DNA of 64,000 nt. Source: Bispira polyomma. Its lineage: Eukaryota. The DNA is taken from the NCBI GenBank assembly GCA_965649765.1, contig OZ287753.1, positions 70,060,001-70,124,000 of the forward strand. The letters run 5' to 3'. Shown one piece after another: positions 1 through 64,000 of this stretch. How positions within the stretch are numbered: the first letter of the stretch is position 1; the number at the start of each line of letters is the position of its first letter. The notes beneath the pieces are model-generated. The model did not search any database. It had not been told where the DNA came from and saw only the letters and a program-made list of their open reading frames with translations. Made by a program: the position numbers and the translations under genes.

Positions 1-959
1 AAAACTTTAAAATGTTTCTTGTGTGCACTAGGCGCATTAGATTGAAACTATAAAATATTTTCAAGTAAGCATGGAAAACACAAAGTTTTTTAGATCAAAA
101 CTGTTACACATATTTAAAGAATATGAGTAGTAAATGATTTGCATAGTATGGGTCACAACTTGGTTTGCGCGGGGTAAATTGGAACCCAAACTCAGTGCGG
201 AGGATTCTGTCTCCTAAACCCACTCTGAGCTCACGTTTAGGGTGCCAGAGTTGAATAGGAGCCCTGGGGGGAGTATTCTCTGCTATTTAATTAGGTGCCC
301 AAGGTGTCAAGCTCTGAAAAACTTTAGGGCAAAAATAAAAAACTAAGCTTTAGTAGAAGATCATGTTAAATCGAGATTCTTCTTTCTGAATGTCACAGTA
401 TTGGTTCCTGTGGGGACATCATGTTTATGGACAATTTAGGTTGACTCTTATTGGTCATATAGATAGCAAAGAAGGTTTATGGTCCAATTATGGTCAACCG
501 TACTGGAGCACGAATTAGACTTTGATGTATGAAAATGCTCATATGTATCTAAATGCCAACCAGTGTGATGATAACCCTAAAGGGACATTGTATAATATTT
601 ATTGGCCATTGGCCTCAATGGATCATGTGAACATATATTTTATTCAGTAACAGTTATACATGAAGTTACTTACATTAATGTTTTAATTTGGCTAGTCCTA
701 TTATTATTATGAAGAGACTTAGGATATCCTGGTTATCTTGTATTTTAAAGAATATGTTGTATTATGTTTAAGATTTGTTTAATGTATTAGTAGCCTTATA
801 TATTAGTTGGCTGTTATGGTATAGTTCCCTTGTTGTGGCTTTAAAATTTTACATATTCTTAAAAATTTTAAGCAATTTGTATTTTATCAACCTTGATATA
901 ACATAAATTAGTCTCAAAATTAGACAATGGGAACAAAATTTTAACTGAGCAAGGTTTAA

Positions 960-2309
960 TACTACAAGAAATAAAAAATTATTATAATGACTTATATGAC
1001 AGAAAAATTTGTCCAGACACTTCTCGACATTTAAAAATATTTTTAAACAACAAGAATATTCAGTGTCTAAGGAGTGAGGAAATAAATCATTGTGAAGGAT
1101 TAATAACAGAACTTGAGATAAAAAGAGTCTTAAAAAACATGAAAAATGGGAAAACCCCAGGCTCAGATGGTTTTCCATCTGAGTTTTATAAAATTTTTTG
1201 GACTGACCTTAGTAAATTTGTTATGGACAGTATAAATGAAGCCTTTGAAAAGTACGAGTTATCTATAACTCAGAAACAAGGGATCATAACTTTAGTGCCT
1301 TTACCAGGTAAATCAAGAGTATCTCCTAAGAATTGGCGTCCCATTACATTGGTTAATGTTGACTATAAGCTTATATCAGGTGTACTTGCTTTGCGAATGA
1401 AAGAAATTCTACCCAAAATTATAATTAATGCTCAAAAAGGCTTCCAATCGATATATTGGCAAAAATATAAGGATTATATATGGTATTATCCATTTTCTCA
1501 AATTAAAACAATGAACTGCCTTACTTTTGCTCATAGATTTTGAAAAAGCCTTTGACTCTCTAGAATGGGCTTACATCAGAAAGGTTCTGTATGCATGTAA
1601 TTTTGGACAACATTTTATAAAATGGTATAACCTTCTGTATGAAAATTCCTGTAGCTGTGTTGTTAATGATGGCTTCTTCTCTGAATTTTTTAATTTACAC
1701 GGAGAGTGTCGACAAGGGGATCAGCTTAGCCCATATTTGTTCATACTAGCTATAAAACCACTCTCTTTAGAGATCAAGCAAAACAAATCTATAAAAGGTG
1801 TTAATGTGGGCAATATAATAAGCAATATAGGTCACTTTGCAGATGACACCTTCCTTCTGTTAGATAAAAGTGAATCCTCATCACGGAAGCTATTCAAACA
1901 GATTTTATCTGTGCTCTGGTCTAAAAATAAATGTAGATAAAATGCAATGTGTATGTCTTGGTAATAACACAGCTACAACAACAATGAGTGGGGATTACAA
2001 CTTAGTATGGACAGAACATTTTAATCTTCTTAGAATTAAGTTTGATAGAAATTTGAATAAAATGGTTGAAATTAATTTTAAAGATGCTATCACTGAGATT
2101 GGAAAACTTTTCAGCATAAGAAATATCATTTATCCCTCATTGGAAAAGTCACTGTTATCAAAACACTTGTTCTTCCCAAATTAGTTTATCCACTCACTGT
2201 TCTTCCAGCTCCCTCAGAAGATATATTTCGAAACTTTGATAAAATTACTAAAAATTATATTTGGAAGGATAATGTCCGTATATCAACATCGCAAGTGGAG
2301 AAAACAGTG
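960..2309 (+). mobile_element. Degenerate L1/Tx1-clade LINE ORF2 fragment (reverse transcriptase)
   Basis: Frameshifted ORFs with KTPGSDGFPSEFYK, NWRPITLVNVDYK, IDFEKAFDS, RQGDQLSPYLF, HFADDT; cut off at 2309 by an AGTAGT terminus. Confidence 0.9.
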
Positions 2310-3145
2310 AGTAGTATAGGGACCTGAGAACTCCCCCCAGACATGCTACATAGGAGCCAGAAGTGACGTCATGCGCCTTTTCGGCACACTTTGGTAGGTG
2401 CATACTAAACGCTATCCAGGGGTATCCTATTACCAGATATCCGGAGGGTGCATACTGAACGCCATCCAGGGGGTATCCTATTACCAGATTTCAGGGGGTT
2501 GCACACTAAACGCCAGCTAGGGGTATCCTATTACCGGCTTTCCGGTGGGTGTTCACTAAAACCCAGTCAGGGGTATCCTATTAAGGTACCCTATTACCGG
2601 TGGAACCATATTATTGGGTAGGTGCACACTAAACGCTAAAGAGGAGGTATCCTATTACCAGACAGGTGGGGTTGCCTATTATTAGAGAGATGTGGTTGCT
2701 TATTGTCCGAAATATGTCAAACCACCCCCAAGCATCAGTCATTTTCGGGAATATTTGGAGAGAGTTTGGAAAACTGGATTTGGGTTAGTTTGAAATTTAG
2801 TATGTCCCTAGTTGCTAAGGGGGCCAAAAAGATGGAAGCTTCCTTGGAAATTTTAGTTTTTTTTTAATAAGTATGAGTAAATTGCAAGTGCATAGGGTAA
2901 AATGTTACTGAAAATATGATTTCCGTGTATAAAATTACCATGATAAAAAGTGTGCCCCTACAAACTCCAAAAATTAGGACCCTTGAACTGTTCCAAATTT
3001 TACAAATGACTCTATTATCACTCAGCCACCATCTTGGATTTTCTTGGAGCCCCAAAAAAGTGATATGTCAATGATATGCCAATCTTAAAACAGGGATATC
3101 TTGGTCATGCATGCATCGATTTTCATTCCGTAAAAAGTATTAGAG
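2310..3145 (+). mobile_element. Orphan Polinton/Maverick terminus and subterminal region
   Basis: Begins AGTAGTATAG like the element at 38021. About 2570-3140 is homologous, in inverted orientation, to 44270-44700 of that Polinton. Confidence 0.75.
2395..2665 (+). repeat. ~52-bp imperfect tandem repeats inside the Polinton end
   Basis: About 5 units of ggtgca(c/t)actaaacgc...ggggtatcctattacc. Confidence 0.8.
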
Positions 3146-3302
3146 ACAAGGGACGGAGCTTAAACAGGTCCCTTAATTGGCTTAAACTGCTCAGAACTTG
3201 TGTAATCTGGATATGACTGGCGTAATTTGGTGTTATCTGGAGCAAACATTACATGAACATGTGATGACCTGACACTAACATGGCTGTTATATTGCATTTC
3301 TC

Positions 3303-3334
<32 letters not shown>

Positions 3335-3624
3335 AAAAAAAAAAAAAAAATAGGCTCAATATGAAAGAAATCCAACTCATACCCCACCAAGGTAAATACT
3401 CAAATTATTACCAACTATTGCCTTTGTCACCTCCCACGGTGGCCAAATTGGATTTTTTTTTAAATCTTTTTTTTTTACATAACTGTCGGTAAAATATTCA
3501 AGCAATTTACCCATAGGACCAGAGCTGCACATATTCTGCCATGGAAAATACTCAGTCAATTCGTCTTCTTCAATCGTGTGACACATATGCTATATTGGAT
3601 TTAAAAAATTCAAACTATTCATTA

Positions 3625-4020
3625 TCATTCAGAAAAACAAGATGGCCACCAAGGCCTCCTTCTTGAAAATGGTTTCTAGACATTTAAAGAAAAAGTATTG
3701 AAGCTATCATCACCAAATTATTCGTGGAGGCGTATCGTGTCAATAGCTTGGTTGGGATTGTATTTGGGCCCATTCAGAAAAACAAAATGGCTGCCATGGC
3801 CGCCATCCTGAAAGCGGTTTCCGGACATTTTAAGGAAAAGTATTGCAGCTATTAGTATCAAAGTTGTTGTGGAGGTGCATCATGTTAATAGCTTGGTTGG
3901 GATTGTATTTGGGCCCATTCCAAATAACAAGATGGCCACCATCTTGGAAACTATTTCCAGACATTTTAAAGAAAAGTATTGCAGCTATCATTACCAAATT
4001 TGTTGTGGAGGTGTATCTAT
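3625..4020 (+). repeat. Three-unit imperfect tandem repeat (~125-145 bp)
   Basis: Recurring aacaagatggcc...gacattttaaagaaaagtattgcagctatc...gtggagg units. Confidence 0.75.
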
Positions 4021-5770
4021 ATAAACAAATAATAAAATTAAAATTTGTTGTTTGTCGTCTTTTTGAGGTCTATAACCCCACTTGTTTGGGAGTTGAACTA
4101 GATTAAGTCCTTAACCACAGATCATGGGAAACCACATACAAATATAATGAAAGTTGAACTAGGGACCCTCTGAGGACTAGTACAATCCTCTAACCACAAT
4201 ACCAATGAAATTGCGACAATAAAACCAATATCTGTTGAACAGACAGAAGTTAAAAACCAACTCTGGCAGTATAGAATAAAGAAAATGTGAATGAAGGAAA
4301 GCATTGGCAGAGCACTAATATTGAAGTTCATTTGCTGACAATATTTTATTCTTTTTATTGAGCCAAAGTCACTAGTTAAGGTACTGAGTAGCTATTTAAA
4401 AAACAAACAAATAAAGGGTGCATCTCAGCAGTGATACTGAGTAGCCATTTCACATTAACCTCTTCGCTAACAATGGAGAGTAATTGCACTACATGGAGGG
4501 AAAATACTTGGACATCACAAATGACATTTATGCAACAACTATTTACATAACAAATAAAAAAATATATTTATCTTTATGTGAAAAGCAGCGTACCACATAG
4601 ATTTATTCTCGTGTGCAGAAGGAGCTATACAGTAATGTTTTATACAGTTGACTGCTGGCCAACAGACATGGCATTGTCAAAAAGTAGTATCTGTTAACTG
4701 TTAGCCTGCAGACAAGGTTGTCAGGGTTTAAACAAATAAATGGCGCATCGAAGAAATGATAAAGGGGTCACAATCATTTAAGGGTCGTTTAAGGGTGTAA
4801 TAAAATGAATTTAATGCTTTCTTATTTAGTGACAATTCTCAGATTGCCCGATTAAACTTTCACAGCAATGCGCAGAAGCGAAGGAAAAAGCTGATCTCAA
4901 CAACAATCATTATCATTAGGAAAGCATGTGAAGTAGTGAAAACAGACAAAATTAAAAAAAATTAACAGACTTTCTGTGTATCAATGACCAAGTGCTACAT
5001 AGTCATCAGGAAACCAAGTTAGATAGCATAATGGATTGTAGTTTTGAATATGTGCTAAAATAGAATAAATTATAAGTAATAAACAGTCTTCACTTGTATC
5101 AATGTAGTAATTAGTGTGTCAGGGTAAGGCCAAGTCAACCATTTGTAATTATGAAGTAATTAGTTTAGTTTTGAAATATAAAACAAGCTTCATTATTCTT
5201 GGCCCTAATGATGTCTATGAGCAGAAAATTAACACAAAATCTGCAAGAGAGGTTGGTAAAAATGCTGTTGCAAGGCCTAAAACCGGGGTAAAGCATCATC
5301 TGAAAAACATACTATGCACACATTTCAGACAAAAATGGGACAGCATCTCAGATATAATGAACATGTACAGTACTGAATTTAACTGGTAAGATTATTTATC
5401 AGTTCGAGTTGTCAGATTGGCAGAACCTGCACAATACTAAAGTTGAAGTTTATTTATCAGTTTCAGTTCAATTAAAGTGAAAGAGCTAATATACACCCAA
5501 CTGTAAATGACAACTAAGTCTAATTGAAAATGGATGTGGATAAATATGGTCCTTGCCCACCGGGTGCAATTCAGTATGATCCAAATATTTACTATCATAC
5601 AAAAGTTTTACATACTGTGAAAAAGAGATATTGTCTGTACATTCCCTATTTCATCCAAGTAAATGTCCTGGTTGGCATCTATTACAAACATCTCTGAATT
5701 TAGTCATATGAGGAGGTGGAAGTTGTATTTTGTGTATCTGTATCACGAAAACATGGAGTATTGAAAAACT

Positions 5771-8637
5771 AGTAGAAAACAGCCTTAAGGAATGGCAGTT
5801 TAGGGTGATCTTAGGTGTTTCAAATTGCATGTACCCACGAATATACAAGGTATTGCATATAGGAAAGGCTATAACAACATGGGCCCAACTGGCTCCGGGT
5901 GGATTCGGACATTCCAAAACACCGGCAAAAGTTTTTGTCGTCACCCCTGGAGACGTTACAAGTAGTCTTAGGTGTTTCAAATTGCATGTACCCACGAATA
6001 TACAAAGTATTGCATATAGGAAAGGCTATAAGAACATGGCCCAACTGGCTCCGGGTGGATCCGGACATTCCAAAACCCAGGAAAAAATTTTGTCGTCACC
6101 CCTGGAGACGTTATAAGTAGAAAACAGCCTTAAGGAATGGCAGTTTAGAGTGATCTTAGGTGTTTCAAATTGCATGTACCCACGAATTATACAAGGTATT
6201 GCATATAGGAAAGGCTATAACAACATGGGCCCAACTGGCTCCGGGTGGATCCGGACATTTAAAAACCCCGGCAAAAATTTTGTCGTCACCCCTGGAGACG
6301 TTACAAGTAGAAAACAGCCTTAAGGAATGGCAGTTTAGGGTGATCTTAGGTGTTTCAAATTGCATATACCCACGAATACAAGGTATTGCATATAGGAAAG
6401 GCTATAACAACATGGGCCCAACTGGCTCCGGGTGGATCCGGACATTCCAAAACCCCGGCAAAAATTTTGTCGTCACCCCTGGAGACGTTACAAGTAGAAA
6501 ACAGTCTTAAGGAATGGCAGTTTAGGGTGATCTTAGGTGTTTCAAATTCCATATACCCACGAATATACAAGGTATTGCATATAGGAAAGGCTATAACAAC
6601 ATGGGCCCAACTGGCTCCGGGTGGATCCGGACATTTAAAAACCCCGACAAAAATTTTGTCGTCACCCCTGGAGACGTTACAAGTAGAAAACAGCCTTAAA
6701 GAATGGCAGTTTAGGGTGATCTTAGGTGTTTCAAATTGCATGTACCAACGAATATACAAGGTATTGCATATAGGAAAGGCTATAACAACATGGGCCCAAC
6801 TGGCTCCGGGTAGATCTGGACATTCCAAAACCGCGGCAAAAGTTTTTGTCGTCACCCCTGGAGACGTTACAAGTAGTCTTAGGTGTTTCAAATTGCATGT
6901 ACCCACGAATATACAAGGTATTGCATATAGGAAAGGCTATAAGAACATGGCCCAACTGGCTCCGGGTGGATCCGGACATTCCAAAACCCCGGCAAAAATT
7001 TTGTCGTCACCCCTGGAGACGTTACAAGTAGAAAACAGCCTTAAGGAATGGCAGTTTAGGGCGATCTTAGGTGTTTCAAATTGCATATACCCACGAATAT
7101 ACAAGGTATTGCATATAGGAAAGGCTATAACAACATGGGCCCAACTGGCTCCGAGTGGACCCGGATATTCCAAAACCCCGGCAAAAATTTTGTCGTCACC
7201 CCTGGAGACGTTACAAGTAGAAAACAGCCTTAAGGAATGGCAGTTTAGGGTGACCGTAGGTGTTTCAAATTGCATATACCCACGAATATACAAGGTATTG
7301 CATATAGGAAAGGCTATAACAACATGGGCCCAACTGGCTCCAGGTGGATCCGGACATTCCAAAACCATGGCAAAAATTTTGTCGTCACCCATGCAGACGT
7401 TACAAGTAGAAAACAGCCTTAAGGAATGGCAGTTTAGGGTGATCTTAGGTGTTTCAAATTGCATGTACACACGAATATACAAGGTATTGCATATAGGAAA
7501 AGCTATAACAACATGGGCCCAACTGGCTCCGGGTGGATCCGGACATTCCAAAACCCCCGCAAAAATTTTGTCGTCACCCCTGGAGACGTTACAAGTAGAA
7601 AACAGCCTTAAGGAATGGCAGTTTAGGGTGATCTTAGGTGTTTCAAATTGCATATACCCACGAATATACAAGGTATTGCATATAGGAGAGGCTATAACAA
7701 CATGGGCCCAACTGGCTCCGGGTGGACCCGGATATTCCAAAACCCCGGCAAAAATTTTGTCGTCACCCCTGGAGACGTTACAAGTAGAAAACAGCCTTAA
7801 GGAATGGCAGTTTAGGGTGATCTTAGGTGTTTCAAATTGCATGTACCCACGAATATACAAGGTATTGCATATAGGAGAGGCTATAACAACATGGGCCCAA
7901 CTGGCTCCGGGTGGATCCAGACATTCCAAAACCCCGGCAAAAATTTTGTCGTCACCCCTGGAGACGTTACAAGTAGAAAACAGCCTTAAGGAATGGCAGT
8001 TTAGGGTGATCTTAGGTGTTTCAAATTGCATATATCCAAGAATATACAAGGTATTGCATATAGGAAAGGCTATAACAACATGGGCCAAACTGGCTCCGGG
8101 TGGATCCGGACATTCCAAAACCCCGGCAAAAATTTTGTCATCACCCCTGGAGACGTTACAAGTAGAAAACAGCCTTAAGGAATGGCAGTTTAGGGTGATC
8201 TTAGGTGTTTCAAATTGCATATACCCACGAATATACAAGGTATTGCATATAGGAAAGGCTATAACAACATGGGCCCAACTGGCTCCGGGTGGATCCGGAC
8301 ATTCCAAAACCCAGGAAAAAATTTTGTCGTCACCCCTGGAGACGTTACAAGTAGAAAACAGCCTTAAGGAATGGCAGTTTAGGGTGATCTTAGGTGTTTC
8401 AAATTGCACATACCCAAGAATATACAAGGTATTGCATATAGGAAAGGCTATAACAACATGGGCCAAACTGGCTCCGGGTGGATCCGGACATTCCAAAACC
8501 CCGGCAAAAATTTTGTCGTCACCCCTGGAGACGTTACAAGTAGAAAACAGCCTTAAGGAATGGCAGTTTAGGGTGATCTTAGGTGTTTCAAATTGCATGT
8601 ACCCACGAATATACAAGGTATTGCATATAGGAAAGGC
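5771..8637 (+). repeat. 189-bp satellite array, left arm (forward orientation)
   Basis: About 15-16 near-identical monomers; two shortened monomers (deletion at caagtag|tcttagg, ~5960 and ~6870) lie 911 bp apart. Confidence 0.97.
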
Positions 8638-11600
8638 CAAAATTTTTGCCGGGGTTTTGGAATGTCCGGATCCACCCGGAGCCAGTTGGGCCCATGTTGT
8701 TATAGCCTTTCCTATATGCAATACCTTGTATATTCGTGGGTATATGCAATTTGAAACACCTAAGGTCACCCTAAACTGCCATTCCTTAAGGCTGTTTTCT
8801 ACTTGTAGCGTCTCCAGGGGTGACGACAAAATTTTTGCCGGGATTTTGAATGTCCGGATCCACCTGGAGCCAGTTGTGCCCATGTTGTTATAGCCTTTCC
8901 TATATTCAATACTTTGTATATTCGTGGGTATATGCAATTTGAAACACCTAAGATCACCCTAAACTGCCATTCCTTAAGGCTATTTTCTACTTGTAACGTC
9001 TCCACGGGTGACAACAAAATTTTTGCCGGGGTTTTGAATGTCCGGATCCACCTGGAGCCAGTTGGGCCCATGTTGTTATAGCCTTTCCTATATGCAATAC
9101 CTTGTATATTCGTGGGTATATGCAATTTGAAACACCTAAGATCACCCTAAACTGCCATTCCTTAAGGCTGTTTTCTACTTGTAACGTCTCCAGGGGTGAC
9201 GACAAAATTTTTGCCGGGGTTTTGGAATGTCCGGGTCCACCCGGAGCCAGTTGGGCCCATGTTGTTATAGCCTTTCCTATATGCAATACCTTGTATATTC
9301 GTGGGTATATGCAATTTGAAACACCTAAGATCACCTTAAACTGCCATTCCTTAAGGCTGTTTTCTACTTGTAACGTCTCCAGGGGTGACGACAAAATTTT
9401 TGCCGGGGTTTTGGAATGTTCGGATCCACCCAGAGCCAGCTGGGCCCATGTTATAGCCTTTCCTATATGCAACACCTTGTATATTCGTGGTTATATGCAA
9501 TTTGAAACACCTAAGATCACCCTAAACTGCCATTCCTTAAGGCTGTTTTCTACTTGTAACGTCTCCAGGGGTGACGACAAAATTTTTGCCAGGGTTTTGG
9601 AATGTCCGGATCCACCCGGAGCCAGTTGGGCCTTGTTGTTATAGCCTTTTCTATATGCAATACCTTGTATATTCGTGGGTATATGCAATTTGAAACACTT
9701 AAGGTCACCCTAAACTGCCATTCCTTAAGGCTGTTTTCTACTTGTAACGTCTCCAGGGGTGACGACAAAATTTTTGCCGGGGTTTTGGAATATCCGGGTC
9801 CACTCGGAGCCAGTTGGGCCCATGTTGTTATAGCCTTTCCTATATGCAATACCTTGTATATTCGTGGGTATATGCAATTTGAAACACCTAAGATCACCCT
9901 AAACTGCCATTCCTTAAGGCTGTTTTCTACTTGTAACGTCTCCAGGGGTGACGACAAAATTTTTGCCGGGGTTTTGGAATGTCCGGGTCCACCCGGAGCC
10001 AGTTGGGCCCATGTTGTTATAGCCTTTCCTATATGCAATACCTTGTATATTCGTGGGTATATGCAATTTGAAACACCTAAGATCACCTTAAACTGCCATT
10101 CCTTAAGGCTGTTTTCTACTTGTAACGTCTCCAGGGGTGACGACAAAATTTTTGCCGGGGTTTTGGAATGTTCGGATCCACCCAGAGCCAGCTGGGCCCA
10201 TGTTATAGCCTTTCCTATATGCAACACCTTGTATATTCGTGGTTATATGCAATTTGAAACACCTAAGATCACCCTAAACTGCCATTCCTTAAGGCTGTTT
10301 TCTACTTGTAACGTCTCCAGGGGTGACGACAAAATTTTTGCCAGGGTTTTGGAATGTCCGGATCCACCCGGAGCCAGTTGGGCCTTGTTGTTATAGCCTT
10401 TTCTATATGCAATACCTTGTATATTCGTGGGTATATGCAATTTGAAACACTTAAGGTCACCCTAAACTGCCATTCCTTAAGGCTGTTTTCTACTTGTAAT
10501 GTCTCCAGGGGTGACGACAAAATTTTTGCCGGGGTTTTGGAATATCCGGGTCCACTCGGAGCCAGTTGGGCCCATGTTGTTATAGCCTTTCCTATATGCA
10601 ATACCTTGTATATTCGTGGGTATATGCAATTTGAAACACCTAAGATCACCCTAAACTGCCATTCCTTAAGGCTGTTTTCTACTTGTAACGTCTCCAGGGG
10701 TGACGACAAAATTTTTGCCGGGGTTTTGGAATGTCCGGGTCCACCCGGAGCCAGTTGGGCCCATGTTGTTATAGCCTTTCCTATATGCAATACCTTGTAT
10801 ATTCGTGGGTATATGCAATTTGAAACACCTAAGATCACCTTAAACTGCCATTCCTTAAGGCTGTTTTCTACTTGTAACGTCTCCAGGGGTGACGACAAAA
10901 TTTTTGCCGGGGTTTTGGAATGTTCGGATCCACCCAGAGCCAGCTGGGCCCATGTTATAGCCTTTCCTATATGCAACACCTTGTATATTCGTGGTTATAT
11001 GCAATTTGAAACACCTAAGATCACCCTAAACTGCCATTCCTTAAGGCTGTTTTCTACTTGTAACGTCTCCAGGGGTGACGACAAAATTTTTGCCAGGGTT
11101 TTGGAATGTCTGGATCCACCCGGAGCCAGTTGGGCCTTGTTGTTATAGCCTTTTCTATATGCAATACCTTGTATATTCGTGGGTATATGCAATTTGAAAC
11201 ACTTAAGGTCACCCTAAACTGCCATTCCTTAAGGCTGTTTTCTACTTGTAATGTCTCCAGGGGTGACGACAAAATTTTTGCCGGGGTTTTGGAATATCCG
11301 GGTCCACTCGGAGCCAGTTGGGCCCATGTTGTTATAGCCTTTCCTATATGCAATACCTTGTATATTCGTGGGTATATGCAATTTGAAACACCTAAGGTCA
11401 CCCTAAACTGCCATTCCTTAAGGCTGTTTTCTACTTGTAACGTCTCCAGGGGTGACGACAAAATTTTTGCCGGGATTTTGAATGTCCGGATCCACCCAGA
11501 GCCAGCTGGGCCCATGTTGTTATAGCCTTTCCTATATGCAATACCTTGTATATTTGGGGGTATAAGCAATTTCAAACATCTAAGATCTCCCTAAACTACT

Positions 11601-12511
11601 ATCCTTAAGGTTGTTTTCTACATATAATGTCTCCAGTGGTGACAGCAAAATTTTTGCCGGGGTTTTGGAGTGTCCGGATCTACGCGGAGCCAGCTGGGCC
11701 CATGTTGTTATAACCTTTCATTTTTGCAATACCTTGTATATTGGGGGGGTATATGCAATTTCAAACATCTAAGATCACACTAAACTGCCATCTTTAAGAT
11801 TGTTTTCTACATATAACGTCTCCAGGGGTGACAGCAAAATTTTTGCCGGGGTTTTGGATTGTCCGGATCCACCCGGAGCCAGCTGGGCCCATGTTGTTAT
11901 AGCCTTTCCTATATGCAATATCTTGTCTATTCAGAGGTATATGCAAATTCAAACATCTAAGATCACCCTAAACCACCATCCTTAAAGTTGTTTTCAACAT
12001 ATAACGTCTCCAGGGGTGACAGCAAAATTTTTGCTGGGGTTTTGAAGTGTCCGGATCCACCCGGAGCCAGCTAGGCCCATGTTGTTATAGCCTTTCCTAT
12101 ATGCAATACCTTGCATATTGGGGGGTATCTGCAATTTCAAACATCTAAGATCACCCTAAACTGCCATCCTTAAAGTTGTTTTCAACATATAACGTCTCCA
12201 CGGGTGACGGCAAAATTTTTACCGGGGTTTTGGAGTGTCCGGATCCACCCGGAGCCAGTTAGGCCCATGTTGTTATAGCCTTTCCTATATGCAATACCTT
12301 GTATATTGGGGGGTATATGCAATTTAAAACATCTAAAATCACCCTAAACTGCCATCCCTTAAGGTTGTTTTCTACATGTGACGTCTCCAGGGGTGACGGC
12401 AAATTTTTGCCGGGGTTTTGAAGTGTCAGGATCCACCCGGAGCCAGTTGGGCCCATGTTGTTATAGCCTTTCCTATATGCAATACCTTGTATATTCGGGG
12501 GTATATGCTAG
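8638..12511 (-). repeat. 189-bp satellite array, right arm (inverted), with 752-bp higher-order repeat
   Basis: Reverse complement of the left-arm monomer. Diagnostic variants recur every 752 bp (9631/10383/11135). Monomers beyond ~11500 are more diverged. Confidence 0.97.
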
Positions 12512-12949
12512 TTTTGATGAAAATGATAACCTCTACCTTTCATAATAAATAAAATACTGTAATGTGTTTCTTTCATTGTTTTTAATAGCAGTGTTTTCTC
12601 ACTAAACAAGATAAAATTTCTAGGTGTTGTAATTCACAGGTACCATGGAAAATGTAGCAATGAAAATTTTCAAAAGGATTAAATATTTGCAATTTTAGTG
12701 AATGAATTACGACAGTGAATAATAATGAAAAAAATGATAAAACAAAATTAATTCTAGTAAAAATTATTTCTTCTCGTTGAAAGTCCCACTAATACAGGAA
12801 GTCTGGTATATATTTTTTGTGGCCCAGAACATTTTGGTTTACAAAAAAACAGAAAGCTTGACATTACGGCATATTCTCATAAGTTGGCTTCAATTAAATT
12901 TAGTTAAGTTTCACATTGTTTTCAACAACTCCCTGTTCCAGTTCTAATT

Positions 12950-15880
12950 CTGTTAAGTTGGAGCTATAGCAGTGCAGTAGGACGTACAGCGTCATCTACT
13001 GGAGATGGATGATCAAGAAGATCAAGTAGTGGACTTTGGTATGTCTAATAGTAGTGCTAGTAATTGTAAGGTTAAATCCATGCAATTCAGAGTTGCGATG
13101 ATAAACCATGTAAAAGGTTTATTTATTGGCCCCATGATTTCTGTATTATAGGTAGTGATTGCAAGAGGGTAAAGTACGATGAGCTTACACTATTACAATG
13201 GTGTCTAGGTTTCAACCGGTGTGTATTGAACCTGACATTAAAATTCAGCAAAGCATGCTCAGTTATGGCACAGATCTATTGCAAAATGCCATAGATCTCA
13301 CAGGGTCATTCTGAGTAGCATGGAAGATGGACTTTTGACTTGGGTGAAACTAGATAAAGTAAATGAAATTCGCAGGCAATTTGCTCAAAGACAAGTTGTA
13401 GGTAATGGCATGTTGAGTTCTTTCAAAGTCATTTATTTAGAACTGTTAATTTGTTTGTTTCTGTGTGTCTAATTAGCAATTCCAAGGCTGGCAGTCTAGT
13501 TATTAATTCCTCTAAATTCTGGGGTTCTTCACCAACGCAGCATTGTGCACACAAAGCCAATCTTGGGTTGGGCGGGTATCAGGCTGACTGCTTGACTTTG
13601 GGCGGCAAACTTCTCACTGGTTTACTTCGGACTGTCTCAGCCCATACATTGCAACTCAGTTTTGTAAGTCTTGCTATGGTGATTGGCTGCAGAGTTCCGA
13701 GGTCACACCTCACACCACTAACTTATACACATGGTAAGTTGTTTTGTCTGTTTTTTTTTGGTGCATGTCATTTGTACATGTGTAGTGATATCTTAATTTT
13801 ACCATGTATGTATAGCTGCACATTGGTGTTAACATATCTACACATGGTGTTGTGTTATGTCCGGAAATCTAAAGTGGCACATCATTACTCTTGGAGCACT
13901 GCCCATATTTGAAAGTTTTTCACTGCCGATTCATACATTGACTTTCATCACTTGTATTTGATCTGATTGCCTCGGCTACATATATAAATACTTGGTGGTT
14001 CCTTTTGAGGAAAATAAATTGGCCATTTTTGCTAATATTAGCAACACAGTAGAACATTACTGGGCTTTAATGGGTAAAGTGGTTACCTTGTATTACACAC
14101 ATGTAGCTTGAGTTTATTAAAGTATATTATAGTACTCCTCTTTTAGGAATACTAGTGTTCCACATTGGCGGATGTGGTTAGCAGTGACATCCCCTCATAT
14201 TATAATATACAGTTTGCAAAGTGTCAGTTTCCTGGTCAGTTAAGTTTGGCTTTTTACCACTTAGTGCACAATTAGTTCCAGTTAACAACTATGTTAATAC
14301 AGTTCAATGTGATTCAGCAGTACAGCTTTACAAGGCAGTTAAGGAACATGGTGGTTGTTTTAATTTTCTACATCCACGTATACCTGTACAATCCACCCTT
14401 AATCTGCCTGTGTGGTAGAAATTGGTAGTAGATTATTATGATATTCAGTTAGTGGAACTTTTAGAATTTGGTTTCTCTATTGACAGTCTGCAGGACAGTC
14501 TATACTAACTCAACAACTCCACAACCATCCTTCAGCAGGTACCTACCATATGGTCGATTATATACAACAGTATGGAGAAGATTGTTATTTGTTCAAGGTG
14601 GACATTTAGAGAGCATTTCTTAACCTAAGGACTACAATCTACTGGTCACTTTTGGCAACAAGCATACTATATTGATGAGGTGGTCCCCTTTGGGTTAAAG
14701 CATGGGTCCCATTATTGTCAGAGAATGACTGACAGTATTAGGTATATTATGGCCACCCATGGCCATGTGATTATTACCTATATTGATAATATCATTGGTA
14801 TTCATTCCTCTTACTTGGCAGCCAGGGCTGCTCATACTTTCCTACTATACTTGTGGACCTGGGTCTCCCAGTGAGCCCAGCTAAGCTTAAACCGCCAAGC
14901 AGAAGTATTACTTGCTTAGGCCTACAAATTGATGTTGTTGCAGGTACTCTCCCTCAAGAGACGTTCTTGGAGGTTACTGAATTATGCACTATCTGAAGTC
15001 TCAAAAAGGATCAAATTCAAAGCATTGTGGGTAAGCTTTCATATATCAGCAAGTGTGTTTTATCCATTGATGTGTTTTCTAATGTTTATGTAGTTATGCT
15101 ACATGGTATATTAATCATAATGTTCCCAGGGATGTCAAGGACAATTTCTGTGTTCAATGTGATAGTATACCTAATGGTGTTGTATATGAAGCAGTTTTTC
15201 TTGTGGCCTAATTTGACCTATTAAGATAAGCAACTTGCTTTCTCACTGTGTACATGTATGATTTTGAACGACTCTTATTTTGTTGTGATGTAGAGGTTAA
15301 GTTCCCTGGTCTAGTTATCAATGTTATATGTGGACAAAAACTATGCAAAGCAGACAAACCAATGTGTTTCTGCATTTACCTCTAATGGAATTCCCAGTAC
15401 AGGCGATCAAAAACATGTATAATTTGTATCCAGCATCGCTTGATTCTTCCCTATTTTTAGTTTCTGCTGAGGGCAGGGCACTACAAAATCCTAAATGATG
15501 TTAAAGTATGTTATGTGTTAAAGGGCATTGTGCAGTCCTGGGTTTCAATACTACTACTCTTGGGTTCCATGCATTTCATCGGCCAGGAGCTTCACTCCTG
15601 TTCTAACATAAGGTTCCACTCCAGTGCTTGCAGGCACATGGCACTTGGACTTCAAATGCAGTGTGGTCATACCTGCAAGCTGCAACCAATCTCAATATCA
15701 TCCCTCAGGCCTTGGAGGCTATTCTAACTTTAATTTTTTTTTATACTTTTAAATATTCTTCTATGTGTCTTAAATTCTATTTGGCTTGGGGTGGTTATTA
15801 AACGAACGTTTTATCATGGTTGTAGCCTTTCATATGTAATGAAATGTGATGTTCTGAATGCATGTAATAAAAATATCATA
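12950..15880 (+). mobile_element. Decayed Ngaro/DIRS-type tyrosine-recombinase retrotransposon
   Basis: gag-like remnant (YWPHDF..VKYDELTLLQWCLG..SMEDGLLTW, ~13120-13400), RT (VPFGLKHGS..CQRMTD..YIDNIIG, 14680-14800) and YR C-terminus (HAFHRPGAS..TWTSNAVWSYLQ, 15560-15680); boundaries approximate. Confidence 0.8.
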
Positions 15881-16137
15881 CCAAGATTAACTGTGTTCTC
15901 ATTGTGTAATTAACCTAACAAGGTCAAAATATAAATCCTACATTGGTCACTGAAGTAATTTTACACACACACTGTAATCTTTTCAACTACTGGTCAATGA
16001 TAATGTATAAAGTGGATCACTTGAAGTGGCTGACCTTTGTCCTTTGTCTATTCCATCTGCAGTGATCATCCTCAATGTACATATAATTTACATATAATTT
16101 ACATGTCTTTGAGTTAAAGAATGACAGTACAGAGTTG

Positions 16138-16385
16138 TGGGTCCTTATTCTCCGAAAGAAACTTAAGTTTGAAATCAGTCTCGATTCAAATGAAAGCTAT
16201 ATGTTGAAGTTCTTGTATGTCAGGATGACTTGTACTTATGACCATTCGTTTTAATGAAGCTTTCATTGCTAAATTTAAATATACACTTAGATTTGACTTA
16301 ACTTCACTCTAGCCAGAGATATGTGAATTTTAGAGTTAAGCTCGAGTCTGAGTTGAGCTTGAGATTTTTTGAAAATATGGCACCT
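16138..16385. mobile_element. Probable PIF/Harbinger-type MITE
   Basis: Imperfect terminal inverted repeats gggtccttattctccgaaa / tttgaaaatatggcacc; a similar element lies at ~61440-61660. Confidence 0.45.
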
Positions 16386-16768
16386 GGTTGACTAAACAGT
16401 TAGATACCGAGAAATCAGAGATTTTAAGGCGATAACAATTAAGATAGAATGGAATCCGCTGTCAGGTACCATAATTACATTTATTTCAATGTCATTATCC
16501 TAGACATGTCTTAAAATAACCTCACACTAAAGATTGTTTTATAGACTATGTGTTCAATTAATGTTAAAATATTACCAATAATCTGCTCAGTAGCAATAAA
16601 GACTGTTGAAAGTTTTTACTCAACTTCTGAATGTTAAAACATGTAGAGTATTAATATAGACATCAAAGAATGTTCCAATAACCATCCATCATTTTTTTTA
16701 ATTTGTAATTTTTTTTTTTGTTCTTATTTATAGTAACCATTTCTGGGACAATAGTAATAATACATATA

Positions 16769-19700
16769 CTATGTAATGTCAGAATATTTTGCCCCACTCT
16801 TGCATTCAGTTAAGAGTTCAATGTTATTGGAGTGGGATGTCCAATCGGACATCTTCACGAAACGTCTCATAAAAGGCACAACAAGGACAACATCAAATGG
16901 CCTTTTCTGCCGGAAAACTTAAAAAAACAAAACATAGTTTTGTTGATGCAAATTTCACTGATGTAGTAAAAATGTCAAGAATATATTATATTTTTTGAAG
17001 AAATATGTCTTACTTGAATATCTATCTTTCAAAAATCAGCAAATATTTATATTAGTAGGTCATTCACTTTGGTCCAATCAAAACATTCAAGGTAAATATA
17101 TTGTATTGAGTCGTAAAAATTGAAATTTATTTTAAATTATCCAAGCAGATAAAAATATTTTAAAAAAGTAAATAATAATTAAAATGACTACATTAAGTTC
17201 CTCAAACCTATAGTATTCTAAACAGTGGGCTGTTTATGTTGAAAGCACACACTTACCTGGAAAGATGCTAAGGATCAATCCAACAATCACTGTAATACCT
17301 ACTCCCAAACTGTAATAGCAGTAATGAGAAATTGAGTAGAGCATGAAAGAAGAATCGCTGAAAGTTATAGATATATATATGCATTTATATGGTAAATGGT
17401 TACAATAGACCTTGTTACAGTTAAGGGGTTATTAGGAGCGTGCAATGCATTATGAGTAAATGCCACTCCCTAATTTTGCATCGAATGGTCAATTTGTATT
17501 GCAATTATTCCTAATATATGTATTTTCAACATGCAGTACTTAAATAGTTACTACATAAATATCATAAGAACAGCCAATACATGTCTTTCAAATTTTACCT
17601 TTGAATGTTGTAAAATAAAAAAATATATAGAAAATGATATTTTATATTTATTAAAGCGACTAGGGGAGCGATGTTTTCACAGAATTTATAGCGGGCATGT
17701 GCAGTGCCGTTATCAATTTGGAACCGTAAAATGAGCTGTGCCCTTTTAGGCGTCTTGTAAATTGCCAAAATTGTGGGTTTTTTTTATTATTATGTGTGCA
17801 AATGTAAGATGTACTCATGAGCAGCTGAAATGATCAAGCAAGAATTCTAGAGTTCAATATACCTGGCTTGCCAATAAACATAATAAACTTACCTTTTCCC
17901 TCCAGGAGATATGTCAGTAGATATCAACTCATATGAACTTGTTGTTAAAGTTTCACTTATGTTAATGGCATGTAGACCATTAGGACAATTTTCTGTTACC
18001 AAATCTGGCCTTTCCCAGTCTGGCCCAAACACAATTTTTCCCAGTGCTATCCAGAGACAGAAACTAGAGCTGCATGCCCAGCCTATCAACACAGCCTAAA
18101 TAAAAATAACAACAACTACTTTATTGTATCTAATTATGTATATTTCAAACAAAAATTGTTTAATAATTTAATAATTTAGGATTTATCTAAAACCTTCTCC
18201 TTACCTAGTGTTTTGGTAATGAAATGGATATTCTTAAATGGATATTCTAACTAACTTTATATTTAACTAATAAAGATTTTGCAGCATTTTGTGCCTTTTG
18301 TAAAAGCATGTAACCTTGACATTAGCCTAATGTGTATATTTCTCATCCCTATCCAGATACAGAAACTAATGATAAGTCTGCAAAACACAAACCAATGTCT
18401 GCCATTTAATAATACTTGCATCAATCAGGACACTAGTGAAGCCACACAATGACAACAATGACAATAAAAAACATTTAGTTAAGTGGCAAATATTTAAACA
18501 AGAATAACCCTTTATAAAGGCATTTTCCCCTTATTGGTTCATCTTAGACCTGTTATAAAATGTGACAGTGCACACCTAACCTTCGAATTAGAGGTCTTCC
18601 GACCAAAAAAATTCCAATACTTTGACAAAGTGTGAGTGGAGATCAGTGACAACAATACACTTAATGTTGTTTTTATAAAATTGGGGATTATTGTGAATAC
18701 ACCAGATTCACTCACACTTAAATGTTTTTGTTGTGCCCTGTATGTATATTAATACATTTTTACAGATTACAATTTAAACTCTCTGTTTTTATCACTTACA
18801 GTTTACAATAATGTAACTTGCATGTTTACCTTTCAATATTTATCATTAAAAGTGAATATCATTTATAAAGGTATTGCCATGTTTACAGAATATCATTTAG
18901 ACATTATTATTTAGTTTGAGTTATAAACGAAGAAGATTTACACATCAATTCATGCATTCATTTAGTGCATACATATATTCCAACCCATGGACAGAATGCA
19001 GCCAAGACAAATATGCCAGTCATTGGAGCAGAAATCATGCTGACTGTAGATCTAATCATCGACATTAAAGTGCCACTCATCATCATAAAACCTAAAGCTA
19101 TGGCAGTGATCACAGCTCCAACAACAGCAGCTGTAAAACAGAACATTTGGAGTATTAATCTCAGTTATGTCTTATATGTCTTGTTGTTTTGGGGCTGTTT
19201 TTGTATTTCAACAGCCCTTGTACATACTTGCTTATTGTTTTTCTATCAACAACTTTCTGTTTCCTCTGTATACGACCTACCAAGGGGGCTGATCTAGAGC
19301 ATTCTGTTGCAGGCCCTATGGTAAGGAATAATTTCACAGCTGAAGATCACTTGAAACATTTTCTGATTTAGGAAATATATTAAAACGTATTTTTGCAATC
19401 TCGGGTAGCCCTCTCTAATTTCCTCCATGTGTACACCCACACATCCTCCCCTTATCACTCTGGCTCTGTTCTTTGGACTTCTCGATTAATTCTGCTGTCG
19501 CACTTTAGAAGATACCTCGCATTAATAAGTCGCGTGAAAAACAAGTCATTAATTGCCATTGCAAGGTACACTTGTACAAATGTGTAACAATCCAGGCTTA
19601 TTTTGGGAATAACACCCACTGATAATCAGGTTATCTACTATTTAGGCCTGCACAGTTGTCATCTGTATAGACATCAATTATTTTCAAGTTACTTCACCAA

Positions 19701-22700
19701 CATTTAAAAAGAAGTATGCCTAAAGTTTAATGTATCATTCTTCAAATGTTTTTTAAAATATATTTAACTTCTTCTGTTTTCATGTGATGTCACTTAGTTA
19801 CCTATAAGCTTTAAAATTGTCGTTTTTCTGAACTCTGATATCTCTGGCATACATGGTGCAATCAGATGCTTCCACACTATTGCTGATAACCCATTTTGAA
19901 CTGAGGAAAGAGTGCTAAAACACAAAACACATTTTTATAACGTCTTTCTCATTGCATGATTTTAATATATTGTCAACATAATACATGAGTAATATATAGG
20001 CTTGTATTTTTGATTTGTAAATCGTACACATCATAGAACTACTTTGTCATATGATGACGTTCTTGTGTTGTCATATACATATATGGTGAAAGTTGTTTAT
20101 AGAGACCACCCAAGGGAACCCTCAAAATTAGAGGTTGAATATTATTAAAGATAAGTCTTCGGAAGTAAAAGGGTGGTCTCTATACACAGGTGGCCTTTCT
20201 ATAGAGGTGGTCTCTCTGGTAGGGTTGACTGTGGATCCTACCTGAGAGAACTCGCTAGCAGTGAAGCGGTAAAGAGGCCAGGTAATCCAGGATGGTTCAG
20301 TTCTGTCATCACATAGTATGGAATGATCTGAAATTATTTTGGGAATTTGGTTTAGTTTTACGTCGGTTCTTTTAACAGCTTAGGTCATATCATGACAGCC
20401 AAATTTAAAGGTGGAAGAAACCTACCGACCTAAGACAGTTATTTGGCAAACTTTCCCACATGAAGGAACAAACAAGATTCAAACCCACCTGGGTGAGAGG
20501 CTATTGATTTTTAAGCAGGCGGCTCTAACCACTTGGCCATATGATGTTCATCTGACAATGTCTGTATATATATCATGTTGTTTCTTTAGTGCTTCAATGA
20601 AAAAACAATTTTTTTACCTAGATATGTGTTATACAAATATGTACAAATGAGTACAAATTTAAATAAATACATACAAAGTAAAAATAAAAGACAAAGTAAA
20701 AAAAGAGATCAGGATGAGAGAATAAGAATAAAATATACCTGATTTGGTGTAGAAATTACACCTGCTTCCAGAGGTCCACACCCAAGGCATGAATAATGAG
20801 CAAACACAACCGCCCCAGCACATATGGCCAATACAGTAACAAGACTAAAGCTTACACCACTCAAGCCTACAGATCTAAGTTATAAAAGTAATGTCCAAAA
20901 TTTTTTTAAAAGTTTTTTAAAGTTTCTTTTAGAGTTATATTTCTAGTACTAACTATGTTGTCTCTACTTGTGCTAAGTTGGCTTTGTCAGGGAATAGTTC
21001 TAATGTAAGCAATAATATAAATAGTATGTCAAAAATGGTTAATATTGGTAAAGATAAACTTATTGAGACTTATAGTAACCAGATTTTTAAGACCTGTAGA
21101 AATGGTGTGAATGGGACAAATGAATGTCATATTATAGAAAATATTAAGGACTTACTGTATCTAAGGGGTAACAACACTACAAGATTTACAAGATATAAAA
21201 TAAATGTTATGCTAAAATATCTATGTGAATATCAATTATGAATAGAATTGTACATTTAAAGTTACCACCTCTTTCTATATATACATACTGTGCTGTTATA
21301 AATAGTTTGTCTGTTTTTCTGTCTGTTTGTCATATATGTATTGACTATGTACTACGAGTACGAAAAAATAAACTATTATTTGTTATGGTGAAGTTCCAGT
21401 TATATTTGTGGTGGCCAAGCAAACCATTTGTATTTATAGTGGTTTCTATTGGCATTTGGTATTTTAGAGTATGGTATTTAATCAGATGTGTATGTTTACA
21501 TTTATTTTAGATGCTAGAAACCTAATATTCACAGTAGACAATCCTGTACTTTTTAATCATTGTTTTAAAACAAAATATTTAACTATATGGCTTTTGACAC
21601 TCACATTCTTGCTTGTTTCAGAGTGGGCAATCCTGTATATCTCACCATGGCTATCTGATTGACGAATACACCGAACATGAGAATACTAGAAGAAAACATT
21701 CCCATCCAGAGATTATACCTTTGTGTTAAGGTAGGACTCACGCTACAAGAAAGTGTGTTATGTTTACTTAATATATAGACGTTATTCCAGATCTGCAATT
21801 CAAGTTGTGATGTATTTGAAGATAATCAGTCTTGTCTACTGATTCAAGGTTATTTGTGTCCCTCTGAATACACTTTGGGTTAATTTGTGTGGTAGTAATA
21901 ACAAGCCTCCCAACTCTGAGGGTGTCCTAACATTGACCAGGGGTGAGGCTGTGGGAGAGCATACTACCTTAGGTCAGGTCACATTTAAACGAGATTAGAA
22001 GAGCAAGAGTTGGTTCACCAAAGCCAACAAAAACCATTATGACTCCAGTATAAATGAAAACTCATACAGTCCTAATAAGCTCTGGAACTCAATCAAGAAA
22101 ATAATCACATTTTAGCAGACAAATTTGGTAAATTCTTCTTTGACAAAATGACTAAAATCTGGGATGGCTTTTCCACAATGTCACAGTTTTGGCCACCATC
22201 CCTAAGTTTCAAAATCTACTCCACTTCCACTCACTTTCTGAGAATGAGGTCTCAAACTTATAAAATCCTCTTTTATCAAATCCTGTAAACTGGATTTCAT
22301 CGCTCCTACTGAATGCCTGGATATTCTTCTCATCCTCCCCTCCATCAGTAATGACATTAACCTTGCCTTGGGTCGAGATCAAACTGTGGCCTTCACCCTT
22401 CTGGATCTCTTAGCAGCGTTTGATGCCATCGATCTCTATTCGTCACCCTAAAACAGTTGTTTGGACTAAATGGCACTGTCGTTGATTGGATTAGAACCCA
22501 GAAAATCAAACTGGATAATTAATTTTCATCCTCATTCAGTCTACTTTTTGGAGTAGTTCAGGTTCTTGGACCTCTGCTTTTTACACTCTACACAATCTAT
22601 TTTTCTCTCAATCCCCAAAATGCACACATAAATCTGGGTCTACTTGCTGACTGTCTTTCCTCAGAACAGGTTTGGATGAATTACTCCAAATTGAAATTAA

Positions 22701-25700
22701 ATACTGACCAAACTGAATTTATTCTTATTGGTAGTAAGAAAACAGTTAGTGCTTAAGATTATTATTCCCCATTACACTACTGGGTAATGATGTACAGCAC
22801 TCTGATAACGTCAAGAACCTTGATGTTACCATTGACTTTGCTTTCTCATTTGATACTTACATCAGCAACATATGTCACTCAAACAAAAAGGACTCAAAAG
22901 CCTTATGTCATGAACTAAAACAATGTGAAACTAGAGACTCTTTTACCTGAAGGTACGCAAGATAACACGCTGGCGAATAAGTTTTGTCAATTTTTTAAGA
23001 ACAAAATTGAAAAGATCAGGGAAAGTTTTCCAAAATCAAATAAGTCAGCTGTCTTACTTGATGTGGCTCCAAGTGATTTATGTAAATTTGATTCAGTTAC
23101 TGAATATAATGTTAAGAAAGTCATGCTCGGTTTCCCCCACCAAGTCATGCATGCTCGGCCCTAGCCTACTTTCCTTGTAAGGGAATGTGTGGACAGTCTT
23201 ATTCCATCAATAACAAAACTGATTAACAATTAGCCCAATTGAAAGACTAAAAACCTTGTTTGGCCTAAAGGACTTGCAATGATTTGTGTTCTATTCATCA
23301 GACAGGTAATAGTTTTTTAAAATTAATGATATTCTGTCCGACTTACAAATGCTGAAATTTTGTATACCGCAAGATTCTGTGCTTGGACCACTCCTATTTA
23401 TATTGTATACTACACCCCTTAGCAAAATTATTTCCTCTTATTCTTCTATGAAGTATCACTTTTATGCAAATGATACACACATCTATGTGCACCTCCAAAC
23501 ACATCAATCGGTGCCCTGGAAGTCCTTCAGAAATGCCTGGCAGATGTTTAAAATTAGATGGCGCTAAATAAGCTCAAGCTGAATCCTGATAAAACTGAAT
23601 TCATATTGTTCGGTTTGGGCATTAAACGTGATAGACTGTCAGATTATTTTCAAGTAAACATTCTTGGGACACTGTTATCCCCAACTGATAAAGTGTGGAA
23701 CCTGGGAGTTTTGTTTGATATTAATTTTTTTCTCCAGTCACATCCAATCCCAGAGGTAAGAGGCCAGTGATTGTGAAGCGGAATGCTTGCTAACCACTAG
23801 GTCACCGCGGCCCCCATTAAATCAGTGTGTAAGTCATGCTGCATAGGTCTTAGAGACCTTAGGAAAATCAGGAGGCACCTTCCAAAATCGGTTGCCATAA
23901 CTGCAGCAAATGCTCTGTTAGGCAGCAGACTGGACTACTACAATTCACTGTGTTTGACCAAAAAGGACCTAAACCAATTGCAAAGCATCCACAATAGTAT
24001 ATAAGTTTCTTGATTTGGGTTTGCCTAAATACACCACACTTATTTTACTGTAATTGTAATGTTGATACCAGACGAGCTGCTCCCAAAAACAGATTCCTTC
24101 TTGTTCTAAAATATAAGCCCAAAGTGCACTGGTTAAAGGTTCACTTTGATAGAAGTTTTGCAAATAATGCTCCTACCCTATGGAACAGTTTGCCTCAACA
24201 CGTTAGGACAGCTCCGTCCCTGTATTCCTTCCATTGACCTATCTGTTCAATGATGCATTCCCTCCATAGTCTATTTCCTCTTGTCGGTGGACATACTGAT
24301 GACAACTTCCTTCTGTCCACCACCAATGATTTTTGTCTCTGGCTGTGGTGTTTTGCACCTCAGAATTCATTACAACAAGAATAAGCACTAAAAAGTTTGA
24401 TATATATATATATTACTCCTTTTACTATCACATTTGTGATATCATAAGAATCAGAAATCACTGGATACTACCATCACTGTGAATTCCTTGTTAGCAGCCG
24501 TATAGACTACTGCAATTCCCTTCTGTTCAAAGCGATGTCACACATAAATAAGTCTTTTCAAACCTGCGTTAAGTAATTTTTTATTTGGGATCCGTACTGA
24601 TGTTTCTCCATACTTCATAAACTACATTGGCTTCCGATTTATTATTGTGTTTGGTTTAAAATAACATGTAACCACTTTCAAAGCTGTTATCTCTCAACAG
24701 TCCTTCTTTCCTGCTCGCCGTTCTTACAGGAACCCAAAGAGACTTTCTTTTTCCTCTGTTAAACCTACAAAGAGGGCTGGATCTAGAGTTTTCTCTATTG
24801 CTGCCCATGTTATGGAACAGTCTCCCTGGTAAACTTAGATCACTTGAAATACTTCTGGTTTTAGAAAAAAGCTTAAAACCTATATCTTCAATCTAGCTAA
24901 GCCCCTCAGTTACCTCCCTGTACACTCTAACATTCTTCCTTACGTCCTTGGCTACGTTTTTTTTAAAAATACAATTCTTCACTTTATAACACACAACATA
25001 TATATATATTCAACATTTATATATATGGAAAGTTTTGACAAGCGTACCCCACTGAACAGAAAGGCAGACCCTAGCTTCAACTGAGGTGGCTTTTACATGG
25101 AGGTAGTCAACTTGATCAAACGTATAAGGATATTTGTTACAGTTGTAAAGAGAGCTGCTGAATCATATCTATATTTAGAATTGATGTTGTTGCTGGGATT
25201 TGGGTTTTCGGTTGATGTCGTACACAACATGTGTATGTGAAAAAGTGCACGATAAACTTATATTGAAGGCCAGTGGTTTGCAAAGAAGAAAACTTTGGCC
25301 ATATAGCCTGGTATGATTTCCCCCACAAGTGAACTGCCTGTAATAATGTGACAAAAGACATATTGAAAGTGACATTAAAAAGCCTTCTGATGTAATCTCA
25401 ATACACTTTAGAACATACCTTACATGTGTCCTGCCAGTCTGTGATAATTCTTGGATAACTGTATCTAATCCAAGTCTGGCTAAGCCCTACAAAATTAAAT
25501 AATGTTCCATCTTCATTTATATATAGTATTGAATATTATAATTTTTGGCAATCTATTACTTTCTCTGTTAAATTTAAAATGACAAAAGTTCGATTTTAGA
25601 TTTTGTTGGTCAAACCTTCGAACATTTATTGGTCTTATGATGTGAGTCGTCATCTATTGACTTCCAAGTCATTTCATTGTTTAAAATTAACACCAAAATA

Positions 25701-28700
25701 GGTGGTACTATAAAGCAGCCATAGAGACTGGTAGATCTGTCTTGTTTTACACAAAGTTACAAAAAGAATGCCAGTCATTAGTATAAAACATATGTAGTAT
25801 GTGAAGACAAACATGCATATAGATATTCAGTTCACACTTTTGTAAGTCAAATACAGTTCAGCCTCTTAATAAACTATATAGTAAACTTTAAATCAATGCA
25901 ACACATATATAGAATTGTTGGTTTGAATTATATGACAAAAATGACTGGTTCATCTTAATTTTAATAAGTACACAAACATAAAAAAATTGGTCAGAAAGCT
26001 AATACATATAAAAAAAACGTTTGACTAAAATGTGCAATATATGCCCACACGTTGTTAGATACATGTACTTGTACAATTCTAGGAAAGTAGTTTGTGCCGC
26101 ACCCATCAAAAAAGTAACCCTGTAGTTTCTGCTACACCTACTAAACAAGAACCCCTTTAGATTCATCATTAGCATCATACTAATATGCTGTTTATATAAC
26201 AAGAAGACCACTTTAACTTGTGGTTGTTTTATGTGAAATAACTTTCCTCTACTGTAAACTTATAAAAAAAACTTCCTACTGCTGGGGTTAGAACCTGGTC
26301 TGTCACAGATCTTGAGATTATATTGAGATTAATAGTCCAGTACACGAACGGTTGAGCTGAGGGGAAACCCCAGAAGCCCCAATGTTTATTACTCTGATAT
26401 ACATTGATATTACATGCCTCTGCTCCATGAAGTATAACTCTACTAACTCGCTTGGCTTTTGAAAGGGGAGGATCATGAGGCATTTGCACCATGTGAACAA
26501 CAGAAATATTCGATCTGTAGACCTTGCAGATCTTGAGATTCATAGTCCAGTCACACTAACAGTTGAGCTAAAGAGGAAACCTGAGTGTTTAATGCGCTAA
26601 TATACATTAATATTACACATGTCCAGCCCATTTTAGGTATAAACAAAGTTACAGGGGTCAAGCTATCTAATACTAGCTTACTGTGAACAATACAGCAGCT
26701 AATCCTACAATCATAATAACTGCCTGTATGACATCTGTCGCTATCACTGCTTTGACACCACCCTTTAAAAAACAAATTATGTGTACATATAGTCAGGATA
26801 CATATTTTCAAAGAAGAAGTTGTAACAAAACATTTAGCAGGTTTTAATTAAAAAATCACATTTCAACTGTAGTCAAATCTGTACATAAACTTGTATGACT
26901 GACTGGAAGCGAACATTTTCACCATGTTTTATCCCCACTGGGGATTAGAGGGTGTAGTTCGTTAGAGATTGATGTTTGGGATGGTAAATAATTCAGTTCA
27001 ATATTCAGTTCTATGCTTTATTTCCTGATTACAGTTTGATTAACACACAATTCAATATTGTCCCGGAGTTTCGCTATAATTTGGGATTTTTCTTCCTTCC
27101 TCAAACTAAAACTAAAGCTAGAATTAATTCAAAAAGTTCTGTCTCTAGACTGTGTGGAACACCCTTTCACTCATAGGCTGCCTCTTTGTCCAATAAGAAT
27201 TAGACAAAACAGTGTAGAACTAGTCTACCTAATGATTGACAGGAGAAGCACTGCTCCATAGTAGAATATGGTTTTAATGCAACCTTTGTTCTTGTAAAGA
27301 CAGTATGATATCACAATATGCACTAGAGACACTCTCAGGACAATGTCTGTAAACTAGCAGACATAGCAGTGTACATGCCCAAGTTATTGATTTTCTCAAT
27401 ATTTATAAGACATCATTTTGGCACCAAACATTTGGTACTATGTGCAGGTATCAATTGAATTAAAGCCCAAACTTTTTTGTAAAGCATTAAAATAATACAA
27501 AAACAGTAAAATAAGTGATAATTTAATGGAGTTTAAACAATTTTACAGGAGACACATGGGGGTGCCATGTGTGATACACTTAATTCGGTTAACTCTTAAC
27601 TGAATATTTTGAAGATGGCCAAGAAATCAATATTGGACTTATAAAAGAAAGGTTGAAGATTTAATGAATGTGGAGTGGAGTTCTAAACTTTCTTCCAAAC
27701 CAAAATTGAGAACTTATTCCCTTTGTAAAAATTAATTCAGCAGTGAGGCTAAAATCAGCAGCAAGAAGTCTAAGTAAACGAAAATTCTAAATATCTAAAT
27801 TTTGTCAATTATAGGAATTTTACCTCTTGAGATTGAAACCGGAAGGAATTACAGAAACAATTTTAATGAAAGAAGATTTAAACTTTGTAACATAGCTATT
27901 GACAAGATCCATGTCTGTCCTATTTTAGACAATACTCATTTGAACAATTATTCTAAATTGTGAACAAACACAACTATTGGTTTTTCTTAATCAGTTTACC
28001 AAATATATGCTGTAATGATAAAATTAAAATTTGGTACTTAAATTTGTGTAGGAAATGTGGGAAAACTGAAATTTGTTACCTACTATTAATTCATATTGAT
28101 ATCACATTGAAAAAAGATTAATAGTGACTAATAAGTCCATCAGGACTGGTTATTATCTTGCCAATGTGTGAAATGTTACTATGTCACTATATCAAAAAAT
28201 AAATGTATGACAGAATTTGGTGATACTGGAAATACTTACAATGGATGTGTAGATAGTACAAATGACTGACATAACTATGATATTGTACACAGTAGGCGTT
28301 CCTATGAAACTCTCCAGTGCAGTGGAAGGACCATAAGTTACTGCCCCAGCATACACAGTCTGCAAAATAATAACTGTAGGTAGACCTCCGGTGATGTTAG
28401 CTTATGTATCTTAAAACTAGAGAGGAAAAATAGAATGTCATTTGAGTGTCAAATGTTTGTCACAATTGCCTTTGGAAACTTTTTTGTATTCCTAAATAGT
28501 TCAACATAAAAAATGTTTTGTTAAGTTACTAAGGAATATAATAGTCTTTACTTACCAAGCTTAGTATCGTCAATACACTACCAAGAAGCTTTGGAATGTT
28601 GCTTTGAAATCTTTTTTGTAGATACTGTATAGATATAAAAAAGGTTTATAAGCAAATTAGTTCTGTGCTTCTATAATCATAATAATGTAAAACACAACCA

Positions 28701-30524
28701 CTAGCTAAATGTAAATATTCTCATACCTAGTGTTATATTTATAGAAATATTAGGAGGAAATCATTTACATATACTAAATGTACATAGCAAGAAAAAAATA
28801 AATTATTTGTATAATATAAAATGTTTTCTGGTACAAAAACTACACATATAACATGCATACCTCAAAAACTGTAGTTGGCTTCAAGTCATAATAAATTGGT
28901 AATATTGTCACCATAACTATAATCACTCCACAAGATCCAATAGTTTCACAAATGAGGTCAATACCATAGATGTAAACTTCTGCCGTGATACCCTACGCAT
29001 AGGCATACAATTGAAAAACAGTTATATCAATAAGACTTTTAGTTACCATAATATAGTTTTAGCACATTATAAATCACTCACTTTTAAATTACAAGTTACT
29101 GACTTACAAGTTGTCTAAATATATTTATATATTACATTGATATGGACAAATCCAACATAACTATCCTGATTCTATGTTTTCTGAGACAAGTTTAAAACAT
29201 CCTTGAATGACCTTTAGTCTTATATGACCCTTTTCCCAGGCCTAGCTATGTGGAATTTGTGTAGTCCGTCCACGTACTAGAGTCATAACAGTTATAAAAG
29301 TTGTTACTGTAACCTGTTATCGTCATTCTAGAGATAGATGGTAACATTGGTTGTCAATCTTAACAATTGTGAATTTGAATATTTAATGTCCACTTTAGTA
29401 CCCTTTATAAGGTTATATTAGGACAGATAGTTGGAATGCTGGAAACACTGTTTACAGTTGATCAAGGTCCTACACTTAAACCAGCGGCCCACAGTAAGGA
29501 ACTACCACCTTTTCCACATAGACATCGTCGGAAGGCGAATTCACGACCATTTGGGCTCCAGAGGTGAGAGGCCAGTAATTATAAAGCACACTGCTAGCTA
29601 ACTACTAGGCCAGCGCGGCCCTTTCAATCTCAACAATATTAACTTACTGATATTGTAACATTGTTTGTAAACTGTATAGTGATGTACAGGCAGGTAACGA
29701 AGTGAAATAAGTAAGTCTAAAGAGAGTTTTTTTCTGTAAAGCAGAAATTGTTGCAAGTGATCTAAGCTCAACAGGGAGAATATTCCATAATGTAGGCGTA
29801 GCAATAGAGAAAGTACTAGATCCAGCCCTCTTGCTAGGTTTTATAGAGGAAAAGAAAATCTCTGTCACCTCTTTAGGTTGCTAAAGGAAAGTCGAATAGC
29901 AAGGCATGAGAGCTGTTGAGAGATAATAGCCTTGTGAGTGGTTAGATGGATTTTAAAGAAAATTCGGTAGAGGAAGCCAATGTAATATTTTGAGGTATGG
30001 GGAGATATCAGTACAGATCTCCAAACGAAATAGTACTCTACATAGATATATTTGAATGGATTGTAACTTGTTTATGTGAGATCATTTACCCCAAACAGAA
30101 GGGTTGCATTACCTGTGGTGGCTACTTACAAAAGAGTTAGCCACAGTGATAGCAGTATCCAATGACAAGTGATTTCTGATTCTTTTGATATCACAAATGG
30201 CCAATTTCACAGATTTGTTACTCAAATTGATTAAATATTATTATGTATGGTGTAAACCTACTATATATATATATATATGGGAGAGTAGAAATTTCATACC
30301 TGCATTGTTATTGCTGATACATAACTGACCATCATCGAAATGGAGACAGGAATCAATGACATCTGCCGTCCTCCATGGATGTATTCCTCCGAGGTCTTTT
30401 GTTTGTATGAGTAGAAGACTCCAATACCCAGAGACAGCAGTAGTACAGCAACTAGGACAATGTAGTCCAACACAGAGAGAGTGTAGTCTTTGGTCAGAAA
30501 CACAGTCTCATTGAAAGCTGCCAT
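16769..30524 (-). CDS. SLC5 sodium:solute symporter (SMCT/SMVT/NIS-like), 14 coding exons, 592 aa
   Basis: Exons 30524-30300, 28992-28861, 28624-28556, 28359-28240, 26762-26682, 25486-25419, 21742-21605, 20874-20739, 20327-20242, 19914-19802, 19130-18973, 18095-17893, 17357-17257, 16917-16769. All GT-AG, phases compatible, 1779 nt, no internal stop. Motifs [52 protein letters not shown]. Confidence 0.93.
20080..20233. mobile_element. Tc1/pogo-like MITE remnant in SLC5 intron
   Basis: Inverted agagaccacc / ggtggtctct motifs, ends ...ttgactgt. Confidence 0.5.
20345..20540 (-). mobile_element. tRNA-derived SINE (family 2)
   Basis: Reverse strand reads tggccaagtggttagagc (A box) ... gggtttgaatc (B box); related copies at ~58385-58530 and ~59600-59800. 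Confidence 0.65.
22881..24413 (+). mobile_element. Nested L2/CR1-group LINE fragment (family B) with (TA)n tail
   Basis: [45 protein letters not shown]. Confidence 0.85.
23748..23816 (-). mobile_element. 5' head fragment of tRNA-SINE family 1
   Basis: Reverse complement matches the head of the SINE at 57637. Confidence 0.75.
26303..26620. repeat. Two-copy local duplication in SLC5 intron
   Basis: cagatcttgagatt...atagtccagt...gttgagct...tacatt(g/a)at occurs at ~26306 and ~26527. Confidence 0.7.
27600..28205 (+). mobile_element. Decayed 3' end of a non-LTR retrotransposon
   Basis: SKPKLRTY and [11 protein letters not shown] motifs typical of LINE C-termini; AATAAA near 28200. Confidence 0.6.
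29370..29621 (-). mobile_element. tRNA-derived SINE (family 1)
   Basis: Full-length reverse-complement similarity to 57637-57890. Confidence 0.85.
29650..30200 (-). mobile_element. L2/CR1-group LINE 3' fragment (family A)
   Basis: [18 protein letters not shown]; similar to 24430-24900 and 34967-35480. Confidence 0.8.
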
Positions 30525-31889
30525 TTTGATGTGGAATATATTCAATGCTGAGACTTCTTACTTTAAGAGCCTCTTTGTCCACTGCTGCAACTAGTTGTGT
30601 ACCTGGAACAACAAGAAGAAGTAACCAGTTTGACCCAGACAAACAAACAACAATGCCACAAGTGTTTGATAATGATGTGACCTAATTTATACCTTTATCG
30701 TGTTCACGTGACCTAAACAAATTAGTTAAACACTTAATATTGTTAAATAATTCACATTCTTTTCCTGCCTGATGATTCACCAATATTCAATGTCTTAAAT
30801 GCCCATTTGACCTGGTTGTACATTCACAATACTTTACTTTCTAATCCATATGTAAATAGTCTGTAAAAAGTATTTGTCATTATACAATTGGAGTGAAGCA
30901 ACCACGCTATAAATATTTAAATCTAAGCCTTAAACACCTCTTTGTGGATCTGTATTTCATCTTGTTCAGAACAAATCTATTTTTTCAGGAATTTAAAATT
31001 TAATGGAGCTTTATATTACTGAAACATATTTCACCAGAGAAAAGTTAAGAGTAAATCATTAAAGTATCATACCAATTTAAAGGAACATTAATAGTATCAA
31101 CTAATTCTACAAACGGGTCTAATATGTCTAATACACATTCATAAACTACCCATTCAGTAAATAAATTTCTATTATCCATTTAATTCGCAAATTTTCTGCA
31201 GTATCATACAGTGGCAGTACTCACACTGCCAACCTTCAATATGATTCCACAAAAACAAACATTTAAACTCCCAACTTATTTACATGTTAGATGTTACATA
31301 TATTTGGCTGGGATTTTTTTATGTGGTAAATTATAATAAATAATAATATAAAGAATAATGACAGGTCATATTAGTTCACCACCACCACCACCACAGATAC
31401 CAACAATAAGATTTTAATATTTAGTTTAATTTGGGAGTACCATATGAAAAATCCTGGCTACTCCCCTGCAAAGTCGCTATGTATAAAGTCAAAGATATAC
31501 AGATAACCCACTGTTGAATCCAAATTTGCTAAAAATTACTTTCCATTAAATTTTACATATGTTTATGGTTCAAGATTTGTTCCAGTTAAAACTCAGAATT
31601 TGTCATTGTAAAATATTTTAAATGTAATTGAACTGATAATTTACCCATAGTCACAGTGCGAAGGATTTTTTATCAATGTTAAAAAGTTTTTTTTGTGTAC
31701 AACGGACATTCAGAAAAGTAGAGCCTTTGTCACATTAATTATGTATTCATTCAAACTTAGTCTGTAGTTCTGAATATATTAAAGGGATAGAAAACAGGAG
31801 ACAGATCTAACATGTATTAAACAAATTGAAATATATTGATTGAAAGAAATTGAGGGCCAGCTGATGCCATTTTGTGATGTCCTTATTTA

Positions 31890-32215
31890 TTATATAAATA
31901 TAAATGTGTATTACCTCTATTGAGGTCTCAGCCGACTCTACCGTTTACACCCAGTGCCTGTTTTCTTTTACTTGCCAATCCATTATTCAGTCTCAACTCC
32001 CTCGGGAAGCATACCAGCCGTGCTGCCGCATACAGCTCACAAAGACTAACCGCCATTATCAGCCAGGAACCCATTTATACACCTGGGTAGAGAGGGACAA
32101 CTTTGTATCAAGTACCTTGTCCATGGGTACAATATCCAGGCCTGCAGCAAGGATCAAACCTGGACCTTCCGATACAAAGTCCAAAAATCTAACCGCTAGG
32201 CCACAGAGACCACAC
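31890..32215 (-). mobile_element. tRNA-derived SINE (family 3)
   Basis: Reverse strand has tggcctagcggttag (A box), ggtttgatcc (B box) and a ccatggacaaggtactt core resembling the MIR/CORE-type motif. Confidence 0.65.
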
Positions 32216-33379
32216 TGAAGGGCAAAAGTAGCATCGTTCGTATTGTGAACCATTGACTTGCCATAATATCTCACATACTTTCCCACAAGAGGGAACCAGT
32301 GGGAGTTTAACAAGAACTAGGAATAAGTATTGCATACAAACCTAATTCGCTGCCTTGACATAATCCTAAACTTGTACATGTTTCAGTCAAAAATGCAAAC
32401 AGTTACTGTAAGTCAAACCATTATATTGGCGTGAACTCCAGCAAATTTCAAGAATTATCAATCACTACTTATTACTTGTCTTTTTTTGGACACATACTAA
32501 TCCAATTAAAAAATGCAATTTTAATAATTTCTTAACTGATTTTCTATTATTCGTTATTGTCTTTCGAGTGAGGTATGCTATTGTAAGGGAACATCACTTT
32601 CACCAAAAATGTCCACGTCTTTGAATCTTTTATAGTATGAGTATATTGTATAATATGCAGTTTAATGAGCGCATAACCAAAAGTCAGTAATAATGGTCTT
32701 GAATCTGGGAAGCCCTGTTTAAACACCTTGCTGGTAGACCTGCTGATGTGACTAATGCATCTGTATAAAGAAACCAGCCAAACTGTCTGGACCATTACAT
32801 GGTAGAGTTAATTGGTTGGGGTTAAGCACACGCCTCTCAGCAAAGCCAAGTGAGTGTAGCAGTTGTACTGTGTACAGAACTGAGGTCAGTTCTCATTTGA
32901 AGGTGTCGCATATAAGTATGAGTACATTGTATAATATTTAGCTCCAGGATTAATAAAAAATATATAACAGGTCATGTTCAAACAGCTGGCTTTTAGCGAT
33001 GTGGGTAATGTGTCTGCCTCAGTGTAAACACGGAGAATGATGCATAAGACAATAAATAGCACACTTAGTCAGTAAAAGGGTTAAACCAACAATTTATAAC
33101 TTTATTTTTAATAGTTCAATTGAATTTTAAAGAAATTTTTAAAATTTCAATTTGTTCATAGTCGAGCCAACACAATGACGATACATTCTTTACTGTATTT
33201 TAGAATGGCACCTAAATTGGTTAATGGTAAAACCAAGAACTAAGAAGTAAAAGATGGACAGAAGTGAACTTACCAATAATGACTCTCAGAGAAATCAAAC
33301 AGAAGGGGGTGCAATGGGTGGCACGGTGATAAAATTGGGGATGGAAAGAATACAAATTGGATGAACTTTTGTATGTAGT

Positions 33380-34812
33380 AAAGTATATGGGTTCTTAGCT
33401 GCAAAAACAGGAAGAACGTTTGCAATGCTAGGAAGATTGTGTCAGCCTACAAGACATATGCATTACTTTACAGGAAAAAATAAATTTATTTAAAGTACAT
33501 GCCCTTTCAAAAATTAATTATTGTATTGGAAGCATAGAAACGCCAAATTGGGTTATAAAGGAATTAGAGGAAATCCCCCCCAAAAATTTATATGGGGAAA
33601 TCTCAGATAAAGTTGAGATACAGCGTTTTAATAGCTAATTATAGTGTTAAAACTTACAGACATTGTTTCATACATATAAGGTCAAAAGATTAACTTGATT
33701 AAGAGATATTTAATAAATGACAGTCGCAGCGAGACAAACTATTTAAAATTATATATACCCAAAGTAAATTTAAATTACTTTCTGAGGTGTGCTATTGAAC
33801 CACAAACATTTTCTGTAAAGATAACAGACTTCTATAGAGAGGTGTTAGCTGCTTGGTTTGAACTGTACAATCCTCCAAAAAATCTAAGTGAAATACTTTT
33901 AGAAGTTATATGGTTCAAAAAAACATCTTGGAGGACCGTAAGACCATATTTTACAAAACTTGGTATGACAATGGAATTGTCCATATATATGACATCCTTC
34001 ATAATAATGGAAAATTTTGAACAGTTCAGTCCCTAAACTGGAAATATAATTTTAACATAGATTTCCTGACACACTCAGGCCTAATACATGCTATCCCAAT
34101 TGAATGAAAACAATCAATAGCTTTAAACAAAAACACTGGCCAATTTTCTGAGTTGCAAAATGAAGCATATACAAACCCATATTCTATGTTGCCCCTAAAA
34201 AAGGCATGGAAAAAATTAATTTGAAAGATATTTATAATGTTGATATTCAAAACAAAAAACCAGAATCCAACATGTAAATATACATGGCCTGAAAAATGGT
34301 TAATTTTAATTTTAGTGCAGTAGCCTGGAAAAGAATCTATTTAAATGGAAAAACATTTTCTCACGACTATAAAGTAATAGAAATGCAATATAAAACAGTA
34401 CAAAAGATTTATTTTACTGATAACATTGCATCAAAATTTGATTGCACTGTATCAAAAGTATTTAATATTTGTAATGTAGAGAATGACCTGTTTCATACTT
34501 TTTTTTATTGTATACCTGTGAACAGGCTTTGGTGTGAGATAGCGACATGGTTTGTTGAAGTAACAAACTAAAGTTTTGGTCTATGTATTGAAAATATTAT
34601 TTTGGGGTGTAATGATCAAGATAGCTATGCACAGGACTATATAATATTGTATGTTAAGTATTATCCAAACTTCAACTCCAATGTTTGCTGAATTCTTAAT
34701 GTATTTTAGACATTATTTAGAAGTACAAAGAGATATAAATGTATTAAAAGGTAGAGGTGATAAATTCAGAGCTTTTTTGCATGAAATAATAGATTATTTG
34801 TTCAATAAAAGT
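33380..34812 (+). mobile_element. Decayed L1/Tx1 LINE 3' region
   Basis: FYREVLAAW, LIHAIPI, zinc-knuckle remnant NICNVENDLFHTFFYC, AATAAA at ~34804. Confidence 0.8.
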
Positions 34813-34820
34813 GATACTTA

Positions 34821-37800
34821 ATTATTATTATTATTATAGATTTGTAACGCGCTTTATTGATGCTAGGCATCTTCTAAAGCGCAACAGCAGAATCATTAGT
34901 CCAATCATTAAGTCCATGGAAATTGTAAAGTCGTAAGGAGGGAAGCGGGAGCGTGCACGAGGAAAGCTAAGGTGGGTAGGCAAGATTAAAAAGATAGGTT
35001 TTAAGCTTTTTCCTAAAACCGATAAGTGTGTCAACTGATCTGAGGTCAACTGGGAGACTGTTCCATAACCGTGGAGCTGCAGTGGAGAACACTCTGAAAC
35101 CCGCCTTTCTGATTGGTCTGACCGAAGTGACGGAGAGTCTGTTGCCTATCTTGCAGTTACTGAAGGAAAGAAGGGAGGCAAGGTAGGGTGGCTGTTGAGT
35201 GACTACAGCCTTAAAAGTGGTAACGTGAATCTTAAACAAAATTCGAGATTTAATGGACAGCCAGTGTAATTTTTTGAGGTAAGGAGTGACGTCTGTGCGA
35301 CAACCCAGGCGAAAAATGACCCTACATAGGTAGTTTTGGATGGACTGGAGCTTTTTAATGTGTGACTTGTTTGCTCCGTACAAGAGAGAATTGCAGTAGT
35401 CGAGGTGGCTACTTACAAGGGCATTTGCCACAGTTGTGTCCATGGACAAGTGCTTTCTGATTCTTTTGATGTCGCGTATGTGGTAATAGCAGGAGCGACA
35501 GATGTTGGCAATATGAGTATCGAACAAAAAAGCTGAATCAAAAGTGACACCCAGGTTTTTAGCATTTTCGGAAGGTAGTATGTCTTTTCCCAGCAGGGAG
35601 ATGGGAAACAAAGATTTTAGGAGTTCACTGTTTTTCTTGTTTCCTATGAGGATGAATTCTGTTTTGTCAGGGTTGAGCTTTAGTTTGGAGTAGTTCATTC
35701 ACGCCTGGACTTTAGACAGACAGTCTGCAAGTAGGTCTATGTTAGTATTTGCATTTTGTGGATTGAGGGAGAGATAGACTTGAGTGTCATCTGCATACAT
35801 GTTATGTTTTATATTGTGTTTATTTATGACAGTGCTGAGAGGATGTGTATAAAGGGTGAAAAGTAGAGGGCCAAGGATGGATCCCTGGGGTACTCCATAA
35901 GGTAGCTTTATGGACGATGATAGGTGATCATCTAGTTTAATTCTTTGTGCCCTAAGAGTAAGGTAGGATTTGATCCATTTAAGGGCACTGCCATTTATAC
36001 CAAACCACTGCTTGAGAGTGTCGCAGAGCAGGACATGATCAATAGTGTCAAATGCAGCTGAGAGATCCAGAAGGGTGAGGGCCACTGTGTCATTGCAGTC
36101 CAGTGCAAGATTGATATCATTGCTAATGGAAAAAAGGGCACTTTCTGTAGAGTGAAATTTTCTATAAGCAGACTGGTGGCGATTTTCAATGTTTTGTCTA
36201 TTAAGGTGGTCAGAAATTTGTTTAGCTACAGCTTTTTCGATAACTTTTGAGACGAAGCTGAGGTTTGACACCGGTCTGTAGTTTTTTAGCTGGTTTTTAT
36301 CAAGCCCTTGTTTTTTAATCAAGGGAGTTACATTTGCCGTCTTGAAACAGGTGGGAAAAACACCATCCCAAAGAGAAAAATTTAATATATTTGTTATGGG
36401 TGTGACAAGAATGACAAGACATTGACTCAGAATAACTGCTGGGATGGGATCTAATTCACAAGATTTAATCGTAGAGGATTTGATGAGTTTCAGAACTTCA
36501 AGCTCTGACAATGTACTAAAATGAAACAGGTTACAAACCTTATATCCTGGGGCTGGAGGATATAAGTGATGTATCGTTGGGAAGGCGTCACGAATGTTGC
36601 TGATTTTTTCTATAAAAAATTTTCCAAATTTTTCTGCTAAAAAAGTAAGGCAGTGTTTACTTTCTCTGATGTTTGGTGTAGAATTTTGTTTATGGAGGCC
36701 CATAACCTTTTGGGATTATCCTGATTTTCAGCGATGATGGAGTCGTAATGTTGCTTTTTGGCATCAGTTATTAGCCTGTTGTAATTATTGGTGGGGATAC
36801 GGTAACGGCTTCTGTCTAAGAAGGATTTTGTGCGTCGCCATTGACACTCAAGTTGTCGTTTGCGTCTTTTGGCCTCTGTAATGGCGTTGTTGGTCCATTC
36901 ATGGGGGTTGGTTTTGGGAAGGGTTTTAGATACCCATGGCGCATGTTTATCTAGGACAGTAGAAAGGCAGTGATTGTATTGTAAGCTAAGGGTTTCAGCA
37001 TTTTTGCATGGATGTTTGATGAGATTAGTTTCCAGGATATCGTCTCTAAATATGTTGATATTGATTTTTCTGATGTTTCTGTATTTTATGACACAAGGTT
37101 TATGTGAGGCAGGTATTGGTAAATTTAAATAGGGAAAGGTTGCTAGGTGATCGGAAATCCCATCAGTTACCCATGATTCTCTGATGAGATTTGAATTTGG
37201 TCTTGCGATTACCAGATCGAGTATGTGATTGTGGATGTGGGTTGAAGTGGAGATAAACTGTGAGAACCCAAAAGTGTCAAGGAGGGTGTTGAAATCTTTT
37301 GTCGTAGTATTTTCTATGTCGACCTTGATGTTGAAATCACCAAGGATGATAGTTTAAAATGGGAGAAGGTTAAGGGTCTCTAGGAATTCGGAAAACTCTT
37401 GAGTAAAAGCAGTTAAAGAAGGGATGGGTGGTCTGTAAAAGGAGGAAACTAGGAATGAATGATACCCATTTGAAATTTTGCATGAAATGTGTTCGAAAGA
37501 CGAGTAGGACAAGTTTTTTAGAATTTCACAGGAAAGGGTATTTTTCACAAAAATGCCAACTCCTCCCCCGCGTTTGTGCAACCTGGGAAACTGTAGAAAT
37601 TTGCCTTATTCCGCAAGGAACGGGCATTAAATGCACCGATCTTAAGCATGGATACTGGGGGGCCAGGATTTATGCTGACGTTTCCGCAGAGAGCGGTCAG
37701 CAGAGGGATCCACATACTGTTAAAGGTGTGAAAAGTGTTAAAAAAAGAATTTGTATAGTTATTATCATTAATGTATGTAAAAGATATTTTAAAAGAATGA

Positions 37801-37960
37801 ACAAAAAAAATTATTAAAAAAAGACATGCATTACCATCTGACACAGTTCACGAAAAGCCAGCAGACCTGACAACCCCAGACCTGATACACATGGGGAGAA
37901 GGGGGCAGATGGGAGGCCTACCCAGCTGCCTTCCTTTGATATGCTCAAGAGTGACTCGCG
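34821..37960 (-). mobile_element. Near full-length L2/CR1-group LINE (APE endonuclease + RT), disrupted, with (TAA)n tail
   Basis: FNARSLRNK, GGGVGIFV, FYRPP, LGDFN, SDH, NYRPVSNLSF, LLDLSAAFDTIDH, GVPQGSILGP, YADDTQ; stop at 34967; in-frame TGA at 35699; tail at 34821-34837. Confidence 0.92.
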
Positions 37961-38020
37961 AATCCAATCTATCTGGCAGATATCGAGCTGGGGTTCATAA
38001 CATCAAATTTCAGATAGGGT

Positions 38021-38215
38021 AGTAGTATAGAATGAGCAAAGCACCCCCGCACACATGCTGTTTATGTGCAGGTTGTCATGGCAACCAAGTTTGCTAGGGT
38101 GGTTGCTATGGTGATGTGATAATTAGTCGCAAGTGATCCAACTAATCGTCGCAAAGTGTGCGACAAATAGTCGCAAACTGTGCGTCGATTTGTCGCAAGC
38201 AAAACGTCACAAGGG
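38021..38215 (+). repeat. Polinton left TIR plus GTCGCAA subterminal repeats
   Basis: ~105 bp aligns with the reverse complement of 45320-45423, followed by gtcgcaa motifs. Confidence 0.9.
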
Positions 38216-38234
38216 GCATTAACGTTTCTTTATT

Positions 38235-38870
38235 TAGAGATATCTCCGTCAATACTGGATGGATTTTAATGTGTTAAAGCTTGGATTGTGATCTTTAATG
38301 TGGTATAAATTATGTTCTTGTAGTGTACATAGTCATAGAGTTATAGCCGTTTAAATAAAAATATTTTCGTGAATTCTGATTTTATTAAAACAAGCCAAAA
38401 AATAGCTATGTAACATAGACGATATATCACAGAATACTTGATGCATTTTGATGCAATAACTACTGTCAGAAAGCATATACTCTGGGTGTGAATATTATAT
38501 AAGATATGTATTTATAGAGTATATAGTGATTGAGATATAACCGTTTGGAAATATCTTGTATGTTCTGATTTTTTGTTAAAACATACAAAACATAGCTATA
38601 AACATAGACGATATCTCACACACTACTGGGTGGATTTTAATTAAATTAAATCAAAAGCAATGAACAGCACTGGATCTGGGCTAGCTTTAAAATGGTATAA
38701 ATTATGTATGTATAGATATGTAATACTCACTGAGATATAACCGTTTACAAATATCTTATATTTTCGTGAATTCTGGTTTTTGTGTTAAAATATGCAAAAT
38801 ATGCAAAATATGGCTGTGTAACGTATAAGATATCTTACAGACTTATCAATGGATTTTGATGCAAATCAAC
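38235..38870. repeat. Four diverged ~180-220-bp tandem units inside the Polinton
   Basis: gatat(c/a)...gatggatttt starts at ~38238, 38420, 38610 and 38829. Confidence 0.7.
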
Positions 38871-38968
38871 AGTATTGAAAAGCACTAAATCTGTTTATTT
38901 AAACTGTTTATTTAAACATTATCATAACATTCATTCTATTTACAACACTACAACATTTTTGATAACGT

Positions 38969-39250
38969 TTATTTTCTTTCAAAATAGTATCTTTCTTCAT
39001 CTTCCAACACATTGGCTCTCACTCTCATATTCTCAGGTATTTCCTGTTTGAGATTGATTAGCAAATAGCTGTAGGGTCCCAAGGACATCACTCTGTCATA
39101 CACCTGGTCCATATACTCTGGATCTTTGGGGTACATCTGTCTGGCTAAATTTTTAATCTGACTGGCATCTCGGGGATTCTTGAACAGTATCATATAATGC
39201 GTATTCAAGCTGATTGTTCTCTGGTATTTACTTTGGTGAAACACATTTGA
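38969..39250 (-). pseudogene. Polinton packaging ATPase (FtsK/A32-like), C-terminal part only
   Basis: NVFHQSKYQRTISLNTHYMILFKNPRDASQI..PYSYLLINL; Walker A/B absent. Confidence 0.9.
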
Positions 39251-39296
39251 ACATTTGAAAGTTTATAGTAGACTTTGTAGTTCCACTGTATTCATC

Positions 39297-40628
39297 TTAC
39301 AGAGTGAAACCGGTCACAACGTCTCTGTAACGGTCAATTTCAATGGTGTTTTTCAAATTCTCCAAACACAACAATATTCACAGTTTCTGTTAAAGCTTTC
39401 TTAAAATGGAGTCCTAGAGCAACTGTGCCAGTTTTCTCAAGTTGACATAACCTTTCCCTTCTTCTAAATCGGGTGATAAATCAAAGCATATTAATGTATA
39501 ACCCTTTTTATATTCTACTCTGTCAATTTGGTTCCCGTTGTCTTAATAGATAGTCCCCATGCCAAATAGAGTCATGCAATTCATGTAGTCCTCTGTCTCG
39601 AAATCTTGTTAGAGTGCCTTGCCAGGAAATGGTGTTCCGCCTACACTGAGCGCAATATGTTCCACATCAAAATGTTCAAACTGGATTGGATTCGTCTTGT
39701 AGGTTCCATTGATGGCACTGTTCTTTAGAAATCCCAACAAAATGCAAGACAAATTTGACCAGAATACAGGTTTTCTTCAGTGTGACTTCTGGTTCCTATT
39801 CCCACGGTAAAGGTTTTGCATTCTTCTCTGGTAATTGGATATTTATCAGTTCCCAGTTCTAGAGCCTTTGCGTGAGCAGCCTGGATTACAGAGCTGAATT
39901 GTACTTTTCTGATTATCATTTTGACACTTTCTTATTTCACCTTGAAGTTGGCACCATCAGTTGGGCTGATAAGACAGAAGTTGTCCTTACTTCTGGTTAA
40001 AGACAACTTCATTGGGGAGTGATTCAGCAGGTAACAATCTTGAAACATCATGGCCAAGTGCAATTTTCCAATCTTGTCCATCAGGCGACTCCCTTTAGTT
40101 AGGTTCTTTCCTTTTTTGTATCCCTCGTTGGTGTCATCCAGGGAAAAGTTGTTGGTGTCTTTGTACCACATCGATGCAGTCAGTTGACTTTCTTTACTCT
40201 CTGTACCAAAACTTAGCAGAGATTCTATATACGCCTTGTAAGGGTAGATGTTGTTGGAGGTGGTCACTAAAATGTCTTTCAACGTGACATCTATCTGACA
40301 GAATAAGGCGTGCAGGCAAAAATTCACTGGAGCTACATCGTCGGCTACTACGGCTGCTGCGTCGCCTGCTGCCGCGACGGCGGTAGCTAAATGCTTGCCA
40401 TTTGCTTTTACAATTTTGACATGAATAAAACTCTTTTTTAGATCATATGTACTCAGAATCTGATAAAAATATTTTAAATTTAATGGTATCACTGCTGTCT
40501 TTCACTGCTGTCACAGGACCATATTCGACCCATTTTCCCTCTTCAATGCTGGTCTGAGTGAGGGGTATAGCAAACAAATCTAACTCCGTTTTTACACACT
40601 CGCAAGACAAGGGGTGAATCAGAGGCAT
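39297..40628 (-). pseudogene. Polinton major capsid protein (double jelly-roll), full span but disrupted
   Basis: MPLIHPLSCECVKTELDLFAIPLTQTSI.., YPYKAYIESLL, AHAKALELGTDKYPITR, C-terminal EFENTIEIDRYRDV. Confidence 0.9.
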
Positions 40629-40631
40629 GGT

Positions 40632-40984
40632 TTAGGAATATATATCTCTTCTTCTCTTTTTTTCTGGGAGGTCCTCTCTGTTTTAACACTTTAGATTGAA
40701 TGACGGGTCTTGCCCGAGGGGCATCCCTTTTATCCCTTTTCAAGTAATCCAGTGCCAAACCTACTCCTGCTGTCAAGGCCTTCTTGCCCAATGATTTTCC
40801 CAATGCAATGGCTCCTTTTTTAACAGAGGTGCAGCTACTTGAACTAGTCCTTTAAACAAGCTACCCAACCTATGACCTCTCTGATACCTTGAAATCCTGG
40901 CAGGCCATTTCCAGCTTGACTTGTAAAATATTCATTGTATGCTTCCCGTGTAGAATTATCGCAGCAGTATTCTTTGTGCTTCAT
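40632..40984 (-). pseudogene. Polinton small basic core/membrane-active-type protein
   Basis: YFTSQAGNGLPGFQG..LGSLFKGLVQVAAPLLKK..basic tail, between the minor and major capsid genes. Confidence 0.75.
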
Positions 40985-41728
40985 ATTTGATGAAAGTGAA
41001 GTGTCACCAATGACTTCCCACCCACAAATGGGATGATTTTACCATGTCGTTCTTTATATTGATTTCTACTGAACCACAGACTTTTCTTATCAATGGATAA
41101 TAGAATACTTGATTGTACGATGTAGTGATAATATGTCCTTTCTGGATAGGAACTATTCTAAGAAGAGGAACTTTTGCGTCTCCCAGTGCCACAGTTTCGA
41201 TCAAATCACAATAGATGTATAGATTGTGTGTGTGCCATCTTAAATGTCGGATGGGTACTTAGATTTTCTATCCCCGGGTAAAAAGGGACCAGTTTTGGCA
41301 AAACCTAGAATTTCATTTAATCTTTTGGAAAGGGTTACTTTGGGCCCTGCCTGTGCTATATTAGCTGCATTATTATGTTCAGTTTTTGTAATCTAAAGTC
41401 TTGTCTTTTGCGTTAATTTAATGGTACTGAACTGCACAGTAGATGGTGGCTCTGCTCCTAACCTCCATTTTACCTTTTTGTTAAAGATTCTGATCAAGTC
41501 TTCCATGTTGTTGTAAATGCCTTCTGAAATAGGAATTTGTGCATCACCCACTTGCAAGAATTCATCTGAGCGGACGTTATGCCATGTTTTTGTGTACTGA
41601 ATTTCCATAAGTCCCACTTCCCATTCGCCAAACAGTTCGCAGGGTTGAGCCAGGGGAACAATATACTCTCCTGGAGTATTCCCCACATGATTTGTATTAC
41701 TCGGTAAGTATACATAGAAGTTTTTCAT
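40981..41728 (-). pseudogene. Polinton minor capsid protein (penton)
   Basis: FYVYLPSN..GEWEVGLMEIQY and NLYIYCDLIETVALGDAKVPLLRIV..VTLHF. Confidence 0.85.
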
Positions 41729-41796
41729 GTTGCAGTGTTTACATCAGTGTTTACAGCAGTGTTCACAGCAGTGTTCACATTTAACTGAATGCATCA

Positions 41797-42530
41797 TCAA
41801 AAGTGTGAGCCTTTGTATACGCTCTCCCATTTATACTTCTTCAATTTTTTTTTCTCTGGTGGTTCCAGCTCTGGTGGTTCCAGCTCTGGTATCATTTCTG
41901 GTTTCAATTCTGGTTCCATTTCTGGGAACATTTCTGGTTCCACTTCTGGGAACATTTCTGATTCCATCTCTGGTGACTGAAACTGAGGTCCCATACCTAA
42001 CAATGAGGCTGGAATATTAGCATATTGTAGCTTTTGAGCAAAATAGGGCCATCCAGTAGGCATTTTTCTTTTTTTTTCTTTGAGTTCGAATGGCTGTGTT
42101 TATTAAATCAGTAATATGTGATCCAGTAATAGGCTGATTTTCAGTTGTCAAAATTTCACCTCTGTGATTCAAACGTAAAGTACCTCTTAACTTTTAATAG
42201 AGACTTTGCCCTTTACTCCGTAAAGATGTAGGCAGTGTTATTTTCAGGTCATCTTCTAGATCTTCTGTTTTACCAAGAGCTTCCAAACGTTTTTGCCAGG
42301 GGAAAATAATGTATCTTTTTGTTGTTGATCATAGGCTTTGATCCGGGTCATTGACTGATTGTACAGTTTCATTTTTTCTGACTGTTCCATATTGGTATTT
42401 TCTAACAGGTCACCCATATCCTTTTCTAATCTGACCATGACTGTAGCGGCCGTCCGTACTGGATGAGACTTATACATTGCTACTTAACAAAACGTTAGGA
42501 ATAACAACCTTTTCAATATATTTGTTCATC
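41797..42530 (-). pseudogene. Conserved Polinton uncharacterised protein with EMFPE/ELEPP repeats
   Basis: GSHITDLI..PTGWPYFAQKLQYANIP..; 12/15-bp coding repeats at 41855-41975. Confidence 0.7.
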
Positions 42531-42534
42531 GTTT

Positions 42535-42883
42535 GAATTATCCAATCAATTTTTCAGCAATGGGGGGAATAATAGTCCATCGTCCATCATCCAGAGTCCC
42601 TAAAATAGGAGCTATCAAGGCTGTTAAGAATCCCCCTGGTTGTATCGTTTTTTCTCCTATTAGAGGTTTGTTTCTTCCTCAATTCTTGGAGTTCTCCTTT
42701 GTACTTTGCTAGTTTTTTCTTTTCTGTTAATCCTAGTGGGATATTTTCTTCAAGTAGATTGTGAGCACACTCAACAAAACAATGAAGGAGAGCTTTGTCT
42801 GCACCATGTATAATATATTTTGTTGCTTTGGAATCACCCTGGGCCATAATTTGTAAAATATATATTTTTTTTACATCAGACAT
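42535..42883 (-). pseudogene. Conserved Polinton small protein
   Basis: ECAHNLLEENIPL..KKKLAKYK..[frameshift] QPGGFLTALIAPIL. Confidence 0.7.
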
Positions 42884-42944
42884 GTTGACAGCATGACATT
42901 TGTCAGTAAAAATGAAGAACAATACTAATATTCCCTTCTGTTTA

Positions 42945-43920
42945 TATTGATATCTTGTGACATCTTTGGCAGGTATCCAGCAAAACTTCTTTAAGTCGTC
43001 CTTTCAATTTTCAGCTCTTTAGAATTTTTTCAACTTTATAATACTCGCTGGCCATGGCTTTTTGTAACTCTTCTTTGTAGAAAGTTCCTTCAATGGATTC
43101 GCCTGCATAATCATTCACTTTGTAGGTAGGATAGCTTTGAGACCAGTCTCTATTCACTATTTTAAAAAGTTCACCACTCCATCTCTGATCATATTCCCTA
43201 CTAAATGTTTTTTTCTGCCATATGATATTCTGACAAGATCCCCATCATTAAATTTAAATTTCTTTTTTCGTGAAATTTTTCTTTGATGGCTCAAGTTATT
43301 CGCCGTCACGTTGGCTGGGGCCATTGTTATCTTGCAACACATCGATGTACCTATGGGTTTGCTTGTGAGTGAAGTATTTGTAAATCTTGCTATTGATGGT
43401 CTTAATAGCTCTCTTAGCGTAATTTGCCTTGACTTCATTTTGTGTCACAAAGTGTCGAACAGAATGTGTTTTGAATAACTGCTGCACTTTATAATCTGTA
43501 AATTCGGCCCCTTTATCAGAGTGGATAGTTTCTGGTATCCTTTCCTAAAAAACCAATGAGAAAGCACGAACAATTTCATCTCCAGATTTGTTCTTCAAAG
43601 GCACTGTCCACACATACCGTGATAATATATCTATGGCTAACAGAACAAAATGGTGATCGTCATTGTATTGGGCAATTTTTGTCATATCCATCAGGTCAAT
43701 ATCCCACTGCTAATCTATACTTCCAGCAATGACTTTGTTTTTTTTAATAGTCCTTCTTCCAGGTTTGTGCAATGTATAAGTCTCCACTTAACCAGGATTT
43801 CACATCTGTTAGGGTTATGGACGGGTCTTCATTTATTGCAGCCTCATACAACTTTTGGGGCCCAGAAAAACTAGCAGGATGGGCAAGTTTAAAGTAAATT
43901 GAAGTAAAAAGTTTGTTCAT
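42945..43920 (-). pseudogene. Polinton retroviral-like (rve) integrase
   Basis: YTLHKP, QWDIDLMDM, AIDILSRY, IHSDKGAEF, YAKRAIKT (third catalytic E read as K), GDLVRIS, WSGELF, IEGTFYKEELQ. Confidence 0.92.
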
Positions 43921-44102
43921 TCTTTCTTCTTTATAGTGGGACTTGGCAGAGCATAACCCAGAGATGAACAGAATAATGTCAACCAAATATCTCTGACTTG
44001 ATTGTTCAAACACAAGTTGACAATGCAGGCCAAGATCACAATAATAACTAAGATTATTTGAGCCACATATTTCACTAAAGATTTTTGACAGACATTATCC
44101 AT
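43917..44102 (-). CDS. Polinton small two-helix membrane protein, 61 aa, intact
   Basis: Hydrophobic ORF with WLTLFCSSLGYALPSP; its TGA overlaps the integrase ATG (ATGA). Confidence 0.7.
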   Translation of the reverse strand: MDNVCQKSLVKYVAQIILVIIVILACIVNLCLNNQVRDIWLTLFCSSLGYALPSPTIKKKE

Positions 44103-45064
44103 CTTGCTTCTTTAAAGTTTGATAAGTAAATGAACTGTGGCGGTTGTAGTGGGAAGTTATATAGGGGTTTTCATGGAAAAACTCAAATTAAAAACATTTG
44201 TTATCCTTTAGGATACACTAGGATACACCATTTTAATAAATTCACAAAAACATCTATTTTCTGACACTTTTTACAGAATGAAAATCGGTGCATGCATGGC
44301 CAAGATATATCTGTTTTAAGATTGGCATATCATTGACACATCATTGACACATCATTGACATATCACTTTTTGGCTCCTAGAAAATCCAAGATGGCCGCTG
44401 AGTGTTAATAGAGTTATTTGTAATATTTGGAACCTTCGATCTTTCTTCTCCTCTTAGCAACCAGAGACATGCTAAACTTCAAACTGTCCCAAATCTAATT
44501 TTCCAAAATCTTCCCGAAAATGACTGATGCTCGGGGGATTTATTATATTTCGGACAATAAGCAACCTCACCTGTCTGATAATAGCCAACCCCACCTGCCT
44601 GGTAATAGGATACCCCTGATTGACATTTAGTGTGCACCTACCCATTATGATAATATGGCACCACCTGACCGGTAATAGGGTACCCCTAACAGGGTATCCC
44701 CCAGGTGTCGTTTTGTGTACACCCAGACAATTTGTTGCAAATTCAAATGTTAAATATATACATATTTTTCCAATAGAAATGCTCACTACACCTACAATCT
44801 TGCCGTTTTTAACCCTAATACAGCAGAGATGAAGATGTTACCTTGCAGCTCGCAATATGAGACTTTCCCTGAGGTTTCAAATAAATTGGTATAAATGTAT
44901 AGAGAAATTGCTCACAGGCACAAATTTTGGTCACTGTCTTGACACTGTCTTTCCCTGAGGCCTGAAAAGCCCGTATATAACACTTCATAGGAAGTTCACA
45001 GATTACGTGACATTTACTTAAAAAAAATGATATCTTACAAATTATAAATAATATATAAATAACA

Positions 45065-45423
45065 GATTCTGCGACGCTTTCTCGCAAATGAACATTTTTT
45101 TTTCTGCAAAAAGTTGTCGCACACCATGCGACGATTTGTTGCACAGCTTGGGACCATTTGCCGCACTGCTTGCGACAAGGTGTTGCACATTCCCATCTAC
45201 AAACAAATCTCCACACTATTCCATGCGACAATCAGTTGCACACCTTGCGACAATTAGTCGCATCACTTGCGACAAATCGTCATATCACTTGCGACAAATC
45301 GTTGCATCACTTGCGAAAAATTGTCACATTGCCACAGCAACCACCCTTGCAACCATGGTTGCCATGGCAACCTGCACCTAAACAGCACATGTGCGGAGGG
45401 GGCTTTGCTCACTCTATACTACT
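45065..45423 (-). repeat. Polinton right TIR plus TTGCGAC subterminal repeats
   Basis: Ends ...ctttgctcactctatactact; multiple tgcgac motifs. Confidence 0.9.
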
Positions 45424-47452
45424 TAGGGTGGCCCTAAGATTACTGTACCCATGCTTCAAAACAACTCACCTATGACGATATGTCACAAGGTCTGTTTGGT
45501 CCCAACGTCTATTAGCTTGTGCCCTAGAGGAAAGAAATTGAAACATACGGAGTAGTAAAACCTGAATGTGGACATAATGTTCCTTTAGATCATTATAACA
45601 TGAAAACCAAAAAAAACATCCACCTTCATCCTAGACATTGTGCAAGGTCCTTCAATGAGGGCATTATGATTTTACAACTATATCCCTGTGTGGATACAAT
45701 AAAATAAAGAAGCTGGCAGTTATAAAAACACTAGTGCTGAACCTTTCTGAGCAGAATAGGAACTTGTAAAATGCAGTCATAAAGTGGTTCACCAACAGTA
45801 AGACTTGTAAGCAAGATATCAAGGTGATATATATGGAAAAGTCAATGATAATATTAAATTTAGTTTGTCAATGCCAAATGTCACTGGTACTAGCATAATG
45901 TGCTGTTATAAGGGTAGTCAATCTGAACTATCATACACATGCTATCATCAGGTTTGTGTCGCAAACTTTCTTTGCAACTCTTGATTCTATTCAGGGACAC
46001 TGTGGATCTATGTACAAAACTGGGATCTTTTCACTGCTGAAATACTCCAGATATTACAACATTATGTCAAGTTATGTTGGTTCCGGTGTAAGTAAAAACT
46101 AAAAGAACTAAAAGAATACAGCAAATAATATTGCTAATCTAGGGTCTAATATTAGTCAAGCCCACAAAACTGACAGTATAAATCCTGTGACAATAACTAT
46201 GTCCTCTTAAATGGTTTTAATGATGACTTCATGTATAGTAGTAGTATTGGCAAAGACATCAGTGATTGTAAAGATAATTATTACGGTACACGCGAAAGCC
46301 ATAATGACACCCGTTGTTCTGACGATGAGAATAATGGGTATCATGAACAGGAACGTTATGATCAAAATTGTAATGCATTGGGAAATTATAATGACACCCG
46401 CGATGTGATCCAAATTACCGGACACAGGAAAATCATAATGTGACCCATTGCTATGATTATAGCAATGGGGGGCGTTGTGATTGTATAGCAAACAATGCAC
46501 GTGTGCAAAATAAAAAAAATGTTTAAAGATTCAATATGGAAAACGTTTCTAGTTTAATGAAAGGATACCAAGTATATGTCATGGTCAGAACAATATTAGC
46601 ATTCATATGGTGTCTAATTATTTAAAAGTGTCTGACATTTTAAGACAATGAATTAATAGAAAATCAGAACACGTGGGAAGATAGCTATCCCCAAAATAGT
46701 ATTTTATATGCATGTTTTAGTCAACTTGATAGCAGCATATATATGTCTGATGGTGATTACACCAATATTGAAAACTCTATAATTAACTACGACACACAGA
46801 TTGGTGTCTATGATAGCATGTGGAAACATGATAGTTCAGTACAGGGTAGTAGACAATCCCCTGATACTTGTTCTAGAATATTGTGTACTTGCTTTGATTT
46901 TAGTACTAGTTTAAGTGATCGTAACTTGCAACGTACTATTTTGTTTTTTGATGTACATATATACTGGGGTCACATTTTTAACTCTAGGCAGATAAAGTCT
47001 GTCCAGAGTTGGTGTATTGGAGAACAAAATTTACCAGTGAAATTTGCGAGGACAGCACTTTCTGTCATTTTACTGCACAAAATGGAATTTTTTTTCTGGC
47101 AATAACCATTAATTGGTGCTCAGCACGGGGCAGTCGATCTTATATTTTTAATCCTTGTCTTATTTAGCTTGAAATATGGATATACAGATTGATCTACTCA
47201 AACTACTGTTGGGTTCCCTATGTAGAAGGCCTGGTTATAGAATGATTTTTATATGTGCAAAACACTAGGTTTGAGGATATATATAGCTATATATACCTGT
47301 TTTACTTCTTTTTTTTCCACATTTTGTACGGCCCGAGTGTATCCAAGGGATCTTTTCATGGCAGAAATACTCCAGACATTATAACATTATGCCCAGTTAT
47401 GTTGGTTCCGGTATACGTAAAGAGTAAAGAATACAGCAAATAAATTCACCAA

Positions 47453-47945
47453 ATTTAGGATATGGTAGAAAAAAAATAGTTTATTTGTAAACAAGTTATT
47501 TCGCCGGGGCAATTTGTAAATTATTTTCATTTAATTAATTAAATCTCATATATAATAATAGTTTGATTTACTTTTTTCAATGTGGAAGATTAAACTTCTT
47601 TTCTTTAAAATCTATGTTACACAATATATTACAAGTCGGGCAATCTGTGTAATTATAGACTGCAAATTTCAGTCATTTAGCGAAATCCCTAAAATTGAAT
47701 CCGGGATTTCACAAATGTGTAATCAGGAATCAGAAATCCCTGATTACACAGATTGCTGTAACATATATAGAATAATTTCTAACTCATGATTTCCGGAGGT
47801 TTACAAATTGTCCAGGCAATTTAGCAATGTGTAAATCTTTAAATTTCCCAGACGATTTACAAATTGCCTGGGCGAACAAACTTTGTGTTTACAAATAAAC
47901 AAAATAAGTATTTTTTTTCTACCATGTCCTAAATGGGCTTCCGTA
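47453..47945. mobile_element. MITE with ~70-80-bp inverted termini
   Basis: atttagga(t/c)atggtagaaaaaaaata...tttatttgtaaaca...ggcaatttgtaaat is present inverted at both ends. Confidence 0.8.
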
Positions 47946-50854
47946 CCAGTGAAAGGCTTCAGTTAAAAAAATTCAGATGTTGTTGGTTTTGCTTCTGTCA
48001 AAAGCAAAAGGGGGATAGGAGGTGTTGGAGGGGGATAATCAATTCTAAGTTGAACATGGTGTTCTGCTCTGCACAATGGTATGTGTGTGTTAATATGTCC
48101 TTAGCCTTTGCCTTCTGGGGAAAAACACCTTGATACAAACTAAAAGAATTGGCTTTGAAGTTGATATTAAGACCTTGTTTAGTGTATTGTGTACATATAT
48201 CCTGCCTGAACTTTCATGAACAGTCAAGATAGAGGTAGAAATCGAGATTTCCATAATGATATACTTATTCCAGACTGTATTACCACAAATATATGTTTTC
48301 TTACATTATTATTATAATAATATATTATTAATGTTTTTGCAAATTAAAATAACATAAAATTTGTGATATAAATTTATTGAATGTCGAGGAAACATTATTT
48401 AACTGACGTATATTTAATGTAAAAGTCCATGTCCATAAGAAAATACAAGACGTTTTAGTTTCTATTTAAATATTTTCGTTCACGGCTTTATAACTTTGGA
48501 TTCTGCCTTATTGAGGGCAGTTTATAAAATATGCAGTGGTTGGATGCATGGATAAATTTCCCGGAACGGAGCGAAATTTAAAAAACTGGACTATTTGTGA
48601 CTATTAAGGTTATATAATATTGTAGAAACAACAAATATCCTTGACTGTGCAAATAACCCACCTTGTTTTTTTTTTTTTTTTTTTTTTTGTGAAAGCTTTT
48701 TCATTTTACTTTACACCAGAGTTCCTTATATATATGTATATTTTTTATGTCGGGAACTATGGTTTGGATTTCGTCAACTAATCATGTTTACAAAAAAGAC
48801 CATAGTGTGCCGACCTTTAGCGGACCTAGCCTAAACCATTTCTAATTAAAACTAATTATTCTCGTTTAACGAAACACAAATTATTTCTACAGTACCCTGT
48901 AAAGTATACAGATCCACGTGTTGTTCACAATTATCCAACGACCTTCACCCAAAACTGATGTCATGCTTTAAATCGATGCTGTGTGTACATATAGGCAAGT
49001 AAACCGATGGAAAATTAGGTCGATCGAGTCATTGTTTACAACTTCAAATAAAACAATAATAGAAGGAAATATTAACATCAAGGCAATATAAGATATTTTA
49101 GTTTAAAATATTTACTTGGCATTCAAGGAATTTAAAAACGGACCTTTTAAACAGCCCATTTCAAATATTTTGGAATTTTAATGCGGTGGTTATATACGCA
49201 AATATACTTCACTGAAATATTCATACTACAATATATTTTATGTGATCTTCTTTATACAAAGCAAATACGAGTTATGGGTTAAGTTATTTTAATTGATGTA
49301 ATTGTTGCATATAACCTGTAGTCGACGATATAATTATTTAATTTATTTGATTGTTTTATGTGGGCTATTTTCATGGGCTATTTATAACACCTGCATTCAA
49401 AGACAGATTGTTTTAATTGGCCAATCAGGGAACTGCTCCCAATATGGGTTCAATGGTGAGCTGACTTGGCAAGCACTGTCAAGGATGTGTAATAAGAAAT
49501 GTTAAAATGCTTTAACATAAAATAAATAAAACGAGGCGGGGTACTTGCACAGTGAAGGATATTTGAAAAATAAAAGTGAAAATTGAAAGCTGGATGGATG
49601 GCAATCTGAACAGAAGGAATTTCGTCAGATCCTATCAGCAGTAAGTTCGATCCTAAACTTGGTCAGGTAGGCTGGGCCAGTTTTAGTACGGACTTCAAGT
49701 TTGATCGTGGTCGGTGTCCCGTTACAACGGGTCACCCCACACTTTCATTTTACATTAATATTATATTATTGAATTTTTTTTGCCACAATCAGCCGATATT
49801 AAAATCGTGCCCATTTTGCCGATCAAACTTAAATATGGAACCACCACTTTATAAGGTGAAAGTAGATTTTGCCTTGGCCTAGAGATATGTGACCATTCAA
49901 CAATCACTGAATGCTTGTTTAACATGGGTTATTTAAGTCATTTACATAATACTGTACAACACAATGACTCAGTCGTCTATGGGTATGGAAACATGTCATA
50001 TATGGACAATAGTGTGACAATTTTTATTCTAGTAATACTTGTGCACTCAGTACTTACTTCACCAATAGTGGCTAGGTGTGCTCATATAAGAGTGGGGAAG
50101 ACAGTACGGCTGACACACAAGTAACAGTAGTGGAAACAAGGGAGGTTTTCTTCCCCAAAAAGTACCTTCTGCTGTACTTAGACTTCCTTCTTCAAAAACT
50201 AAATATCAACCAATTTGTGCATGGTTGAATAAAATTAATAATGTTGTATATCAGTGTGGAACTCCTAATTATAAAGTTTGGTAAGCAGGTTACCTTTAGG
50301 GGACTGCTACTTCAGTCCATAACCCCATTAGTTTGGTCCACCTTAACAATTAGGTTTGCTATGACATACTTTATTCTCACAGTCTGTCCATTTTTAGACA
50401 AGCTAATAGGATTGCTAGAACGTCCCCATTTTTCCCGCTAAAACTAGGGACACCATATTAATTATCGGATTTGACATGACAACAAGTGAATTTTAAATCT
50501 CACCACCTCCCCTTACCACAGCTAAAAAGCTGTCAAGAACATAAGGAAATTATATAGGGGTGAATATAAAAAAAGTTTAATTTTAAAGCATGTAAGGTTT
50601 CTTCAAATGTTATGGCCTCTCTGTGGGTACCGTTAAGGCACCTGCATGGTAGAGACGCAAAAATTTCACCTCAAAAAATAGAAGTCGATTGTTCAGTCCA
50701 CAGGGCAACCTCAGAAATGGGCAAACGTGATATTAACGTGATATTAACTAAAAAGGAAAGGCGTATGATACTTTGGGCACTTTATTCTATTATCTATCAT
50801 CTAACATTAATATACTAAAAGGTTAGTTTTGTTAAAACACATACTACTATATAC

Positions 50855-51225
50855 ACTTTTAAGGTGACCAGGAAAGTTAAGGCCACCTTATCATAATTAG
50901 GTTCACCTTTACTTAAAGTAAAGAAGTGACTTAAGGTCACCGTTACCAAGTTAAAGTTTCAAAATTCTTTAAAAAAGATATGGCTGACTTAAGGTCACCA
51001 TAAGATATAACACTTTAAGGTTATCTTTACTTAGAACAACTATATAAGTTTAAGGTTAACTTTAATTAAGAATAGTAGAATGACTTAAGGTCCTCTACAC
51101 AATATACCATACTACTAGTGTTGTAAGTGACTTAATGTCACCTTACATTTAGTTTTAGTTACTTAAGTTTAAGAGTAACTAAGCAGTTTTAGTTAAGGCT
51201 ACCTTAAGGACTACCTTTAAAAAGT
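50855..51225. repeat. Degenerate ttaaggtcacc-rich repeat tract
   Basis: About ten variants of ttaagg(t/c)(c/g/t)acc. Confidence 0.6.
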
Positions 51226-51279
51226 AAACTGCCTTTGATATTTAAGAAATTAATTGTAGTATGTACTATATGTTACAAT

Positions 51280-51825
51280 TGACTTATAAACATTAACTAC
51301 TAAAATGCCCAAACGCCATGCTAGTATTTTATTGCTATACTATATTTTGTAGAGAACGGGCGACCGAGGCAGAAGCATTGGGGAAAGACTGCAGGTACGC
51401 CCATACAGCAGATAAACGCCAGCCCCCATGAGCCATAATGGCCTGCAGCTCGACGTGGTTATCAAAAGTAAGGGTTGCCCCGGATCGCCTGAAAGAGTGG
51501 AAGCTGAAAGATTGGGGGTTTAACCATAAAGACACAATAAGACACCCGTCTGACCATATAAGCATTGAGGGGGAACAATATTCCATTTTGCTTCACCATA
51601 AACACTGGGGACTCATCATTATTGTTGTTTTTTGCAAACATTTACCTTAATGCTGATACTAGACATAATTAAGGCAATTGCACCACATGATATTGGTTAT
51701 ACTTTTTAAATTTTTAGCCCAACGGAGCACAAAAATTAACCCCTGGAGGGCCCCACACAAAATCTTGACATGTTAAGTGTCTTTCAGGATTGAACTGGTC
51801 AATACTGAAAGGCACTTAATAAATT

Positions 51826-51867
<42 letters not shown>

Positions 51868-54800
51868 AATATACACTTTGATAAACGAAGAAAACAAAAA
51901 AGGTTGTTGTAAATATCTCCTGATACACATATGCATGTGGATATACCTCGGCTTTCTGATTATAGCAGTAATAATTAGTAGAGTGATAATCCCTTTTAAT
52001 CTAGGAGAAAAAGGGGTTGAGATTGATAAGGATCTGAACAATAGTCTTATCTGGGGATGAGATAATACTGCCACTGGAACAGACCACAGTTGAAAGTGGT
52101 GTTTAATTGTGGAGACATAATTTTGAATTGAATAGGGTTTTAAACCCTGCTGAGCCAGGTACTCCACAAACTGCAAAATGTACTGTAAACTAGTAATATC
52201 TGAGATACCCAAAAATATGGCAAATGCCAAGAACAATCTCACATAATTTGAGTAAGCATGCTTTGTTCTCTCGGTTAAAGCATTCTCAAGCCTAGTAGAC
52301 ACCGCCTTCAGAAGGAATTTTACCTAAAAAGCAATTCAAAATTCTTGATTTAGCACGAACTTATCACTACTCACTGATCACCAATTTTTGTCTTTGACTT
52401 CATTATGCACTCTTGCATTACAGTAGCCGGGAAGAAACATACGGGATAAATAATCCGCTTGAATGTTTCTTACTAATGCTATATGAACTATTTCCAATTT
52501 TATGTTCTAATTTACAGATTCTAATTAAATTCAACGAGCCAATATGCCCAAGTTTTTGTCATAAAAATGGCTAGAATTGAAACCTCAGACAACAGCCCCA
52601 TTGTCACACTATATTTTTATGGTGCTATTTATTTGGAAATGCAATATACTCATCTCAGGAGGCTTATCATCCGGAAGAAGGGCAGCACACACATTATCTG
52701 ACCATACAGCCCCAATGCCCTCGAGGGATGCGTCCACATATAAGTCATATATGGGCTCACTTTTTAGATGCATTTCTACAACTCTATTAAATGAAGTTAG
52801 GAATTAGTTAAACCAACTAAGGTCTGACTCAAACTTTCTGGTGAAGTAAATGTTTTTATTTGGGTAAGTTTCCCTGCCGCTGGTGTACTGCCCAAATTAA
52901 CCTGTGATTTATTAGAACATGCAATTGTGATGGTTACAAACATTTTATTAGTAGATTTAATTAAATTATCAATGATGTCCACAATGTGGTCACTGTAAGA
53001 CTGACCATACAATTGGTGACAAGTTTTATCTTTCTGAAACATATAACATTCCTGCCTAGCATGCTGGATTTCTTTATCTGTGTAATTCTTGACACTAATG
53101 TCATTATCCTCAGTTGTATTATGATAATGGACATTTTCCTCACATAAGCTCGAAGGAATGTCAACTATGTCAGTGTGGACAGTTTCCACAATTGAAAGTG
53201 TCTGTATGGGAGCAAAATATAACCATTCTGGCTGTGATCAAATTTTTGGTAATAAGATGCACCAGTTTGCTTATGCAAAAAATTTATGGGTAGGAACAAT
53301 CCAGCATACTCACAAAATGTATACCAAATGGTTATATTAACAGTTGTGCTTGTATCAGTAACCTTTGTATTGGTGTAATTCCATATTTCATTATGTTGGT
53401 TGACCGACATTTTTAAGTCATGATTACTGGTTTTATCTAAAAATGTATGTTGGTAACCTGTGTTGTTTAGACACGTTTTGCCAACACTTTCCCCCACTGA
53501 ATTTACAGTAATGTCAATTTTGTGAGTATTTTTGACCCTCTTACTGGTTTGATTAATGGAGTTACAAATCCCCGTGTCATTTTTCATATTTCTGTCAACA
53601 GTATCATTTAACACATGCAAATTATTACAGTTGTAACATCTATCGGTATCAATCAGTCTGTGTTGATTAAATGTGAGTTCCTTTTCACAATACTTTCCAA
53701 TAACATGACCAGACAAGTTCTGACCAGATTTATTACTAATATTATTATTATCAAACACTCTATCGTTGCTCACTATCTTAATTGTTCGTCCTTTTGGTTG
53801 TTGGTCTACTGCCTACGCGTTGACTTTCTTTTGCTTAACTTGCTTATGCGAGTTAGCTTTGTAGCATTTGAATTCGGGGTGTGAACTGTCTTTCTGTAGA
53901 TTCTGGAAGCAAAACCAGCAATTTTGCTTGTACTAACCATGGTCAGCCTTGTAAGAACATCTGCCCGAATTGAACAATTTACACATGATTTTGCTATCTT
54001 GGCTGTTGTTACCTGAACTGTGAGGGTTTGAACCTTCAAAGCCCATTGTGAACTGTCCTTCCACGAAAGGCGACCCTCCTCTATTTTCATGCATGTGGAC
54101 GGCCCATGCATTTTTTACAACGTGCCATGGCAGGGATGCTGGGTCCTTAAGGGTGGATATGACCTGACGAAGCATTTTGTCTTTAGTGACTGGGTCTGCT
54201 ACTTGTATGACGTTACTAATTTGGCCCGCTGCCGACTGAGGAATTGAAAGCTCGTTAAAGCCGGTTTTTCTTTTGTGAAGCCGTCCCTGTCCAACCTTTG
54301 TTGGCCCACCTACGTGTGGGGTCAGCTGAAGCCACATCTGACAGTTAAACCTGCCCAACATTTGTCGAGTGGGGGGCTTACCTTGCAGAAGGTTGACCCT
54401 GGCAAGGGTTTTGTATTCGGCTAAACGTCTGGTAACTTCTTGCTGCACGTCTGGCAAGGCCTTAAGAACATCTAACGTGGAGACAATCCCACCACGTGTG
54501 AAATCCTGCTAAGTAGGTTTAGTGTGAAACGTGGACTCGACTGCGGTAGCCTGTGGTTGTTGCTGGGTGTAACCAATCCTAGCCGAGGGAGGGGCTGCGA
54601 TTGCGCCTTAACCATCGTTATTGAACAGAGTATCGTCTGCTGTATGAGCAGGAGATCCTAACGGGGTTGAGTTCGTTAAACCCCACGCTTCAATTTTATC
54701 CATCCGTTTGGCCATCTTCACGTTAGGATATGTCAAAGATAGATATATTGGGGATGCAATAAGAATAATTGAAGATGTTATGTATATTACAGATAAAGAA

Positions 54801-57035
54801 AAGTCACCGGGTATTCTATTAGCAGTTGATTTTGAAAAAGCATTTGACAGTATTGAGTGGGTTTTTATTCAAAAAGCTTTACTGTCTTTCAATTTTGGGC
54901 AAGTATTCAGAAAATGGGTGAACATTCTGTATTCAGATATTTACAGTTGCATCATTAATAATGGATTCACATCTGGGTATTTCCCCTTATTTAGAGGAGT
55001 AAGACAAGGAGATCCACTGTCTCCGTATTTATTTATAACAGCAGTAGAAATATTAACGCTAGCCATAAGACAGGAAAAAAGAATACGTGGAGTCAAGATA
55101 AATAATATGGAAATAAAGTTAGTCCAGTATGCAGATGACACCACTGGCATATTATTAGACATTGAATCTGCACAAATTTTTCTCAAAAGACTAAATGATT
55201 TTGAAAAAGTATCAGGTCTTAAAGTTAATATGGAAAAAGCAGAAGCAGTTCTTCTAGGTAATCTTCAAGATAAAGCAAGTGATCAATATTATAATATAAA
55301 TAAAAAATGGTCAAAGGAGCCCTTTAAAATATTAGGGGTGTATTTTTCATACGATACAACTGAAGACAACAATATAAATTTTGGGTCAAAACTTTTAGAT
55401 CTTGAAAAAACACTGAATTTATGGAAAATGAGAAATTTGTCATTAACAGGAAAGGTTTTAATTATAAAGGTACTGGGAGTTTCCAAATTTCTGTACTTGG
55501 CCTCAGTCATATGTATACCACTGTGGGTTGTGGAAAAAATTAATATTTTGACCTACAACTTTTTGTGGGGTAGCTTTAATGATAAAGTAAAGAGGTGTCA
55601 GATGATACAGACATATGAATTGGGAGGTCAAAAGATGCTTGATTTGGAATCTAAAATAGCAGCCCTTCAGCTAAAATGGGTACAGAGATATTTTAGCACA
55701 GGTTGTAATAGTATTTGGAAGGTCATGTTTGAATTTTATTTAAAACAAGAATCAACAGATATATTTATGCAAAGTGAATATGATAATAAGGAATTTAAAT
55801 CTCAGTTAAATCAATTCTATAAAGAAGTTTTATCAAGATGGTCATCTTTAAGATGTAATGAGAATTTCACTTACAAGGAGTTATGTAATTCAATTATATG
55901 GTACAACAAACATATTAAGGTGAATAAACAAACAATATTTTATAAAGAATTTGCTGAAAAAAATGTAATAAAAATTTTTGATATTTTAAATAATGATGGC
56001 AATATCATGACTTTTAATGAACTTTAGAATAAGTTTAACATTAGTTCCAAATATTGGTTCTTATGGCAAAGTCTGGTACATTCTATCCCAGTAAATTGGA
56101 AAACAATGCTCAGGGTTAATGCACAAAGTCTAAAATGTGTAGATAAAACAGAGACACCATATATTGCTATAAATAATACATCATTTGAAATTATTTCAGT
56201 GAAGTCTAAATCACTATATAATGCTTTTGTGAACAAGAAATTACATAATTCAGTTGGTTTGATTAAAAATTCTGAGAAATATGGGCTTGACAGAGATATT
56301 TGGAAAGATATTTTTCTTCTGCCAAGAAAATTAAAAATAGAGAACAAAGTGAAGGATTTGCAATATAAAATAATTCACTGTTGTGTGTCAACTAATAATA
56401 TTTTATATAAAATGAAAATCAAAGCTTTTAATAGTTGTGAGTGGTGTCATTTTCATAAAGAAACTTTGGAACATCTTTTTATTGAATGTAATTCCGTCAA
56501 AAATTTTGGGCTATCAACTCAAGAAATATTAAAAAAAAGTTATCACTTGAGCAGAATTTTATCAGAGAAGGAAATTTTATTTGGAATACTCGAAAGTGAT
56601 CATGAAAATAATATTGTGAATCAAATGAATACAATTATACTTTATGCTAAATATTACATCTGGAAGTCAAAACTAGCAAAAAAACATCCAACCATCAAAG
56701 AATTTAAAAAAACTATGCAATGTTCGTTTGTATATAATAATATTGTTATGTAATAACATTACTTTTATTTTGATGGTTGAATATTTCCAATAGGTGAGTG
56801 TGACAATGTTTGTCCTGTGAAAATTGTTCGCTGTCTTGTGCTGTAAGTGTCCTGTGGAGTCTTTGTGTCCTTTCGTATTAAAAATGTATATCCTGTGGAG
56901 TCTTTTGTCATTTTGTCCTTTTGTATTAAAAAACGTAAATCTAATAACTATAGGTCTTGCTTTTTTAATTGTTAAAGAAAACATGTATTAGTACATTGTA
57001 ATTTGAAGCATTTGTTGGCAAAATAAAAGATTTAC

Positions 57036-57067
<32 letters not shown>

Positions 57068-57400
57068 CACGTTAGTCTCTTCAAGCTGGAGGAGTACAGC
57101 CATCATGGCATCAGAATCCAGCTGGCCCGTGTTGTGGGTGATAACGTGGAAGTCACATTGTACTAGGACTGTCGCTGACTGTCACTAATTGCGTTTGACA
57201 AGGTGTCCCACAAGTCACAAACTACATTATCAGTTACCTGTCCCCTTTTTGTAGATCTTTTGGTAGATGTCAATTTACTTCTCGTTGCACTAGTCACAGG
57301 AGTCGTTTTTGTTCTCCCCATAGTGTGTAAACGTGTGAAAAAATTAAAACAAATCATTAAAACCAACTAAAACCACTTGTAAATGTTTTTTTTTTCTTTC
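51280..57400 (-). mobile_element. Ngaro/DIRS-type YR retrotransposon, RT core deleted, interrupted by a LINE
   Basis: gag from ~57320 and 54700-53880 (FNELSIPQ.., CKLFNSGRCSYKADHG zinc finger), Asn-rich pol N-terminus 53773-52850, RNase H (YVDASLEGIGAVW, CDNGAVV, ADYLSR), YR 52302-51335 (FHSFRRSGAT..HGGW..AYL). Confidence 0.88.
54727..57062 (+). mobile_element. Young 5'-truncated L1/Tx1-clade LINE with poly(A) tail and 13-bp TSD
   Basis: RT (DFEKAFDS, GVRQGDPLSP, QYADDT) and zinc knuckle CEWCHFHKETLEHLFIEC; a single in-frame TAG at 56025; AATAAA plus poly(A); TSD ATCTTCACGTTAG at 54714-54726 and 57063-57075. Confidence 0.96.
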
Positions 57401-57606
57401 TCCTTTGAATTTTGTACATGTGTCACCTTCAGTGTCGTGTTTCAATATGGAGGACTCTTAACAATAGCTAGCTAGGGGTAGCATTCACGTTGATATGGGT
57501 GGAGAGATAGACAGAAGAGTAAAACTAAGGGTACCTAAAAGTTTAAGGTAGAGTGTGTTATTATAGTGAACTGATGTAGCAGGCCCCTATGTTGCCGTGC
57601 TATTCA

Positions 57607-59750
57607 ACCTGACATAGTTTTACTGTGAGCTGTGGGGGGCCGCGGTGGCCTAGTGGTTAGCAAGCATTGCACTTCATAATCACTGGTCTCTCACCTCTGG
57701 GCAGCGCGAGTTCGAATCCCATCGATGCCTATGTGGGAAAGGTGGTAGATCCTTACTGTGGGCCCCTGGTTTCTCTGCAGAACCTTGACCGACTGTATGC
57801 AGTGTTTCCTCCAGCGTTTCCAACTACCCGTCCCAATAGAACCTACTAAAAGGTACTAGAGTGGACGTTAAATATCCAAATTCAAATTCAACTGTGAGCT
57901 GTGGGAATTTCCAAAAATATCAACAAAAACAGTCTCACAGAACAAAGTGCACAGTGAGTGGAGTGCAGTGTGTGTCTATTGTGACTCTTTATACAGTAGG
58001 GATATATTGTATTTTTTTTGAATGTTCACCCACAAGTTCTATTAATTTGTCAGTGTCAAAAGTTCTTTGTATAGCTTTAGGCATTTTTAGTTACTTCTTT
58101 GTCCTACAGTACTTACCCAGAAGTTATAAATAATATCTGAACCTGGGAAAACCCCCCAAAAATCATGTGATTTGTGATCTGTATAGCTTACGTATCCATA
58201 AAAAATTGCTCAAAAAGGGATTGTATCAGTAGTTTTTTCTATGCGTACGCATCTGGATGTACTTACACGGATTAAAGGAGTCACATTAAGTAACAATAGT
58301 GGAAGGAATTTTTGTACACTTATGCTTACACGTACTCAAATGCATTTTGCCATTGCAGATTAAAGGAGTATCAACTTTTGTCATGGGTTTTACGTTTCTT
58401 TTAACAGCTTTGGTCATGTCAAGAAAGTCAGATTTAGTGGTGTAAGAAAAACAATGCTGAAACACTTGTAAACTAGCGACCTGTGGCAGAGTACCAACTT
58501 CCTCACACAAAGGAATGAACAGAATTCAGATAAACATTGACCTGACATAGTTTTACAGTGAGCTTTGGGAATTTCTAGAAGTAACAACATAAACAGTCTC
58601 ACAGAACAGAGTTTGCAGTGAGTGGAGTGCAATGTGTGTGTTTATTATGACTCTATACAGTGGGGATAATGCTTAAATAAGCATAGTTATTTGCTTGCAG
58701 GGGCCCTTTAACATTTGGATTAATTCTTGAAAACGGATAGTAAGTGTGAACGTAATAATGTAATATTTCCAACATTTTTTTTTTTATTTGGATATTTAAC
58801 ATCCACTCTTGTATCTGTTTAGGTTATAATTGGACGGGTAGTTGGAAACGCTGGAGGAAACACTTAACATTTCCAGCATACATATATCTTTAGAAATTAT
58901 TTAAAATTTTGTTGGATTTTACATTTCTTATAACAGTTTTAAGCTAAGCATCCTTTACTGCACAATGCCTGACGCGTATACTGATACGTATTGACATTTT
59001 ATTATCCGTATACATTTTGGCTGGCTCCATTAATACATATCTTGGTCCGTATTTGCTGTGTTTTTGAAGAGATTAGATTCATTCAAAAAAATTTATATAT
59101 GTGTGTGTGCATCAATGTATATATCTGTTTTTAATTCAGCACACTAGGATATAAACATTTAGAACTTCCTGAATACTTTCCCACAGATTATTTATCTTAA
59201 GGGCATCTCCGTAGTCTGCTAGTGTGGGTTCATACAGCATTGGATGTTCTCTCACAAGTTCTATTAATTTGTCAGTCTCAAATATGTTTTTTACTTGTGT
59301 TTCTCTAGGCATTTTTAGTTACTTCTTTGTCCTACAGTACTTTCCCAAAAGTTACAAATAATATCTGAACCTGGGAAAACCCCCCAAAATCATGTGATTT
59401 GTGATCTATATAGCTTACGTATCTATAAAAAATTGCTCGAAAAGAGATTGTATCCTAGTTTTTTCTATGCATACGCATCTGGATGTACTAACACAGATTA
59501 AAGGAGTCACATCAAGTAAAAATAGTCAAAGGGATTTTTTTACATGCACGCATCCGCTTACGTGAATGCATATGCATCTGTCACTGCAGATTAAAGGGGT
59601 CATGGGTTTATGTCTCTTTTAACTGCTTTGGTCATGTCAAGAAAGTCAGATTTAGTGCTGTAAGACAACCGTGCTAAAACATTTGTAAACCACCGACCTA
59701 TAGCAAAGTACCTGACCAACTTCCTCCCACAAAGGAATGAATAGGATTCG
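57607..59750. repeat. Tandem two-copy segmental duplication
   Basis: Unit 1 ~57607-58530 and unit 2 ~58541-59750 share cctgacatagttttac.., cacaagttctattaatttgtcag.., aacttcctc.cacaaaggaatgaa; each carries a different insertion. Confidence 0.88.
57637..57890 (+). mobile_element. Full-length tRNA-derived SINE (family 1) with TSD
   Basis: A box TGGCCTAGTGG (57646), B box GTTCGAATCC (57710), (CAAATT)n tail, TSD ACTGTGAGCTGTGGG at 57622-57636 and 57891-57905. Confidence 0.92.
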
Positions 59751-62136
59751 AACCCAGATTGGCCAGAGACCAGTGGTTATATTAGCAACGGCCACCAGGA
59801 AACAAGGTCCCTATATATCTTTAAAACTTATGCTGGTTCAAATATAGTTAGAGATGGTTTCTAAGGCAATTACTGGTGCTGTAACACTAGGCCTGCTAAC
59901 AGTTAAGGCCCACCCTGAATTTTATGGTTAATATCTCAGTGAAGCATTGATGTTTCTGCACAAATATTGTTGTATTGAAAACAAAGTAACAAACTAAATA
60001 GACCAGTTTAGAAGAAACATATTCAAAATCAATCTTTAAAGATATATTTTCAGTCACACATTGGGTGGCCCTAACTGTTAGGGGGCCTTAACCTTTATAG
60101 CACCAGTAATGTACTTTTTACGGCCTTCTTATAAGTCATATTTTAATACCAACTGAAAGGAACTTATTATAAGGAATTGCCTTCTTTCAACATATTTCCC
60201 TCAGATTTCCCTCAAATCAGACGTCCGCCGACGTCTGTTACACTATCAGAATTTATCGGTCAGTGAGCCAAAAAAATCGGGAGGTCAGTCCGATTTTTAA
60301 CAAATTTTTTTTAAAAAGTACAAAACAAACCAGATTGTCGTTGGTGTCTGCCACAAGGAAGCCTAGGATTAGTGTAGTAGTGTCTGTAATTTGGCCCAAG
60401 ACTTAGTTCAATAGAATACGCCTATATAGTTTTCCGTTTACTGAAATACCAGCTAGCCGTTAAAAATCTACAATATCCCCATATATGACATGCCACAAAA
60501 AGGGCTTTCAGAAAGTCTGCATATAATAATAATCCATTTATTATGTGGCGCTTAACCAATGAATTAGATTAGTTATAAAACTACAAGAAATTATAAATGT
60601 TTACTATTTTATTATGTAAAAGTCATGATTTAGAACTTATTAAAGCTGTATTTGAAGCTAATCCTATGAACCAATAACACTCCAGTCTGTTTTTATATCT
60701 CAGTTTTCCATTTTATGCAAAATATAGCCCTTTCAACCATTATGTTTTCGGTAAAGCAGTTAATGGCAATTTTATTTTCCATTAATTCTTCGCATTAGAA
60801 AATTGTTAATTAGTACAACAGGCTCCTCTGTTTAAAAAAAGTTATATAAGAGGCCGTTGTTGAATACTAAAAGTAGTCTGTGGTGTGTGTTTTAGTGACT
60901 CCAGCTATCTGTAACCTAGTACTCAAAAAAATTCCCGGTGACAGTTTTCTCTTGGGGTCGAAAGGGTTAAATACATATATGATCCTTCTGATAATAATTA
61001 AAATATGGATCTTAAATTTATCCAAAATGTGCAATCTAATGATGGAATTTTTGGACACAAGAAAAACAGATTAACAGATTTGTAATGGTATTCAAAATTA
61101 TAATCACTATCTACCTGTCTTTATCTGGTCTTCAAAGAGCCCTAGGTTACCGTTTTCCTGATTTACTGCCCAAGAGCCAAATAGTACCAGTAACTATAAT
61201 TTCTCCTTAATGAAGACAACCTTGAGGATGACCATTTATATTGAACATCCTCTAGCTTTCTTTAGGAAAGAATCCAGTTAAAGAGGACCACCATTTTAAG
61301 TGCTCATCGTAACTATTAGGTATCTGCCTCTACCTGTGGGCAGGTATCAAACAAATGTCTTCTGCATTCCTAAGTCAGTGGGTTATCCACCTGGGCTACA
61401 GTGGCAGATGTCTTTGACAAGTAGTTACAGGTTCACTAGTGACTGTATTTTCAAAAGATCTTAAGCTCAATTCTGACTCAAATCTGAAGCCACCCATATA
61501 TCTCTGTACATTAAAATCTAACTGCATATTTGAACTCAGCACTAAAAGTTCAATTAAAAAGAATGGTCACATAGTATAGGTTTTTATTCCATGCACAAGG
61601 ACTTCCCACATAACCTCGATTTGAGTTGAGTCTGAGCTTGTTTAGAGAATATGCACCCTGGTGAATATGTTGATTTAAGTGCAGTTTATTCTCATTATAA
61701 ATGATAAATGATAACTTAGATAATAACCACATTCTTGAAAATTGTTGCGGATTATTTAAACGTATAATAAGGCCACAGTTCTACTTAGTACACCGTATGG
61801 TTCCTTTTAAAAATAAATTGGTCTGAGATAGTACTAACAAAGAGTCATACTCTTTAATATTTATATCAAGAGTTTTGATTGGTAGATCAAGCTGTACCTA
61901 GCAATCTAATTGGCTGAATCTAAGCCAATCAGATTGCAATCAGAACAATTCTTGAGAATGGCAATCTGATAATATTTGTGAATAGGACCCCTAAACAGAG
62001 TTAAAGACTAGGTGATTTGTATGAGTGTTGGCATATTTTTATTGAACTCTGATAGCTTCTACTTTACCAAAGTCGTTTGGAGAAAATTAATGTGAATTTG
62101 TCTATTTCAGAGATGTATTTATACTAAAAGAAGAAA

Positions 62137-64000
62137 ATGGCATCTGGTAGAATTATCTTGCTATTCTGTGCTGTTCTGTGCCCAGTTATATATGTTAAAG
62201 GCTCACATCAAAGGTGCTACCACATTTTCAACAATCCAAAATTACCACTTGCAGTGTTTGGGCAAAACAACAAATTATTGAAGTCAGTACTGATAGACTG
62301 TAACATGGAACTGTCCAACCGGACTGACATTTGTACTGTGGATGTGTCCAAATTCATGGACAATTCGTGTAACAGTGGTGAAGATATCGCTCATTATCTA
62401 AGAATAACTTGTACCAATACACAGGTTAGACCGGTTATCACCAATGAACATAATATCTCCTGTCCTAATTATGTTGGTTCTCTGGTAACTGAAAACTGTA
62501 GCATCAACTGGCAAGATATGGAAGTTATGGTGCATGGTTACATTTGATTTATCTCGAATTTGACGGCTGTAAGGATCGTTGGGACGAAGAGATTGTCACT
62601 TCAAACTATTGGGCCAATTATGTAAACTCTGCAAGGGTTGAAGACTATGATGCGAATGAGGCAGATACAGAGCCACTTTTGATCCCACATGGCTTAAGAG
62701 AAGTGAGGACTTTAGCCTTGTTTAACATGGAAGTAGAAGAGTTTCCAAACATATTCTAAAGGTTTGTGTGGCCTCTGATGGATCAAATATATTTCAATAA
62801 TACATCAATGTTACACACACAGTTTCATCATATAAATGAATTTTTGCAGAAAACATTTCCTAGGCTACAGACATATTACTGTATAAATTGTGGTTTAACA
62901 CAGCCTCCTTCTGAGTTTCCTCGGGAAGAAGAATATTTGTTGCTTCCCAGAAACCTGGACAGGACACAAAAATTAAACTTTGAAATTTGCTGAGAAGAAA
63001 TTATTACAGACGAATATTGATTCTGGATGGCAACAACATCACCGACTTGTCTAACTTTACCTTCACCGGAAACCTTCAACAGATTTCCTTGACAAAGAAC
63101 CATTTATCGATTTTAAATAACAAATTATTTGTCAACATGTGAGGCCTGCAATATATTTATTTAAGTAATAATATGTTGAGGACACTACCTTCAGGATTAC
63201 TTCTCATTCAAACATGCCTTTTCAACATATCATTTGCAAATAACCTCATCTCAGACATCCCAAAAGGCCTCTTTCAAAACCTGCCGGCATTAAAAAAAAT
63301 TGACTTGAGTGAAAATCTGATAACTGCCATCACCAGTGGAAAGTTTGTTGAGTTGCCTTTACTGAAATTTATAAATCTTGCATCCAATCAAATTCAGTAC
63401 ATTTGGGATGATGCAATATCCTCCAGTCAGGCTGTTTTGGACCATCTAGATCTATCAAAAAACAAAATCACTGTCATCCCTAGAATTGTTTTTGAACTTC
63501 ACCAAGTACGTACCACAGATCTGAGCAGTAACCAAATCACATTTGACAGCATAAAGGAGAGTCTAGAAAATTCCAACATTAATGGTCTCATCTATGCCCG
63601 GTACAAGCCAGCAGGCATACATGAAGACCTTCCAAAGGACCCAATCTGTCCAAGCCAACTGACTTTTGAGAATAACAACATTTCAACCATAGACATTCGG
63701 GCTCTCAACAAAAACTCCTTTATTCTTGTGAAACTATTCTTTCATTTTTTTAACGTGAGACTTGAAGACAATGACTTTGTGTGTGACTGCAAAGTGTTTC
63801 CGTTTTACAACTACATGCATATACAGAAGAATATTTGGAAGGTAAATGATTACAATAAAAACAACTTAAAATGCAAAAAGCCAGATAATCTATATGGTAA
63901 ATTGCTCTATGATGTGGATTCATTCGACTTTATTTGTGAAGCGAGTGTTGCATTCTGTCCAGCACTTTGTATCTGTTTCGAAGGTCGGCTGATGGTGCCA
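62137..64000 (+). pseudogene. Toll-like receptor ectodomain (multiple-cysteine-cluster type), disrupted; continues beyond the window
   Basis: Signal peptide, LRRs (LKKIDLSENLI, LDHLDLSKNKI), LRRCT (NDFVCDCKV..LKCKKP) then LRRNT (CPALCIC). Frameshifts near 62540 and 62990, stops at 62757 and 63140. TIR domain is not in the window. Confidence 0.85.

Follow-up and report, generated by a model that had tools for sequence, protein, structure and literature searches.

Non-autonomous Polintons were reportedly described by Kapitonov and Jurka in 2006 as shortened elements that retain their TIRs and the 6-bp duplication and form multi-copy families. Autonomous Polintons span 13-25 kb (PMC10748475). 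In vertebrates, 96% of 3,511 Maverick/Polinton loci are degraded (Barreat and Katzourakis 2021, PMC8097293). The excerpted text of that survey gives intact vertebrate elements a mean size of 16.9 kb, argued to be constrained by the capsid, and places pPolB and the ATPase in one module, with pm after the ATPase. In adintoviruses, the Alpha and Beta classes are defined by PolB (excerpt of Starrett et al. 2021, PMC8502044).

The element described here comprises 7,403 bp at positions 38021..45423 of the window, which is the whole 64-kb stretch of DNA analysed. It has AGTAGT...ACTACT ends, both of which start with AGTAGTATAG, and a perfect 6-bp duplication. The features of the locus are as follows.

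38015..38020, left copy of the target-site duplication, TAGGGT
38021..38199, plus strand, left TIR with (AGT)2 start; inner part made of 22-bp subrepeats
38239..38893, three subterminal direct repeats of ~195 bp, 68-72% alike, non-coding; near-identical contigs in runs X1-X3
38886..38973, minus strand, 13-bp tandem repeat together with AATAAA signals where the ATPase ends; summed contig depth drops here
38969..39250, minus strand, A32-type packaging ATPase, C-terminal ~92 residues, 78% identical to P0116 residues 161-252
39244..39259, minus strand, deletion junction where protease stub meets ATPase remnant; perfect 8-bp tandem duplication
39254..39295, minus strand, protease stub, 14 codons with one stop; it agrees with the beginning of the family protease (in P0073) at 9/14 residues
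39297..40628, minus strand, major capsid protein pseudogene, 3 stops and 4 frameshifts; 426 codons align with intact P0003 at 77.5% identity
40635..40987, minus strand, PW-like (core-type) gene, 3 frameshifts
40984..41737, minus strand, minor capsid (penton) pseudogene, 1-3 stops and 2 frameshifts, varying with the reference
41797..42483, minus strand, PZ-like gene, broken, with a Pro/Glu-rich tail encoded by 12-bp repeats
42587..42895, minus strand, PM-like gene, 1 frameshift
42981..43923, minus strand, retroviral-type integrase pseudogene, 3 stops and 3 frameshifts; rve E 1.7e-4 on one piece, profile E 3.6e-65
43917..44102, minus strand, small hydrophobic ORF, 61 aa, open; kept in related loci, 41% identical to the L002 homologue, profile E 4.9e-15
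44260..44725, subterminal non-coding block, 77-79% common to a second Polinton-type end (window 2310-3144)
45102..45341, 22-bp repeat array, longer than its left-TIR counterpart
45244..45423, minus strand, right TIR with (ACT)2 at its end
45424..45429, right copy of the target-site duplication, TAGGGT

A preliminary description had proposed a bounded 7.4-kb Polinton/adintovirus, which is borne out by the ends, the TIRs, the 6-bp duplication and the gene set. The TAGGGT duplication was found as described, and a 6-mer match of this kind has a chance of 2e-4 by window composition. The TIRs had been called matched; both are present at ~180 nt, but they are not identical (81% identity across 181 nt), and 16 of 119 aligned positions in the outer part are substituted (K2P 0.149). 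As in degraded Maverick/Polinton fossils, the TIRs carry the (AGT)2//(ACT)2 motif, the duplication is 6 bp long and the TIR length falls within 46-1,447 bp (excerpt of PMC8097293). The AATAAA signals, followed by repeats, also stood: minus-strand signals lie at 38973, 38912 and 38899, and then come the three ~195-bp repeats. The stretch 38886..38973 is a second candidate loss site, besides the protease/ATPase junction. The second Polinton end is truncated and lies 36 kb from the element.

The single co-oriented gene run of the preliminary description was recovered entirely on the minus strand; it goes from the small membrane ORF through integrase, PM-like, PZ-like, minor capsid, PW-like and major capsid to the 14-codon protease stub and the C-terminal part of the ATPase. 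The core genes int, pm, pz, minor capsid, pw, major capsid, pro and atp are common to this element and the degraded fossils, and the PW-like gene was named for its position between the minor and major capsid genes, as in the excerpted text of PMC8097293. The element is unlike the Mavericks of that text in lacking pPolB, in having all genes on one strand, in its extra small membrane ORF and in an ATPase that stands last, parted from PM. In 10/10 ATPase-bearing related loci the PM-like homologue follows the ATPase, and the name of the PZ-like gene is likewise drawn from its position in related loci. The PM-like and PW-like ORFs may be the GasderminX and Cupiennin of adintoviruses, to judge by motifs. 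Hexon, penton, adenain stub, packaging ATPase and integrase are common to the element and the virion module of Beta-class adintoviruses as excerpted from PMC8502044; PolB is absent from the element, which is known as integrated DNA and not as a free linear form.

The capsid pseudogenes correspond to a double jelly-roll major and a single jelly-roll minor capsid protein, as judged by the predicted folds of their intact homologues. The model of P0003 has a pLDDT of 87 and resembles double jelly-roll capsids (best E 8.5e-16), and that of the minor capsid homologue L007 matches the pentons of mavirus, Sputnik and adenovirus (best E 2.9e-11), which agrees with the identities first given to the two genes. 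A sequence search of the PDB with the major capsid alignment returned just 4 chance matches, and a Pfam search of 16 element ORFs gave nothing meaningful besides rve (E 1.7e-4). The reference ATPase P0116 consists of Pox_A32 and zf-C2H2, whereas the remnant covers only profile positions 133-224 of 226 and lacks the zinc finger and the Walker A/B part. Thus 92 of 252 ATPase residues and 14 of 143 residues of the adenain-type protease are left; the tail of P0073 gives a weak Peptidase_C5 match (E 0.0066).

The element carries ~25 inactivating changes (about 9 stops and 16 frameshifts), and stops and frameshifts also mark the fossils (excerpt of PMC8097293). Multiple stops and frameshifts disrupt the integrase and each of the two capsid genes, a point on which the preliminary description laid no stress. 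With its core genes disrupted and a length of 7,403 bp (vs 13-25 kb), it falls outside the autonomous Polintons, and it is likewise short against the 12.7-24.6 kb of intact Mavericks (excerpt of PMC8097293).

The protease ends after 14 codons and is fused to the ATPase at residue ~161, which implies on sequence grounds that at least ~0.87 kb has been deleted between the two genes. pPolB was probably lost in the same deletion. Its absence had been reported before and was upheld here: a profile of 32 full-length pPolBs reached a best iE of 3.5 in the element and 1.9 in the 64-kb window, yet the same profile recovers pPolB in 7/84 related loci, decayed loci included, and three pPolB queries gave no tblastn match inside the element. 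In the pPolB-bearing related loci, pPolB follows the protease in 4/7 and directly precedes the ATPase in 1/7. A search for the family's own pPolB found none tied to family contigs among the best 120 of 6,004 matches. A stretch of 5.1 kb holds four duplications of period 8-15, and one would lie so close to the junction by chance in an estimated ~2% of cases. An ATPase relative that ends at residue 160, beside the start of the remnant (P0345), was taken as coincidence.

Three clocks were used to date the decay. Under the model of protein-primed replication, TIRs would be identical at insertion, and the TIR clock relies on this. Divergence per TIR arm is 0.067 uncorrected (95% CI 0.039-0.105; K2P 0.075). 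Conserved residues are changed at 27 of 246 positions (11%; simulated d about 0.05), and nonsense codons number 9 in 1,478 (simulated d about 0.07). The three clocks agree, within wide intervals, on 5-7.5% neutral decay, and the TIRs are not younger than the gene damage (0.067-0.075 per arm vs 0.05-0.07, again with wide intervals). By comparison, 0-2 of 125 highly conserved major capsid positions are changed in intact relatives (n=4). The ATPase remnant has 6/48 conserved positions changed vs 21/198 in the major capsid protein (Fisher p 0.80). Since the remnant has decayed no more than the major capsid protein and the clocks are concordant, the genes were functional up to roughly the moment of insertion, which makes a long-lived satellite lineage unlikely.

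A neighbouring LINE was also considered. It has 4 breaks in 2.76 kb, vs ~25 in 5.13 kb of the Polinton (p 0.01), and had the Polinton landed in this LINE copy, some of its decay would be older than the insertion. Such a nested, younger Polinton was rejected, as LINE relatives follow the window only as far as 37723, which leaves about 300 bp before the element; 20-21 contigs of X1 and X2 have loose ends there. The LINE is likely a later neighbour. The flanks of the element have no other match in the 64-kb window. One X3 contig joins 37994 to 45448, a hint of the empty site that has 24 letters on its short side, under the caution level of the search, and was not counted as support.

The locus is probably best read as an integrated Polinton/Maverick copy, now dead, that has no pPolB and whose integrase and capsid genes are broken; it would have been inserted complete and then have suffered internal loss and neutral decay in the host chromosome. 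The ends are of integrase type and flanked by the 6-bp duplication. A complete element of at least ~11.6-12.1 kb would have been inserted, with TIRs presumably identical then and now about 15% apart. One deletion through the protease-ATPase interval may have removed pPolB too, and the 8-bp junction duplication would fit a templated insert, such as host end-joining repair can leave (excerpt of PMC5068794). Neutral decay would have added the ~25 inactivating changes afterwards. Of the two alternatives in the preliminary description, deletion after insertion is favoured by the concordant clocks, the equal decay of ATPase remnant and major capsid gene, and the want of a near-identical sibling among 154 relative proteins; the satellite form is less favoured.

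That satellite form would be a polymerase-, protease- and ATPase-deficient 7.4-kb genome, deleted during replication, that a complete Polinton copied with its pPolB as helper, perhaps packaged as well, and that was seeded at several loci in one burst, so that one junction is shared by a non-autonomous subfamily now old and decayed. It is considered improbable, although the element retains all cis parts ((AGT)2 ends, TIRs and both subterminal repeat regions). Being shortened, with TIRs and a 6-bp duplication, it resembles the non-autonomous Polintons of Kapitonov and Jurka 2006, from which it would differ if its junction is single-copy. Nor would it be new in kind, as the excerpted Pannagram preprint (10.1101/2025.02.07.637071) already reports still-mobile polB-less polintons in insects that are likewise TIR-bounded, carry capsid genes, miss polB beside the packaging ATPase and have complete relatives in the same genome. 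Those elements are young, with several similar insertions and TE cargo, whereas the present one is old, has no cargo in its gap, lacks most of the protease and ATPase as well, and has no near-identical sibling among the 154 relative proteins compared.

Copy number bears on this reading from both sides. Summed depth of the TIR bin is 152-179 vs about 12 for single contigs (run X1), which means that this TIR type belongs to several elements, as contigs of runs X1-X3 also suggest, and the host genome seems to hold tens of relatives. The run search gave 3 DNA-type runs from 1 study, with no RNA run among the matches listed. Intact relatives are plentiful (a major capsid cluster of 106, full-length members 96-99% alike, and an ATPase cluster of 84), and once the intact major capsid and ATPase relatives lie on contigs both of 50,877 bp. 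Against the satellite reading, no near-identical sibling occurs among 154 fetched relative proteins (best identity 81.5%), a comparison in which old siblings, expected at ~75-80% protein identity, would resemble ordinary relatives. None of 30 ATPase relatives begins with a protease piece, in a search that took in proteins of at least 169 residues and so excluded remnants of ~90 residues. Exact look-up in the protein collection found 0/10 ORFs of the element and neighbouring LINE, with start codons guessed. The TIR motif has 0 matches in 84 related loci and 0 in viral_contigs, collections in neither of which the host is expected; family loci in viral_contigs numbered none with the P0003 query and 1, distant, with the alignment query. 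Gene decay no greater than TIR decay, and ATPase decay no greater than that of the major capsid gene, also speak against a long satellite phase, and 7.4 kb is less than half of the 16.9-kb vertebrate mean. A short-lived helper-dependent family has a low probability, and other loci may share the protease/ATPase junction.

A one-off defective genome, deleted in viral replication, integrated once by its own or a co-infecting element's integrase and never spread, is also doubtful. The perfect duplication, intact ends, concordant clocks and absent siblings fit it equally well, and the clock intervals are too wide to tell whether the deletion fell shortly before the insertion or followed it. However, it requires a rare event, while chromosomal deletions had the whole decay time in which to occur, and the 8-bp junction duplication leans weakly to host repair (excerpt of PMC5068794). 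Assembly error, by collapse of a longer repeat copy or homopolymer errors behind the short form or the many frameshifts, is very improbable: none of the contigs listed for X1-X3 spans the element or bridges the junction, and the collection has many near-identical family proteins in truncated form, but parts of both arms recur without a single difference in contigs from other runs (over 382 nt in X1 and X2, and over 313 nt in X3), the nonsense codons and TIR differences are substitutions rather than indels, and the junction joins two unlike genes without a long repeat.

Loss of a piece and decay after insertion is an ordinary fate of Polintons, and this element is most likely one of many decayed copies, neat and datable, that matters little. 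If its junction were common to several loci, it would be direct evidence of Polinton complementation in trans and would mean that less than half the usual genome size suffices for copying and integration. A shared junction, if true, would also bear on how polB-less polintons move, a question raised in the excerpted Pannagram preprint (10.1101/2025.02.07.637071).

The 7.4-kb element delimited in the preliminary description is genuine and has clear boundaries; it is an old, dead Polinton copy that has lost an internal segment. Its limits are confirmed by the sequence at its two ends, and the perfect TAGGGT target-site duplication also stands, with a chance match of 2e-4 for its 6 bp.

38021-45423: whole element, 7,403 bp, AGTAGTATAG at the start of either end and TAGGGT on each flank
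39295-39254, minus strand: protease stub, stopping after 14 codons

Terminal inverted repeats (TIRs) of about 180 nt are present at both ends as proposed, but are only 81% alike across 181 nt; in their outer part 16 of 119 aligned positions differ (K2P 0.149). The left interior holds three repeats of about 195 bp and the right interior a 22-bp array. In one bin of the right arm (44862-45148) summed contig depth exceeds that of the coding part 5-10-fold, and loose ends occur at 44941; this is possibly a short high-copy host repeat within the element.

Every gene lies on the minus strand, as expected of the single co-oriented run. Profiles from related loci give the order small membrane ORF, integrase, PM-like, PZ-like, minor capsid, PW-like, major capsid and ATPase, and the protease stub was found by comparison with intact homologues. 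The names PM, PZ and PW were assigned from position, after usage in PMC8097293. When modelled, an intact capsid protein of the family (P0003, pLDDT 87) aligns with double jelly-roll capsids (best E 8.5e-16), and a minor capsid homologue from related locus L007 aligns with the pentons of mavirus, Sputnik and adenovirus (best E 2.9e-11). The sole named capsid match is a scallop protein (44%), which together with the LINE-type reverse transcriptases around the element points to an animal host. PM comes after the ATPase in 10/10 related loci with an ATPase, unlike in the element, so gene orders have been shuffled between families.

Table. Damage to genes relative to intact homologues (stops; frameshifts).
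Major capsid: 3; 4
Integrase: 3; 3
Minor capsid: 1-3; 2
PW-like: 0; 3
PM-like: 0; 1
PZ-like: 1; 2-3
Protease stub: 1; 0
ATPase remnant: 0; 0

The sole open gene is the 61-aa membrane ORF, and with these lesions the element can no longer produce integrase or capsid. Part of the frameshifts could be assembly errors, and dating was therefore based on substitutions alone.

The reported lack of a recognisable protein-primed polymerase (pPolB) held up: a profile of 32 full-length pPolBs reaches a best iE of 3.5 in the element, while it detects pPolB in 7/84 related loci, decayed loci among them. In this family the protease has 143 residues (tail of the homologue P0073), and the 252-residue ATPase combines a zinc finger with an A32 domain; two unnamed ENA proteins, P0116 and P0122, are family packaging ATPases with an N-terminal C2H2 zinc finger. 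Because the protease ends at codon 14 and the ATPase remnant begins at residue 161 (position 39247), at least 387 + 480 nt were lost at this junction. In the seven related loci holding pPolB, it follows the protease in four, directly precedes the ATPase in one and lies elsewhere in two; in vertebrate Mavericks pPolB and ATPase are reported to share a module (PMC8097293), and in the fetched protein P0184 a polymerase-like tail runs into an ATPase (by motif reading). Given these positions, the simplest inference is that one deletion removing the protease-ATPase interval also took pPolB, which would put the parent's length at 11.6-12.1 kb or more. Sequence may also have been lost at 38890-38970: summed contig depth drops there, and one 552-nt contig ceases to match at 38893. 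Among the matches listed in a search for the family's own pPolB, none was tied to the family.

The preliminary description offered two origins for the short form, of which a local deletion inside the inserted copy is the probable one. A complete Polinton would have integrated via its rve integrase, leaving the observed 6-bp duplication; end-joining repair of an internal break would then have dropped the protease-to-ATPase interval, probably with pPolB, and point changes would have accumulated to an estimated 5-7.5%. The perfect 8-bp duplication at the junction, one of four duplications of period 8-15 in the coding span, might, weakly, fit the templated inserts attributed to polymerase theta (PMC5068794).

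Spread of the short form as a non-autonomous, satellite-like family is unlikely, even though the element keeps every cis part a satellite needs and its TIR type is common to several elements. Non-autonomous Polintons were reportedly described by Kapitonov and Jurka in 2006. In the standard model, assumed here, TIRs are identical at insertion; a long-replicated satellite should have TIRs younger than its gene damage and a useless ATPase remnant more decayed than its useful genes. TIR decay per arm is 0.067 (95% CI 0.039-0.105; K2P 0.075). Among conserved columns (at least 40% identical among relatives) 27/246 are changed (11%, CI 7-16%; simulated d near 0.05), and nonsense codons (9/1,478) give d near 0.07. 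The TIRs (0.067-0.075) are thus not younger than the gene damage (0.05-0.07), and the ATPase remnant shows no excess decay over the capsid gene at conserved positions (6/48 vs 21/198, p 0.80), both of which argue against a long satellite phase. Four intact relatives have 0-2/125 highly conserved positions changed. The 75/228 changed variable columns of the major capsid reflect older, selected divergence. Contigs of sequencing run X1 differ from the window at 591/8,601 places, and at transition sites the window has A/T for G/C at 209 and the reverse at 136, both counts including flanks and family variation.

The protein collection and sequencing runs were also searched for siblings. In the protein collection the nearest relatives fall into a capsid cluster of 106 members and an ATPase cluster of 84, spread over many large contigs; comparison of five capsid members of 435 aa gave 96-99% likeness. 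Two ATPase subfamilies (84 and 56 members) and two capsid clusters (106 and 82) lie on contigs of matching sizes. None of 154 fetched proteins exceeds 81.5% identity to the window, and 0/30 ATPase relatives start with a protease piece, in tests sensitive to young siblings that would miss old ones; the ATPase search covered proteins of 169 residues or more, a range above remnants of about 90 residues. X1 contigs at 80% likeness have summed depths of 555-1,201 in the coding part, 152-255 in the left arm and 179 in the right TIR, whereas one contig with an exact match contributes about 12; summed depth does not equal copy number, but suggests that tens of relatives exist, several with the same TIR type. 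Polinton genes also occur in contigs filed as bacterial genomes (L082:2080-8287, L083, L084); the 268-kb L082 contig has pPolB, capsid and protease genes and is likely mis-binned eukaryotic DNA.

A one-off defective integrant is similarly unlikely, and the dating test does not separate a deletion shortly before insertion from a later one. Decay before insertion would be favoured by the contrast between 4 breaks in 2.76 kb of the neighbouring LINE (by eye) and about 25 in 5.13 kb of the element (p 0.01), if that LINE were the target. The match between its relatives and the window ends about 300 bp before the element is reached, so the LINE is read as a later neighbour, and it looks younger than the Polinton. 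This LINE ORF2 (34967-37723, minus strand) has endonuclease and reverse transcriptase (RT), about 4 breaks and very high summed contig depth. An artefact is highly improbable: no junction-bridging contig piece is among the 24 listed of about 14,200, but exact matches of 382 and 313 nt to parts of both arms place the arms in the run samples; three runs (2 samples, one study) contain 37-46% of the sequence words.

Among 3,511 vertebrate loci 96% are reported as degraded, and intact elements span 12.7-24.6 kb, a size thought to be capsid-constrained (PMC8097293). Mobile polintons without polB (Pannagram preprint) and joint loss of capsid, protease and ATPase in some elements (PMC4028283) have been described (further background: PMC10748475, PMC8502044, PMC6431247, 10.1101/2024.01.15.575659).

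The element is surrounded by LINE-type RTs, including a LINE with RT and zf-RVT at 54648-56753 (plus strand). An Integrase SAM-like domain at 51799-52323 (minus strand) probably belongs to a fragment of a DIRS-type tyrosine recombinase; a 188/189-bp tandem array (5966-12508, 93-96% matches, orientation flip at 8637/8638) yields long spurious ORFs. A second Polinton-type end (2310-3144, plus strand) has an identical terminal 10-mer, a different TIR body and 50-bp repeats, is 77-79% like right-arm 44260-44725, and breaks into an RT-bearing LINE. As this second end has no partner within the 64-kb window, broken copies are common here.
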